From Candidatus Rokuibacteriota bacterium (GTDB taxonomy: Bacteria; Methylomirabilota; Methylomirabilia; Rokubacteriales; CSP1-6), in NCBI GenBank assembly GCA_003220225.1, contig QHRU01000045.1, positions 2,586 to 66,585 on the forward strand: a stretch of 64,000 nt of DNA, written 5' to 3'. The notes beneath the pieces are model-generated. The model worked only from the letters and a program-made list of their open reading frames with translations, was not told where the DNA came from and did no database searches. The translations under genes and the position numbers were made by a program. Positions 1 through 64,000 of the stretch are shown piece by piece (positions within the stretch are counted from its first letter, which is position 1; the number at the start of each line of letters is the position of its first letter).

Positions 1-643
1 GGCCGCCACCCGCGGGGAGATCGCCGTCCGCGACAGCCTCGCGGGCATGCAGCGGATCCGCGGCGAGGTGCAGGTCATCTCCAAGCGCATCAAGAGCCTC
101 GGCGACCGCTCGCTGGAGATCTCGGAGATCGTCAACACGATCGAGGAAATCGCGTCCCACACGAACCTGCTCGCGCTCAACGCGGCCATCGAGGCGGCGG
201 GCGCCGGCGAGTCGGGCGTCCGCTTCGCCGTCGTCGCCGACGAGATCCGCAAGCTCGCCGAGCGTGCGGCCAACGCCACCAAGGACATCGCCGCCCGCAT
301 CCGCGCCGTCCAGGGGGAGACCCAGGAGGCGGTGGTGGCCATGGAAGAGGGCACGCGCGAGGTCGAGTCGGGCTACAAGGTCACCATCCGCGCCGAGGAG
401 AGCCTGAAGGCGATCGCCGGCATCTCGAGGACGTCCGCGGAGCTGGCGCAGGAGATCTCGGCGTCCTCGCAGCAGCAAGTGCGCGGCGCCGACGGCGTGG
501 TGCGCGCGATGCGCTCCATCGCCGACGTGGCGGTGCACACGGAGCAGGCCGTGCTCCAGACGCGGCGCACGGTCGACGACCTGGTGAAACTGGCGGACGA
601 GCTCACGCGAAGCCTCTCGCGATTCAAGTTGGCGACGACCTGA
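1..643 (+). CDS. Methyl-accepting chemotaxis protein, C-terminal signalling domain (5' end outside window)
   Basis: The frame is open from position 2 with no upstream stop. The translation carries the MCP signalling-domain hallmarks ([11 protein letters not shown] ... [10 protein letters not shown]). Stop TGA at 641-643. Confidence 0.8.
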
Positions 644-650
644 GACGGCG

Positions 651-3371
651 ATGGCCGAGCCGGCCGAGCAGGAGTTCCTCCGCTCCATCTTCCTGATGGA
701 GGCGTGGGACACCGTGGCCGCGCTGGACTGCGCGGCGGCGACGCTGGCTCGCCCCGAGGGCGTGGACGAGCTGTTCGTCGTCACGCACCGCCTGAAGGGC
801 GCCGCCTCGCTGCACGGATTCCCGAACATCGCGGAGCTGGCGGCGGAGCTGGAAGAGGCGCTCGCCGGGCGCCCGCCCGACACGCGCAGGCTCGGCGCGC
901 TCGTGGGTCATCTCAAGCATGCGCTCGACGCGGCGGTCAACGCGCCGCCGGCCGCGGTCGGCGTTGCGACACCGGCGCCGAGAGCCGACGCGAGCCTCGA
1001 CCCCCTCCGCAAGGAGCTGGAGGCGTTCTTCGCGGGGAACGCGGACGTGATCGCGTACTTCCTGCCGGAGGCGACCGAGCACCTCGACGGGGTGACCTCG
1101 GCGCTCGGGGCGCTCGAGCGCGGCGTCGACGAGGCGGACGTCGCGCGGCTGTTCCGCGCCGTCCACACCCTGAAGGGCGCCGCCTACGTCGTCGGCTGCG
1201 TGCGAGTCGGCGAGGTCGCGCATCGCATGGAGGACGTGCTGGTGGTCGCGCGAGAGGGCCGCCGGCCGCTCACCCCCCGGGCCGTCGAGACCCTGTTCGC
1301 CGCCGAGGGCGCGCTACGCCTGATGCTCGGTCTGCCGCCCGACCCGCGCGCGAACGTCACCGACGTCGTGGCCGCGGTGCGCGCGCGGCTCGACGCGCTG
1401 TTGGACGGCGTGCCCGTGCCCGCCCCCGCGCCGCCGGCCGCGCCCTTCCCCGAGCCCGTGCCGGCGCTCTCGTCGTCGCTGGCGGCGCTGCTGAGCACGC
1501 CGCGCCCGGCGCCCGCCCGCGCCGCGCCGCGCCGCCCGCCGCGCCAGACGATCCGCGTCAACCTCGAGCGCCTCGACTCGCTGATGGACCTCATCGGCGA
1601 GATGGTGATCGACCGCGAGCGCGTGGACCAGCGCCTCGACGAGATCGACCGCGTCTCGGCCGCGCTCCTCGCGAGCCGCGGCCGCCTCGCCCAGTGCATC
1701 GCCGACTTCGAGCGGCGTCAGTTCGACCAGCGGCGTCCCGTGCCGCCCGCGAAGCCCGCGGCCGCCGCGACGGCCGGCCGCTCGGTCTCCGAGCTGTTCG
1801 CCGAGCTGGAGTTCGACCGCTACGACGACTCCGGGATCTTCGCGCGGACGGTGGCCGAGATCGCGGCCGACATCGCGGAGCTGCAGTCCGAGCTGACGGC
1901 GGTGACGCGCTCGCTCCGCGACGACATGGCGCACGTCCACCGGATCACCGGCGCGCTGCGAAGCGAGATCGGGCGCGCGCGGCTGGTGCCGATCGGCAGC
2001 CTCTTCGGCCGGTTCGTGCGCCAGGGGCAGGCGGCCGCGCGGGCGGCCGGCAAGAGCGTGCGCTTCGAGACGCGCGGCGAGGCCGTCGAGCTCGACACCG
2101 CGATCATCGAGCAGATCGTGGATCCGCTCCTGCATCTCGTGCAGAACACGATCGCGCACGGCATCGAGGCGCCCGACGAGCGGCGCGCGTGCGGCAAGGA
2201 AGCGGCGGGCACGGTGACGCTGTCGGCCGCGCACGAGGGCGGGGCCGTGCTGGTGGAGGTCGCGGACGACGGGCGCGGCATCGATCCGGACCTGGTGCGC
2301 CGGCGCGCGGTCGCGCAGGGCTTCGTGCCCGCCGACGCCGAGCTCGACGACGACCAGACGCTCGACCTCATCTTCCTGCCGGGCTTCAGCACGGCGAGCG
2401 CGGTCACGACGGCGGCGGGGCGCGGTGTCGGCATGGACGTCGTCCGCACGAACGTCCGGCGGCTCAACGGCGACGTGGAGGTGCGGAGCGTCGTGGGCGA
2501 GGGCACGCGCTTCACGCTGCGCCTGCCGCTCACGCTGCTGGTCTCCGAGGCGCTGATGATCACCGTCGCCGAGGAGCGGCTGGCGGTGCCGCTCAACGCC
2601 GTGCAGCTCGTCACGACGGTGCGGCCGGAGGACGTGCGGCCGGGCCCGCGCGGCGAGGCGATCCTCGTCGGCGAGGACCTCGTCGATCTCGTCCCCCTCC
2701 CGACCATCCTCGGTCTCGAGCGCGGGCCACGGCGGCCGCGCCGTCCCGTGCTCGTCGTGCGCGGCGCGGGCCGCACGCTCGCCGTCGAGGTGGACGAGAT
2801 CTTGCACAAGCAGGAAATCGTCATCAAGCCGCTCGGCGAGTTCCTGACGGGCGTCGGGCCGTACGGCGGCGCCAGCGTCGGCGCCGACGCGCGCGTCACG
2901 CTGCTGCTGGACCCCGGTGCGCTGGTCGAGACGGCGGCGCGCGCGAACGCGGTCACCCGGGCCGCGCGCCGCCGCGAGGCCGCCGCCGGCGAGGCGCCCG
3001 CCCCGCGCCGGCGCGTGCTGCTCGTCGACGACTCGGTCAGCGTGCGTCGATTCGTCGGCCAGATGCTCGAGAAAGCCGGCTTCGACGTCACCACGGCGGG
3101 CGACGGCGCCGACGCGATGGCCCGGCTGGCCGAGGCCGCCTTCGACGTCGTCGTCACCGACCTCGAGATGCCGCGCGTGAACGGCTACGAGCTGATCGAC
3201 GACGTGCGCCGCCGCCCCGCCACGCGCTCGCTGCCCGTGATCGTCCTCACCACGCGCGCGGGCGACAAGCACGTCGCGCTGGCGAAGAGCCTCGGCGTCC
3301 AGCACTACGTCACCAAGCCCGTCGAGGAGCACGCGTTCGTCACGCTCGTCGCCTCGCTGGTGCCGGCATGA
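651..3371 (+). CDS. CheA-type histidine kinase with two N-terminal Hpt (P1) domains and a C-terminal receiver (CheA-CheY hybrid, FrzE-like)
   Basis: Two Hpt motifs (HRLKGAASLHGF; HTLKGAAYVVGC), a P3 dimerisation segment, an HATPase_c region (DDGRGID ... GRGVGMDVV), a CheW-like P5 region, then a receiver (LLVDDSVSVR ... DLEMPRVNGYEL ... KP). Confidence 0.9.
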   Translation: MAEPAEQEFLRSIFLMEAWDTVAALDCAAATLARPEGVDELFVVTHRLKGAASLHGFPNIAELAAELEEALAGRPPDTRRLGALVGHLKHALDAAVNAPPAAVGVATPAPRADASLDPLRKELEAFFAGNADVIAYFLPEATEHLDGVTSALGALERGVDEADVARLFRAVHTLKGAAYVVGCVRVGEVAHRMEDVLVVAREGRRPLTPRAVETLFAAEGALRLMLGLPPDPRANVTDVVAAVRARLDALLDGVPVPAPAPPAAPFPEPVPALSSSLAALLSTPRPAPARAAPRRPPRQTIRVNLERLDSLMDLIGEMVIDRERVDQRLDEIDRVSAALLASRGRLAQCIADFERRQFDQRRPVPPAKPAAAATAGRSVSELFAELEFDRYDDSGIFARTVAEIAADIAELQSELTAVTRSLRDDMAHVHRITGALRSEIGRARLVPIGSLFGRFVRQGQAAARAAGKSVRFETRGEAVELDTAIIEQIVDPLLHLVQNTIAHGIEAPDERRACGKEAAGTVTLSAAHEGGAVLVEVADDGRGIDPDLVRRRAVAQGFVPADAELDDDQTLDLIFLPGFSTASAVTTAAGRGVGMDVVRTNVRRLNGDVEVRSVVGEGTRFTLRLPLTLLVSEALMITVAEERLAVPLNAVQLVTTVRPEDVRPGPRGEAILVGEDLVDLVPLPTILGLERGPRRPRRPVLVVRGAGRTLAVEVDEILHKQEIVIKPLGEFLTGVGPYGGASVGADARVTLLLDPGALVETAARANAVTRAARRREAAAGEAPAPRRRVLLVDDSVSVRRFVGQMLEKAGFDVTTAGDGADAMARLAEAAFDVVVTDLEMPRVNGYELIDDVRRRPATRSLPVIVLTTRAGDKHVALAKSLGVQHYVTKPVEEHAFVTLVASLVPA

Positions 3372-4393
3372 AGGCGCTGCTCGTCGATCCCGATCCGCAG
3401 CGCGCGCCTGTCCTCGCGGAGGCGCTCGATGCCGGCGGCGCCGAGGTCTCGATGGCGCTCAGCGCGTCGTTCGCGCTGACGATGCTCGAGTGGAACAAGC
3501 AGGACGTCATCATCAGCCGCGCCCGGCTCGGGGACATGGAGGGTCACGAGCTCTGCGCGATCGTCCGCAGCGATCCGTCCACCAAGGACGTGCGCTTCGT
3601 CCTCATCGTCGGGCCGGGAGAGAACGTGCCGACGCAGACGGCCGTCGCCGGCGTCGACCTCGTGCTGCCCGACGCGCTCAGCAGCGCCACGATCGTCACG
3701 CGCGTCATTCAGCTGGTGCGCAAGCAGCTCGAGGCGACCACGCCCTCGGCACCCGCCGCGGCCGTCCCGCGCGCCGCCGCGCCCGCGCCCGTGATCAAGC
3801 CGCCACGGGTCGCGCCGCCACCGCCGCCGCCTCCGAGGCCCGTCGCACCGCTGCCGCCGGCGCCGCCCCCAGTCGCCCCGCCGCCCCGGCCCCTCGCCCC
3901 GCCGCCGCGGCCCGTCATCCCGGCGCCGCAGCCGGTCGCCCCCGCAGCGCCCGTCGCGCCGGTGCCGGTCGTCGCCCAGGCCGCGCCCGTCCCCGCGGCG
4001 CCCGGGCCCTCGATGGCCGGGCTCGATTCCGTCGGGACGAACGGCGGGACGCGCACGTTCCAGGGCGCGCTCGGCGTGCTGGAGATCGAGGAGCTCACGC
4101 AGGCGATCTCGGTCGGCGGCAAGACGGGGCGGCTGGTGCTCGTCCTCGCCACCGGCGGCGGCCTCGTCGTGTTCGAGAGTGGGCGCGTGACGCACGCGGA
4201 GTTCGGCGGGCTCGGTGGTGAGCCGGCCTTCTCCGCGCTCGTCGCGGCCTCGCACCGCGAGCGCGGCGGCAAGTTCTGCTTCATCCCGGTCCATCCGAAT
4301 GAGCTGCGGACCCAGCCGAAGACCATCGCTCGCCCCGTCGACCAGCTGCTGCTCGACGTGGCGAGGATGATGGACGAGGAGAAACGCGCATGA
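3368..4393 (+). CDS. Atypical receiver domain - Pro-rich linker - DUF4388-like C-terminal domain protein
   Basis: ATG at 3368 overlaps the CheA stop (ATGA). The N-terminus is receiver-like (MKALLVDPD...) but the canonical phospho-Asp/Thr/Lys positions look degenerate. A long PPPPAP-type linker follows, then a C-terminal block (LEIEELTQAISVGGKTGRLVL ... GRVTHAEFGG ... GGKFCF) that resembles DUF4388. Confidence 0.6.
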   Translation: MKALLVDPDPQRAPVLAEALDAGGAEVSMALSASFALTMLEWNKQDVIISRARLGDMEGHELCAIVRSDPSTKDVRFVLIVGPGENVPTQTAVAGVDLVLPDALSSATIVTRVIQLVRKQLEATTPSAPAAAVPRAAAPAPVIKPPRVAPPPPPPPRPVAPLPPAPPPVAPPPRPLAPPPRPVIPAPQPVAPAAPVAPVPVVAQAAPVPAAPGPSMAGLDSVGTNGGTRTFQGALGVLEIEELTQAISVGGKTGRLVLVLATGGGLVVFESGRVTHAEFGGLGGEPAFSALVAASHRERGGKFCFIPVHPNELRTQPKTIARPVDQLLLDVARMMDEEKRA

Positions 4394-5199
4394 CCAAGGT
4401 GCTGGTGGTCGACGACAGCCTCAGCGTGCGGAAGGTCGTCGAGCGCGCGCTGGCGGGCCGGCAGATCGACGTCGTGTGCGCGGCCTCCGGCAGCGAGGCG
4501 CTCGAGCGGCTCGAGCGTGATGCCCCGGACTTCGTGGTGTGCGACGTGGTGATGCCCGACCGCGACGGCTACGAGATCTGCGAGTTCATCAAGGGCCACC
4601 CGCGCCTCGCGCACACGCCGGTCCTGCTGATGTCCGGCATCGTCAACGACGAGGTCCGCGAGCGCGCCGCGCGCGCGCAGTCGGTGGGCATCCTCGCCAA
4701 GCCCTTCGCCGCCGACGACCTCATCCGCCACCTCGACGGCCTGCTGGCGCAGCGCCCCGCGGCGTCCGCCAAGGCCCCGGCGGCCCGGGGAACCCCGGCG
4801 ACCGTGGAGACCGATACGCCGGTGCCGCTTGACACGACGCCCGTCCCCGACGGGGCCGCCGCCGTGGTCGCCCAGTTCCTCACGATGGATGGCGTGCAGT
4901 GGGCCGTCCTCGCGGACCGCGAGGGCTTCGTGGTCGAGGCGACGGCAAACGCGGGCGTGGACGCGGACGTGGCGGCCGCGCTCAGCGCCTGCCTCGCCGA
5001 GTCGTCCGACGGCCTCGGCCGCGAGCTGGGTCGTGGCGCGCTCCAGGGCGTCATCCTCGAGTACGAGAAGGGCATGGTCGTGCTCTACGGCGTGGCGACC
5101 ACGGGGCTCCTCGCCGTGGGCATCGCCGAGCCGAACGTGCTCGGCAAGGTCCGTTACTATGCGCGGCGGGCGCTGCCCGAGCTGGCGCGGGCGATGTGA
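4390..5199 (+). CDS. CheY-like response regulator fused to a C-terminal roadblock/LC7 domain
   Basis: ATGA overlap with the upstream gene. Canonical receiver (VLVVDDS ... VVCDVVMPDRDGYE ... LLMSG ... AKPF), a linker, then ~110 aa with roadblock-like alternating hydrophobic beta-alpha-beta pattern (QWAVLADREGFVVE ... GVILEYEKGMVVLYGV). Confidence 0.75.
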   Translation: MTKVLVVDDSLSVRKVVERALAGRQIDVVCAASGSEALERLERDAPDFVVCDVVMPDRDGYEICEFIKGHPRLAHTPVLLMSGIVNDEVRERAARAQSVGILAKPFAADDLIRHLDGLLAQRPAASAKAPAARGTPATVETDTPVPLDTTPVPDGAAAVVAQFLTMDGVQWAVLADREGFVVEATANAGVDADVAAALSACLAESSDGLGRELGRGALQGVILEYEKGMVVLYGVATTGLLAVGIAEPNVLGKVRYYARRALPELARAM

Positions 5200-5200
5200 C

Positions 5201-7231
5201 GTGGGCCGCTACCGCCTGTCGCCGCTGATGCGATGGCTCCACGCGCTGGGCGTCGTGGTCGCCTACGTCGTGGTGACGGGCGTGCTGTTCTGGTTGGACC
5301 TCGGCGACGGCGGTGTGGCGCCGGCGTGGACGATCGTCGCGGTGCCGTTCTTCTACGCCGTGCTCTCGCTCCTGTTCCTGCGCCGCGGGTCCCTCGCCCG
5401 CCGCCTGAGCTGGGTCGGCGGCGCCTGCCTGACGCACGTGACCCTCGGCCTCACCGCCGCCGCGGCCTTCGCGACGCTGGCGGACCTGACGACGCTGTCC
5501 GCGCTCGCGTACGCCTTCGCGCGGCTCGGACCCGCGCCGTTCCTGACGCTGGTCGCGACGCCGCTCGTGCTGGCGCCGTTCCGGGGGCGGGTGCTCTCGC
5601 CGCGCCCGGCGCCGCGCGGGGACCGCGCGCGCCAGCGGGTCGTCGTCACGCCGACGACGCCCGTCGAGACTCCGGTCGCGCGTGATGCACGCCGCCACGA
5701 GGACCCCGCCGAGGCCGCGACGCCGGTGCCTGCGGTGAAACCGTCGGCCGCGGCGCCCGAGACGCCCGAGTGGCAGGAGTCGCCCGAGTCGCCGCCAGAT
5801 GACGCCGTGGTGCGGGTGCGGTTCGAGCGCGTCGCGGCTCAGCTTCCCGCCGCCGCGTTCACGCTGCCGATGGACCGCGTCGCCGAGAGCCTGCGCGAGC
5901 CGCACTGGCTCACCGTGCCCCGGCGCGTCGTGCTCGCGCAGCTGCCGGAGGGCGCGGTGCAGGTGCACTGGGCGATCGTCGCGTCGCAGTTTCCGGCGCT
6001 CGCGTTCGCCATGTCGGACGTGGAGTTCCGGGGGCAGTACCCCAACCTGAAGCTGACGCTGCCGCTCGACGACGTCCTGCGCCAGCTGCCGCCCGGGGTG
6101 ATCCCGACCGGCTGGACGCCGAGCCAGATCGCGGGGCTCGAGGCCTTTCCGGCGCCGTTCCAGCCGCTCCCGGTGCCGCGCGACGTGCCGGCCGCGAGCG
6201 CGCGCCCCGGGGGCGCCGCGGCGGACCTTCCGCCGGCCGTCGCGGCCGCGCCGCCGCGCCGCACGCCACCGCCGCCGCCCGCTCCCGTCGCGCCGCCACG
6301 CCTCGCACCGCCGCCGCCCGCTCCGGTCGCGGCGCCGCCACGCGATCCCGTCGCGGAGTCGCTGAGGTCCGCCCCGGCCGCGCCGACGATCACGCCGCCA
6401 CCGGCGCCGGCGATCGTCACCTCCGCGCCGCCGCTGCCGATTCCACCGACACGCGTCGCCGCGCGGGCGCCCGCGCCGCCGCGCGAGGTCGCGCCCGAGG
6501 TGATCAGCCGCGACGCGCTCACACGTCTCGCCGCCTGCCTCGCGGGCGCGGGGACGTTCGAGTCGTGGTCGGGCGTCGTGGAGAGCGTGCCGCTGGTGGC
6601 GTTCGTGGCCCCGACGCTGCCGCGCGAGGCCGTGACCGCCGTGGCCGCGCGCGTCGCCGGACTGCTCGGCGCCGCCGCGGGCGAGCAGGTGACCGTGCGC
6701 ACCGCGCGCGCGGCGATCGTCGTGAGCGCGGCGCCCACGCCGGTGGTCGTCGGCGCGCGGCGGCCGGGCGCGCCCGTGGCCTTGCTCGAGCTGCGCGCCG
6801 CGCGCGCGGCGGGGCTGATCGGCCGCGCGGGCGAGGGCGTCACGCCGCCGTCACGCGCGCTGTCCGCGCTCGCCGTCGAGCCGCGCGTCGCCGGCGTGGC
6901 GGGGACCCTGGAGGCCTTCGGCGACCTCGAGCCGGCCGTGCTGACCGACGCCGCCGGCGTCGCCCGCGTCTACGTCTTCCGCGAGCCCGGCCACGAGGCG
7001 GAGCGCCTCGGCGAGCTCGCGCTGGCGGTGTGGGACGGCCTTGGGCGCACGCGCGACGCCGACCTCGGCGCGCTCGTGTCGGTCATCTTCCGCCAGGGAC
7101 GGCGGCGCATTCTCGTGCGCCCGCTCGCCGGGCGCGGGACGACGCTGCTCGCGGCGGCGGGACCGGTGGCGCGGCCCGGGCGCGCGTGGCGCGAGGCCGA
7201 CCGCGCGGCGGCGGCACTGGAGGCGCGCTGA
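5201..7231 (+). CDS. Polytopic membrane protein with long Pro/Ala-rich low-complexity region and internal repeats (function unknown)
   Basis: GTG at 5201 (or ATG at 5228) lies 2 nt after the upstream stop. There are 4-5 predicted TM helices at the N-terminus. Two ~45-aa repeats follow (VRVRFERVAAQLPAAAF ... / VQVHWAIVASQFPALAF ...). Then PPPPAPVAPP tracts and a C-terminal ~250 aa with two roadblock-like segments (weak). Confidence 0.5.
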   Translation: MGRYRLSPLMRWLHALGVVVAYVVVTGVLFWLDLGDGGVAPAWTIVAVPFFYAVLSLLFLRRGSLARRLSWVGGACLTHVTLGLTAAAAFATLADLTTLSALAYAFARLGPAPFLTLVATPLVLAPFRGRVLSPRPAPRGDRARQRVVVTPTTPVETPVARDARRHEDPAEAATPVPAVKPSAAAPETPEWQESPESPPDDAVVRVRFERVAAQLPAAAFTLPMDRVAESLREPHWLTVPRRVVLAQLPEGAVQVHWAIVASQFPALAFAMSDVEFRGQYPNLKLTLPLDDVLRQLPPGVIPTGWTPSQIAGLEAFPAPFQPLPVPRDVPAASARPGGAAADLPPAVAAAPPRRTPPPPPAPVAPPRLAPPPPAPVAAPPRDPVAESLRSAPAAPTITPPPAPAIVTSAPPLPIPPTRVAARAPAPPREVAPEVISRDALTRLAACLAGAGTFESWSGVVESVPLVAFVAPTLPREAVTAVAARVAGLLGAAAGEQVTVRTARAAIVVSAAPTPVVVGARRPGAPVALLELRAARAAGLIGRAGEGVTPPSRALSALAVEPRVAGVAGTLEAFGDLEPAVLTDAAGVARVYVFREPGHEAERLGELALAVWDGLGRTRDADLGALVSVIFRQGRRRILVRPLAGRGTTLLAAAGPVARPGRAWREADRAAAALEAR

Positions 7232-7840
7232 ATGTCCATCATCAACTACGCCGCCAAGGTCATCAACTTCAAGCTCGTCTACTACGGGCCCGGCATGGCG
7301 GGGAAGACGGCGAACCTCCAGTTCGTCCACCGCTGCCTGCCCGACGACAACCGCGGCAACATGATCTCGCTGGCGACGGGCGACGACCGCACGCTCTTCT
7401 TCGACTTCCTGCCCGTGTCCGCGACGAGCGTGCGGGGCTTCACGACGAAGTTCCAGCTCTACACGGTGCCCGGCCAGAGCCGCTACAACATGACGCGCAA
7501 GCTGGTGCTGCGCGGCGTCGACGGCGTGGTGTTCGTGGCCGACTCGCAGTGGGACCGGCTGAAGGAGAACGTCGAGAGCCTCCGCAACCTCAACGACAAC
7601 CTGCGCGAGTATCGCCTCGACCTCGCCACGGTGCCGTACGTCGTCCAGTACAACAAGCGGGACCTGCCCGACGTGGCGCCGATCGACTACCTCGAGTACA
7701 CGCTCAACCGCGGCACGCGCCGGGTGCCGGCGTTCGAGGGGGTGGCGGTGACGGGCAAGGGGGTCTTCGACACGCTGAACACGCTGTCCCGGATGGTCCT
7801 CCTCCGGGAGTTCGGTCAGGTACAGGAAGGAGCCTCGTGA
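7232..7840 (+). CDS. mglA: MglA-type Ras-like small GTPase
   Basis: P-loop YYGPGMAGKT, a switch region with the intrinsic Arg (DRTLFFDFLP), YTVPGQ, and NKRD. The protein is 202 aa and collinear with Myxococcus MglA. Confidence 0.9.
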   Translation: MSIINYAAKVINFKLVYYGPGMAGKTANLQFVHRCLPDDNRGNMISLATGDDRTLFFDFLPVSATSVRGFTTKFQLYTVPGQSRYNMTRKLVLRGVDGVVFVADSQWDRLKENVESLRNLNDNLREYRLDLATVPYVVQYNKRDLPDVAPIDYLEYTLNRGTRRVPAFEGVAVTGKGVFDTLNTLSRMVLLREFGQVQEGAS

Positions 7841-8322
7841 TGCGACACGACCTCGTCATCCACGAAACCGACGCGGCGCGGATCGACGCCGTGCTGGAGC
7901 GGTTTCTCGGCGACTCGAGCAGCGCGGCCGTGCTGCTGATCGATCGCAGCGGCGAGCCCCTCGCGATCGCGGGGGCGGCGCGCACGCTCGACACCGTCTC
8001 CATCGCCGCCCTCGCCGCCGGCGCCTTCAGCTCGACGGCGGCGCTCGCCCGGCTGCTGGGCGAGAGCGAGTTCTCGGTGCTCTTCCACGAGGGCCTGAAG
8101 GAGAGCCTGCACGTCAGCACCGTGGACGACGACGCGATCCTGCTCGCCATCTTCGACGAGCGGACCACCGTCGGCATGGTGCGACTGTTCGCGCGCGACG
8201 CCAGCCAGGGCCTCGGCGCGATCCTCGTCGAGGCCCGTCGGCGGCCGCGCCGCACGGGTGTCCTGGCCGCGCCGCTGACCCCGGAGGAAGCGCGGAGTGC
8301 GATCCGGCAGCGGCCCGCGTAA
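7840..8322 (+). CDS. mglB: MglB-type roadblock/LC7 protein (putative GAP of MglA)
   Basis: ATG at 7840 overlaps the mglA stop (TGATG). The protein is 160 aa with a roadblock fold pattern (AVLLIDRSGEPLAIAG ... SVLFHEG ... ILLAIFDE). Confidence 0.8.
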   Translation: MRHDLVIHETDAARIDAVLERFLGDSSSAAVLLIDRSGEPLAIAGAARTLDTVSIAALAAGAFSSTAALARLLGESEFSVLFHEGLKESLHVSTVDDDAILLAIFDERTTVGMVRLFARDASQGLGAILVEARRRPRRTGVLAAPLTPEEARSAIRQRPA

Positions 8323-10531
8323 CGGCGCCGACGAGCGCGAGCTCCGCGACAGCGCCGAGATGTTCGAGGCGGCGCTCGCGGAGAACCCCGCGGACCTGAC
8401 CGTGCTGGAGGCGCTCCGAGAGATCTACACGCGGCTCGGCGACATCGAGCGCCTGATGGAGACCGCCGAGCGCATCGAGCGCGTCGATCCCGATCAGGGC
8501 GCGCTCGGCGGGGGCCGTCCTCGTGCCGTCGACCCGACGCCAGCGGCGCCCATCGTCCCCGCCGCGCCGCCACGCGCGCCCGCGCGGCCGTCGATCGGCC
8601 CCGCCGTGCCGCCGCCCGCACCCGCGCGGCCGTCCATCACTTCCCCCGTGCCGCCGCCCGCACCCGCGCGGCCATCCAGCGCCCCACCGTCGATCATCAC
8701 GCCGCCGTCCCTCGTCACGGCGCCGAGCACGCCCGTCCGACTCGCCAACGCCATGCCGGCAGCGCGCTTGCCAGCATTCGAGCCGGGCAAGGCCGGCGGC
8801 GTGTCGCCGGTCCGCAAGCGCGGGAGCCGCGCGCGCATCGGCGAGCTCCTCGTCGCCGAGGGCGTGATCTCGCAGGACCAGCTCCACGAGGCGCTCCGCG
8901 AGCACCGCCGCTCGAAGGAGCGGCTCGGCTCCGTGCTGGCGCGCCGCGGCCTCGTCACCGAGGAGCGGCTGGTGGAGGTGCTCTCGAAGGAGCACGGCCT
9001 GCCGTCGGTGGACGTCCGCCAGCAGCCGGTGCCCGCGGAGATCCTGGCCCTGGTGCCCGGACACCTCGCGCGCAAGTACGAGGTGCTGCCGCTCTCGCGC
9101 GTGGACGGCGCGCTCACCCTCGCCATGTCGGACCCGACCAACGTCGTGGCCATGGACGAGATCGCCGCCACCACGCGGCTCACGGTGCTGCCGGTGGTCG
9201 CCGTCGGCGCCGCCATCCGCGCCGCGATCGAGACGCACTACGCGAAGCCGGTGATCACCTCGGGGATGGACGACGTCCTCTCCGAGCTGACCGACGCCAC
9301 CGTGGAGGTCGTCTCCGACGAGGATTCGCGGTCGACGGGCGAGGTCGTCGAGCTGCGCGACGCGGCCGACGGCGCGCCGGTGGTCAAGTTCGTGAACAAG
9401 GTGATGCTCGACGCGATCAGGCGCGGCGCCTCCGACCTGCACTGGGAGCCGTACGAGAAGGTGTTCCGCATCCGGTTCCGCATCGACGGCGTCATGCATG
9501 AGATGGTGTCGCCGCCCAAGAAGGTGGAGGCGGCGGTGATCTCGCGGCTGAAGATCATGGCCAACCTCGACATCTCGGAGCGGCGCCTGCCTCAGGACGG
9601 ACGCATCAAGCTGCGCCACGGCTCGCGCGAGATCGACTTCCGCGTGTCGATCCTGCCGACGATCTTCGGCGAGAAAGCCGTGCTCCGCATCCTCGACAAG
9701 GAGTCGCTGCAGCTCGACCTCACCAAGCTCGGCTTCGATCAGTGGAGCTTCGAGAAGTTCACCGACGCGATCCACCAGCCGTACGGCATGGTCCTGATCA
9801 CGGGGCCGACGGGCTCGGGCAAGACGACCACGCTCTACTCGGCGATCTCGACGATCAACAAGGTCGACCACAACATCATGACCGCCGAGGACCCGGTCGA
9901 GTACAACCTCAAGGGTGTCAACCAGGTGCAGGTGAACGACGGGATCGGCCGGACGTTCGCGGCCGTCCTGCGCTCCTTCCTGCGCCAGGACCCGGACGTC
10001 ATCCTCGTCGGCGAGACGCGCGACCTCGAGACCGCGCAGATCTCCGTCCGCGCGGCGCTCACGGGCCACCTCGTCTTCACGACCCTGCACACGAACGACT
10101 GCCCGTCGACGGTGGCGCGGCTGGTCGACATGGGCGTCCAGCCGTTCCTGCTCTCCTCGGCGCTGCTGCTGATGCTGGCCCAACGGCTGGGCCGGCGGAT
10201 CTGCAAGGAGTGCAAGCAGCCGGTGGAAGGCAGGGAAGAAGACCTCGTGCGCTACGGCCACGTGCCGCAGGGGCGCGGCCCCGTGATGTTCTACCGCGGC
10301 GCCGGCTGCGCGACGTGCAACTTCACCGGGATGAAGGGCCGGGTGGCGATCTACGAGGTGATGCCGATCAGCGAGACCATCCGCGACATGATCCTCGAGG
10401 ACGCCTCGACCGCGGTGCTCCGCGAGCAGGCGCAGAAGGAAGGCATGAAGACGCTGCGCCAGGCGGGCATGGCCAAGGTGCTGGAGGGCGTGACGACCGT
10501 GGAAGAGGTCGTGCGCGTGACGCTCGCATGA
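8297..10531 (+). CDS. PilB/GspE/MshE-family secretion ATPase with N-terminal extension and MshEN-type T2SSE_N domain
   Basis: Walker A GPTGSGKTTTLYS, Asp and His boxes, and a C-terminal tetracysteine (CKECK ... CATCNFTG). The T2SSE_N region carries two 24-aa motifs (RIGELLVAEGVISQDQLHEALREH and RLGSVLARRGLVTEERLVEVLSKE) separated by a 5-aa spacer. A ~170-aa N-terminal extension has an alpha-helical part and a Pro-rich part. Confidence 0.85.
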   Translation: MRSGSGPRNGADERELRDSAEMFEAALAENPADLTVLEALREIYTRLGDIERLMETAERIERVDPDQGALGGGRPRAVDPTPAAPIVPAAPPRAPARPSIGPAVPPPAPARPSITSPVPPPAPARPSSAPPSIITPPSLVTAPSTPVRLANAMPAARLPAFEPGKAGGVSPVRKRGSRARIGELLVAEGVISQDQLHEALREHRRSKERLGSVLARRGLVTEERLVEVLSKEHGLPSVDVRQQPVPAEILALVPGHLARKYEVLPLSRVDGALTLAMSDPTNVVAMDEIAATTRLTVLPVVAVGAAIRAAIETHYAKPVITSGMDDVLSELTDATVEVVSDEDSRSTGEVVELRDAADGAPVVKFVNKVMLDAIRRGASDLHWEPYEKVFRIRFRIDGVMHEMVSPPKKVEAAVISRLKIMANLDISERRLPQDGRIKLRHGSREIDFRVSILPTIFGEKAVLRILDKESLQLDLTKLGFDQWSFEKFTDAIHQPYGMVLITGPTGSGKTTTLYSAISTINKVDHNIMTAEDPVEYNLKGVNQVQVNDGIGRTFAAVLRSFLRQDPDVILVGETRDLETAQISVRAALTGHLVFTTLHTNDCPSTVARLVDMGVQPFLLSSALLLMLAQRLGRRICKECKQPVEGREEDLVRYGHVPQGRGPVMFYRGAGCATCNFTGMKGRVAIYEVMPISETIRDMILEDASTAVLREQAQKEGMKTLRQAGMAKVLEGVTTVEEVVRVTLA

Positions 10532-10544
10532 GGGCAGGGGCGTC

Positions 10545-11384
10545 GTGAGGTTGTGGGCGTCGCGCGGCGGGCGCGAGCCGCAGACGGTACCGGAGGCGCT
10601 CCGGCGCGCGGAGCAGCGGCGGCGCGAGGGCCGTGATGCCGAGGCGGCGGCGCTCGTGGCGCGCGTGCTCGAGCTCGATCCCGACAACCTCCACGCGCAC
10701 CTGCTCGCCGCCTACTTGCACGTCGCGCGCCGCGCCACCGCGCCCGCGAGGCAGGAGTTCCGCTGGGTGCTGGGACACGACGCCAACCACGCGCGCGCCC
10801 TGCTCGGGCTCGCGGGCATCGCGCTCGAGGAGGGCGACGCGCACGAGTGCCGCGACTTGCTGCGGCGCGCGCTGCGCTTCTATCCCGAATTCCCCGAGGC
10901 GACCGCGCTGTTGGAGGCCGTTCGGACGCGCGAAGCGGCGCCGCCGCCGGCGGCGAACGCAACCGCGGCGCCGCGCGTGGACCGGCTGCGGCTGCCGGGC
11001 ACGGGCCGCGCGCTGATCATCGGACGCGCCGACGGCGGGCTGATCGCGTCGCAGCCCGTGGCCGACGACGCCAAGGACGTCTCGGAGGCGCTGGCCCGCA
11101 CGCTGCAGCTGGCGGCGGCCACGCTCGGGCGCGCCGGCCTGGGCCCGCTCCACCGTGCCATCGTCGAGGACGACCACGACGCCGTCTTCACGCGCACCGA
11201 CGGCGATCTCGTCGTCTCGCTCGCACTGCCGCGCGCGACCGATCCGACCCAAGGGCTGCTCGACCTGAATCGACTGTGGTCCGCCACGCTGCACGAACTG
11301 GGATTGGCCGCCGGGCCGCCGGCCGCTGCGCCCTCTTCCACGCCGGCTGACACGCCGGTCGACCGGACCAGGAGGGTTTCATGA
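10545..11384 (+). CDS. TPR-repeat protein fused to a C-terminal roadblock-like domain
   Basis: GTG start at 10545, 14 nt after the ATPase stop. N-terminal TPR-like helices (DAEAAALVARVLELDPDNLHAHLLAAYLHV ...). C-terminal ~110 aa is roadblock-like (GRALIIGRADGGLIASQ ... AIVEDDHDAVFTRTDGDLVVSLAL). Confidence 0.55.
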   Translation: MRLWASRGGREPQTVPEALRRAEQRRREGRDAEAAALVARVLELDPDNLHAHLLAAYLHVARRATAPARQEFRWVLGHDANHARALLGLAGIALEEGDAHECRDLLRRALRFYPEFPEATALLEAVRTREAAPPPAANATAAPRVDRLRLPGTGRALIIGRADGGLIASQPVADDAKDVSEALARTLQLAAATLGRAGLGPLHRAIVEDDHDAVFTRTDGDLVVSLALPRATDPTQGLLDLNRLWSATLHELGLAAGPPAAAPSSTPADTPVDRTRRVS

Positions 11385-11800
11385 GCGGACCACGCCTCAA
11401 GCTCGCGCTCGAGTACGACAGCACCTCGCGGGGCCGCCACGTGCGGGACATCGTCTCGGAGCTGAAGCGGCAGCACTGGGTGCGCGGCGCCCTCATCGTC
11501 GCGGCGGACGGCTTCGTCATCGCCGCCGAGCTGCCCGGCACGATCGAGGTCGATTCCATGGCGGCGCTCGCCGCCACCCTCGGCCGCGAGCTGGAGACGA
11601 GCGCGCAGCGTCTGGGGCGGCCGTCGTTCTGCACCGCCCTGTTCTCGGCCGACGACGGGACGATGTTCCTGGCCGCCAGCCGCATCGGCTATCTGGTGGT
11701 CCTCGCCGAGCAGCAGGTGAACGTGCAGGCCATCCGCGGCGCCCTCGCCGAGGCCGTGTCGCTGATCGACGCCGCATGGGCGGGCGAGGCGGCGGGCTAG
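11381..11800 (+). CDS. Stand-alone roadblock/LC7 domain protein
   Basis: ATGA overlap with the upstream gene. The protein is 139 aa with the pattern WVRGALIVAADGFVIAAELPG ... GTMFLAASRIGYLVVLAE. Stop TAG at 11798-11800. Confidence 0.65.
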   Translation: MSGPRLKLALEYDSTSRGRHVRDIVSELKRQHWVRGALIVAADGFVIAAELPGTIEVDSMAALAATLGRELETSAQRLGRPSFCTALFSADDGTMFLAASRIGYLVVLAEQQVNVQAIRGALAEAVSLIDAAWAGEAAG

Positions 11801-11853
11801 AACCTCGGAGGGGGCCTGGAACCTCGGAGGGGGCCTGGACGGCCCCCTCCGAT
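11801..11853. terminator. Tandem 19-nt duplication ending in a perfect 12-bp stem / 5-nt loop hairpin between convergent genes
   Basis: aacctcggagggggcctgg occurs at 11801-11819 and 11820-11838. tcggagggggcc (11824-11835) pairs perfectly with ggccccctccga (11841-11852). There is no U-run. Confidence 0.4.
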
Positions 11854-11873
11854 GCCTACGGGATAACGAGGGC

Positions 11874-11940
11874 CGCCACGGCTGCGCCGGGGCGGCCCGA
11901 GCGCTTGGGGGGTATGGGGGGCCATGTCGGGGCCCCCCAT
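11874..11940. repeat. REP/MITE-like palindromic intergenic element, copy A (tail + hairpin orientation)
   Basis: gccacggctgcgccggggcggcccgagcgcttggggggtatggggggccatgtcggggcccccca. It is homologous to copies at 23105, 30396, 32013 and 51372. Confidence 0.6.
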
Positions 11941-11943
11941 TTA

Positions 11944-12661
11944 CTAGACGGCCGCGGCGGCGATTTCCGAGAGGATGGCGGCCGCCGCCGCCCTGGGATC
12001 CGGCACGGCGGTGATCGGACGGCCGACCACGATCGCGTCGGCGCCCGCCCTGATCGCATCGGCCGGCGTCGCGACGCGCTTTTGATCGTCGACGCGCTCG
12101 GCGGGCCGGATCCCGGGCGTGACGATCACCCACCGCGGGCCCAGCGCGCGTCGCAGGAGCCGGATCTCCTGCGGGGAGGCCACGCAGCCGTCGAGCCCGG
12201 CCTCGCGCGCGCGCTCGGCGAGCCGCAGCACGTGCGCCTCCACGTTGGCGACGACCCCGACCTCCTCGAGGCCCTTGCGGTCGAGGCTCGTCAGCACCGT
12301 CACGCCGAGGCAGATCGGCCGCGCGACGCCGAAGTCCTTCGCCGCCTTGCCCGCGGCCTCCGCGGCCGCCCGCATCATCGCGCCGCCGCCGCCGGCGTGG
12401 ACGTCGAGCATCGCCACCCCGATGCGCGTCGCCTCGCGCACGGCGCCGGCGACGGTGTTCGGGATGTCGTGAAATTTCAGATCGAGGAACACGGGGAACC
12501 CGCGCTTGAGCGCGGTCTCGACGGCGGCGGGCCCGGCGGCCGTGAACAGCTGCGAGCCGATCTTGGCGCCCATCGTCTCGGGCGGTCCGGCCCCGGCCAG
12601 CCGCTCGAGGAGCCCGTCGGCCTCCTTCAGCGTCTCCACGTCGAGGGCGACCCAGAGCCGC

Positions 12662-12669
<8 letters not shown>
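11944..12669 (-). CDS. pyrF: Orotidine 5'-phosphate decarboxylase
   Basis: Translation motifs [10 protein letters not shown] and IVGRPI. The protein is 241 aa. Confidence 0.85.
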
Positions 12670-15865
<3,196 letters not shown>

Positions 15866-15868
15866 CCG

Positions 15869-16135
15869 CTACTCTTCCACCAGCCCGTAGACGATCGAGG
15901 TGTCCGGCGCCGCCTCCTCACGCTTGTAGAGGACATCATCGATGCGGCCCGCTCCGACCCAGACCACCTGGCTGTCTCCCCACAGCTGCTCGCCCAGCAC
16001 GCTCATGCGGCGCTCGACGCGCTCCTTGATCGCGTGCGCCTCCAGCGAGGCCTCGCTCTGCGTGGTGAACGACGCCCACTCGGGCTTCTGTCCTGCGCTC
16101 TCGACCTTGCGGTACGAGATCAAGTATTTGGGCAT
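15869..16135 (-). CDS. Small hypothetical protein (88 aa) encoded between carA and carB
   Basis: ATG at 16135 lies 7 nt downstream of the carA stop. A GGAGG Shine-Dalgarno sits 10 nt upstream, embedded in the carA 3' end. The stop lies 4 nt before the carB start. G+C is lower than its neighbours. Confidence 0.4.
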   Translation of the reverse strand: MPKYLISYRKVESAGQKPEWASFTTQSEASLEAHAIKERVERRMSVLGEQLWGDSQVVWVGAGRIDDVLYKREEAAPDTSIVYGLVEE

Positions 16136-16141
16136 GGAAGA

Positions 16142-17272
16142 TCAGCCTCCTTCCATCAGATCCGTGAAGCGGTGGAACAGGTAGTTCGCGTCGTGCGGAC
16201 CCGGCGAGGCCTCGGGATGGTACTGCACGCAGAACACGGGCAGCTCCGCGTGGCGCAGGCCCTCACACGTTCCATCGTTGAGGTTGACGTGGGACGGCTC
16301 CCAGCCGCGGCCGGCGAGCGACGCCGGGTCGACGGCGAAGCCGTGGTTCTGCGAGGTGATCTCCACGCGCCCGGTCGCGAGGTCGCGCACCGGATGGTTG
16401 GCGCCGTGGTGGCCGAACGGCAGCTTGTACGTGCGGCCGCCGGCGGCGAGCCCGATGATCTGGTGACCGAGGCAGATGCCGAAGACGGGCACGCGCCCGA
16501 GCAGCGCGCGCACGCTGTCGATCAAGTACGGCACGCCTTCCGGATCGCCGGGGCCGTTCGAGAGAAACACGCCGTGGGGCTTGCGCTCCAGCACGGCCTC
16601 GGCCGGCGTGCCGGCCGGAACGACCGTGACGTCGCAGCCGGCCGTGCGGAGCTGGCGCAGGATGTTGAACTTGATGCCCGCGTCGAAGGCGACGACGTTG
16701 AAGCGCGCGGGCGGCGGCGGGCGATAGCCCTTCGCGAGATCCCACTCGCCCGTCTTCCACGTGAACGGCTCCGCCGCCGTCACCTCGGCCACGAGGTCGC
16801 GGCCCACCAGCCCGGGCAGCGCTCGCGCCTTGTCGCGCAGGCGGTCGACGTCGAGATCGGCGGACGAGATGATGCCGTCCTGCGCGCCCGCATCGCGCAG
16901 GTGGCGCGTCAGCGCGCGCGTGTCGATGCCCTGCAGCCCGACGAGGCCGTGCGTCTTCAGATAGGCGTCGAGGCTCACGCGGCCGCGCCACGACGAGGGG
17001 CAGACGGAGGCCTCCTTGACGATCAGGCCGTTCGCCCACGGCCGGTGCGACTCCACGTCTTCCTCGTTGAGGCCGTAGTTGCCGATCATCGGATAGGTCA
17101 TGGTCACGATCTGCCCGCGATACGACGGATCCGTGAGGATCTCCTGGTAGCCGGACATGGCCGTGTTGAAGATGACCTCGCCGTCGGTCTCCCCCACGGC
17201 GCCGAGCGCGCGGCCGCGGAAGACGCGCCCGTCGCGCAGCACGAGCACGGCCTCCCTCATTTCGGCGGGCAT
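16142..17272 (-). CDS. carA: Carbamoyl-phosphate synthase small subunit (glutamine amidotransferase)
   Basis: The internal start [15 protein letters not shown] was chosen; the ORF-track frame extends further upstream. The translation has a GATase class I region (GICLGHQ ... HGANHPV). Confidence 0.9.
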
Positions 17273-18567
17273 TCCCACACGACCTTTCCGGCCACGATCG
17301 TCTTCCACGGCCGGCCCGTCGCCGCCCAGCCCGCGAACGGCGTGTTGCGGCTCTTCGACTTGAACCGCGCGGGATCGATCGTCACCGCGCCGTCGGGATC
17401 GATCAGCGTCAGGTCGGCCGGCGCGCCGGCGCCCAGACTGCCGCCCGGCAGGCGCAGCAGCCGCGCGGGGTCCCTCGACAGGCGTGACACCAGGGTGGCC
17501 ACGGAGAGCCGGCCCGGCCTCACGAGCCGATCGATGAGCACGGTGACGGCGGTTTCCAGCCCGACGACGCCGTTGGCGGCGTGATCGAACTCGCCTTCCT
17601 TCTCGCTCAGCGCGTGGGGCGCGTGATCGGTGGCCACGCAGTCGATGGTGCCGTCGACGAGCGCCTCGAGCAGCGCCTCCGCGTCGCGCGTGCTCCGCAG
17701 CGGCGGCGCCATCTTCGTGTTCGCATCCCACGAGCGCACCGCGTCTTCGGTGAGGAGCAGGTGATGCGGCGTGACTTCCGCCGTCACGCGCACCCCGCGC
17801 GCCTTCGCGTCGCGCACGAGCCGGACGGCTCCCGCCGTCGAGAGGTGCGCGATGTGCACGTGAGCGCCCGTCAGCTCCGCCAACAGGAGATCGCGCGCCA
17901 CCATCACGTCCTCGGCCGCGGCGGGGATGCCCTGCAGGCCGAGCTCGGTGGACACGACGCCCTCGTGCATGCTGCCGGCGTGCGCGAGCGTATGGTCCTC
18001 GGCGTGGCTGATGACCGGCGCCCCGAAGGGCAGGGTGTACTCCATGGCGCGGCGGTAGAGCTCGGCGTTCATCACGCACTTCCCGTCATCGGAGAAGGCC
18101 ACGCAACCCGCCTCGGCCAGCTCCGCCAGCTCCGCCAGCTCCTTGCCCTCGAGCCCGCGCGTGACCGCGCCGATCGGGTACACGCGCACCACGCCCTCGC
18201 TCTCCGCTTTCGCGCGGATGTAGTCGGTCACGGCGCGGTTGTCGTTCACGGGCTGCGTGTTGGCCATGCAGCAGACGGCCGTGAAGCCGCCCGCCGCCGC
18301 CGCGCGGGTGCCGCTGGCGATCGTCTCCTTGTACTCGTGGCCGGGCTCGCGCAGGTGCACGTGCATGTCGATGAAGCCGGGGCACACCCACATGCCGGCG
18401 GCGTCGATCACCGCGGCGCCCTGGGGCACCGCGAGCTTGGCGCCCACGCGCGCGATCTTGCCGTTCTCGACCAGCACGTCCTGGACGCCGTCCACCGAGC
18501 CGGCGGGATCGATCACGCGCCCACCGCGGATCAGCAGCGTCATCGGGAGATGCCTCTCCGGGGTCAT
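17257..18567 (-). CDS. pyrC: Dihydroorotase
   Basis: The protein is 436 aa with the motifs [10 protein letters not shown] and VATDHAPH. Confidence 0.9.
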
Positions 18568-19508
18568 TGGGCCTGCGCCTCCCCGCTCCGGCCGCCGGCG
18601 AGCAGCAGGAGCACCGCCATGCGCACCGCCACACCCTTGGAGACCTGGTCGAGGATCACCGAGTACGGCCCGTCGGCGACTTCCGGCGACAGCTCGACGC
18701 CACGATTCACGGGTCCGGGATGCATGATCAGCACGTCGGGCCGCGCGTGGGCGGCGAGCCGGTCGAGCGTGAGGCCCCAGTAGCGCGAATACTCGCGCAG
18801 CGACGGGATGAGGCCGGCATGCATCCGCTCCTGTTGCAGGCGCAGCATCATGATCACGTCCACGTCACGGATCGCGTCCTCCAGCCGGTAGCTGACCTTG
18901 CAGCCGAGCTCCTGCGCGTAGGGCGGGATCAGCGTCGGCGGCCCCGCCACCGTGACGGTCATGCCCAGCTTCTTCATGCCGTGGATGTTGGAGCGCGCGA
19001 CCCGGCTGTGCGCGATGTCGCCGACGATGGCCACGCTGAGCCCCTCGAAGTGGCCCTTCTTCTCGCGGATCGTCAGCAGGTCGAGGAGCGCTTGGGTGGG
19101 ATGCTCGTGAGCGCCGTCGCCCGCGTTGACGATCGAGCAGGACAGCTCGCGCGCGAGCAGGGCGGGCGCGCCCGAGGACGAGTGCCGCACCACGACCACG
19201 TCGGGGCTCATGGCCGCGATGTTGCGCGCGGTGTCCACGAACGACTCGCCCTTGGCCGCGCTGGAGCCCGTCGCGGAGAAGTTGATGACGTCGGCCGACA
19301 GCCACTTGCCCGCGATCTCGAACGACGTCCGCGTGCGCGTGGAGTTCTCGTAGAACAGGTTCACCACGGTCTTGCCGCGCAGCGCGGGGACCTTCTTGAT
19401 CTCGCGCGTGGCGATCTCCTGCAGCGAGGCCGCCGTGTCCACGAGCGTGAGGATCTCGGCCGCCTCCAGCTCGCGAATGGTCAGGAGATCCTTGCGGGTC
19501 CAGCCCAT
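18564..19508 (-). CDS. pyrB: Aspartate carbamoyltransferase catalytic subunit
   Basis: Motifs STRTR and HPTQ. The protein is 314 aa. Confidence 0.9.
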
Positions 19509-19510
19509 GC

Positions 19511-20163
<653 letters not shown>

Positions 20164-22122
20164 TCAACGCGGGGCGGAAACGAGCAGCGCCATGAGCTGC
20201 TCCAGGTTCACCGGCTTCGTGAGGTGCGCCTCGAAGCCTGCCGTGAGGGCCTCGCGCATGTCCTCCGCCCGGCCGTAGCCGGTCAGCGCGATGAGCCGCA
20301 CCCCGGCGAGCTCGCCGCGCGCGCGGACCCGGCGCGCGACCTCGAAGCCGTCGATGTCGGGCAGGCCGATGTCGCACAGCACGATGTCCGGGCGCATGCG
20401 CACAGCCGCGCGCAGCCCGTCCTCGCCGTCCGCCGCGGTCTCCACGGTGGCGCCCTCGACCTCCAGCATGAGCTTCAGCACGTCGCGCGTGTCGGCGTTG
20501 TCCTCGATGACGAGGACCGCGTGGCTCTCGAGGCGCGGGCGCGCGCCGGCGGGCGGCGCGCTCGCCGCGGCCTCGGGCCGCGACCGCGGCAGCTCGACGC
20601 GGAAGCGCGCGCCGAGGCCGGCCGAGGCCACGGTGACGGTGCCGCCGTGCAGCTCGGTGAGCCGGCGCACGAGGTCGAGGCCGATGCCGAGGCCGCCGCG
20701 CCGCGTGGACTGCCGGCCCTGTCGGAACGGCTCGAAGATGATCGGCAGGTCGCTCTCCGCGATGCCCTCGCCGCTGTCGTTGACCTCGATCACCGCGCGC
20801 GTCTCGCGCGACTCGAGCCGCACGCCGACGCGCCCGCCGGCGGGCGTGAACTTCAGCGCGTTGGTGAGCAGGTTGCTGACCACCTGCTGCACGCGTGCGG
20901 CATCGCCCCACATCGGCACCGGCTCGTCGGGCAGCGTCGCGCCGAGCCGCACGCCCTTGAGGGTGGCCGCCTCCTCGACGACCTCCACCGCGGCGCGCAC
21001 CTGCTCGCGCAGGTCGAAGGTCTCCGGGCGCAGCATGAGCTTGCCGTGCAGGATGTGCGAGAGGTCGAGCAGGTCGTCGACCAGCCGGACTTGTTGCCGG
21101 ATGTTGCGGTGCACCACCTCCAGCGCGCGCGTGGTGATGTCGTCGAGCTTGCCGTGGCGGCGCAGCACCTCCGTCCAGCCGAGGATCGGCTGCAGCGGCG
21201 TGCGCAGCTCGTGCGAGAGCGCGGCGATGAAGTCGTCCTTGAGCTGGTTGGCCTCTTCGGCCGCCGCGCGCGCCGCCTCCAGATCCGCGAGCGCGCGTGT
21301 CTGCTCGGTGACGTCGTGCCAGGTGACGACCGTTGCGTAGATGGCGCCGTCTCGTCGCAGCGGGTGGGCGCTGACCTCGGTGCGCCGGGTCGTTCCGTCG
21401 GCGACCGCGATCAGCACCGTCATCGCGGAGACGGTCTCGCCGCGGAGCGCGCGGTACGAGGGCAGCCGCTCGGCGGGCAGCGGCGTGCCGTCCACCTCGC
21501 AGATACGCAGGCGCTTGATGCGATCGGCCGGCTGCTCGCCGGCCGGCATGTCGCCGAGGAGACTCCGGCCGCGGCCGTTCGTGAACAGCAGAGCACCGTC
21601 GGCGCCGATGATGAAGATGCCTTCGTTGATCAGGTCGACGAGGGTCCGCAGCTCCGCCGCGTGCTCGGTCGCCTCGCGCTCGAGCTGGCGCGCGCCGGTG
21701 ACGTCGTGGAAGACGGAGACGCTGCCCGTCAGCCGTCCCTCGGCGTCGCGCAGCGGCACGGTGTTGACGAGGAAGATGGCGGGCCGGCCCTCGAGCTCGA
21801 GCGTCAGCTCGGCGCCGATCAGCGCCTCGCCCTGCGCGAGCGCGCGCCGGATCGGGTGCAGCGCGGGCGTCAGCCGCCCGCCGTCGGGCGTCCGCGCCGG
21901 AAGCCGCTCGAGGAGATCGCTCACCGGATGGCCGACGTCGCGGGCGGCGCCGAGCACGCGCGCCGCCGTCGCGTTCGCGAACGTGAGCCGGCCCTGCGCG
22001 TCGGTGACGAGCACGGGCTCCACGAGGGCGTCGAGCGCGGCGCCGAGGACGGTGGTTGGATCGACGGACATCATGCGCGGTTTCGCGCCTGGGAGGATAG
22101 CATGCGCGTCCACGCGGTCCAT
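20164..22122 (-). CDS. Hybrid sensor histidine kinase (PAS domains - HisKA - HATPase - C-terminal receiver)
   Basis: H-box ALSHELRTPL, N/G boxes, and a C-terminal receiver (VLVIEDNADTR ... VLCDIGLPDIDGFE). Confidence 0.85.
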   Translation of the reverse strand: MDRVDAHAILPGAKPRMMSVDPTTVLGAALDALVEPVLVTDAQGRLTFANATAARVLGAARDVGHPVSDLLERLPARTPDGGRLTPALHPIRRALAQGEALIGAELTLELEGRPAIFLVNTVPLRDAEGRLTGSVSVFHDVTGARQLEREATEHAAELRTLVDLINEGIFIIGADGALLFTNGRGRSLLGDMPAGEQPADRIKRLRICEVDGTPLPAERLPSYRALRGETVSAMTVLIAVADGTTRRTEVSAHPLRRDGAIYATVVTWHDVTEQTRALADLEAARAAAEEANQLKDDFIAALSHELRTPLQPILGWTEVLRRHGKLDDITTRALEVVHRNIRQQVRLVDDLLDLSHILHGKLMLRPETFDLREQVRAAVEVVEEAATLKGVRLGATLPDEPVPMWGDAARVQQVVSNLLTNALKFTPAGGRVGVRLESRETRAVIEVNDSGEGIAESDLPIIFEPFRQGRQSTRRGGLGIGLDLVRRLTELHGGTVTVASAGLGARFRVELPRSRPEAAASAPPAGARPRLESHAVLVIEDNADTRDVLKLMLEVEGATVETAADGEDGLRAAVRMRPDIVLCDIGLPDIDGFEVARRVRARGELAGVRLIALTGYGRAEDMREALTAGFEAHLTKPVNLEQLMALLVSAPR

Positions 22123-22607
22123 CCCAGGAGTCCGAGCGCGGCGAGCATCGCGAGCGCGCCGAGGCCGAACGTGAGCCGGCCGAGCGACTCCGCCGCGTAC
22201 AGCAGACCCAGCCGGCCCAGGATGAAGTTCCAGTCGTGGATCAGCCCGTCGGCGAGGAGGGGCAGCGCCATCGCGCGGCCGTCGGCGACGTAGACGGCGA
22301 CGTCGGCGAGGCTCTGGCCCGTCCAGAACAGCGTCACCGCCGCCGAGCCGTACTGCGTTCGCGCGAGGAAGACGGCCGTGCAGACGGCGGGGACCAGCAC
22401 CTGATTGAGCGAGCCGCCGAGCACGCCGATGAACTGACCGAAAAATCCGAAGATCACGTGCCCGGCTTCGTGGAAGACGAGGTCGATCAGGTGCAGGAAG
22501 TTCGGGATCGCGCCCGACGGCATCGCGATGCCGTTGGCGAGGACGAGGGCCGTGAGGAGACCGAGCGCCACGAACCCGATGAGCCGACCGACGACTTCAG
22601 CGGCCAT
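22071..22607 (-). CDS. Small polytopic membrane protein with HExxH motif (putative zincin-like metallopeptidase, DUF3267-like)
   Basis: Internal start MAAEVVG, with an AAGGAG Shine-Dalgarno 6-7 nt upstream. The HExxH motif is FHEAGHVIFGF, and there are four hydrophobic helices. Confidence 0.5.
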   Translation of the reverse strand: MAAEVVGRLIGFVALGLLTALVLANGIAMPSGAIPNFLHLIDLVFHEAGHVIFGFFGQFIGVLGGSLNQVLVPAVCTAVFLARTQYGSAAVTLFWTGQSLADVAVYVADGRAMALPLLADGLIHDWNFILGRLGLLYAAESLGRLTFGLGALAMLAALGLLGWTAWTRMLSSQARNRA

Positions 22608-22736
22608 GGCACTCCTTGTATACGCCGTTATGACACCCGAGACGTCAGCGCGACACGTGCCGGGTCGTCGACGGCGCGCAACCCGGCGATCCCGCGAGAG
22701 CGGAGGCTGGGCATCGCCCTTGCATCGGCGCGCGCC

Positions 22737-23102
22737 GTGGCCAAGCAGATCCTCGTGGTGGACGACCAGCCGTACCTGCGCGACGTGGAAGTTCTCATCT
22801 TGAAGGCGGCCGGCTACGCGGCGACGGCGCTGGGGACGGCGAGCGACGCCCTCGCCAGGCTCGCCGACATCCGACCGGACCTGATCCTGCTGGACCTCTC
22901 GATGCCCGGGATGAGCGGCCGCCAGTTCATCAAGCGCCTGCGCGCCCACGACGAGTGGCAGGGACTGCCGGTGATCCTCTCGAGCGGCTTCCTCGCAGAG
23001 GACGCCGACGCGGCCCTGGAGCCCGGTGTCGAGCTGCTGCCCAAGCCATTCAGCGATACCGCGCTGCTCAATCGCGTGCGCCTGCTGATCGGCCCGGCCT
23101 AG
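22737..23102 (+). CDS. Single-domain CheY-like response regulator
   Basis: Receiver motifs ILVVDDQPY ... ILLDLSMPGMSG ... KP. The start is a GTG chosen by frame, so the exact start is uncertain. Confidence 0.7.
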   Translation: MAKQILVVDDQPYLRDVEVLILKAAGYAATALGTASDALARLADIRPDLILLDLSMPGMSGRQFIKRLRAHDEWQGLPVILSSGFLAEDADAALEPGVELLPKPFSDTALLNRVRLLIGPA

Positions 23103-23104
23103 GA

Positions 23105-23204
23105 CATGGGGGGCCCCGACATGGCCCCACCATGAACGTGAGGGGCCCCGAAATGGCCCCTCACACTCCCCAACGTTCGGAGCGCCCCGGGAAACCCGTG
23201 GCGC
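23105..23204. repeat. REP/MITE-like element, copy B (two hairpin units + tail)
   Basis: Contains ggggggccccgacatggccccacc and gaggggccccgaaatggcccctcac, followed by actccccaacgttcggagcgccccgggaaacccgtggcgc. It is the reverse-complement counterpart of copies A and F. Confidence 0.6.
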
Positions 23205-23208
23205 TCCT

Positions 23209-24606
23209 CTATTCCGCGCCCAGCGCTTCCAGCGCGGCCGTGAAGCAGCCGAGGGGTGCCCGCACCACGCCCGCCCCGATCTGGCCGACGCCCGCGCGGC
23301 GACTCGCGATCCCCGTGTTGATGGCCGGCGTGATGGAGGTCTCGACCACGAGCCGCGCGTCCACGCCCACGGGGCTGCCGCGGTCGTCGAGGGCGGGGAT
23401 GCGGAAGTGCGGGTGCTCGCCGGCGCAGATCTCGCGCATCTCCGCGGTCATCGCCGCCGCCTCGGCCGTGCCGCCGGCGCCGAGGAAGCGCGCCACCGCC
23501 GGCGCGGCCACCATCGCGAACGCGCCGAGGCCGATCGTCTCGACGATCGCGCTATCGCCCATGTCGGGGTTCGCGTCGTCGGGACCGAAGCCGGGGAAAT
23601 AGAGGCCTTGCGGCATGTTCACGGGGGCGGTGAACCAGCGCTCGCCGCAGCCGGAGACGCGGATGCCGAAGTCGGTGCCGTTGCGCGCCATGACGGTCAC
23701 GAGCGTTGAGCCGGCGACGCCGCCGGCGGGATCGACCATCGACTTTCCCGCGGCCATCGCGAGGTTCAGGAAGAACTGGTCGTTGCCCGCCAGGAACTCC
23801 GCCAGGCGCGCGACGGCGTGGTGGCGCCCGCCGACCTGCGCGATCCCCGGCATCATCGCGCGCGTGAGCAGCGCGGTGGCCGCCAGGTTGCGCTGGTGCA
23901 TCTCGTCGGCCATGCGCAGCGCCTGCGCCATCAGCGCGCGCAGATCGATGCCGCCGAGCGCGCGCAGCCCGGCGCCGAGCAGCGGCCCCGCCTCTGTGGC
24001 GATCCAGTTGAGGCGCGCCAGCACGCTGTCGTCGTTGGCGCCGTATCGGAGCACTTTGCCGAGTCCCTCGTTGATCGTCGCGTGGCCGCGCGTGCCGTGG
24101 GCCCGGTTCTCGACGACGAACACCGGCATCGAGGGCGTGACGACGCCCGCCATCGGCCCCGCGGTGGCGTGGTGGTGGCAGGGCTCGAGCCGCACGGCGC
24201 CGCGCTCGACCAGCTCGCGCGCGGCGTCGTCGTTGGCCGCCCAGCCCTCGTAACGGATCGCGCCCAGGATCGCCGCGCGCACCGGCTCGCTGACGCGCTC
24301 CCACGGAAGCGGCGGACCGGAGTGCAGCACGGTGCGCTCGGGCAGCTCGAGCGCCTCGCGCGCCGGCCGGCAGTCCACCAGGAACGGCGCGCCGCTCGTG
24401 AGCCGCTCGAGCGCCGTCGCGTTGGCGCGATCGATCGCCGCGCGCCGCGCGTCGAGCCGGGCCAGCAGCGCGGCCAGGCGCGGGTCGCCGCCGGCGGGCG
24501 GGCGCCAGTCGACGTGCACGGCGGGAACGTCGAGCGCGGCGAGCGTGAGCGCGAAGAGGTCGAGACCGACGTTGACGACGCGCGGTGCTGCGCCGAGCAG
24601 CGCCAT
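23209..24606 (-). CDS. DUF1116 (YlbE-like) protein, partner of FdrA
   Basis: Start MALLGAAPRVVNV overlaps the fdrA stop (TGATG). The protein is ~465 aa. Confidence 0.7.
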   Translation of the reverse strand: MALLGAAPRVVNVGLDLFALTLAALDVPAVHVDWRPPAGGDPRLAALLARLDARRAAIDRANATALERLTSGAPFLVDCRPAREALELPERTVLHSGPPLPWERVSEPVRAAILGAIRYEGWAANDDAARELVERGAVRLEPCHHHATAGPMAGVVTPSMPVFVVENRAHGTRGHATINEGLGKVLRYGANDDSVLARLNWIATEAGPLLGAGLRALGGIDLRALMAQALRMADEMHQRNLAATALLTRAMMPGIAQVGGRHHAVARLAEFLAGNDQFFLNLAMAAGKSMVDPAGGVAGSTLVTVMARNGTDFGIRVSGCGERWFTAPVNMPQGLYFPGFGPDDANPDMGDSAIVETIGLGAFAMVAAPAVARFLGAGGTAEAAAMTAEMREICAGEHPHFRIPALDDRGSPVGVDARLVVETSITPAINTGIASRRAGVGQIGAGVVRAPLGCFTAALEALGAE

Positions 24607-26123
24607 CAACGGGCTCCCGCGCGCCGGGCGATCGCCGCCGCGAGCCGCGCCGCCTGGGCGTTCCCGTCCATCACGATGACACCGGCATCGCGCAGTGTGG
24701 CGATCTGAGCGGCGCGCGACTGCGGGTCGCCGTCGGTGCCGCACACGCTGGCCACGACGGCGAGCGGGCGGCGCGCGCGGACGGCGCGGATCGCCGGCAC
24801 GATCTCTCCGGCGGGATCGCGGTGCGCGCCATAGCCGAGCACGACGTCGACGAGCAGGACCGCGGTGCCGGCGTCGCGGCCCTCCCTGTCGATCCACTCG
24901 CGGCGCACGCGGCCGTCGATCATCGGGTGCGGGCGGCCGACGGTGAAGACGTCCTCGCCGAGGTCGACGACGCGATGGCCGGACCCGCCTGTCGTGAGCG
25001 AGGTCGCGACCTCGGCGAGACTCCCGGCGAGCAGGTCGATCGCCTCGTAGGCGAGCGTGCCGCCGGAGTAGACGCCGCGCACGTAGCGCTGGCCCGGGGC
25101 GAGGCCGCGCGCGGCGTCGGCGACGAGGCGCTCGACCTCCGCGGCCGCGAGGGTGAACGCCGTCGCCGCCGGCGTCGTCCCGCGCGCGAGCGCGACGGCG
25201 GCGCGGCCGGCGTCCTCCAGCGTCGCGGCGACGCGCCAGGGGCCGGCGGCCGGCGTGCTCGCTCCCGCGAAATAGGCCACGCAGGGCTTGCCGAGCTTCG
25301 CCGCGGCGTCGGCAAGCCGGCGCGCGACGCCCGCGCCCGGCGGCTTGCCCACGAGGCACACGACCTCGGTCGCCGCGTCGCCCGCGAGCAGCTCGAGCGC
25401 GCGGAGCATCATGAGCCCGCCGACCTCGTCGGAGAGGTCGCGGCCGCCGACGCCGATCGCCTGCGAGACGCCCTCGCCCTCCCGGGCGATCGTGCAGGTC
25501 GTCTCTTGCAGGCCCGTGCCCGACGCCGCGGCGAGGCCGATGCGCCCGCGCGGCACCGCGTTGGCGAAGCCGAGCGGCACGCCGTCCACGATGGCGGTGC
25601 CGCAGTCCGGCCCCATCATGAGCAGGCCGCGCTCGAGCGCCAGTCGCTTCAGCGCGACTTCGGTCTCGACGGGGACGTTGTCGCTGAACAGCATCACGTG
25701 CAGCCCCGCGCGCAGCGCCTGCAGCGCCTCGGCGCCCGCGTACGCGCCGGGCACGGAGATCAGCGCGAGATTCGCGTCGGGCAGGATCTTCAGCGCCGAG
25801 GTCAGCGTGCGCGGCGTCGCGGCCGTCGTGTTGCCGACCGCGATCGCTCTACGCGCGAGCAGCGCGTGCTCGGCCGCCGCGCGCGCCGCGTCGGCGGCGG
25901 CGGGCGAATCGGCGATCACCGCGATCACGAGGTCCGCGGGCCCGGCCGCCGCGCCCTCGGGCGCGAGCAGGCCCGCCTGCTGGAGGAGCTCGCGGTTGTG
26001 CGGCGTGCCCATCATGGCCGCCGCCGCCGTCACGCCGGGCACCGCCTCCATGTCGCGCGAGAGCCGCATGAGCGTGACGGAGTCCTGGTAGAACGACGCG
26101 CGGACGAAGTTGAACGCGGGCAT
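24606..26123 (-). CDS. FdrA-family protein (succinyl-CoA synthetase alpha-like CoA-binding fold)
   Basis: N-terminus MPAFNFVRASFYQDSVTLMRLS. The protein is 505 aa. Confidence 0.8.
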   Translation of the reverse strand: MPAFNFVRASFYQDSVTLMRLSRDMEAVPGVTAAAAMMGTPHNRELLQQAGLLAPEGAAAGPADLVIAVIADSPAAADAARAAAEHALLARRAIAVGNTTAATPRTLTSALKILPDANLALISVPGAYAGAEALQALRAGLHVMLFSDNVPVETEVALKRLALERGLLMMGPDCGTAIVDGVPLGFANAVPRGRIGLAAASGTGLQETTCTIAREGEGVSQAIGVGGRDLSDEVGGLMMLRALELLAGDAATEVVCLVGKPPGAGVARRLADAAAKLGKPCVAYFAGASTPAAGPWRVAATLEDAGRAAVALARGTTPAATAFTLAAAEVERLVADAARGLAPGQRYVRGVYSGGTLAYEAIDLLAGSLAEVATSLTTGGSGHRVVDLGEDVFTVGRPHPMIDGRVRREWIDREGRDAGTAVLLVDVVLGYGAHRDPAGEIVPAIRAVRARRPLAVVASVCGTDGDPQSRAAQIATLRDAGVIVMDGNAQAARLAAAIARRAGAR

Positions 26124-26201
26124 CGCGCGCCGATCCTACACCATTCGAATCGGTCGAGGTCTCGGTGCTCAGGAGTTGTGAGCCGACAAACGAGTCGGCG
26201 G

Positions 26202-27557
<1,356 letters not shown>

Positions 27558-27559
27558 GC

Positions 27560-29788
27560 TCAGGCCCCCACGGGCGCGGGCGCGCGCGTCACCGGTACCT
27601 CGATGACGAAGCGCGTGCCCGAGGGCTGGTTGTCCTCGACGCGGATGATGCCGCCGTGCTCGTTGACGATCTCGCTCACGATCGGCAGGCCGAGCCCCAT
27701 GCCGGTGACCTTGGTCGAGAAGTAGGGCAGGAAGAGCTTGTCGCGATCCTCGCTCGGGACGCCGGGCCCGGTGTCGGCGACGCTGAGCCGGACGCGCGCC
27801 GCCTCCGGCACGTACTCCGTCTCGAGGGTCACCGTCCCGCCCGAGCCCACCGCCTCCACGGCGTTGTCGACGAGGTTGAGAACGGCGCGCTTGATGTGGT
27901 CCGGATCGACCTGGAGCACCGGCACGTCCTCGGCGTGGCGCGTGACGATCGTGCAGTGCGGGTGCGACTCGCGGTAGAGGCTCGCCACCGCGTCCACGAG
28001 CGGCCGCACGTCGGTGAGCTTCGGCACGAAGGCCGGCATCCGCGCGAAGCGCGAGAACTCGTCGACCATCCGCTTGAGGGCGTCCACCTCCTGGATGATC
28101 GTGTCCGTGCACTCGGTCACCAGCTGCGCGTCGTCGCCGCCGACGCGCGAGAGCCGCCGCCTCAGGCGCTGGGCGGAGAGCTGGATCGGCGTGAGCGGGT
28201 TCTTGATCTCGTGAGCGATGCGCTGCGCGACCTCGCGCCAGGCGGCCAGCCGCTGCGCCTTGAGCAGCTCCGTGAGGTCGTCGAAGACGACCACCGCCCC
28301 GTCGTAGGCGCCCTCGGGCCCGCGCAGCGCGGTGGCGGAGGCGAGGAGCGACAGCGCGACGCCGCCCCGCCGCATGTGGAGCTGGATGGCCGCGGTGCCG
28401 GTCTTGGGCCGCCGCGTCCGCTGCACCAGCGTGACGACCTCGCGCGCCTCCGGCCCCGTGAAGACCTCCTCGAGCAGGCGGCCGATGGCCGCCGCCTCCG
28501 CCACGCCGAACATCCGGGCCGCCGCGCGGTTGAGCGTGGTGATCCGCCCGAGCGCGTCGAGCGAGACGACGCCGGTGGTGATCGCCTCCAGCACCGTCTC
28601 GATGTAGCGCCGGCGGTCCTCCAGCTCGGTGTGCTTGTCCTGGAGGTCGACGTAGGCCTCCTCGAGCCGGTGCTTGGAGCTCGAGAGGTCGTCGGTCATC
28701 CGGTTGAACGAGTCCACGAGCAGGCCGATCTCGTCGTCGGCGCGCGCCTGGACCTTGTAGGCGAGGTTGCCGGCGGCGACCTCGCGGGTGCCCTCGGCGA
28801 GCTGCGCGATGGGGCCGGTGATGCCCCGCGCGAGGTAGAGACCGAACCACGTGAACCCGAACACGACGATCAGGGTCATGAGGAGGAAGAGCAGGATGTA
28901 GATGCCCTTGATCGGGTTCTTGAGCAGCTTGAGCTGCTTGTACTCGCGGAACGCCTGCGAGATCCCGCGTACCTTGGCCTCGAGCCGCTCCGTCACGTGC
29001 GTGCCGACCACCACGGCGCCGATCACGTGCCGCTCGCCGCCCCGCGCCGCCCAGATCGGCGTGACCGCCTCGATCAGGTCCCCCGAGGTCAGCTCGCGGA
29101 CGGTGGTGACCTCCTGCCCGGCGAGGCCGCGCTTGAGCTGCACCTCGCTCAGCTCGCGCGTGGCGAGGTCGCCGAGGATCGGATCCTTGACGTGGACGAG
29201 CTCCTGGCCCCGGCCGTTGAAGACGGTCAGCGTGCTGATCGACAGCAGATCCTGCTGCTCGGTCAGGTAGGTGGCGAGCGCCTCGCGGCGGTCCTCGGTC
29301 AGGAGGTTCTCGCGGTCGATGGTGCGCGCGAGGTGCTGGCCGTGGCGCAGCGCCGTCCGCTCGAGGTTCGCGTAGTAGGTCTGCGCCACCGACAGCGCCT
29401 GGTCGAGCGGGCGCTCCACCTGCGGCTTGAACCAGCCCTCGATCGACTTGTTGATGAAGTTGGAGGCGATGATGAAGATCAGGATCGCGGGCGCCACCGC
29501 CAGCGAGAGGAAGGCGAGGACGAGCTTGGCCTTGAAGCGCGCGCCGATGACCTTCTGCCGCCGCTCGAAGCCGAGCTTGACGAGGTTGCGGAAGAGCAGG
29601 ATCAGCAGGAGCAGGAAGACCATCAGGTTCAGGTTGAACAGCGCGAAGATCACGATGTTGGAGGCCACCGGCAGCTCGGGCGCGAAGGAGCCGAGGTCGA
29701 AGGCCGAGAGGCCGCCCACCAGCACCAGGAAGCACAGGATGATGAGGAGGTTGCGCTTGCGGCGGTTCTGCTCGGAGAGGAGCGGCAT
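27560..29788 (-). CDS. ntrY: NtrY-like membrane sensor histidine kinase (TM - HAMP - PAS - HisKA - HATPase)
   Basis: The protein is 742 aa with N-terminal TM helices. H-box IAHEIKNPLTP. Confidence 0.8.
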   Translation of the reverse strand: MPLLSEQNRRKRNLLIILCFLVLVGGLSAFDLGSFAPELPVASNIVIFALFNLNLMVFLLLLILLFRNLVKLGFERRQKVIGARFKAKLVLAFLSLAVAPAILIFIIASNFINKSIEGWFKPQVERPLDQALSVAQTYYANLERTALRHGQHLARTIDRENLLTEDRREALATYLTEQQDLLSISTLTVFNGRGQELVHVKDPILGDLATRELSEVQLKRGLAGQEVTTVRELTSGDLIEAVTPIWAARGGERHVIGAVVVGTHVTERLEAKVRGISQAFREYKQLKLLKNPIKGIYILLFLLMTLIVVFGFTWFGLYLARGITGPIAQLAEGTREVAAGNLAYKVQARADDEIGLLVDSFNRMTDDLSSSKHRLEEAYVDLQDKHTELEDRRRYIETVLEAITTGVVSLDALGRITTLNRAAARMFGVAEAAAIGRLLEEVFTGPEAREVVTLVQRTRRPKTGTAAIQLHMRRGGVALSLLASATALRGPEGAYDGAVVVFDDLTELLKAQRLAAWREVAQRIAHEIKNPLTPIQLSAQRLRRRLSRVGGDDAQLVTECTDTIIQEVDALKRMVDEFSRFARMPAFVPKLTDVRPLVDAVASLYRESHPHCTIVTRHAEDVPVLQVDPDHIKRAVLNLVDNAVEAVGSGGTVTLETEYVPEAARVRLSVADTGPGVPSEDRDKLFLPYFSTKVTGMGLGLPIVSEIVNEHGGIIRVEDNQPSGTRFVIEVPVTRAPAPVGA

Positions 29789-29791
29789 CGC

Positions 29792-30373
29792 CTACTGCAT
29801 CCTCTGGATGGTGCGGTACTCCGACTGCCGTTCCGTCTGCTCGGCGGTGCCGGCCATGCGCGTGACGAACGTGTTCTCGCCGTTGAGCGCGGCCTCCGCC
29901 TGCACGCGGACGTAGAAGATCTCCGTCGGGTTGAGGGCGGCGGCCGGGCCGAGCTTGAGCGCGCGCACCTCGGAGAACACCCGTTGCGCGTCGCGCAGGT
30001 CGCGCGTGCCGTACGCGGGATGCGTCTCGCCCTTGAGCGCGATGACCTTGTACTCCTTGCTCACCGCGTTGTAGGCGAGCTGGCGCTCGATGGTCACGCT
30101 GCGCACGAGGCTGTCGCGCCAGAGCCGGTTGTACTGCCAGAGCTCGATCGTGAAGCGCACGTGGGTGGGGATCCCGCTCTGCAGGCCCTCGTGGAAGGTG
30201 GGCGGGATGGCGTCCAGCAGCACCACGCGCACGGTGACCTCGTGGTCGTTCAGATAGATGTCGAGGTCACTGATCCGTAAGTCCGCGCGCGCCGGCGCGG
30301 CCCCTGCCAGCAGCAGCAGCGCCAACGCCGCAGCGGGGAGTCCGGGCCATCGCAGGGCGTTCGGGACCTTCAT
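29792..30373 (-). CDS. Secreted DUF4390-like protein upstream of ntrY
   Basis: Signal peptide MKVPNALRWPGLPAAALALLLLAGAAPARA. The protein is 193 aa. Confidence 0.55.
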   Translation of the reverse strand: MKVPNALRWPGLPAAALALLLLAGAAPARADLRISDLDIYLNDHEVTVRVVLLDAIPPTFHEGLQSGIPTHVRFTIELWQYNRLWRDSLVRSVTIERQLAYNAVSKEYKVIALKGETHPAYGTRDLRDAQRVFSEVRALKLGPAAALNPTEIFYVRVQAEAALNGENTFVTRMAGTAEQTERQSEYRTIQRMQ

Positions 30374-30395
30374 ACGGCGGACGCGCCATTATAAA

Positions 30396-30462
30396 CATGG
30401 GGGACCTCGAAGGGCCCCCCATACCCCCGGACGCTCGGGGCGCCCCGGGGAACCCGGGGCGC
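30396..30462. repeat. REP/MITE-like element, copy C
   Basis: catgggggacctcgaagggccccccat, then acccccggacgctcggggcgccccggggaacccggggcgcc. Same orientation as copy B. Confidence 0.55.
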
Positions 30463-30505
30463 CCCTCGATCGCCTGGCCACCGCCGACCCGCGGCCCGGG
30501 TGCGA

Positions 30506-31417
30506 CTACGAAACGGCGAGGCCGGGGGTGCGGGCGAGGGCCTCGGCCGGCTCGGCGGCCACCGGCGCCGCCACGGCGCGCGCGGCGGCGCGGCGGTCGA
30601 GGCCGAGGGCGCGCTGGACGGCCACCACGAGCTCGAAGTTCAGCGCGTGGCCCGCGTTGCGCGCGATGACGTGCCCCCCGATGCGCCGGCCGAGCAGCGC
30701 CAGGTCACCCAGGAGATCGAGCACCTTGTGGCGCACGAACTCGTCACGGTAGCGGAGCCCGTTGAGGGTGGCGCTCTTGCCGATCACGATCGTGTTGTCG
30801 AGCGAGCCGCCGAGCGCGCGCCCGCTCTTGCGCAGGAAGCCGAGGTCCTTGAGGAAGCCGTACGTGCGCGCCGGCGCGTAGTCGGTGATGAACGACTCCT
30901 CCGTCGGCGTCCACGAGAGCACCTGCGTGCCGATCGCCGGATGCTCGTTGTCGAGGGTGTAGGAGATGCGGAACGTGTCGGCCGGCACGATCTGGATCCA
31001 GCGGCCGCTGCTGCCGGCGCCGATCGCATGCGGGATGCGGATCGGGCGCTGACGCGCGCCCTGCGGCGTGCGCCCGGCGGTCAGCATCAGCTGCACGAAG
31101 GGCTTGGCGCTCCCGTCGGCCGCGGGCAGCTCGCTGCCGTCCACACGGACCTCGAGGTTGTCGATGCCGAGCCCGGCCGCCGCCGCCATCAGGTGCTCGA
31201 TGGTCTGGACGCGCGCGCCGTTCTTGCCGATGGTCGTCGCGTAGTGGGAGTCGACGACGCTCTCGGGCGCCGCGGGGATCGGCTCGCCGTCGTCGCCCAC
31301 GCGGAAGACGATGCCGGAGTCGGCGGGGCCGGGGGACAGCGTCACGCGGACGGTCTTGCCGGAGTGCAGCCCGACACCTTCCAGGCTGACCGCCTTCCGG
31401 AGAGTGTGCTGTCTCAT
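30506..31417 (-). CDS. lpxC: UDP-3-O-acyl-N-acetylglucosamine deacetylase
   Basis: Internal start MRQHTLRKAVSLEGVGLHSGK. It has an unusual Ala/Pro-rich C-terminal tail. Confidence 0.85.
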   Translation of the reverse strand: MRQHTLRKAVSLEGVGLHSGKTVRVTLSPGPADSGIVFRVGDDGEPIPAAPESVVDSHYATTIGKNGARVQTIEHLMAAAAGLGIDNLEVRVDGSELPAADGSAKPFVQLMLTAGRTPQGARQRPIRIPHAIGAGSSGRWIQIVPADTFRISYTLDNEHPAIGTQVLSWTPTEESFITDYAPARTYGFLKDLGFLRKSGRALGGSLDNTIVIGKSATLNGLRYRDEFVRHKVLDLLGDLALLGRRIGGHVIARNAGHALNFELVVAVQRALGLDRRAAARAVAAPVAAEPAEALARTPGLAVS

Positions 31418-31574
31418 GACCGGGCCCAGGGGGAGCAACCGGGGTGCCACACCGTCTATGGAGCCCAACCGCGTGATTCATCAGGCCCAGCTCTTGGACG
31501 GCGGGGGAGCCTGGTGATGCCCGTGTCCCACCGATGACACGGCTCCGGGGGCCCTGAGTCTCACTTTTGAGACG

Positions 31575-32003
31575 CTAGACGTCGACGATGATCTTGACCT
31601 CATGGCGGCCGTCGCGGGCCTGGACCGAGACGCCGTGCAGGGTTGCCGCCTTCACCACCGTGCCGAGGCGATGGCGGCTCGCGTCGAGGGGCTCGCCGTG
31701 CAGGCGACCGTGGACCACGGTATCGGAGCACGCGGTGACCTCGACGCGGCTCACCACGAACGCCTCGATCTCGTGCACGTAGAGGCACTCGTCGATCCAC
31801 GCGGCGAGGAGCGTCTCCGGACCGTCGGCCTGGGCGCGCACCTCGCGCGCCTCGCGCGCGGTGACCGTCGCCGGATCGGCGACCAGGGCGAGCACGCCGA
31901 GCGCCGCCTGAGCGAACGCCTCGGCGCGCGTCGGACCCCAGGCCCGGATCCCGACGTCGGCCTCGACCTCGAACTGCTCGTAGCCCGCATTGAATTCACG
32001 CAT
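31575..32003 (-). CDS. Archease-like protein
   Basis: N-terminus MREFNAGYEQFEVEADVGIRAWG ... and C-terminus ... VKAATLHGVSV ... KIIVDV. The protein is 142 aa. Confidence 0.7.
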   Translation of the reverse strand: MREFNAGYEQFEVEADVGIRAWGPTRAEAFAQAALGVLALVADPATVTAREAREVRAQADGPETLLAAWIDECLYVHEIEAFVVSRVEVTACSDTVVHGRLHGEPLDASRHRLGTVVKAATLHGVSVQARDGRHEVKIIVDV

Positions 32004-32012
32004 GGGGGGTTT

Positions 32013-32212
32013 GGGGGGCCATTTCGGGGCCCCCCATCTCTTTTGAGAGCTTGCAACAGCGCATCACGCGTCTGCGGAGTTTTTGGGGGGCCATGTCGGG
32101 GCCCCCCATCTCTTTTGAGAGCTTGCAACAGCGCATCACGCGTCTGCGGAGGTTTGGGGGGCCATGTCGGGGCCCCCCATCTCTTTTGAGAGCTTGCAAC
32201 AGCGCATCACGT
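32013..32212. repeat. Three tandem ~71-bp copies of a hairpin-containing element (not CRISPR)
   Basis: The unit is ggggggccat[g/t]tcggggccccccatctcttttgagagcttgcaacagcgcatcacgcgtctgcggag, starting at 32013, 32085 and 32156. The third copy is degenerate at its 3' end. Confidence 0.8.
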
Positions 32213-32950
32213 CTGGGTCCCCAGATCGCCCCAGCGCGACTGGAGAATCGCGAGCACCGCCGGCCCCGCGGTCTCCGTTCTCAGGATGCGCCCGCCGAGG
32301 CCGACCACGCGCCAGCCGCGGGCGCGCGCGGCGTCGACCTCGCGGTGATCGAGCCCGCCCTCGGGGCCGACGAGCACGACGGCGCGGCGCGGACGCTTCG
32401 CGTCCGCCAGCGCGGCGCCGAGCGGCGGCGCGTCGCCTTCCCAGAGACAGAGCGCCAGATCCGCGTCGCGCGCCTCCTCCAGGCACGCCTCGAGCGGCCG
32501 CGGCGGCGCCACGTCGGGCACGACGCGGCGGCCGCACTGCTTGGCGGCCTCGCGGGCGACGCGCTGCCAGCGCGCGAGCCGCGCGGCGGCCTGGCCGTCG
32601 GTGAGCCGCACGACGGTGCGCGCGGCGACCGCGGGGACGACGCGCGCGACGCCGAGCTCCGTGGCCGCGCGCACGATCGTCTCCAGCTTGTCGCCCTTGG
32701 GCAGGCCCTGCACGAGCGTGACGGCGAGCGGTGACTCCCCGGCGGCCTCGGCGACGCCGACGACAGCGCCGGTGGCGCGCGGGCGCACCGCGTCGAGACG
32801 CACCGTGTAGTCGTGACCGGCGCCGTCGCTGGCGACCACGGTGTCGCCGGGCCGAAGGCGCAGGACGCGGGCGAGGTGGCGCGTCTGCTGCGCGTCGAAC
32901 GTCACGCGCCCGTCCACGACGCGCTCAGGCGCGATCGCGAAGCGGCGCAT
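32207..32950 (-). CDS. rsmE: 16S rRNA (uracil1498-N3)-methyltransferase
   Basis: The protein is 247 aa with an RsmE-like PUA domain plus SPOUT fold. Confidence 0.8.
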   Translation of the reverse strand: MRRFAIAPERVVDGRVTFDAQQTRHLARVLRLRPGDTVVASDGAGHDYTVRLDAVRPRATGAVVGVAEAAGESPLAVTLVQGLPKGDKLETIVRAATELGVARVVPAVAARTVVRLTDGQAAARLARWQRVAREAAKQCGRRVVPDVAPPRPLEACLEEARDADLALCLWEGDAPPLGAALADAKRPRRAVVLVGPEGGLDHREVDAARARGWRVVGLGGRILRTETAGPAVLAILQSRWGDLGTQT

Positions 32951-33821
32951 GCTCGTACGCGAGCGTCGTCCAGCCCTCGATCGACCGCGCCTCGACGCGC
33001 CGGAAGCCGTACGCCGCCAGCGCGGCCGTGACGTCGTCGGCCTCGGCGTCGAGACAGCCGCCCGCCACCAGCGCGCCGCCGGCGGCCACGAGCCGCGCGT
33101 AGCACGGCGCCAGCGCGCGATGCGCGGCGGCGAGGAGGTTGGCGAGCACCAGCGGCGCGGGCTCGGCGTCCAGCGCCGCGGCGTCGGCGCCCTCGCACGT
33201 CACGTGGGCGCCGAGACCGTTGCGCTCGACGTTCGCGGTGGCCGACGCGACGGCGTCGGGGTCGGAGTCGATGGCGAGGACGTCCGGCACGCCGAGGCGC
33301 GCGGCGGCGATGGCGAGAATGCCCGAGCCCGTGCCGAGATCGATCGCCCGCGTGGGGCGGACGCGCTCGACGATCGTCTCGAGCAGCTCGAGACAGCCGG
33401 CGGTGGTCGCGTGCTGTCCCGTGCCGAACGCGCGCCCCGGCTCGAGGGTGAGCACGAGGCGCCCGTTGGCGGGGGGCGGCGTCTCCCACGGCGGCGCCAC
33501 CAGGAACCGGCGCCCGATCGGCAACGGCGCGAAGTGCGCGCGCCACGCGTCGGCCCAGTCGGTGTCGGCCACGTCGGCCACCGCCGGGCCTCCCGCGCGC
33601 GCGAAGCCGAGCGACTCCAGCGCGCCGAGGTAGAGGTCGATGCTCCGGGCGATCGCGTCGCTGTCGGCGGCCTCCGGGAAGAACGCGCGCAGCCGCGCGC
33701 GGCCCGCGGCGTTCTCTTCCTCCACGACGCCGAGGGCGCCGAGCTCCCAGACGAAGTTGGTGAGGCCTTCGGACGCGTCGGGGGAGACGGCGACCGTGAG
33801 CTCCCAGTAGCGGGAACTCAT
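32925..33821 (-). CDS. prmA: Ribosomal protein L11 methyltransferase
   Basis: Start MSSRYWELTVAV. Motif IDLGTGSGILAIAAA. Confidence 0.85.
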   Translation of the reverse strand: MSSRYWELTVAVSPDASEGLTNFVWELGALGVVEEENAAGRARLRAFFPEAADSDAIARSIDLYLGALESLGFARAGGPAVADVADTDWADAWRAHFAPLPIGRRFLVAPPWETPPPANGRLVLTLEPGRAFGTGQHATTAGCLELLETIVERVRPTRAIDLGTGSGILAIAAARLGVPDVLAIDSDPDAVASATANVERNGLGAHVTCEGADAAALDAEPAPLVLANLLAAAHRALAPCYARLVAAGGALVAGGCLDAEADDVTAALAAYGFRRVEARSIEGWTTLAYEHAPLRDRA

Positions 33822-33823
33822 GC

Positions 33824-34930
33824 TCAGCCCAGGAGCTTCTTCATTCTTTCGATGAACGCGCTGGCGAGCGGACCGCGCTGCTGCTCCCTGGAGGCCGCCT
33901 CGAACGCCTCCAGCGCCTCGCGCTGCTTGCCGCTGAGCTTCTGCGGCACCTCGAGCAGCAGGCGATAGCAGGCGTCGCCGTGCCCGCGCTCGCGCAGGCG
34001 CGGCATGCCCTTGCCGCGCAGGCGGAGCACCTGGTGAGGCTGGCTGCCGGCGGCGATCCTCAGCGTCTCGGTGCCGTTGAGGACGGGCACCTCGACCTCG
34101 GCGCCGAGGGCGAGCTGGGTGAACGACACCGGCAGGTCGCACAGGAGATCGATGCCGTGACGCGTGAAGATCGCGTGCTCGCGGATCCGCACGAGGACGT
34201 AGAGGTCGCCCGCGGGGCCGCCGTTGACGCCGCCCGACCCCTCGCCGGACACGCGCAGCTGCATGCCGTCGTCGATGCCGGGGGGGATCTTCACGTTCAG
34301 CACGTGCTCGCCGCGCCGCCGGCCCTCGCCGCGGCAGTCCCGGCACGGGCTCTTGTTGATCTGGCCCTCGCCGCCGCAGCGCGGGCACGGGCGCGCCACC
34401 GTGAGGAAGCCGTGGCTCATGCGGACCTCGCCACGGCCCTGGCACGTGTCGCACGTGGTCTTGTGCGTGCCCGGCTCGCTGCCGGTGCCCTTGCACGTCT
34501 CGCAGCGCTCGAGCCGCGGGATCTGGATCTTCGTCTCCAGCCCGGCCGCGGCGTCCTCGAGGGTGATCTTCAGCTCGTACTGGAGGTCTTCGCCGCGCAT
34601 CGCGCGCGAGCGGCCGCGGCGCCCGCCGCCGGCGCCCGAGAAGAAGTTCTCGAAGATGTCCTCGAAGAGCGTGCCGAAGCCGCCCTCGAAGCCGCCGCCC
34701 GCGCCGGCGCCCGGCGCGCTGCCGAAGCGGTCGTAGTGCGCGCGCTTGTCCGGATCGGAGAGCACGCCGTACGCCTCGTTGACTTCCTTGAAGCGCTCCT
34801 CGGACTTCTTGTCGCCGGGGTTCTTGTCGGGATGGAACTGCATCGCGAGCTGCCGGTAGGCCTTCTTCAGCTCGGCATCGCTGGCGCCCTGCGAGACGCC
34901 GAGCACCTGGTAGTAGTCGCGCGTGGCCAC
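33824..34930 (-). CDS. dnaJ: Chaperone DnaJ
   Basis: J domain with HPD, a G/F-rich region, and four CxxCxGxG zinc-finger repeats. Confidence 0.9.
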
Positions 34931-35455
34931 CTAGGCCGCGTCCTCGTCGGGCGCCGCGGCCACCGCGACCAGCGCCGGGCGCAGGACCCGGCCCTGCAGC
35001 ACGTAGCCCGGCGCCGTCTCGCTCACGACGGTGTCGGGCGCCGCGTCCCCGCTCACCACCCGCGCGATCGCCTCGTGGCGCGTGGGATCGAAGGGCTGGC
35101 CGACCGCGGAGTAGCGGCTGACGCCCGCGCGCTCCAGCACGCGCAGCAGCTCGCGCTGGATCAGCTCCACGCCGGCCACCACCCCCTCGGCGCCCTTCGC
35201 CGCGTGCGCGGACGCGAGCGCGCGGTCCAGGTTGTCGAGGACGGGGATCAGCTCGCGCAGCAGCGACTCGTTGGCGTAGCGCACGCGGTCCTCGGCGTCG
35301 CGCTGCGCGCGCCGGCGGACGTTGTCGGCCTCGGCCATCGCGCGCAGCATGCGGTCCTTCTGCTCCGCGAGCTCCCGCTCGAGCTCCTGGATCCGGGTCT
35401 CGGGCTCGCCGGACGCGGCGCCGTCGTCGATGAGATCGCGCGGATCGTCGGCCAT
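34931..35455 (-). CDS. grpE: Nucleotide exchange factor GrpE
   Basis: The protein is 174 aa with a GrpE coiled-coil plus beta-domain pattern. Confidence 0.85.
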   Translation of the reverse strand: MADDPRDLIDDGAASGEPETRIQELERELAEQKDRMLRAMAEADNVRRRAQRDAEDRVRYANESLLRELIPVLDNLDRALASAHAAKGAEGVVAGVELIQRELLRVLERAGVSRYSAVGQPFDPTRHEAIARVVSGDAAPDTVVSETAPGYVLQGRVLRPALVAVAAAPDEDAA

Positions 35456-35459
35456 GGCC

Positions 35460-36482
35460 TCAGGAGGGGAGGTAGAGGTCCTGACGGACGCGCGAGAGCG
35501 CCTCCGTCACCTGCCGCGCCGTCTCGTCCACGATCGACATCACCTCGGGGTAGGGCAGGCGGCGCGGCCCGACGACACCGAGGATGCCCAGCACCTGATC
35601 GCGGTAGAGGTAGGTGGAGGTGATGAGCGTGCATTCGCGCATCGCGCCGACGGGGTTCTCCTCGCCGATGGTGACGCGCACGCCAGCGTCGCCCGACAGC
35701 GAGGTCATGAGGTCCGCCAGCCGCTCCTTCTGCTCGAAGGTCCGCAGCAGCGCACGCGTCTGCGCGATGTCCCAGAACTCCGGGTGGTCGAGGATGTTGA
35801 TGGCGCCGCTGACGTAGAGCGTGCGCCCGCGCAGCATGGCGACGATCTGCTCGGTCACGCCGCGCGCCCGCGTGTGCAGCGCGTCGAGCGGATCGGCGGG
35901 CGCGTTCTCCATGTCCACGATCTCCTCGACGCTGCGGTCGCGGAACCGGCGGGTGAGCTCGCGGCCGATGGCGCGTGCTTCCTCCGACGCCAGCGGCGGA
36001 TCGAGCGCGATCTCGCGCACGGTGATCCAGCCGGCGTCGGTGGCCACCACCGCGAGCGCGCGGTCCTCCTCGAGCGGCATGAGATCGACGCGCGCGATCA
36101 CCGTCTGCGCCAGCGGCGGCGCCAGCAGCAGGCCGGTCAGCCGCGTCGCCGTCGACAGGTGCGACGACGTGCGCTCCATGAACCCGTCGATGCCCGAGCG
36201 CCGCGTGGGGAGCGCGGCGCTGCCCGGCTTGCCCCCCGCCGACGGCGGCGGGAAGGAGTCCACGTAGAAGCGGTACGCCTTGTCGGTCGGGATGCGCCCG
36301 GCGCTCGTGTGCGGCTGCGCGAGATAGCCCATCTCTTCCAGGTCCGCCATGACGTTGCGGATCGTCGCCGGCGAGAGGTGCGGGAAGTGGCGCTTGGAGA
36401 GCACCCGCGAGCCGACCGGCTCGGCCGAGTCGACGTACTCCCGGATCAGAGCGACGAGAACGTCCCGTTGGCGCGCGTCCAT
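35460..36482 (-). CDS. hrcA: Heat-inducible transcription repressor HrcA
   Basis: N-terminal winged helix (MDARQRDVLVALIREYV ... PVGSRVLSK). Confidence 0.85.
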   Translation of the reverse strand: MDARQRDVLVALIREYVDSAEPVGSRVLSKRHFPHLSPATIRNVMADLEEMGYLAQPHTSAGRIPTDKAYRFYVDSFPPPSAGGKPGSAALPTRRSGIDGFMERTSSHLSTATRLTGLLLAPPLAQTVIARVDLMPLEEDRALAVVATDAGWITVREIALDPPLASEEARAIGRELTRRFRDRSVEEIVDMENAPADPLDALHTRARGVTEQIVAMLRGRTLYVSGAINILDHPEFWDIAQTRALLRTFEQKERLADLMTSLSGDAGVRVTIGEENPVGAMRECTLITSTYLYRDQVLGILGVVGPRRLPYPEVMSIVDETARQVTEALSRVRQDLYLPS

Positions 36483-36492
36483 CTACTCGATT

Positions 36493-37668
36493 TTACAGCA
36501 GGTCGACAAACAGCGCGTCCGAGAGGATGAACCCGGACTCCGTCAGGCGCGCCCCCGCACCCTCCAGCAGCAGGTGACCCGCGTCGCGCCACTCCTCGAT
36601 CCGGCGCGCCAGGGTGGGCTCGCCGGCCGTGCGCTCGGCCAGCCAGGCCGCCGGCACGCCGTCGCTCGTGCGCAGCCCCAGGATCAGGCGCTCGGCTAGG
36701 CGCTGGCGCGGCGTGAGGCGCTCGGAGGTCTCGACGGGCAGCGTGCCCGCCTCGATGGCGGCGCGCCAGCGCGCGAGCGGCTTGATGTTGCCGTAGCGCA
36801 CGTCGCCCACGAACCCGCAGCCGCCGGGCCCGGCCGCGAGGTACTCGGCGGCGCGCCAGTAGCCGAGGTTGTGGCGTGCGCGGCGACCCGGCCGGGCGTA
36901 GTTGGAGACCTCGTAGTGCTCGAAGCCGCGGGCGGCGGCGGCGCGGACGAGGGCCCAGTACTGCGCGACGACCTCGTCCTCCCCGGGCAGGCCGTCCACG
37001 CCGCCGGCGCCCCACGGGCTGCCGCCGTCGAGCGTCAGCGCGTAGGCAGAGACGTGATCGGGCCCCCAGTCGAGCACGCGCTCGACGTCGGCCGCCCACG
37101 CGTCGACCGCGAGTCCCGGCAGGCCGTACATGAGGTCCACGCTCACGTCGTCGCAGCCGGCCTCGCGGGCGGCCTCGAACGCCGCGCGGGCGCCGCGCGC
37201 GTCGTGCAGGCGTCCGAGCGTCTTGAGCACGGCGTCGTCGAGCGCCTGCACGCCGAGGCTCACGCGGGTGACGCCGGCCGCGCGATAACGCGCGAGCCGC
37301 CCGCGCGTCACGCTCTCCGGATTGCACTCGACGGTGATCTCGGCGTCGGGGGCCAGCCGCCAGCGCTCGCGCAGGTGCTCGAGCACGGCGGCCAGCGCCT
37401 CGGGCTCGAGCAGCGAGGGCGTGCCGCCGCCGAGGAAGACGGTGGCCAGGCTCATGTCGCGCGCCCAGTCGAGGGCGCCGAGCAGGTCGAGCTCGCCGTG
37501 CAGGGCGCGCAGGTAGGGATCCATCTGCCCCGCCTCCAGCGGCGCCGTGTTGAAGGAGCAGTAGTGGCAGCGCTGCACGCAGAACGGAACGTGCAGGTAG
37601 AAGCCGAGCGCGCGTCCGGTCGGTCGCGTGTCGGCGGGCCCTACGGGATGTAGCGCGCGAGTCTCCAC
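36493..37668 (-). CDS. hemW: Radical SAM HemW/HemN-like protein
   Basis: Radical SAM motif CVQRCHYCSF near the N-terminus. Confidence 0.85.
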   Translation of the reverse strand: METRALHPVGPADTRPTGRALGFYLHVPFCVQRCHYCSFNTAPLEAGQMDPYLRALHGELDLLGALDWARDMSLATVFLGGGTPSLLEPEALAAVLEHLRERWRLAPDAEITVECNPESVTRGRLARYRAAGVTRVSLGVQALDDAVLKTLGRLHDARGARAAFEAAREAGCDDVSVDLMYGLPGLAVDAWAADVERVLDWGPDHVSAYALTLDGGSPWGAGGVDGLPGEDEVVAQYWALVRAAAARGFEHYEVSNYARPGRRARHNLGYWRAAEYLAAGPGGCGFVGDVRYGNIKPLARWRAAIEAGTLPVETSERLTPRQRLAERLILGLRTSDGVPAAWLAERTAGEPTLARRIEEWRDAGHLLLEGAGARLTESGFILSDALFVDLL

Positions 37669-38326
37669 CAGCGCAGCCAGTGCCGATCGCTGTCCCAGGA
37701 CCAGTAGATCAGGAACGCCTTGCCCTTGATCTTGTCCTTGCGGACGAACCCCCAGTAGCGGCTGTCCTGGGAGTTGTTGCGGTTGTCGCCCATGACGAAG
37801 TACGAGTCCGCCGGCACCACCGTCGGGTCGCAGGCGTACGCGTAGCCGCAGTAGGTCGACTGGCCGCGGTCGCCCAGCGGCCCGTCGAGGCGGCGCACGT
37901 ACGGCTCGACGAGCGCCCTGCCGTTGACGAAGACCTGGTCGCCGCGGACCTGCACGGTGTCGCCGGGCGTGCCGATGATGCGCTTGATGAAATCGCGCTT
38001 CTCGTCCTGGGGGTACTTGAAGACGATGATGTCACCGCGCGCGGGCGGCCGGAAGCCGGGCAGGCGGTAGTCGGTCAGGGGCAGCTCCGGCCCGTACAGG
38101 AACTTGTTCACGAGGATGTAGTCGCCCACGAGCAGCGTGTCCATCATCGAGCCCGAGGGGATGGTGAAGGCCTGGATGATGAGGGTGCGGATCACCAGCG
38201 CGAGCAGGATGGCGATGGCGATCGCCTCCGCGTACTCGCGAACGACGGACTTGCGCCGTCGCGCGCTGGTGACGGGCTCCGCCGTCACCTCGTTCGTCTT
38301 GTGGACCTCGCTCTCGCGCACGTCCA

Positions 38327-38327
<1 letters not shown>
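37641..38327 (-). CDS. lepB: Signal peptidase I
   Basis: Start MDVRESEV overlaps the lepA stop (TGATG). Catalytic Ser and Lys boxes (SGSMMDTL; GDNRNNSQDSR). Confidence 0.85.
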
Positions 38328-40117
<1,790 letters not shown>

Positions 40118-40184
40118 CGGTTCAGTCTAACACGCTGCTCCGCGTCAACCGGGCGTCCCGAAAGGCGGAATGCGCCGCCCCGGG

Positions 40185-41279
40185 TCACCGGGGGACGGCC
40201 GTCAGGCGCGTGTGGTCGGGGACGACGGCGCCGGACTCGAGGATCACGCCGGGGGCGATGTCCACGTCGGCGCCGATGCGGGCGTCGGCGCCGATGACGC
40301 AGTCGCGCAGCACCGAGCCCTCGCCGACCTCGACGCGCTCCCAGAGCACGGCGCCCTCGACGCGCGCGCCGGCCGCGATGCGCGCGCGCTCGCCGAGGAC
40401 GGTCAGCGGTCCGATGCGCGCGCCCACCTGCACCGAGGCCTCGGCGCCGACGATGGAGGGCGCCTCCAGCCTCGCGCCGGTGGCCACGAACGCGCTCGGG
40501 TCGATCCAGCAGCCGTCGTGCAGCTCGCCGGGGGGCGCCAGTGGCGTCTTGACGTCGCCGGCGAGCAGATCGAGCTGCGCCGCGCGGTAGGCGGCGGGGC
40601 TGCCGATGTCGCGCCAGTACGCGTCCGCCGTCCAGCCGTAGCACGGCACGCCGTCGGCGATGAGGGCGGGGAAGAATTCACGCTCAATCGACACGACCCG
40701 GCGCGACGGGATGAGCGCGAGCAGCGCGGCGTCGAGGAGGTACACGCCCGCGTTGATCGTGTTGGTGGTGACCCGCTCGTCGGCCGCGGGCTTCTCGCGA
40801 AAGCGCTCCAGGCGCCCGTCGGACGCCGTCTCGACGAGGCCGTACGGCCGCGGGTCGCGCACGGGATACAGGAAGATCGTCGCGCGCGAGCCGCGCGCCT
40901 CGTGGAACGCGCGCATCGCCGACAGGTCGGCGTCGGTCAGCACGTCGCCGTTGAGCACCCAGACGGTGCCGCTGGCGAGATCCGCCGCGTTGCGGATGCC
41001 GCCCCCCGTGCCGAGCGGCTCCGCCTCGATCACGTAGCGCAGGCGCACGCCGAGGTGCTCGGCCTCGCCGAGCGCGGCGCGCACGTCGTCGACACGGTAG
41101 GAGCAGGCGAGAATCACGTCGGTCACGCCGTGCTGGCGCAGCAGCGCGAGCTGGTAGGTGAGGAAGGGACGGTTCAGGAGCGGCACCACCGGCTTGGCGC
41201 GGGCAAGCGTCAGCGGCCGCAGCCGGGTGCCCTGGCCGCCGGCCAGGATGACCGCCTGAGTGGCGGCGCCGGCGCTTAC
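40185..41279 (-). CDS. Sugar-phosphate nucleotidyltransferase with C-terminal left-handed beta-helix; start codon unresolved
   Basis: Motif ILAGGQGTRLRPLT, then hexapeptide repeats. No ATG, GTG or TTG lies between the Trm112-like stop and the ILAGG motif. The ORF-track 'M' at 41453 is the GTG inside the Trm112 Shine-Dalgarno. Confidence 0.6.
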   Translation of the reverse strand, partial: VSAGAATQAVILAGGQGTRLRPLTLARAKPVVPLLNRPFLTYQLALLRQHGVTDVILACSYRVDDVRAALGEAEHLGVRLRYVIEAEPLGTGGGIRNAADLASGTVWVLNGDVLTDADLSAMRAFHEARGSRATIFLYPVRDPRPYGLVETASDGRLERFREKPAADERVTTNTINAGVYLLDAALLALIPSRRVVSIEREFFPALIADGVPCYGWTADAYWRDIGSPAAYRAAQLDLLAGDVKTPLAPPGELHDGCWIDPSAFVATGARLEAPSIVGAEASVQVGARIGPLTVLGERARIAAGARVEGAVLWERVEVGEGSVLRDCVIGADARIGADVDIAPGVILESGAVVPDHTRLTAVPR

Positions 41280-41446
41280 GCGCCGGGGGTCCAGGGCTGC
41301 GCCTCGCTGATCAGCATCACCGGGATCCCGTCCCGGATCGGGTAGGCCTTGCGGCAGGCCTGACAGATGATGCGGATCTCTTCGAAGATCAGGTTGCCCT
41401 TGCACGCCGGGCACACGAGGATCGCCTTCAGCTCCTCGTCGATCAC
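41276..41446 (-). CDS. Trm112/YcaR-like small zinc-ribbon protein (56 aa)
   Basis: GTG start preceded by AAGGAGG 6 nt upstream. Sequence LVCPACKGNL ... CQAC ... YPIRDGIPVML. Confidence 0.7.
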   Translation of the reverse strand: MIDEELKAILVCPACKGNLIFEEIRIICQACRKAYPIRDGIPVMLISEAQPWTPGA

Positions 41447-41514
41447 TTCGCACCTCCTTTCTTCCGTGGCGTCGGAGCGCCTTCGGAGGCCTCCGGCGCT
41501 CGACGGTCGGGCGG

Positions 41515-42471
41515 TCAGCCCGCCCGGCGGTCGGGCTTCGCGCTCAGTTTGCCCCTGAACCATTCGACCGTCAGCCTCAGGCCTTCATCCGTGTCCACGC
41601 GCGGCTCCCAGCCCAGCAGCGTGCGCGCGCGCGTGATATCGGGCTGGCGGACCTTCGGATCGTCCATGGGCAGCGGGCGGAACACGATCTCGCTGCGCGA
41701 GCCCGTGAGCCGGAGGATGCGCTTGGCGAGCTCAAGCAGCGTCATTTCTTGCGGGTTGCCGAGATTCACGGGCTCGTTCGCGGCCGCCTGCATGAGCCGC
41801 CACACGCCGTCGATGAGGTCGGTGATGTACTGGAACGAGCGCGTCTGCGACCCGTCGCCGAAGACGGTCAGCGGCTCGCCGCTCAGCGCCTGCGTCATGA
41901 AGGCCGGGATCGCGCGGCCGTCGTTGAGTCTCATGCGCGGGCCGAAGCTGTTGAAGATCCGCGCGATGCGCGTGTCCACGCGATGGACGCGATGGTAGGC
42001 CATCGTCATCGCTTCCGCGAAGCGCTTCGCCTCGTCGTACACGCCGCGCGGGCCGATGGGATTGACGTGGCCCCAGTAGTCCTCGCGCTGCGGGTGCACG
42101 AGCGGGTCGCCGTAGACCTCCGACGTGGAGGCCAGGAGGAACTTCGCGCCCTTGGCCCGGGCGAGGCCGAGCGCGTTGTGCGTGCCGAGCGCGCCGACCT
42201 TGAGCGTCTGGATCGGCAGCTCGAGGTAGTCCAGCGGCGAGGCCGGGCTCGCGAAGTGCAGGACCCACTCGATCGGCTCCTCGACCGCGATGTACTCGGT
42301 CACGTCCTGGCGGACGAAGCGGAAGCACGGCGCCGTCTCGAAGGCCGCGAGGTTGTCCGGCGAGCCGGTGATGAAGTTGTCCATGCCGACCACCTCGCAG
42401 CCGCGGCCCAGGAGGAACTCGCAGAGGTGGGAGCCGATGAAGCCGGCGGCGCCCGTGACGAGTACCCGCAT
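41515..42471 (-). CDS. UDP-glucuronate decarboxylase / NAD-dependent epimerase-dehydratase (UXS-like)
   Basis: N-terminus [16 protein letters not shown], with a YxxxK catalytic motif context. Confidence 0.85.
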
Positions 42472-42480
42472 GGCGGCGGC

Positions 42481-43794
42481 CTAGGAGGGCGGGAGGACGG
42501 GCTTGCGGCCGACCGAGTGGTATTCGAAGCCGAGACGGCGCATCCGCTCCGGCTCCCAGAGGTTGCGTCCGTCGAAGACGAGGGGGCGGCGCATGACCGC
42601 GCGCAGCCGCTCGAGGTTCAGGAACTTGAACTCGTTCCACTCCGTGACGAGGGCCACCGCGTCGGCGCCGGTGGCGGCGTCGTAGGGCGAGTCGCAGTAC
42701 TCGACGGCGCCCGGCAGCACGCGGCGCGCGTTGGCCGTGGCCACCGGGTCGTAGGCGCGCACGACGGCGCCGGCCGCGAGCAGCCCCGAGACCACCTCGA
42801 TGGACTTCGCGTCGCGCATGTCGTCGGTGTTGGGCTTGAAGGCCAGGCCGAGGACGGCGATGACGCGGCCGTCCATCGGGTTGAGCGCCTTCTCCATCGT
42901 CTCGACGAAGTGGCCCGCGCGCTCGCGGTTGACGTCCACCACCGCCCGCAGCATCGCGAAGTCGTAGCCGAGCGTGGCCGCGGTGGCCACCAGCGAGTCG
43001 GTGTCCTTGGGGAAGCACGAGCCGCCGAAGCCGAGGCCCGCCGACAGGAAGGCGGGGCCGATGCGCGGGTCGAGGCCCATGCCCTTCATGACCTGCGTCA
43101 CGTCGGCGCCCGCCAGCTCGCAGATGTTCGCGATGGCGTTGATGAACGAGATCTTGGCCGAGAGGAAGGCATTGGAGGCGTACTTGATCATCTCCGCCGA
43201 GGGCACGTCCACGATGATCATCGGCCGCTCGAGCGGCGCGTAGAGCTCCAGCAGCGACATGGCCACCTGCTGGGTCGGCGCGCCGATCACGATGCGGTCG
43301 GGCCGCAGCGTGTCCTCGATGGCCGAGCCCTCGCGCAAGAACTCGGGGTTGGAAACGACGTCGAACGGCACCCGCGTCTTCTGGTGGCGCTCGATCACGT
43401 CGCGCACGAAGTCGCCGGTGCCCACCGGCACCGTCGACTTGTTCACGACGACCGTGTAGCGCTCCATCGCCTCGCCGATGCCGCGCGCGACCTCGCCCAC
43501 GGCGGTGAGGTCGGTCTGGCCGTCGCTCTTGGGCGGGGTGCCGACCGTGATGAACACGATCACCGAGCGGCGGACGCCGTCCGCGAGGTCGGTCGAGAAC
43601 GACAGCCGGCCGTCGGCCACGTTGCGCGCGACCATCTCCTCGAGGCCCGGCTCGTAGATCGGCATGCGGCCCGCGCGCAGCTCGGCCACCTTGTCGGCCT
43701 GGTTGTCGACGCAGACGACCTCGTTGCCGAGGTCGGCGAACACCGCCCCCGTGACGAGGCCGACGTAGCCGGTTCCGACGACGCAGATATTCAT
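42481..43794 (-). CDS. ugd: UDP-glucose 6-dehydrogenase
   Basis: N-terminus MNICVVGTGYVGLVTGA. Catalytic Cys in GGSCFPKD. Confidence 0.9.
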   Translation of the reverse strand: MNICVVGTGYVGLVTGAVFADLGNEVVCVDNQADKVAELRAGRMPIYEPGLEEMVARNVADGRLSFSTDLADGVRRSVIVFITVGTPPKSDGQTDLTAVGEVARGIGEAMERYTVVVNKSTVPVGTGDFVRDVIERHQKTRVPFDVVSNPEFLREGSAIEDTLRPDRIVIGAPTQQVAMSLLELYAPLERPMIIVDVPSAEMIKYASNAFLSAKISFINAIANICELAGADVTQVMKGMGLDPRIGPAFLSAGLGFGGSCFPKDTDSLVATAATLGYDFAMLRAVVDVNRERAGHFVETMEKALNPMDGRVIAVLGLAFKPNTDDMRDAKSIEVVSGLLAAGAVVRAYDPVATANARRVLPGAVEYCDSPYDAATGADAVALVTEWNEFKFLNLERLRAVMRRPLVFDGRNLWEPERMRRLGFEYHSVGRKPVLPPS

Positions 43795-43898
43795 GACGAA
43801 CCGGCACTCATTCTAGCAGGGGCGCGCCGGTCCTCGGACAAATCTGCCGGCGCTTTGGAGAATTTACTCTCGACTGCGAGCGGGTGAGCGGGCGGGAC

Positions 43899-44096
43899 TC
43901 AGGCCGCGAACGGACCGTCGTCGTCGGGGTCGGGAGCGTCGAGACCGTCGATCTGGATGCGGGCGTCCCGCACCGCGTCGCTCAGCGAATCGAACCGCTG
44001 GCCAGAGATCGAGATGGTATTGCTCTCGTCGCGCGCCTTCCAGATCCACTCCTGACCGCTGCGTCCGACCGGCCTGAACTCAACCTTGACCGCCAT
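43899..44096 (-). CDS. DUF1508 (YegP-like) small protein
   Basis: Internal start MAVKVEF, with a GAGGGGAG Shine-Dalgarno ~8 nt upstream. Motif W.W......ISGQRF.S. Confidence 0.5.
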   Translation of the reverse strand: MAVKVEFRPVGRSGQEWIWKARDESNTISISGQRFDSLSDAVRDARIQIDGLDAPDPDDDGPFAA

Positions 44097-44195
44097 TGCC
44101 TGTCTCCCCTCGGGACCACGAGCTGCGTGGTCGGCGTCCACAAGGAATGCAATGAGGGTGCCACGCAGCAAGGCTTCGAACAGAGGCCGTCTTCT

Positions 44196-44996
44196 TCAGG
44201 CCGCTTCGTCGGCCTCGCGTTCGGCCCGGGCCCAACGGAAGAAAACCACTGTGAAGGCGACGACCGGAATGATGCCCGCCGGAACCCACATGATGACGCC
44301 GCCGAGCTGCTGGTCGGCCAGCGGCGTGAGGTCGAACACGCGGGGCGCCGCCGCGTAGTACGGGTAGAGCACGTGCTCGGCGCCCGTGATCAAGGCCGCC
44401 ACGACCGTCATCGGCATCCCGAACACGAACAGGTAGAGAATCTGGCCCGCGTACGGCAGCGCGGGCAGCCGCTCCGAGCGCGACAGGATCGGCCACCAGC
44501 CCAGCACGGAGGCGCCGAGCAGGACGAGATGCTCGACCACGTGCCAGGCGTGGGTCTCGAGCGCGGCGTTGTAAGGGCCGGGCAGGTGCCAGGCCACGAG
44601 CGCCACGCCGAAGGCGGCGAAGGCGGGCAGCGGGCGCGTCAGCCAGCGCAGCACGGGAGCGAGCCCGCGGAGCGACGCGGCGCGTCCGACGAGAGCGTCG
44701 AGCATGAAGCCCGGTGTGCCGGCGAGCCAGAGCGGCGGGACGACGAGCGTCAGCACGAGGTGCTGCACCATGTGCGCGGAGAAGAGGTAGTAGTCGCTCA
44801 GGTCGTGCAGCGGACCGTTCAGCGCAGCGAGCAGCGCCGCGCAGCCGGCGAAGAAGGCCAGCGGCGGCCCGAGCGGCGCGGGCCGCCGCGAGGCGACCGC
44901 GGCCCACGTATAGGCGGCCGCGAGCAGCACGACGCCCAGCAGGACGTCGAGGTGGACCTCGCCGCGGACCCAGGAGAAGGGCACCGGCGCCGCCAT
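44196..44996 (-). CDS. Cytochrome c oxidase caa3 assembly factor CtaG-like membrane protein
   Basis: A polytopic protein with paired His motifs (SAHMVQHLVL; HAWHVVEHLVLL). Confidence 0.7.
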   Translation of the reverse strand: MAAPVPFSWVRGEVHLDVLLGVVLLAAAYTWAAVASRRPAPLGPPLAFFAGCAALLAALNGPLHDLSDYYLFSAHMVQHLVLTLVVPPLWLAGTPGFMLDALVGRAASLRGLAPVLRWLTRPLPAFAAFGVALVAWHLPGPYNAALETHAWHVVEHLVLLGASVLGWWPILSRSERLPALPYAGQILYLFVFGMPMTVVAALITGAEHVLYPYYAAAPRVFDLTPLADQQLGGVIMWVPAGIIPVVAFTVVFFRWARAEREADEAA

Positions 44997-44999
44997 GCC

Positions 45000-45341
45000 T
45001 CAGTGACCGAAGACCAGGAATTCCCCGGTCAGCGTCATCACCGCGACCGCGAGCAGGGTGGCCAGCACCAGCGGGGCCACGAACAGGAACGTGAGCACGC
45101 GCGAGTCGTAGCGCAGGTGCATGAAGAACATCACGACGAGCGCGAACTTGCCGGCGGAGAGCACGAGCAGCAGCGGGATCAGGACCGGCGCGAGCCGGCG
45201 CACGTAGATGACGCCGAACTCGAGCGCGGTCACCGCGGTGAGGATGCCGGCGACGATCAGGTACGTGCGGATCGTCGCGTGCTCGTGCGTGGCGGGCTGC
45301 GCGTGGGTGGCCGGCTGTTCGCGCGCGCTCGGCTCGCTCAT
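45000..45341 (-). CDS. Cytochrome c oxidase subunit IV (small TM subunit)
   Basis: 113 aa with two TM helices. The start overlaps the subunit I/III stop (ATGA). Confidence 0.6.
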   Translation of the reverse strand: MSEPSAREQPATHAQPATHEHATIRTYLIVAGILTAVTALEFGVIYVRRLAPVLIPLLLVLSAGKFALVVMFFMHLRYDSRVLTFLFVAPLVLATLLAVAVMTLTGEFLVFGH

Positions 45342-47749
45342 GGGATCAGATAGACGAGGGTGAAGATCACGATCCAGACGACGTCGACGAAGTGCCAGTA
45401 GAGGCCGGCGACCTCGACCTTGACGGCGTCCGGCGTGCCCAGCCGTCCGCGGAGGTCGAGCCCGAGCAGGGTCAGCAGCCAGATCACGCCGAGCGTGACG
45501 TGGCCGCCGTGGAAGCCGGTCAGCACGAAGAAGGTCGAGCCGAAGAGGTTGGTCTGAAGCGTCAGCCCCTCGTGCACGAACGACGTGAACTCGTACGCCT
45601 GGAAGCCGAGGAAGATGAGGCCGAAGAAGGCCGTGCCCGCGAGCCAGAGCCGCGACTGGAACCGGTCGCCGCGCCGGACGGCGGCCAGGGCCAGCACCAT
45701 CAGGAGCGACGACATGAGCAGGTCGAACGTGCTCAGCGTCGTGATCGGGAGGTTGAGGATCTCGTGCGGGTGCGGGCCCACCACGCTGCGGCCCTTGTAG
45801 GCCATGTAGGTCGCGATCAGCGTCCCGAACAGGAAGCACTCGGAGCCCAGGAACACCCACATCGCGAGCTTGCGATGGTCCACGCCCAGCCCGCCCTCCT
45901 GGCGGACGTGGGCGGGGTTGCGATGGTGCTCCAGCGCGAAGGCGAACGAGCCACCGACGAGCACGGCGGCGCCGATCAGCACGAGGGCGAGGCTCGTGAG
46001 CGCGCCGACGGCGGCGACGACGATGCCGAGCGCGATCACGATCGGCCAGTGCGACGGCGCCGGCATGTGGATGCCGTGTGGGTCCGGCGCCGCCGGCCGC
46101 GGCGTCGGCTTGCGTCCCCGGCTGTCGCCGTACTTCTCGCGCCAGAACGAGTCCCGCGAGTACACGGGCGGGATCTCGTCGAAGTCGTGCGGCGGCGGCG
46201 GCGAGGAGGTGCGCCACTCGAGGGTGCGGCCGTCCCACGGGTCGGCCCCGGCGGGAGGCCCGCGCCGGAGCGAGAGCAGGGCGTTCACGGCGAACAGGAA
46301 GACGCCAAACGCGATGCCGAAGGCGCCGACGGTCGACCAGAAGTTCCAGAAGCCCCAGCCGGTGCCGGCCGCGTAGGTGTAGATGCGGCGCGGCATGCCG
46401 ATGGCGCCGAGGTAGTGCTGCGGGAAGAACGTGAGGTTGAAGCCGGCGAAGAGCACCCAGAAGCCCAGGCGCCCGAGCCGCTCGTCGAGCAGGCGGCCGG
46501 TCATCTTGGGCCACCAGTACGAGGCGCCGGCCAGGATGCCGAAGAGGCTGCCGCCGATGAGCACGTAGTGGAAGTGAGCCACCACGAAATAGGTGTCGGT
46601 CTGTTGCAGGTCCACCGGCGGCGAGGCGTGCATGACGCCCGAGAGACCGCCGATGGTGAAGAGGGCGACGAGCCCGGCCGCGTAGTGGAACGGGACGGTG
46701 GCGCGGATGGTGCCGCCCCACATCGTGGCCAGCCAGTTGAAGATCTTCACGCCGGTCGGGATGGCGATCAGCATGGTGGAGATCGCGAAGAACGCGTCGG
46801 CCACCGGGCCCATGCCGGCCGCGAACATGTGGTGGCTCCACACGCCGAAGCCGAAGAAGCCGATGAGCACGCCGGAGTAGATCATGACCTGCCCGCCGAA
46901 CAGCGGCTTGCGCGAGAAGGTCGGCAGCACCTCCGAGACGATGCCGAAGGCGGGCAGGATCAGGATGTAGACCTCGGGGTGGCCGAAGATCCAGAAGAGG
47001 TGCTGCCACAGGTGCAGGTCGCCGCCGGCGGCCACGTCGTAGAAGTGGGTGCCGAAGAAGCGGTCGAACATCAGGAAGATCAGCCCCACCGTGATCGGCG
47101 GGAAGGCGAGCACGATCAGGAACTGCACGACCAGCGACATCCAGACGAACAGCGGCATGCGCATGAGCGTCATGCCCGGCGCGCGCATGTTCAGGATGGT
47201 CACGATGAAGTTCACGGCGGCCATGATCGACGAGGCGCCGAGGATCTGGAGGCTGAGCATCCAGAAGTCGATCTCCGGCCCCGGCGAGAACTGGCGCGTG
47301 GTGAGGTTGGCGTAGCCGAACCAGCCGCCGTTCGGTGGCGCGCCGACGAGGAAGCTCGCGTTCAGGAAGAGGCCGCCGAGCAGCAAGATCCAGTACGAGA
47401 GCGCGTTGAGCCGCGGGAAGGCGACGTCGCGCGCGCCGATCATGAGCGGGATCATGTAATTGAAGAACGCCGCGTTGAGCGGCATGATCGCGAGGAACAC
47501 CATCGTGGTGCCGTGCATGGTGAACAGCGCGTTGAACGTCTCCGCGCCCACCACGGCGCCGTGCGGGCGCGCCAGCTGCAGGCGGATGATCAGGGCCTCG
47601 ATGCCGCCGATGACCAGGAATGCGAACGCCGTCACGCCGTAGAGGATCCCGATGCGCTTGTGATCGACCGTCGTCACCCACGACCAGACGCCCGTGCCCT
47701 CGCCCGCGTGGACGAGCTCGTGCTGCCGCAGCGCGTGCGGGATCGCCAT
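45338..47749 (-). CDS. Cytochrome c oxidase subunit I fused to subunit III (caa3-type)
   Basis: A single 803-aa frame. Subunit I motifs (WFFGHPEVY; HHMF) are followed, without a stop, by a subunit III-like C-terminus (FFVLTGFHGGHVTLG ... YWHFVDVVW). Confidence 0.9.
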   Translation of the reverse strand: MAIPHALRQHELVHAGEGTGVWSWVTTVDHKRIGILYGVTAFAFLVIGGIEALIIRLQLARPHGAVVGAETFNALFTMHGTTMVFLAIMPLNAAFFNYMIPLMIGARDVAFPRLNALSYWILLLGGLFLNASFLVGAPPNGGWFGYANLTTRQFSPGPEIDFWMLSLQILGASSIMAAVNFIVTILNMRAPGMTLMRMPLFVWMSLVVQFLIVLAFPPITVGLIFLMFDRFFGTHFYDVAAGGDLHLWQHLFWIFGHPEVYILILPAFGIVSEVLPTFSRKPLFGGQVMIYSGVLIGFFGFGVWSHHMFAAGMGPVADAFFAISTMLIAIPTGVKIFNWLATMWGGTIRATVPFHYAAGLVALFTIGGLSGVMHASPPVDLQQTDTYFVVAHFHYVLIGGSLFGILAGASYWWPKMTGRLLDERLGRLGFWVLFAGFNLTFFPQHYLGAIGMPRRIYTYAAGTGWGFWNFWSTVGAFGIAFGVFLFAVNALLSLRRGPPAGADPWDGRTLEWRTSSPPPPHDFDEIPPVYSRDSFWREKYGDSRGRKPTPRPAAPDPHGIHMPAPSHWPIVIALGIVVAAVGALTSLALVLIGAAVLVGGSFAFALEHHRNPAHVRQEGGLGVDHRKLAMWVFLGSECFLFGTLIATYMAYKGRSVVGPHPHEILNLPITTLSTFDLLMSSLLMVLALAAVRRGDRFQSRLWLAGTAFFGLIFLGFQAYEFTSFVHEGLTLQTNLFGSTFFVLTGFHGGHVTLGVIWLLTLLGLDLRGRLGTPDAVKVEVAGLYWHFVDVVWIVIFTLVYLIP

Positions 47750-48759
47750 CACTTCAGTCCCGTCAGATACGCGGCGACGGCCTTCGCCTGCTCGTCCGTC
47801 AGGCCGAGGTCCGGCATCTTCACGCCCGGCTTGAGCCGCTGCGGGTCGCGCACCCACGCCGCGACGTTGTCCGGCGTGTTCGGCCACATGCCGGCCGCGA
47901 GCATGGTGCGGCCGCCGAAGTGGCTGAGGTTCGGCCCCAGCACGCCGCCCGACACGCCGGCGATCGTGTGGCAGCCGACGCACGCGCTCCTCGCGAAGAT
48001 CGCCTTGCCCTCGGCGGCGAGACCGGCCGGCTCCGCCGGCGCCGCCTTCTGGCGCGCCACCCAGGCGTCGAACTCCGCGGAGGCCTGCACGATCACACGC
48101 AGGCCCATGTTGGCGTGCGAGGCGCCGCAGAACTCCGCGCACTGTCCCCAGTGCTCGCCGGGACGCTCGGGCGTGAGCACGATGCGGTTGTGGCGGCCGG
48201 GGACGACGTCGCGCTTGCCGCCGAGACGCGGCACCCAGAACGAGTGGATGACGTCGGGCCCCTCGAGATCGAGCACGACCGCGCGGCCGACGGGCAGGTG
48301 CAGCTCGTTGGCGGTGACGACGTCGAGGTCGGGATAGCGGAACTCCCACCACCACTGCCAGCCGCGCACCGTCACGCGCAGCGCGTCGCGCGGCGCGGCC
48401 ACGCCCTGCGTGCGGAAGGTGAGCTGGATCGTCGGGACCGCGATCACGAGCAGCACGAGGGCCGGCACGATCGTCCAGGCGATCTCCATGAGGGTGTGGC
48501 CGCGGATCTGCGCGGGCAGCGGCGCCTCCGGCCGCGCGCGGAAGCGCACGAGAATCCAGAGAAGGACGACGAAGACGAGGAGCCCGATGACGGCGGTGAT
48601 CCACGTGATGAGCGCATACAGCCAGAGGGTCGCGCGGGCGAAGTCGGAGCCGGGGACCACGGTGGACATCGGACCGTCCCATGCGCAGCCACCGACGAGC
48701 AGGACGAGCGCGGCGAGCGCGACGCGGACGACGAGCGTTCCGCTCGGAACGAGGTCCAC
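47749..48759 (-). CDS. Cytochrome c oxidase subunit II with C-terminal cytochrome c domain (putative lipoprotein)
   Basis: CuA site CAEFCGASHANM; heme-c CVGCH. A GTG start at 48759 gives a lipobox-like LLVGGC. An alternative ATG lies at 48669. Confidence 0.8.
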   Translation of the reverse strand: MDLVPSGTLVVRVALAALVLLVGGCAWDGPMSTVVPGSDFARATLWLYALITWITAVIGLLVFVVLLWILVRFRARPEAPLPAQIRGHTLMEIAWTIVPALVLLVIAVPTIQLTFRTQGVAAPRDALRVTVRGWQWWWEFRYPDLDVVTANELHLPVGRAVVLDLEGPDVIHSFWVPRLGGKRDVVPGRHNRIVLTPERPGEHWGQCAEFCGASHANMGLRVIVQASAEFDAWVARQKAAPAEPAGLAAEGKAIFARSACVGCHTIAGVSGGVLGPNLSHFGGRTMLAAGMWPNTPDNVAAWVRDPQRLKPGVKMPDLGLTDEQAKAVAAYLTGLK

Positions 48760-48824
48760 GCCGACTGACGGTACCGCTCCCTCCGGGCCTCCGCAACCGG
48801 GGCGGACGCGCGCCGCCGCGTCCG

Positions 48825-50063
48825 CTACGCGGCGAGACGCAGGAGCGTGTGCAGCAGCACGTTGGCGCCGCGCTCGATGGCGTCCCAGTCGCTCATCTCG
48901 TCGACGCGGTGGCTCCGGCCGCCGCGCGACGGGATGAAGATCATGCCGGCGTCGGTGACCCCGGCGAGATTCTGGGCGTCGTGGCCGGCCGCGGAGTAGA
49001 GGCGCCGCGAGGCCAGGCCGAGGGCCGCGCACGCCGCCTCGATCGTCTCCTGCACGCGCGGCGCGCACGGCGCCGGCGTCGTGGCCGATATCGGCCGCAG
49101 CTCCACCGTGAGCCCGCGCGCCGCCGCCACCTCGCGCGCGAGCGCCTCGCAGTCGCGGGCGAGTCGCTCGAGCACGGCGGCGTCGGGGTCCCTGATCTCG
49201 TGCACCAGCTCGGCGCGGCCGGGCACGATGTTGCTGGCGCCGGGATGGACGTGCACGACGCCGAAGTTCGTGACGGCGCGTGCGCCGCCGCGGCTGATGA
49301 CGAGCTCGCGCGCCTTCAGCGCGTAATCGGCCGCGCCCAGGAAGGCGTCGCGGCGGCGCTCCATCGGCGTGGTGCCGGCGTGATCGGCCTGGCCGTGGAA
49401 GACGACACGCGCGCGGCGCGCGCCGACGATGGTCTCCACCACGCCGATCGGGATGCCCGCCTCCTCGAGCCGCGCGCCCTGCTCGATGTGCAGCTCGACG
49501 TAGGCGGCGACGCCGCCGGGCGGCGCGGCGGCCTCGGGGGCGCGATGCGCGTCGAAGCCCGCGCGGCCCATGGCCTCGACGAGCCGGTCGCCGTCGACGG
49601 CGGCCATGCTCGGGATGGCCGCGGGGTCGAGGCGGCCGCAGAAGGCGCGCGAGCCGAAGAGGCTTCCGTAGCGGCCCTCCTCGTCGCTCCACGCCGCCAC
49701 CGCCAGCGGCCGCGCGGGCCGTATCGCGGCCTCACGGATCGTGTGCAGGCACTCGAGCCCCGCCATCACGCCCAGCGCGCCGTCGAGGATGCCGCCCTCG
49801 GGGACGGTGTCGATGTGCGAGCCGGTGAGGACGACGGGCGCGTCGGGACTCACCCGGTCCGCGCCGAGACCGCCGAAGACGTTGCCGGCGGGATCGACCC
49901 ACGTCGCGAGCCCGGCCGTTTTCGCCTCGCCGAGCAGCCACGCGCGCGCCTGCTCGTACGGCGGGCTCCAGCACATGCGCGTCACGCCGCCGCCGGGCAG
50001 CGCGCCGAAGCGCGCGAGTGCGAGCAGGCGATCTTTCAGACGCGGCAGCGACACGGACAGCAC
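48825..50063 (-). CDS. M20-family Zn-dependent amidohydrolase (allantoate amidohydrolase / N-carbamoyl-amino-acid hydrolase-like)
   Basis: The protein is 412 aa with motifs GSHIDTVP ... DEEG ... HAGTTPM. Confidence 0.8.
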   Translation of the reverse strand: MLSVSLPRLKDRLLALARFGALPGGGVTRMCWSPPYEQARAWLLGEAKTAGLATWVDPAGNVFGGLGADRVSPDAPVVLTGSHIDTVPEGGILDGALGVMAGLECLHTIREAAIRPARPLAVAAWSDEEGRYGSLFGSRAFCGRLDPAAIPSMAAVDGDRLVEAMGRAGFDAHRAPEAAAPPGGVAAYVELHIEQGARLEEAGIPIGVVETIVGARRARVVFHGQADHAGTTPMERRRDAFLGAADYALKARELVISRGGARAVTNFGVVHVHPGASNIVPGRAELVHEIRDPDAAVLERLARDCEALAREVAAARGLTVELRPISATTPAPCAPRVQETIEAACAALGLASRRLYSAAGHDAQNLAGVTDAGMIFIPSRGGRSHRVDEMSDWDAIERGANVLLHTLLRLAA

Positions 50064-50162
50064 GATCCCGGAGTATATCGCCTTGACTTCGCCGCAGGGC
50101 CGTCCCTAGAATGAACCACCGTTCAGTCAGCGCCCGCTGACCTCATCCCCAGGAGGGGACTG

Positions 50163-51353
50163 TTGGATTTCACACTGACTCCCGATCAAGAGGCGCTGCG
50201 CGCACGCGTGCGCACGTGGCTCACCGCTCACATCCCCGAGGACTGGAAGAAGTTCGGGCTGTCGGAGGTCCCGCGGCCCGAGGCCTATGAATTCCTGCGC
50301 AAGTGGCAGAAGACGCTGCACGACGCGGGGTTCATCGGGTTGACGTGGCCCAAGGAGTACGGCGGCCAGGGGCTGACCTTCGTCGAGGAGATTTTGCTCC
50401 ACGAGGAGATGGCGCTGGCCAAGGCGCCGCCCATGCTCAACATCCTCGGCGTGGGCATGGCCGGGCCGACGATCATTGCGTACGGCACCGAGGAGCAGAA
50501 GCAGCGCTACCCGGCCAAGATCCTGTCCTGCGAGGAGATCTGGTGTCAGGGCTACTCGGAGCCGAACTCGGGCTCCGATCTCGCCTCCCTGCAGACGCGC
50601 GCCGTCAAGGACGGCGAGTACTGGGTGATCAACGGGCAGAAGGTGTGGACCTCGCTCGCCCACGTCGCCGACTACATGATGCTGCTCGCCCGCACCGATC
50701 CCGCCGCGCCCAAGCACAAGGGCATCACCTATTTCCTGCTCGACATGAAATTGCCGGGCGTGACCGTCAAGCCGCTCAGGCAGATCACCGGTGACGCGGA
50801 GTTCAACGAGGTCTTCTTCGACAACGTCCGCGTGCACGAGAGCCAGGTCCTGGGCGGCGTCAACAACGGCTGGGCGGTGGGCCTCACCACGCTGATGTAC
50901 GAGCGGCTCGCGCTCGGCTTCGGTCTTCAGGTGAGGCTGCGCATCACGCTGCAGTCGCTCGTCGACATGGCCAAGCGCATCGAGAAGAACGGCCGCGCGA
51001 TCACCAAGGACCCCGTGATGCGGCAGAAGCTCGCCGCCCTCTGGATCGACACCGAGGCGCTCAAGTACACCGGCGCCCGCGCCGTCACGAAGCTGCTGCG
51101 GGGCGAGCTGCCGGGGCCCGAGGCCTCGACGGGCAAGATGGGCTGGGTCGAGACTCACCAGCGCCTGCAAGAGCTGGCCATGGAGATCCAGGGGCCGTAC
51201 GCGATGCTCGCGCGCGGAGCGGACGCCGCCGTCGACAGCGGGGTGTGGCAGTATTCGTTCCTCCGGTCGCGCGCCAACTCGATCGAGGGCGGCACGACCG
51301 AGATCCAGAAGAACATCATCGGCGAGCGCGTGCTCGGGCTGCCGAAGGGCTAG
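50163..51353 (+). CDS. Acyl-CoA dehydrogenase
   Basis: The protein is 396 aa with the ACAD N/M/C domain pattern; the C-terminus reads EGGTTEIQKNIIGE. Confidence 0.9.
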   Translation: MDFTLTPDQEALRARVRTWLTAHIPEDWKKFGLSEVPRPEAYEFLRKWQKTLHDAGFIGLTWPKEYGGQGLTFVEEILLHEEMALAKAPPMLNILGVGMAGPTIIAYGTEEQKQRYPAKILSCEEIWCQGYSEPNSGSDLASLQTRAVKDGEYWVINGQKVWTSLAHVADYMMLLARTDPAAPKHKGITYFLLDMKLPGVTVKPLRQITGDAEFNEVFFDNVRVHESQVLGGVNNGWAVGLTTLMYERLALGFGLQVRLRITLQSLVDMAKRIEKNGRAITKDPVMRQKLAALWIDTEALKYTGARAVTKLLRGELPGPEASTGKMGWVETHQRLQELAMEIQGPYAMLARGADAAVDSGVWQYSFLRSRANSIEGGTTEIQKNIIGERVLGLPKG

Positions 51354-51371
51354 GAAACTCGCGTGATCGAG

Positions 51372-51440
51372 GCGCGCCACGGCTTTGCCGGGGCGTGCCG
51401 AGCGCTGGGGGGTGTGGGGGGCCATTTCGGGGCCCCCCAC
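51372..51440. repeat. REP/MITE-like element, copy F (tail + hairpin), abutting the RBS of the downstream ACAD gene
   Basis: gcgccacggctttgccggggcgtgccgagcgctggggggtgtggggggccatttcggggccccccac. It is followed by ccaggagagacgcATG. Confidence 0.6.
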
Positions 51441-51453
51441 CCAGGAGAGACGC

Positions 51454-52590
51454 ATGGACTTCGGGTTCAACGCCGACCAGGAGATGCTTCGGGCGACCGC
51501 GCGGAAGTTCCTCGAGAACGAGTGCACGTCCGAGTTCGTCCGCGCCCGCATGGCCGAGGACGCGGGCTTCACTCCGGAGTTCTGGACCAAGCTCGCCGAG
51601 CAGGGCTGGCTGGGCCTCGTCTATCCCGAAGCCTACGGCGGCGCCGGGCTCGGCTTCGTCGACCTCACCGTGCTGATGGAGGAGATGGGGCGCGCGGTCA
51701 TGCCGGGCCCGTTCTTCTCGACGCTGCTGGGCGGCCTGGCAATTCTGGAGGCCGGCTCCGACGCCCAGAAGAAGGAGTGGATCACGAAGGTGGCCGAGGG
51801 CGAGGCGCGCGTGACGCTGGCGTGGACCGAGCCGAGCGCGCGCTGGGACGCCGCCGGGATCACGACGGCGGCCAAGGCCAGCGCCGGCGGCTTCACGCTG
51901 TCGGGCACCAAGCTGTTCGTCCCCGACGCGCACGTCGCCGAGGCGCTCGTGGTGGCTGCGCGCACGCGCGAGGGCAAGAACGCGGACGACGGCGTGAGCC
52001 TCTTCCTGGTGCCCAAGGGCACGAAGGGCCTGTCGGTGAAGCTGCTGCCGACGATGGACCAGACGCGCAAGCTCTGCGAGGTGAAGCTGAACGACGTCAG
52101 CGTGCCCGCGGGCGCGCTGCTCGGTCAGAAGGACGGCGGATGGGCGCCGCTGGCCCGCGTCCTCGAGCGCGCCACCGTCGCGCTCTGCGCGGAGATGTGC
52201 GGGGGCGCGCAGAAGGTCCTCGACATGACCACGGAATACGCGAAGATCCGCATCGCCTTCGGCAAGCCGATCGGCTCGTACCAGGGCGTGAAGCACAAGG
52301 CGGCCGACATGCTCGTGGACGTCGAGAACGCCAAGTCGCTGACCTACTACGCGGCATGGGCGGTGGACGAGAACGTCCCCGAGGCGGCGCTGGCGGCGTC
52401 GATGGCGAAGGCGTACACCTCGGACGCGTTCCGCAAGGTGTCCGGCGCCGGCATCCAGCTGCACGGCGGCATCGGCTTCACCTGGGAGCACGACCTGCAC
52501 CTCTATTTCAAGCGCGCGAAGTCCTCGGAGGCGACCTTCGGGGACGCGACGTACCACCGCGAGCGCGTCGCCCAGCTGATCAGCTTGTAG
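51454..52590 (+). CDS. Acyl-CoA dehydrogenase
   Basis: Internal ATG (MDFGFNADQEML), with an AGGAGA Shine-Dalgarno 6 nt upstream. The protein is 378 aa. Confidence 0.9.
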   Translation: MDFGFNADQEMLRATARKFLENECTSEFVRARMAEDAGFTPEFWTKLAEQGWLGLVYPEAYGGAGLGFVDLTVLMEEMGRAVMPGPFFSTLLGGLAILEAGSDAQKKEWITKVAEGEARVTLAWTEPSARWDAAGITTAAKASAGGFTLSGTKLFVPDAHVAEALVVAARTREGKNADDGVSLFLVPKGTKGLSVKLLPTMDQTRKLCEVKLNDVSVPAGALLGQKDGGWAPLARVLERATVALCAEMCGGAQKVLDMTTEYAKIRIAFGKPIGSYQGVKHKAADMLVDVENAKSLTYYAAWAVDENVPEAALAASMAKAYTSDAFRKVSGAGIQLHGGIGFTWEHDLHLYFKRAKSSEATFGDATYHRERVAQLISL

Positions 52591-52953
52591 TTACAGTCGC
52601 TCGAGCGTCTCCACGGTGCGCTCGTTCTTCACGTCGCCCGTGTTGAGCGTGCCCTTCGGCTCGAGCAGGACCACGTGGACCTCGTCGGTGAGCGCCTTCG
52701 GGCAGTGCTCGACGCCGCGCGGCACGATGATGAGCTGACCCGGCCCCACCTCGCGGTCGCCGTCGCGCAATTGCATCCGCAGCCGCCCCGCGACGACCCA
52801 AAATAGCTCGTCCTCCGCGTCGTGGTGGTGCCAGACGAACTCCCCGCGCAGCTTCACCACCTTCACGTGCATGTCGTTGACGTCGCCGACGATCTTCGGC
52901 GACCAGGCGTCCGTGAACCGCCCGAACGTCTCGGCGAGATCCACCACGCGCAT
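52591..52953 (-). CDS. Cupin-domain protein
   Basis: 120 aa with the motifs HHHDAEDELFWVV and IIVPRGVEH. Confidence 0.7.
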   Translation of the reverse strand: MRVVDLAETFGRFTDAWSPKIVGDVNDMHVKVVKLRGEFVWHHHDAEDELFWVVAGRLRMQLRDGDREVGPGQLIIVPRGVEHCPKALTDEVHVVLLEPKGTLNTGDVKNERTVETLERL

Positions 52954-52986
52954 GGCGCACCTCCAAGCATCGAGTATAAGTAGTCA

Positions 52987-53808
52987 ATGGCCGACGCCGC
53001 CCCCGCCCCCGCCGAGCCCCGGCCGGCCGCCTCCGTGATCATTGTGCGCGACGCGCCGCCGGGGGCGCCCGAGCCGATCGAGGTCTACATGGTCCGCCGC
53101 CAGCGGAGCATGAAGTTCCTGGGCGGCTTCTACGCCTTCCCCGGCGGCAAGGTCGATCCCGGCGATGCCGCGTCCACCCTGCTCGCCGGGTGCCTTGGGC
53201 TCGACGCGGCGCGCGCCGCGCAGTGCTTCCCCGCGCACGGCGCGCTGCCGCCGCTGGCGTTCTGGGTCACGGCCGTGCGCGAGCTGCTGGAGGAGAGCGG
53301 CGTGCTGCTCGCCTGCGACGGCGGCGGCGGCGTCGTCGATCCGCGCGAGCCGCGCGTCGGCGCCCGGGCCGACGCCGCGCGACAGGCGCTCGTCGGGAAC
53401 GGCGCGGACTTCGGCGCGCTGCTCGCCGAGGCCGGCTGGCGGTGCGACCTGCGACCGCTCCGCTACCTCTCGCACTTCGTGACGCCGAAGACGAGCCCGA
53501 TCCGCTTCACCGCGCGCTTCTTCCTCTGCCGGCTGCCGCCGGGCCAGGCGCCGCGGCTCTACACGGAGGAGACGTCGGAGGGCTTCTGGATCCATCCGGG
53601 AGACGGCTACCGGCGCTTTCTCGCTCACGAGATGGCGATGGCGGAGCCCGCCGAGTACGGCCTCGCCTACATCGCGCAGTTCCGCTCGGTGAGCGAGCTG
53701 TGGGCGGCGTGTGACGACAACCGCGAGAAGTTCACGGGGGTCGTCGACCGCATCGAGTTCCAATTCTGGAAGGACTTCGACTGGAAGGCGGAGCGATGGA
53801 ATCGCTGA
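52987..53808 (+). CDS. NUDIX hydrolase
   Basis: Nudix-box-like REL(L)EESGV segment in AVRELLEESGVLLA. Confidence 0.65.
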   Translation: MADAAPAPAEPRPAASVIIVRDAPPGAPEPIEVYMVRRQRSMKFLGGFYAFPGGKVDPGDAASTLLAGCLGLDAARAAQCFPAHGALPPLAFWVTAVRELLEESGVLLACDGGGGVVDPREPRVGARADAARQALVGNGADFGALLAEAGWRCDLRPLRYLSHFVTPKTSPIRFTARFFLCRLPPGQAPRLYTEETSEGFWIHPGDGYRRFLAHEMAMAEPAEYGLAYIAQFRSVSELWAACDDNREKFTGVVDRIEFQFWKDFDWKAERWNR

Positions 53809-54245
53809 CGAGGTTTCGCGCCGTCGCGCTGACGGTGCCGTTCGCGCTCGCGCTCTGGCTGCTCATGTTCTTCGCCGCCGGCTACGGCCGTGGCATCTAC
53901 CTGCCCTTCGTCGTCTTCTACGCGCCGTTGCTGGTCGTCAGCTCGATCGGGTGGCTGACGTTCTTCGTCGCTCCCGCGCTGCATCTCGTGTACGCGGCGG
54001 TGGCGGACGTCGTCCGCGCCGGCGTGCTCTCCACGCGCTACCTGCTGGCGCTGGGGCTCGCGCACTACGCCGCCGTCGCCTACGTCGGGCTCGCCACCGC
54101 CGACGGCCGCGACGCCTTGTTCGACGCCGAACCCGTCCGCTGGCGCGCGGCCGGCGCCTGGGTCGCGCTCGGGCTCGCCCTCTTCATCGTCTGGCAGGTG
54201 GTGCTCGCGCGCGTCGTCCGGCGCCGCCCGCCGATGGTATCGTGA
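53796..54245 (+). CDS. Hypothetical membrane protein
   Basis: 149 aa with four hydrophobic helices. The gene overlaps both neighbours. Confidence 0.4.
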   Translation: MESLTRFRAVALTVPFALALWLLMFFAAGYGRGIYLPFVVFYAPLLVVSSIGWLTFFVAPALHLVYAAVADVVRAGVLSTRYLLALGLAHYAAVAYVGLATADGRDALFDAEPVRWRAAGAWVALGLALFIVWQVVLARVVRRRPPMVS

Positions 54246-54259
54246 CGGGCCACACGGCC

Positions 54260-55801
54260 ATGGCCAACGCGGTGCCCGCCTTCCTCGACGACCACGTCGC
54301 CGCCGGCGGCGGCGCGCGTCCCGCCGTGGTGACGGCCGACGGGCCGACCACGTATGGCGAGCTGCGGGCGCTGGCCTGCCGCACCGGCAACGCGCTGCGC
54401 GGCCTCGGCGTCGAGAGCGGACAGCGCGTGGCGCTGCTGCTGCCCGACGGCCTCGGGTGGACCGCGGTGTTCTTCGGCGCACTGCGGATCGGCGCCGTCG
54501 CCGTTCCGCTGAACACGCGGCTCGGCGCCGCCGACTGGGCGGCCATGCTCGCCGACAGCGCCGCGCGCGTGCTCGTCACCGATCCGGCGCTGCTGGCTGA
54601 CCTGGCGCCGAGGCTCGGCGACTTGCCGTGCCTCGCGCACGTGATCGTGGCGGGCGGGGGCGCGGCCACGGGTCTCGAGGCGTTGCAGGCGCGCGCGTCC
54701 GACGCGCTGCCGGCCGAGGCCGTCGACGGTGACGCCATGGCCTTCTGGCTCTACACGTCGGGCACGACCGGCGGGCCCAAGGCGGCCATCCACCGGCACC
54801 GCGACCTGCTCGCCTGCCGGCATTACGGGATCGACGTGCTGGGCGCGACCGAGGAGGATCGAACGTTCGCCACCTCCAAGCTCTTCTTCGCCTACGCCCT
54901 CGGCAACGCGCTGCTGGTCCCCCTCTTCGTCGGCGCCCGCACGTTTCTCGATCCGCGCTGGGCCGAGCCCGACGCCGTGGCGCGCAGCGTGACCGCGTTC
55001 CGGCCGACCCTGTTCTTCTCGGTGCCGACGTTCTATGCGCGGATGCTGCGCGCCGAGCTGCCGCCCGACACCTTCCGCTCGGTGCGCGCGTGCGTGTCGG
55101 CCGGCGAGCGCCTGCCGGTGGACGTGTACGAGAGCTGGCGAGCGCGTTTCGGCGTCGAGATCCTCGACGGGCTCGGCGCGACGGAGACGATCTTCATGGT
55201 GCTCTCCAACCGGCCCGGCGCCAGCCGCGGGGGCTCGGCGGGCAGGCCGGTGCCGGGCACCGAGGTGCTCCTGCTCGACGCCGAGGGCCGGGCGGTGCCC
55301 GACGGCACCGCGGGCGTGCTGCACGTCCGCACGCCGTCGGCGAGCCCCGGCTACTGGAACCACCCCGACCACACGCGCCGCACCTTCGTCGACGGCTGGT
55401 TCAGGACGGGCGACCTGCTCACGCGCGACGCCGACGGCTTCTATCATCACCAGGGCCGCGCGGACGACGTCTTCAAGGTGGCCGGGCAGTGGGTGACGCC
55501 GGCCGACGTCGAGCGCGTGCTGCTCGCGCACCCGGCCGTGGCCGAGGCCGCCGTCGTCGGCGCCGCCGAGTCGGGCGGGCTCGTCAAGCCGTTCGCGTTC
55601 GTCGTGGCCAGGAACGACGCGCGCGGCGAGCGGCTGGCAGACGAGCTGACGGCGCTCGCCGCCGAGCGGCTGCCGCCGCACCAGCGGCCGCGGCGCATCG
55701 CGCTGGTGGACGAGCTGCCGCGTACGGCCACGGGCAAGCTCCAGCGGTTCGTGCTGCGCGATCGCGTGGAGCGTACGTACCCCCAGGGGGGGCACAAGTG
55801 A
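54260..55801 (+). CDS. AMP-dependent synthetase / aryl-CoA ligase (benzoate-CoA ligase-like)
   Basis: AMP-binding motif YTSGTTGGPKA, with the C-terminal Lys in TATGKLQR. An alternative GTG start lies at 54242. Confidence 0.85.
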   Translation: MANAVPAFLDDHVAAGGGARPAVVTADGPTTYGELRALACRTGNALRGLGVESGQRVALLLPDGLGWTAVFFGALRIGAVAVPLNTRLGAADWAAMLADSAARVLVTDPALLADLAPRLGDLPCLAHVIVAGGGAATGLEALQARASDALPAEAVDGDAMAFWLYTSGTTGGPKAAIHRHRDLLACRHYGIDVLGATEEDRTFATSKLFFAYALGNALLVPLFVGARTFLDPRWAEPDAVARSVTAFRPTLFFSVPTFYARMLRAELPPDTFRSVRACVSAGERLPVDVYESWRARFGVEILDGLGATETIFMVLSNRPGASRGGSAGRPVPGTEVLLLDAEGRAVPDGTAGVLHVRTPSASPGYWNHPDHTRRTFVDGWFRTGDLLTRDADGFYHHQGRADDVFKVAGQWVTPADVERVLLAHPAVAEAAVVGAAESGGLVKPFAFVVARNDARGERLADELTALAAERLPPHQRPRRIALVDELPRTATGKLQRFVLRDRVERTYPQGGHK

Positions 55802-56226
55802 CGGTCCAGCACGCGACGACGATCCAGGTCCGCTGGAGCGACGTCGATCTCGCCGGCATCGCCTTCTACCCGCGCTTCTTCGAGTGGTACGACTTCGGCT
55901 GCGAGACGCTGTTCGCCGCGCTGGGGCTGGCCTGGCCGGAGGCGTTCCCGAAGTACGAGATCGTCGGCGTGCCGATCGTCGAATCGGGCTCGAGGTTCGC
56001 CTCCCCCGTCCGCTACGGCGACGTGCTCACCATCCGCTCCGCCGTCGCGTGGGTGAAAGCCACGACGTTCCGCATGGAGCACACGATTTCCGTCGGCGAG
56101 CGGCTCTGCGCCACGGGCTTCGAGGTCCGCGCCTGGGTGGCGCGGTCCCCGCTGCCGGGCGCGCGGCTGTCCGCCAAGCCGATTCCAGACGAGGTTGTCC
56201 GCAAGCTCAAGGGAGGATCCGCGTGA
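55798..56226 (+). CDS. 4HBT/hotdog-fold acyl-CoA thioesterase
   Basis: GTG start overlaps the ligase stop (GTGA). Hotdog-fold pattern. Confidence 0.7.
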   Translation: MTVQHATTIQVRWSDVDLAGIAFYPRFFEWYDFGCETLFAALGLAWPEAFPKYEIVGVPIVESGSRFASPVRYGDVLTIRSAVAWVKATTFRMEHTISVGERLCATGFEVRAWVARSPLPGARLSAKPIPDEVVRKLKGGSA

Positions 56227-56639
56227 AACCAGAAGTCGTCTTCACGAAGGCGGCGCCGAAGACGGGATTCTCGGAGGGCACGGAGTCGCCGATCGCGCAG
56301 GGCGTGAAGTGCGGCGACTTCGTCTTCGTGTCGGGGCAGGGCCCGCTCGATCCCGTCACCAGGCAGGTCGTCTCCGACGACCTCGCCGAGCAGACGCGCG
56401 TGACCCTCGACAACGTCACCAGGGTGCTCGAGGCCGCGGGCACCTCGCTGGCCAACGTCGTGAAGGTGGGCGTCTTCCTGCGCGACATGAGGGACTTCGA
56501 CACCTTCAACACGGTGTTCCGCGAGTACTTCAAGGGCGTGCAGCCGGCGCGCACCACGGTGGCAGTGCGAGGTGAGCGACGCCTCGGCGCGAGCCGAGCG
56601 GTGAAATCGTTCGGAGGGCGGCCCCGCGCAAGGGCGTGA
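56223..56639 (+). CDS. RidA/YjgF-family protein with aberrant C-terminus (3' end disrupted by a direct repeat; possible pseudogene)
   Basis: RidA motifs run up to PARTTVAV. The frame then enters repeat copy 1 and ends RGERRLGASRAVKSFGGRPRARA. The conserved C-terminus AAPRKGVNVEIDAIAV is encoded in the +2 frame at 56618-56665. Confidence 0.55.
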   Translation: MKPEVVFTKAAPKTGFSEGTESPIAQGVKCGDFVFVSGQGPLDPVTRQVVSDDLAEQTRVTLDNVTRVLEAAGTSLANVVKVGVFLRDMRDFDTFNTVFREYFKGVQPARTTVAVRGERRLGASRAVKSFGGRPRARA

Positions 56640-56731
56640 ACGTCGAGATCGACGCCATCGCCGTGATACCACATGGCAGTGCGAGGTGAGCGACGCCTCG
56701 GCGCGAGCCGAGCGGTGAAATGGCTCGGAGG
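56561..56731 (+). repeat. 57-bp direct repeat (2 mismatches) flanking a 57-bp segment
   Basis: Copy 1 is at 56561-56617 and copy 2 at 56675-56731. The sequence is ggcagtgcgaggtgagcgacgcctcggcgcgagccgagcggtgaaat[cgt/ggc]tcggagg. Confidence 0.85.
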
Positions 56732-56737
56732 ATAACT

Positions 56738-57571
56738 ATGGGGCTCGCCGGCGTCTACCTCTCCGTCCACACGCCCCGCTACTGCACCTACGACGCCGCG
56801 TTCGCGGGCAAGCTCGCGCATCCGAACTTCCAGGCGGTGCGCGACGGGATGGTGGCGCAGGGGCGGCACGTGGCCGCGCTCACGCCCGACGTCATCGTCA
56901 TCAACTCCTGCCACCTGGTCGCGACGTTTCCCACCGTCGTCGACGGCACGCCACGCCACGAGGGCGTGCTCACCGCGCAGGAGGCGCCGGAGCTGATCCA
57001 CGGCGTCGCCTACGATTTTCCCGGCGACTTCGAGCTGGCGGCCGCGATGATCGAGGGCGGCCGCGCGGCGGGCCTGCCGTGCACGCTCGCCAACGACGTG
57101 CACTACCCGCTCGACTACGGAACGGTCATGCCCCTCGTGTGTTACCTCGACCGGGCGCAGCGGATCGCGGCGGTGCCGGTGTCGGTGTGCCTCTCCGCCG
57201 ATCTGGGCGAGAGCTTCGCGTGGGGCCGGCACATCGCGCGCGCGGCGGCGGCGCTCGGGCGGCGCGCGGCGTTCGTGGCCAGCGGCAGCGTGTCGCACAA
57301 GCTCGTGCGCGGCCCCGAGCGCTGGCCGGGCGCGGCGGAACAGGAGCTCGATCACCGCCTCGCGCGGCTGCTCGCCGACGGGGACTACGACAAGGCCTGG
57401 GCGTGGCTGCCGGAGTACGCGGAGGCGGCCGAGCCCGAGATGGGCGGGCGTCACCTCGCGATGATGCTCGGCGCGCTGATCGAGACGGGCCGTCGGTTCG
57501 AGGCCACCGTGCACGCGTACGGTCCCTCGTCCGGCAGCGGCAACTACGTCATTTCGATGGCCGCGGCCTAG
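56738..57571 (+). CDS. Class III extradiol ring-cleavage dioxygenase (LigB family)
   Basis: The ATG at 56738 has a GGAGGA Shine-Dalgarno 6 nt upstream; an alternative ATG lies at 56720. The LigB-type His-containing core is present. Confidence 0.75.
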   Translation: MGLAGVYLSVHTPRYCTYDAAFAGKLAHPNFQAVRDGMVAQGRHVAALTPDVIVINSCHLVATFPTVVDGTPRHEGVLTAQEAPELIHGVAYDFPGDFELAAAMIEGGRAAGLPCTLANDVHYPLDYGTVMPLVCYLDRAQRIAAVPVSVCLSADLGESFAWGRHIARAAAALGRRAAFVASGSVSHKLVRGPERWPGAAEQELDHRLARLLADGDYDKAWAWLPEYAEAAEPEMGGRHLAMMLGALIETGRRFEATVHAYGPSSGSGNYVISMAAA

Positions 57572-57739
57572 CCGGATCACCCGCCGCGGTCACGACAGGC
57601 GCGGCCCGGCCGCGTGCCGGTCACCAGCCGGCTCTCGCCCGATATTCCGCGGGCGAGAGACCCTCTTGAAGAGCGCGCGAGAATTTACTATGTCGGGCTG
57701 GACACGACGCAACGACGCTCGCCCACGCCTCAACGATCG

Positions 57740-59407
57740 GAGACAACAATGCTCGCACTTCTCTTCTCGGCCATCGTGCTGCTGTCACTGACGCTCACCT
57801 CGACGGCGGCCTCCGCGCTGCCGACATGCGTCGAGCTCGGCAGCGATCCGGCGTTCGGTCTGGTCGGCAATCCCGACCTGAGCGGGGTGTCGACCAGTCT
57901 CGTTCCCGCCGCAGGGCCCAACGCGGCCTACTGTCAGATCAACATCACCGTCTCCAGCGAATCGGGCGAAGCCTTTGGATATTTGCCGGGCCAGTCGGAG
58001 CACATCAGGGTCCGCGTGGGACTTCCCCTCAGTCTCGCGGACGGCGGAACGGGCGGCGTGCAAGGAGCCTGGAACGGCAAACAGCGGGACCTGGGCGGCG
58101 GCGGCTATGTCGGCTCGGTCGGCGGTGTCACGGCTGCGACCAACCTCCGCTACGTCGGCACGTCGACCGACACAGGGCATTCCACCCCTGGAGGCTCGTT
58201 TGCGCTCAATCCCGACAACACGCTGAATTGGGGGCTGATCAAGGACTTCGCGCAAGACGGCATTCACGCGCAGCACGTCTGGGGCACGGCCATCGCCAAG
58301 ACGTATTACGGCAGCGCCCCGACCCGTCGATACTGGACGGGCTGCTCGACAGGTGGGCGGCAGGGTCATCAGCAGGCGCAGACGTTCCCGAAGGACTACG
58401 ACGGCATCCTCGCCGGCGCGCCGGCCTTCAACTGGGACCGCTTCATTCCCGCAGAGCTCTGGCCCCAGATCGTGATGTTCCAGGACCTCGGCGGCCCCAT
58501 CTCGACGGCCAAGCTCACGGCGGTGACCAACGCCGCCATCGCCGCCTGCGATGCCCTCGATGGCATCGTGGACGGGATCGTTCAAGATCCTCGTCGCTGC
58601 CATTACGATGCCACGGCGTTCGTCTGCACCGGCGCCGTGGGAGACCCGGCGAACTGCCTCACGCCGGCGGAAGCGGCGGCGGTCAACAAAATCTGGAACG
58701 GACCGGTGAACGCCAAGGGCGAGAAGATCTGGTTCGGGCTCGAGCGCGGCGCGTCACTGAGCGGCCTGGCGGGCACGAACCCGTTCTCGATCACCGTCGA
58801 CCACTTCCGATACTGGATCAAGCAGGATCCGACCTTCGACTGGCACACGGTGACGGAGGCCTCGTTCGTCAACGACTTTGCGACCTCCCAGGCCCTCTTC
58901 CACGACGCCATCGGCACCGACCAGGCGAACCTCCACGCGTTTCGCAGTGGCGGCGGCAAGATGATCATGTATCACGGGCTGTTCGACCAGCTGATCTTCC
59001 CGCGCGGCAGCTACGACTACTACAATCGCGCCGCCGAGAAGATGAAGGGGTCGGGCCCCAAGCCGACGTCCGCGGCGGGAGGTATGGCGGCTCTTCAGGA
59101 GTTCTACCGCTTCTTCCCGTATCCGAATAACGCCCATTGTGGCGGCGGCACGGGGCCGCAGATCGACACGAACGTGCTGTTCGACGCCCTGGTCAACTGG
59201 GTCGAGCACGGGATCGCGCCCGACTACGTCGTCGCCACACAGAATCTCGGCGGCGGCGCCGTCCGCACGCGCAAGATCTGCAAATATCCCGACGTGCTCG
59301 TGCGCAACGGCACCGGGAGCACGGACAATGAGGCCAGCTTCCACTGTGAGGTGCACCTGCAAGACGATCCGGCGCTTCTCGGAGCGGGTGTCCTGGGCAA
59401 GCCGTAG
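57740..59407 (+). CDS. Secreted tannase / feruloyl-esterase family hydrolase
   Basis: Signal peptide MLALLFSAIVLLSLTLTSTAASA. Motif YWTGCSTGGRQG. A GGAGA Shine-Dalgarno sits upstream. Confidence 0.8.
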   Translation, partial: ETTMLALLFSAIVLLSLTLTSTAASALPTCVELGSDPAFGLVGNPDLSGVSTSLVPAAGPNAAYCQINITVSSESGEAFGYLPGQSEHIRVRVGLPLSLADGGTGGVQGAWNGKQRDLGGGGYVGSVGGVTAATNLRYVGTSTDTGHSTPGGSFALNPDNTLNWGLIKDFAQDGIHAQHVWGTAIAKTYYGSAPTRRYWTGCSTGGRQGHQQAQTFPKDYDGILAGAPAFNWDRFIPAELWPQIVMFQDLGGPISTAKLTAVTNAAIAACDALDGIVDGIVQDPRRCHYDATAFVCTGAVGDPANCLTPAEAAAVNKIWNGPVNAKGEKIWFGLERGASLSGLAGTNPFSITVDHFRYWIKQDPTFDWHTVTEASFVNDFATSQALFHDAIGTDQANLHAFRSGGGKMIMYHGLFDQLIFPRGSYDYYNRAAEKMKGSGPKPTSAAGGMAALQEFYRFFPYPNNAHCGGGTGPQIDTNVLFDALVNWVEHGIAPDYVVATQNLGGGAVRTRKICKYPDVLVRNGTGSTDNEASFHCEVHLQDDPALLGAGVLGKP

Positions 59408-59610
59408 GCGCGAGTCGTCCTCGGACGGGCCTCTCGATCGACGGTGAGGTGCGCCACATGGCGCACCTCCACCCGCCCACCCGCGCTCATGCAGACCCGG
59501 GGCAGCGGCAACTCCGTCGTCTCGATGGCGTGCTAGAATCCCGGCGCCTGCCGGCCGCGAGCATCCGAACGACGCAGTGGCCCGGCATGAGACGGACCAA
59601 GGAGGTCACC

Positions 59611-60789
59611 GTGCGCCAACTGAGAATCGTCCTGGTTCTCTTGCTCATCGTCGGCCTGTTCGCGGGCCAGGCCGTCCTCGCCGCCGAGCCCGTCAAGATC
59701 GGGTTCATCACCTCGCTGTCGGGCCCGGCCGGCATCATCGGCAAGCACATGAAGGACTCGGTCGAGCTGGCGCTCGAGCACCTGGGCCGCAAGGTCGGCG
59801 GACTCGACGTCGAGGTCATCTACGGCGACGACCAGCGCAAGCCCGACGTCGGCAAGCAGCTCGCCGACGAGATGCTCAAGAAGCACAAGGTCAACTTCGT
59901 GAGCGGCATCATCTGGTCCAACGTCATGCTCGCGGTGGCGCCCACCGTGACGGGGGCGGGGACGATCATGGTCGGCACGAACGCCGGGCCGCACGAGCTC
60001 GCGGGCAAGATGTGCAGCGAGCTCTACTTCACGACGTCGTGGCAGAACGACCAGACGCCGGAGGCGATGGGCAAGTACATGCAGGACCAGGGCCTCACCG
60101 ACGTCTACGCCATGGCGCCCAATTACGCCGCGGGCAAGGACATGGTCAGCGGCTTCAAGCGCTACTTCAAAGGCCGCGTCGTGGATGAGGTCTACACCAA
60201 GCTCGGCCAGCAGGACTACCAGGCCGAGATCAGCCAGCTCCGCGGCAAGAACCCCAAGGCCGTGTTCGTGTTCTACCCGGGCGACATGGGCATCCAGTTC
60301 CTCAAGCAGTACGCCCAGGCCGGGCTGCGCGAGCAGATCCCGCTCTACTCGGTGTACACCGTCGACGAGATCTCGCTCCCCGCCGTCGGCGAGGCCGCGC
60401 TCGGCAACTACGAGACGCGCTACTGGAGCCCCGACCTCAAGAACGAGGCGAACGCGAAGTACGTGGGCGACTTCAAGAAGAAGTTCGGGTACACGCCCTC
60501 GTTCTACGGCGCCCAGAGCTACGACGGCATCCTCCTGATCGACTCCGCCGTGCGCGCCGTCAGGGGAGACCTCGGCAACAAGAAGGGGATGGTCGCGGCC
60601 ATGCGCAAGGCCGACTTCCGCTCGACGCGCGGCAAGTTCAGCTTCAACGTCAACCACACCCCGATCCAGAACTTCTACCTGTTGCGGGCGGTGAAGGGCG
60701 CGGGCGGGGACATGGAGATGCAGATCCAGAAGACCGTCTTCGAGAACCACAAGGACGCCTACTACCAAGAGTGTCCGATGAAGTGGTAG
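59611..60789 (+). CDS. ABC transporter substrate-binding protein (branched-chain amino acid LivJ/K family)
   Basis: The GTG start has an AAGGAGG Shine-Dalgarno 6 nt upstream and gives a clean signal peptide. An alternative ATG lies at 59587. Confidence 0.85.
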   Translation: MRQLRIVLVLLLIVGLFAGQAVLAAEPVKIGFITSLSGPAGIIGKHMKDSVELALEHLGRKVGGLDVEVIYGDDQRKPDVGKQLADEMLKKHKVNFVSGIIWSNVMLAVAPTVTGAGTIMVGTNAGPHELAGKMCSELYFTTSWQNDQTPEAMGKYMQDQGLTDVYAMAPNYAAGKDMVSGFKRYFKGRVVDEVYTKLGQQDYQAEISQLRGKNPKAVFVFYPGDMGIQFLKQYAQAGLREQIPLYSVYTVDEISLPAVGEAALGNYETRYWSPDLKNEANAKYVGDFKKKFGYTPSFYGAQSYDGILLIDSAVRAVRGDLGNKKGMVAAMRKADFRSTRGKFSFNVNHTPIQNFYLLRAVKGAGGDMEMQIQKTVFENHKDAYYQECPMKW

Positions 60790-60802
60790 GCGTACCGGCC
60801 CG

Positions 60803-61726
60803 TTGAACTGGCTTCTCGTCGTCGAGCAATGCCTCAACGGGCTGCAGTTCGGCGTGATGCTGTTCCTGATGGCGGCCGGGCTCACGCTGGTCTTCGGGAT
60901 CATGAACCTCGTCAACCTCGCGCACGGCTCGCTCTACATGGTCGGCGCCTACCTGGCCACCGCGGCCTTCAACCGGACCGGCTCGTTCCTGGCCGCGGTG
61001 GCGTTCGCGCTCGCGGCCACGCTGGCCATCGGCATGCTGGTGGAGGTGATCGCGCTCCGCACCCTCTACGAGCGCGATCACCTGGACCAGGTCCTCGCCA
61101 CCTTCGGCCTGATCCTCTTCTTCAACGAGGCCGTGGCCATCGTCTGGGGGCGCGCGGCGCTGTTCACCGCGGTGCCGCGCGCGCTGTCCGGCCACCTCCA
61201 GGTGCTGCCGGGCATCCCGTACCCCGCCTACCGCGCGGTCATCATCCTGGTGGGCCTGGCCGTCGCCCTGCTGCTGTACGTCGTGGTGAGCCGCACCCGG
61301 CTCGGCATGCTGATCCGCGCCGGCGCCAGCAACCGCACGATGGTGGGCGCGCTGGGCGTGAACATCCGCCTGCTCTACACGGTGGTCTTCGGCTTCGGCG
61401 CCGCGCTCGCCGCGCTCGGCGGCGCCATGGCCGGTCCGATCTACTCGGTGCTGCCGGGCATGGGCGAGGAGATCCTCATCCAGGTCTTCGTCGTCATCGT
61501 CATCGGCGGCATCGGCTCGATCCGCGGCGCGCTGGTGGGCGCGGTGGTCGTGGGCATGGTGGACACGCTCGGCCGGGCCTTCCTCAAGCCGATGCTGAGC
61601 ACCGTCCTCGGCCCCTCCGCCGCCGACAACGCGGGGCCGGCGCTCGCCTCGATGCTGATCTACATCCTGATGGCGGCCGTGCTCTTCTTCCGCCCCCAGG
61701 GGCTGTTCCCGGCCGTCCGCAGCTGA
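60803..61726 (+). CDS. Branched-chain amino acid ABC permease (LivH-like)
   Basis: 307 aa; polytopic. Confidence 0.85.
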   Translation: MNWLLVVEQCLNGLQFGVMLFLMAAGLTLVFGIMNLVNLAHGSLYMVGAYLATAAFNRTGSFLAAVAFALAATLAIGMLVEVIALRTLYERDHLDQVLATFGLILFFNEAVAIVWGRAALFTAVPRALSGHLQVLPGIPYPAYRAVIILVGLAVALLLYVVVSRTRLGMLIRAGASNRTMVGALGVNIRLLYTVVFGFGAALAALGGAMAGPIYSVLPGMGEEILIQVFVVIVIGGIGSIRGALVGAVVVGMVDTLGRAFLKPMLSTVLGPSAADNAGPALASMLIYILMAAVLFFRPQGLFPAVRS

Positions 61727-62670
61727 TGCGCTCCGCGCGCGCGCTCACGCTCCTCGCCGGCTTCCTGGTCCTCGGCCTCGTCCCGGTGGTGGCCGCGCTC
61801 GCCAATCAGCCCTTCTATCTGGACCTGTTCCGGCGGATCATGATCTTCGCCATCGCCGCCGTCAGCCTCGATCTCATCCTGGGCTTCGGCGGCATGGTCA
61901 GCTTCGGCCACGCGGCGTACCTGGGCATCGGGGCCTACGCCGTCGCGATCCCGGCCTTCTACGGGATCCACAGCGGCCTCGTCCAGTGGCCGCTCGCGCT
62001 GGCGCTGTCGGGGCTGGCGGCGCTGGCCATCGGCGCCGTCTCGCTGCGGACGAGCGGCGTGTCGTTCATCATGATCACGCTCGCCTTCGCCCAGATGCTG
62101 TACTACCTCGGCATCTCCATCAACGCGTGGGGCGCCGACGACGGGATGCGGCTGGCGCGACGCAGCCAGTTCGGCGGCGTCGTGGACCTGGCGAACGCCT
62201 ACGTCTTCTACTACGTCGTCTTCGGCGTGCTCGTCGCGCTGCTCTGGCTCGGCCATCGCCTCATCCACGCGCGCTTCGGCGTCGTGATCCGCGCCGCCAA
62301 GTCCAACGAGCCGCGCATGCGCGCCATCGGGTTCGCGACGTTCCGCTACAAGCTGGCCGCGTTCGTGATCGCGGGCGCCGGGGGCGGGCTGGCCGGCGCG
62401 CTGCTGACCAACCAGACGGAGTACCTGACGCCCAGCTACATGCACTGGACACGCTCGGGCGACATCATGGTGATGGTGATCCTCGGCGGCATGGGCACGC
62501 TGTACGGCCCCGTGCTCGGCGCCGTCGCCTTCCTGCTGCTGGAGGACATCCTCTCGGCGTGGACGGTGCACTGGCAGGTCGTCCTGGGGCCGCTGCTCGT
62601 CCTGGTCGTCCTCTACGCGCGCCGCGGCCTCTATGGCCTGCTGCCCGGCGCGGGCGCGCGCGATGGCTGA
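61726..62670 (+). CDS. Branched-chain amino acid ABC permease (LivM-like)
   Basis: ATGA overlap with the upstream gene; 314 aa. Confidence 0.85.
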   Translation: MRSARALTLLAGFLVLGLVPVVAALANQPFYLDLFRRIMIFAIAAVSLDLILGFGGMVSFGHAAYLGIGAYAVAIPAFYGIHSGLVQWPLALALSGLAALAIGAVSLRTSGVSFIMITLAFAQMLYYLGISINAWGADDGMRLARRSQFGGVVDLANAYVFYYVVFGVLVALLWLGHRLIHARFGVVIRAAKSNEPRMRAIGFATFRYKLAAFVIAGAGGGLAGALLTNQTEYLTPSYMHWTRSGDIMVMVILGGMGTLYGPVLGAVAFLLLEDILSAWTVHWQVVLGPLLVLVVLYARRGLYGLLPGAGARDG

Positions 62671-63418
62671 GCCGCTGCTGGCGGTGCGCGGCCTCACCAA
62701 GCGCTTCGGCGGCCTCGTGGCCACCGACAGGGTGGACCTCGAGGTGGCGGACGGCGAGACGCTGGCCGTCATCGGGCCGAACGGCGCCGGCAAGACGACG
62801 CTGATCGGCCAGCTCTCCGGCGACCTCGTCCCCGACGCCGGCACGATCCGCTTCGCCGGCGAGGACGTCACGGCGCTGCCGGCGCCGACCCGCTCGCAGC
62901 GCGGCCTGGCGCGCTCGTTCCAGATCACGAGCATCTTTCCGGAGTTCACCGCGCTCGACAATGTCGCGCTGGCCGTGCAGGCCCACGCCGGACACAGCTT
63001 CCGCTTCTGGACGCCGGCCAGGGCGGAGCGGGCGCTGCGCGAGCCGGCCCGCGCGACGCTCGAGCAGGTCGGGTTGGGCGCGCGCGCCGCCGTCGCGGCG
63101 GGGACGCTCGCCCACGGCGAGCAGCGGCAGCTCGAGATCGCCATGGCGCTGGCCACGCGCCCGCGGCTGCTGCTCCTCGACGAGCCCGTCGCCGGCATGG
63201 GAGCCGACGAGTCGCAGCGCATGGTGCAGCTGCTGCGCGCGCTGCGCGGCCACCACACGATCGTCCTGGTCGAGCACGATATGGACGTCGTCTTCGCGCT
63301 GGCCGACCGGATCAGCGTGATGGTCTACGGCCGCGTCATCGCCAGCGGCGCCCCGGAGGCGATCCGCGCCAACGCCGAGGTCCGCCGCGCCTACCTCGGC
63401 GAGGAGATCCCGGCGTGA
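62663..63418 (+). CDS. ABC transporter ATP-binding protein (LivG-like)
   Basis: Walker A GPNGAGKTT; signature LAHGEQRQLEIA. Confidence 0.85.
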   Translation: MAEPLLAVRGLTKRFGGLVATDRVDLEVADGETLAVIGPNGAGKTTLIGQLSGDLVPDAGTIRFAGEDVTALPAPTRSQRGLARSFQITSIFPEFTALDNVALAVQAHAGHSFRFWTPARAERALREPARATLEQVGLGARAAVAAGTLAHGEQRQLEIAMALATRPRLLLLDEPVAGMGADESQRMVQLLRALRGHHTIVLVEHDMDVVFALADRISVMVYGRVIASGAPEAIRANAEVRRAYLGEEIPA

Positions 63419-64000
63419 CGCTGCGGCTCGAGGGCATCGAGGCCGCCTACGGCCTCAGCCAGGTCCTGTTCGGCATCAGCCTCGAGGTCCCCTCCGGCCG
63501 GCTCGTGACCCTGCTCGGCCGCAACGGCATGGGCAAGACGACCACCGTCCGCGCGGTGATGGGCATCGTGCCGATCCAGGCCGGACGCGTCCACTTCGAC
63601 GGACGCGCGCTGCACGGCCTGCCGCCGTACCGCGTGGCCCGGGCCGGCCTGGGGGTCGTGCCCGAGGGCCGCCAGGTGTTCCCGAACCTCACCGTCCGCG
63701 AGAACCTCGTCGCCACGGCCGCCAACCGGCGCCGGGCGGCCGAGCCGTGGAGCGTGGCGCGGGTGTTCGGCCTGTTTCCCCATCTGGCGGCCCGGGCCCG
63801 CAGCCTGGGCGGCACGCTGTCCGGCGGCGAGCAACAGATGCTCTCCATCGGTCGCGCCCTCATGACGAACCCCGCGCTGCTGATCCTCGACGAGGCCACC
63901 GAGGGGCTGGCGCCGCTCGTCCGGGCCGAGATCTGGGGCTGCCTCGAGCGCCTCAAGCAGAGCGGCCTGTCGATTCTGCTGATCGACAAGCACGTCGAGG
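63415..64000 (+). CDS. ABC transporter ATP-binding protein (LivF-like), 3' end outside window
   Basis: GTG start overlaps the upstream stop. Walker A GRNGMGKTT; signature LSGGEQQML. Confidence 0.85.
   Translation, partial: MTLRLEGIEAAYGLSQVLFGISLEVPSGRLVTLLGRNGMGKTTTVRAVMGIVPIQAGRVHFDGRALHGLPPYRVARAGLGVVPEGRQVFPNLTVRENLVATAANRRRAAEPWSVARVFGLFPHLAARARSLGGTLSGGEQQMLSIGRALMTNPALLILDEATEGLAPLVRAEIWGCLERLKQSGLSILLIDKHVE

Follow-up and report, generated by a model that had tools for sequence, protein, structure and literature searches.

Contig QHRU01000045.1, from an uncultured soil bacterium of Candidatus Rokuibacteriota, appears to carry a conserved operon that links a chemosensory pathway to an MglA/MglB polarity switch and to the extension motor of type IV pili. 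This reading, to which we assign a probability of roughly 60%, comes from sequence comparison. The DNA analysed is a window of 64,000 nucleotides (contig positions 2,586-66,585), and all positions below are given within that window.

A first-pass annotation had read the locus as a control module made up of a sensor, a kinase, a GTPase switch, roadblock proteins and an ATPase. Its domain calls all stand after profile searches of the products against Pfam, PDB and NCBIfam, and the MglA signatures and the conserved gene order support the reading as well.

The gene string and its conservation

The genes lie on the plus strand in the order MCP, CheA, g3, g4, g5, MglA, MglB, PilB, g9 and g10. The MCP gene is cut at the left edge of the window, which makes ten the minimum number of genes.

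The junctions can be read directly from the sequence, and every one claimed earlier is in place: ATGA at 3368-3371 and again at 4390-4393, TGACGTG at 5197-5203, TGAATG at 7229-7234, TGATG at 7838-7842, a 26-nt overlap at 8297-8322, and ATGA at 11381-11384. The remaining gaps measure 7 nt (643/651) and 13 nt (10531/10545), so that all ten genes are joined by overlaps or by gaps of at most 13 nt. Third-position GC (0.84-0.99) follows each proposed frame and changes over at the junctions.

Tight packing is in itself weak evidence for an operon, because it is common in this genome. With the operon excluded, 67% of same-strand junctions in the same window are 14 nt or less, and the longest run of these is 6. 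Nine consecutive tight junctions have a p of about 0.03, assuming that junctions are independent. Tight junctions were therefore downgraded as proof of an operon. The strong evidence for a unit is gene order that is conserved across species.

A gene-neighbourhood check provides this. The order MCP-CheA-g3-g4-g5-MglA-MglB is found again in about 25 Rokubacteria genomes, counted at species level. It is invariant in 20/20 Rokubacteria loci with enough flank, and eight further truncated loci agree with it. These loci span MglA identities of 69-95%. A Myxococcota origin of the DNA, which its high GC and its MglA had suggested, is rejected, as the closest MglA loci (70-95% identity) all come from Rokubacteria/Methylomirabilota MAGs. 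The tight junctions between g5, MglA, MglB and PilB are conserved among relatives.

The right half of the string varies more. PilB directly follows MglB in about 19 of the loci that keep this order, while about 8 related species keep MCP to MglB and have no PilB at the position next to MglB; the cluster can thus exist without PilB. The genes for g9 and g10 remain neighbours even in loci where they are inverted. Further afield, other phyla link these parts independently: an unrelated locus (L072) reads TPR-unknown-roadblock-MglA-MglB-PilB-PilT-PilC-PilS, and a Chthoniobacterales genome has PilB, a g5-like protein of 978 aa, MglA and MglB in that order.

This variation could mean that the genes are neighbours and not one unit: two or three ordinary operons (che; g5-mglAB; pilB-g9-g10), lined up one behind another in a genome that is compact and GC-rich. 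The in-window baseline, with its runs of up to 6, also fits such an arrangement. But the order from MCP to MglB does not vary at all in the flanked loci, despite the spread in MglA identity. In addition, the supposed boundaries do not keep the domains apart: a receiver of Che type carries a roadblock domain, the che genes include one for a PATAN domain, which is a binder of PilB, and the GTPase has roadblock domains on either side. Mere adjacency is for these reasons improbable, and a single unit is the preferred reading.

The start of that unit is probably outside the window, with a gene for a periplasmic binding protein, judging by the upstream context of the orthologous loci L002, L026 and L015; an exact look-up of the CheA protein, meant to extend the DNA to the left, gave no match. 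A candidate transcript end is a GC-rich 12-bp hairpin at 11824..11852 on the plus strand, 24 nt past the last stop codon. It is preceded by a 19-nt direct repeat, and the RNA of 11798-11860 folds at -34.4 kcal/mol. Scanning 11700-12100 for consensus promoters and terminators gave no match; on the terminator side this is because the hairpin has no T tract. Downstream of the operon lie the convergent genes pyrF and carB.

The first-pass annotation did not recognise the exact composition of the locus from earlier descriptions, and the literature searched likewise contains no description of this gene order.

From receptor to receiver

The chemosensory part opens with the C-terminal signalling domain of an MCP (2..643, plus strand; Pfam MCPsignal, E=1.4e-36), where frame 2 is open from base 2. 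Full-length orthologues (L002, L026) are about 590 aa and consist of sCache_3_2, HAMP and MCPsignal. Judged by these orthologues, the receptor is of the transmembrane sCache type.

It is followed by a hybrid CheA kinase of 906 aa (651..3371, plus strand), in which two Hpt domains, a dimerisation domain, HATPase, a CheW-like domain and REC succeed each other. Pfam names them as Hpt (two stretches), H-kinase_dim, HATPase_c, CheW and Response_reg. Against the NCBIfam CheA models the protein reaches E=1e-93, yet stays under the equivalog cut-off. Each Hpt domain has HxxKG in translation, and the REC domain has the canonical DD/D/T/K.

By Pfam, the copy in this window has no separate CheW, CheR or CheB and no dual-REC protein (FrzZ). 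Some relatives only do have CheR, CheB and CheW, in the order MCP-CheR-CheA-CheB-CheW (L020 for example), which points to a real chemosensory pathway with adaptation. This is the order of Pil-Chp (pilJ-pilK-chpA-chpB-chpC), not that of Frz.

The description of the set as Frz-like is therefore a loose one. It holds for the CheA-CheY fusion kinase, which resembles FrzE; it does not hold for the transmembrane receptor, nor for FrzZ, CheW, CheR and CheB, which are missing here. By the trait criteria of PMC12632253, the transmembrane MCP (known from the orthologues) and a CheA that has two Hpt domains and ends in a receiver are traits of the TFP class, which is Pil-Chp-like.

Two proteins with receiver domains come next. 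The first, g3 (3368..4393, plus strand), has by Pfam a pseudo-receiver, a Pro/Ala-rich linker (38% Pro) and a C-terminal PATAN domain (PF14332/DUF4388, residues 232-339, 42.8 bits against a cut-off of 25). The receiver scores 24.7 bits with Response_reg, under the cut-off of 30.2. At the position of CheY D57 there is R, Y or G in g3 and in all 24 Rokubacteria orthologues (25 sequences), and K109 is equally lost in the same alignment. With a REC-like domain before the PATAN domain, g3 is not of the PatA type, which has an N-terminal PATAN and then a phosphorylatable C-terminal receiver.

The second, g4 (4390..5199, plus strand), joins a canonical receiver (Response_reg, 84 bits) to a roadblock/LC7 domain (Robl_LC7, 37.8 bits, cut-off 23). 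Its receiver retains DD, D52, S and K in the alignment. The C-terminal domain matches Thermus MglB at E=4e-5; in hhalign, its profile matches that of g10 at E=4e-17, as paralogues would, and that of MglB at E=4e-6.

Since the g4 receiver is canonical and the g3 receiver is without Asp57 and Lys109 in all orthologues, g4 is likely the phosphorylation target of CheA. A homologue search with g4 returned close Rokubacterial orthologues only, and is uninformative on REC-roadblock fusions elsewhere. Such fusions do exist, and genes for MglB and MglA recur near PATAN genes (PMC4316618).

GTPase, roadblock proteins and pilus motor

MglA (7232..7840, plus strand) is a small single-domain GTPase of 202 aa, where about 195-200 aa are expected for group 1. 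Its residues 1-195 match MglA of T. thermophilus (3t12_A, E=9.9e-69) and of M. xanthus (6h17_A, E=1.8e-66). The group-1 members of this family have an arginine finger beside the G2 threonine, and TVPGQ replacing DxxGQ (PMC4316618). Both are found here, which bears out the earlier assignment to the MglA type: the stretch DRTLFFDF from residue 52 aligns to R53 of the Thermus and Myxococcus proteins, giving the R53-T54 arginine finger, and TVPGQ occupies residues 78-82 (T78-VPGQ82). The P-loop is GPGMAGKT at 19-26, and NKRD is at 141-144.

The mglB gene (7840..8322, plus strand) overlaps the mglA stop codon, with ATG 7840 as start and GTG 7837 as alternative. The product is a roadblock protein (Robl_LC7, 39.5 bits) and the candidate GAP of MglA; it matches M. 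xanthus MglB (6h5b_B) at E=1.1e-26. The NCBIfam equivalog for Thermus-type MglB, NF052242, gives 73.9 bits, below its cut-off of 200, but this model is narrow, and the similarity to the Myxococcus type is strong.

Further roadblock domains are found throughout the string. The protein g9 (10545..11384, plus strand) has TPR repeats (residues 15-131) and a divergent roadblock domain (residues 156-251), with LAMTOR2/3 (p14/MP1) among its top structural matches. A stand-alone roadblock/LC7 protein, g10 (11381..11800, plus strand; Robl_LC7, 34.7 bits), matches Asgard roadblock structures at E=8e-5. The alpha-beta-beta-alpha-beta-beta-beta(-alpha) fold is present in the C-termini of g4 and g9, in g10 and in the C-terminal pair of g5. 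Roadblock folds had been claimed for the segments 4390-5199, 10545-11384 and 11381-11800, and all of these score as such. The earlier reading gave at least four roadblock domains; there are six, with the two tandem folds of g5. An identity of g4 and g10 as MglC, and not MglB, is unsupported; their matches are to generic, Asgard and Thermus MglB roadblocks.

By sequence, g5 (5201..7231, plus strand; 676 aa) represents a new and rare family of MglA-associated proteins. Pfam and NCBIfam give no match on the protein or its pieces. It starts with 4 TM helices, followed by a Pro-rich linker, a domain here called MID, a second Pro-rich linker and the two roadblock-like domains (residues 437-540 and 554-675; 6509..7225, plus strand). 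LAMTOR2/3 are again among the top structural matches.

MID (residues 197-325; 5789..6175, plus strand) is a novel beta-alpha-alpha-beta repeat and the best-conserved part of g5, with R205, P216, F220, G251, W257 and Q263 invariant. The family is rare, at 171 matching clusters among 1.84 billion representatives, and Pfam finds no match on eight of its distant members. Against PDB, the MID profile has no significant relative; the sole match is GspL, at E=0.99. It does resemble the 978-aa protein that is encoded directly upstream of mglA in the Chthoniobacterales genome (hhalign E=8e-5).

The ATPase (8297..10531, plus strand) had been annotated as being of MshE/PilB type. It is PilB proper, the type IVa pilus extension ATPase, and not MshE. 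It scores 717.1 bits with TIGR02538 (type_IV_pilB; cut-off 675.65), and 590.1 bits with the GspE model TIGR02533, under the cut-off of 630.25. MshE and GspE are both ruled out as identity by the NCBIfam cut-offs. Residues 168-744 align to 13-586 of 5tsg_B (E=2.3e-191), and full-length PilB of Geobacter and Myxococcus are the best PDB matches.

The N-terminus is extended by about 170 aa, which 15 orthologues keep as well; this extension consists of a weak TPR-like hairpin (TPR_19, E=0.0019, below cut-off) and a linker with 30% Pro. Behind it lies an MshEN-type c-di-GMP-binding motif at residues 180-231 (8834..8989, plus strand; NF053729, 65.2 bits, cut-off 38), and Pfam places MshEN at 233-317. 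The start is put at GTG 8297, where GGAGG is found at -14. The three closest relatives keep the resulting overlap of -26; those further away have a gap of +17 to +24.

The ATPase might still drive a machine other than a pilus, resembling type II secretion or MSHA, in which case MglA would regulate secretion. The MshEN domain and the c-di-GMP motif are common to MshE and some GspE, and no pilus structural genes are adjacent. Yet the scores go the other way: the PilB equivalog was passed and the GspE one failed, and the PDB matches stand at about 1e-190 for PilB versus 1e-123 for GspE. A non-pilus machine is accordingly highly improbable, and PilB as extension motor is the preferred identity.

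The word self-contained, used earlier for this module, goes too far, since no pilT, pilC, pilin or pilMNOPQ gene turns up among the genes annotated downstream in the 64-kb window. The lack of the pilT retraction ATPase also fits an operon with the same wiring and an output that is not surface motility. It could set the polarity or timing of pili that serve adhesion, DNA uptake, cell-cell contact or predation, or it could polarise another process with PilB as just one client. The species that keep MCP to MglB and miss PilB agree with this, and in Bdellovibrio MglA is reported to control prey invasion and not motility (PMC3983030). Against this, group-1 MglA, MglB, PATAN and PilB all converge, in the cases that are known, on the positioning of type IV pili for movement, and the L072 module sits directly on pilB-pilT-pilC-pilS. 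A non-motility output is on balance rather unlikely.

Proposed mechanism and known relatives

From the domains, the residues and the conserved order we infer co-transcription, protein-protein contacts, a direction of regulation and a cellular output. The sCache chemoreceptor would sense a periplasmic ligand, possibly with the binding protein that relatives encode just upstream, and would control the hybrid kinase. Phosphorylated CheA would then phosphorylate the receiver of g4. This may alter how the g4 roadblock domain pairs with MglB, with the g9/g10 pair and with membrane-anchored g5, and such altered pairing could shift the GTP hydrolysis, the nucleotide state or the membrane recruitment of MglA.

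MglA-GTP would in turn activate or position PilB, helped by the PATAN protein g3 and by TPR elements, those in g9 and in the extension of PilB. The outcome would be pilus assembly at a chosen site or time, with c-di-GMP as a putative second input through the MshEN motif. There are precedents for several steps. In cyanobacteria, PATAN binds PilC as well as the PilB1 N-terminal domain (bioRxiv 10.1101/2021.06.11.447907). In M. xanthus, MglA is reported to stimulate type IV pili with the TPR protein SgmX, and Frz to act on MglA/MglB.

More tentatively, g4 and g5 might form a phosphorylation-gated, membrane-tethered roadblock platform. Such a platform, where MglA would be loaded, retained or turned off, would be the prokaryotic equivalent of Ragulator. 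A roadblock domain would then be the direct route by which a CheA kinase gates a Ras-like GTPase, a link for which Myxococcus needs the separate FrzX/FrzZ, RomR/RomX and MglC. In this scheme the MID of g5 would act as an adaptor domain of a new kind, with the pilus motor as a possible binding partner (GspL is ATPase-binding, but the match at E=0.99 is not significant).

In Myxococcus, it took decades of genetics to join a chemosensory pathway, MglA/MglB, roadblocks, adaptors, TPR effectors and the pilus motor, and the direct contacts are still debated. A distant uncultured phylum appears to encode this network in a single conserved run of genes, and several of its fusions are informative: receiver with roadblock, TPR with roadblock, tandem roadblocks on a membrane anchor, PATAN with a dead receiver, and PilB with an N-terminal module. 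Each case of fused or adjacent parts predicts a particular direct contact that can be tested. Myxobacteria would also not be alone in connecting chemosensing to a pilus motor by way of a small GTPase. The compact set of ten genes suits biochemical reconstitution.

Among known systems, the Myxococcus xanthus polarity module consists of MglA, MglB, MglC and RomR/RomX, is controlled by Frz and has SgmX/FrzS as activators of type IV pili. The parts in common are a group-1 MglA with R53 and TVPGQ, a cognate roadblock MglB with further roadblock paralogues, a hybrid kinase of CheA and REC, receiver-domain adaptors and a pseudo-receiver protein (the FrzS-like idea), TPR partners, Pro-rich linkers, and type IV pilus extension as output, which here is the presumed one. 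The Myxococcus genes are however dispersed (PMC4316618), whereas the Rokubacterial ones form one string, and the order is mglB-mglA there and mglA-mglB here. The Rokubacterial system also differs in its phylum (Methylomirabilota), its receiver fused to a roadblock domain, its transmembrane receptor and its membrane-anchored tandem-roadblock protein, and no homologue of RomR, RomX or FrzZ was seen.

Pil-Chp of Pseudomonas aeruginosa also has a transmembrane MCP, a CheA with more than one Hpt and a receiver in cis, and two response-regulator outputs, which in Pil-Chp control PilB polarity (PMC12632253). It is without MglA/MglB or roadblock proteins, and its outputs are the single-domain CheYs PilG and PilH, with FimV, FimL and FimX. 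Conversely, the copy in our window is without CheW, CheR and CheB.

The cyanobacterial Tax/Pix systems similarly pair a chemosensory operon with a regulator that has a PATAN domain and is known to target the PilB1 N-terminal domain and PilC. Compared with their PatA-type proteins, g3 is reversed and has lost the phospho-acceptor, and the cyanobacterial operons are without MglA/MglB.

The Streptomyces conservon puts a histidine kinase (CvnA), a roadblock protein (CvnB), CvnC and an MglA-family GTPase (CvnD) in a single operon (PMC4316618). Its GTPase is group-2, its kinase a classical membrane kinase, and its output developmental; it has one roadblock, and neither CheA/MCP nor PilB.

The eukaryotic Ragulator (LAMTOR)-Rag system is alike in fold and logic only: multiple roadblock domains form pairs, are anchored at a membrane and serve a small GTPase as scaffold or regulator, an arrangement that is presumed for the Rokubacterial proteins. 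The g5 anchor is an integral segment of 4 TM helices and not a lipidation, and the homology seen is that of the roadblock fold alone. Sequence comparison thus leaves as best reading a variant of known chemosensory/MglA/pilus systems, new in composition, with the function that we infer from its parts.

Layout and limits of the putative operon

The window has a GC content of about 73%, and its bases 2 to 11800 translate into ten plus-strand genes in succession, called g1 to g10 here. GC3 is 0.84-0.99 and picks out a single plus-strand coding frame at any point, with frame switches that coincide exactly with the proposed gene junctions. On the plus strand, these are a 7-nt gap for g1/g2 (643/651), ATGA for g2/g3 (3368) and g3/g4 (4390), TGAcGTG for g4/g5 (5197), TGAATG for g5/g6 (7229), TGATG for g6/g7 (7838), a 26-nt overlap for g7/g8 (8297-8322), a 13-nt gap for g8/g9 (10531/10545) and ATGA for g9/g10 (11381). 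A sequence check found every junction string of the first-pass annotation in its place. That annotation also counted ten genes and at least four roadblock domains. The g1 reading frame is open from base 2, which means that the gene is cut by the window edge; ten is a minimum, and there are six roadblock domains.

Two tandem copies of the 19-nt unit AACCTCGGAGGGGGCCTGG directly follow the final stop codon (11801-11852), and the second of them supplies the 5' arm in a GC hairpin of 12 bp. Given this repeat and hairpin, and the convergent minus-strand pyr genes that follow, the unit ends at 11800. The convergent pyrF has another hairpin next to its stop codon (about 11914-11942), with ATTT after it. 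The pyrimidine operon is complete (pyrR-pyrB-pyrC-carA-carB-pyrF, 11944-20035, minus strand), and has junctions of 2-8 nt or overlaps; between carA and carB there is an ORF of 88 aa that matches nothing in Pfam (15869-16135).

Further signalling genes lie at 20164-23102 and 26202-29788. Among them is a PAS-HisKA-HATPase-REC hybrid kinase, whose partner is an unknown protein of 166 aa. Others encode a divergent receiver that stands alone (22737-23102) and an NtrY-like kinase that forms a pair with a sigma-54 regulator similar to NtrX/NtrC. At 23209-26123, on the minus strand, a gene for AllG (an oxamate carbamoyltransferase subunit) overlaps a CoA-ligase-domain gene, a pair reminiscent of the allantoin/oxamate pathway.

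Packing alone is weak operon evidence, because tight junctions are common in this window. Outside the operon, 67% of same-strand gene pairs are at most 14 nt apart, and no run of such junctions exceeds 6; for nine consecutive ones, p is about 0.03 if junctions are independent.

The encoded proteins

Gene identities come from Pfam, NCBIfam and PDB sequence searches. The first gene encodes an MCP signalling domain, and g2 a hybrid CheA of 906 aa, in which two Hpt domains, each with HxxKG, are joined by a dimerisation domain, HATPase, a CheW-like domain and a receiver of canonical type. In g3, a linker with 38% proline connects a receiver-like domain to the PATAN/DUF4388 domain behind it; g4 fuses a roadblock domain to a canonical receiver. 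When g3 and 24 Rokubacterial orthologues are aligned with CheY, the Asp57 phospho-acceptor position is Arg, Tyr or Gly in all of them, and Lys109 is also gone. This makes g3 a pseudo-receiver-PATAN protein. The g4 receiver, in its alignment, retains DD, Asp52, Ser and Lys. Since g4 keeps the residues that g3 has lost, g4 is the plausible phosphorylation target, together with CheA's own receiver.

The g6 protein is a group-1 MglA (E of about 1e-68 against Thermus MglA and 1e-66 against Myxococcus MglA). At Myxococcus numbering it has the P-loop, R53, T78VPGQ82 and NKRD, the features that define this group (PMC4316618). It is followed by MglB, g7 (E=1e-26 against Myxococcus MglB); in Myxococcus the mglA-mglB order is reversed.

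The ATPase g8 had been described as MshE/PilB-type. It is PilB proper, scoring 717 against the equivalog cut-off of 675.65 and falling below the GspE cut-off, and not MshE. From residue 168 onwards, its alignment to PilB proteins of known structure in the PDB runs end to end. It does carry an MshE-type c-di-GMP motif (65 bits, cut-off 38). Its N-terminus is extended by about 170 extra residues, which contain a TPR-like hairpin scoring below threshold and a linker with 30% proline. That g8 powers some non-pilus machine is very improbable in view of its score against the PilB cut-offs. The stand-alone roadblock protein g10 is a paralogue of the g4 roadblock (hhalign E=4e-17).

The 676-aa g5 protein has no family match in Pfam or NCBIfam, and its homologues are all 'hypothetical', none with a Pfam domain. 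An AF2 model resting on 65 homologues (pLDDT 77 overall, above 90 in folded parts) predicts an N-terminal helical bundle and a disordered proline-rich linker. Next come a compact middle domain, or MID, of two beta-alpha-alpha-beta units (residues 203-296) and a second proline-rich linker. The model ends in two consecutive alpha-beta-beta-alpha-beta-beta-beta-alpha modules (437-540 and 554-675). A MID search yielded only 171 clusters among 1.84 billion representative proteins. Full-length members run from a TM anchor through 1-4 MID copies to two roadblock-like modules. Three distant members (P0386, P0409, P0414) are very large (1,600-2,550 aa), lack Pfam domains and contain between 4 and 18 MID-like stretches. 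A PDB search with the MID profile gave nothing significant; its sole match, at a non-significant E=0.99, is the GspL cytoplasmic domain, which is a lead only. GspL binds the secretion ATPase GspE.

Long Pro/Ala-rich low-complexity linkers (22-38% proline) occur in g3, g5 and g8 (3728-4042, 5597-5800, 6101-6496, 8507-8806). These may be an effect of the GC-rich genome, or they may have a common role, for example in polar targeting as with RomR.

Conservation within and beyond Rokubacteria

All ten proteins were searched against the best 80 loci for the MglA protein in a species-representative genome set. Among these loci, all MglA matches of 69-95% identity are Candidatus Rokubacteria/Methylomirabilota MAGs, bar a few labelled otherwise. 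The string MCP-CheA-g3-g4-g5-MglA-MglB has identical order and strand in all 20 loci whose flanks are long enough, eight truncated loci agree with it, and it is missing only from L028 (67% identity). The g5/MglA, MglA/MglB and MglB/PilB junctions span -26 to +24 nt across relatives, except for +61 in L003. The genes might be merely adjacent operons, but gene order is invariant and domains cross the supposed operon boundaries, which makes this doubtful.

PilB lies directly 3' of MglB in about 19 loci and is absent in about 8. This optional presence favours another reading, in which the same wiring serves a pilus of different function or another polarity output; it is possible, if unlikely. In L026 a NERD (nuclease-related) domain gene follows mglB in PilB's usual place (11089-11856). 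The g9/g10 pair is co-oriented only in the closest relatives, and inverted yet still adjacent in many others.

Three relatives (L009, L019, L020) have added genes, in the order MCP-CheR-CheA-CheB-CheW-g3-g4 (L020 501-5476). In some lineages the chemosensory part thus includes adaptation enzymes and is complete; in the window's lineage, where CheR, CheB and CheW are lost or were never present, it is streamlined. In three loci a Peripla_BP_6 gene stands immediately 5' of the MCP (L002 1-1287, L026 41-1366, L015 2-436), with a 4-nt overlap in L026 and about 10 nt in L002; the MCP there combines an sCache_3_2 sensor with a HAMP domain. The window operon therefore probably begins beyond the left edge, and the arrangement suggests that a binding protein assists the receptor and that the operon has an eleventh gene outside the window.

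Outside the phylum, an unclassified MAG (L072) has TPR protein - unknown - roadblock - MglA - MglB - PilB - PilT - PilC - PilS, and Chthoniobacterales have PilB - large protein - MglA - MglB. One such large protein (L036) has a weak roadblock match at its C-terminus and a region that matches MID (hhalign E=8e-5). Going by these arrangements, the MglA/MglB-PilB-roadblock association extends beyond Rokubacteria. Its joining to a Che pathway is specific to the phylum, among the loci retrieved. The L072 MglA ORF (10001-11236), between the roadblock gene and mglB-pilB-pilT-pilC-pilS, is 411 aa long, with the GTPase domain at 13-185 and then about 220 further residues. The fusion may be genuine, or an artefact of ORF calling.

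Proposed mechanism and known systems

From the identities, residues, gene order and conservation observed in this analysis, we infer every protein contact and the output of the module. The most economical model would have five steps. The receptor would control CheA, which would phosphorylate the REC-roadblock protein g4. This would re-pair the roadblock proteins MglB, g9/g10 and the membrane-anchored g5, and so change the nucleotide state or location of MglA. PilB would then be activated or positioned, aided by PATAN and TPR contacts, with c-di-GMP as a second input. The earlier observation holds, and its interpretation is supported, with corrections to the chemosensory type, the ATPase, the gene and roadblock counts, and the notion that the module is self-contained, which it is not. 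The system, from an uncultured phylum, adds one new protein family and makes several predictions that are sharp and can be tested.

In the literature searched, neither a che-mglAB-pilB operon nor any Mgl protein of Rokubacteria is described, which is not proof of absence. Each part is known by itself, but not their combination, the fusions or the g5 family. The mglA gene of Myxococcus and Bdellovibrio lies away from its partners, group-1 MglA neighbourhoods vary and include PATAN genes only occasionally, and REC-Robl fusions exist (PMC4316618). A study of Synechocystis shows PATAN domains to bind the PilB1 N-terminal domain and also PilC; it points out that PATAN genes recur as neighbours of MglA/MglB and that M. 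xanthus has a PATAN protein, SgnC (bioRxiv 10.1101/2021.06.11.447907). The chemosensory part, which had been called 'Frz-like', is closer to Pil-Chp of Pseudomonas than to Frz of Myxococcus. In Pil-Chp the receptor is a TM protein, CheA has multiple Hpt domains and its receiver in cis, and the pathway governs PilB polarity; Pseudomonas has no Mgl module (PMC12632253).
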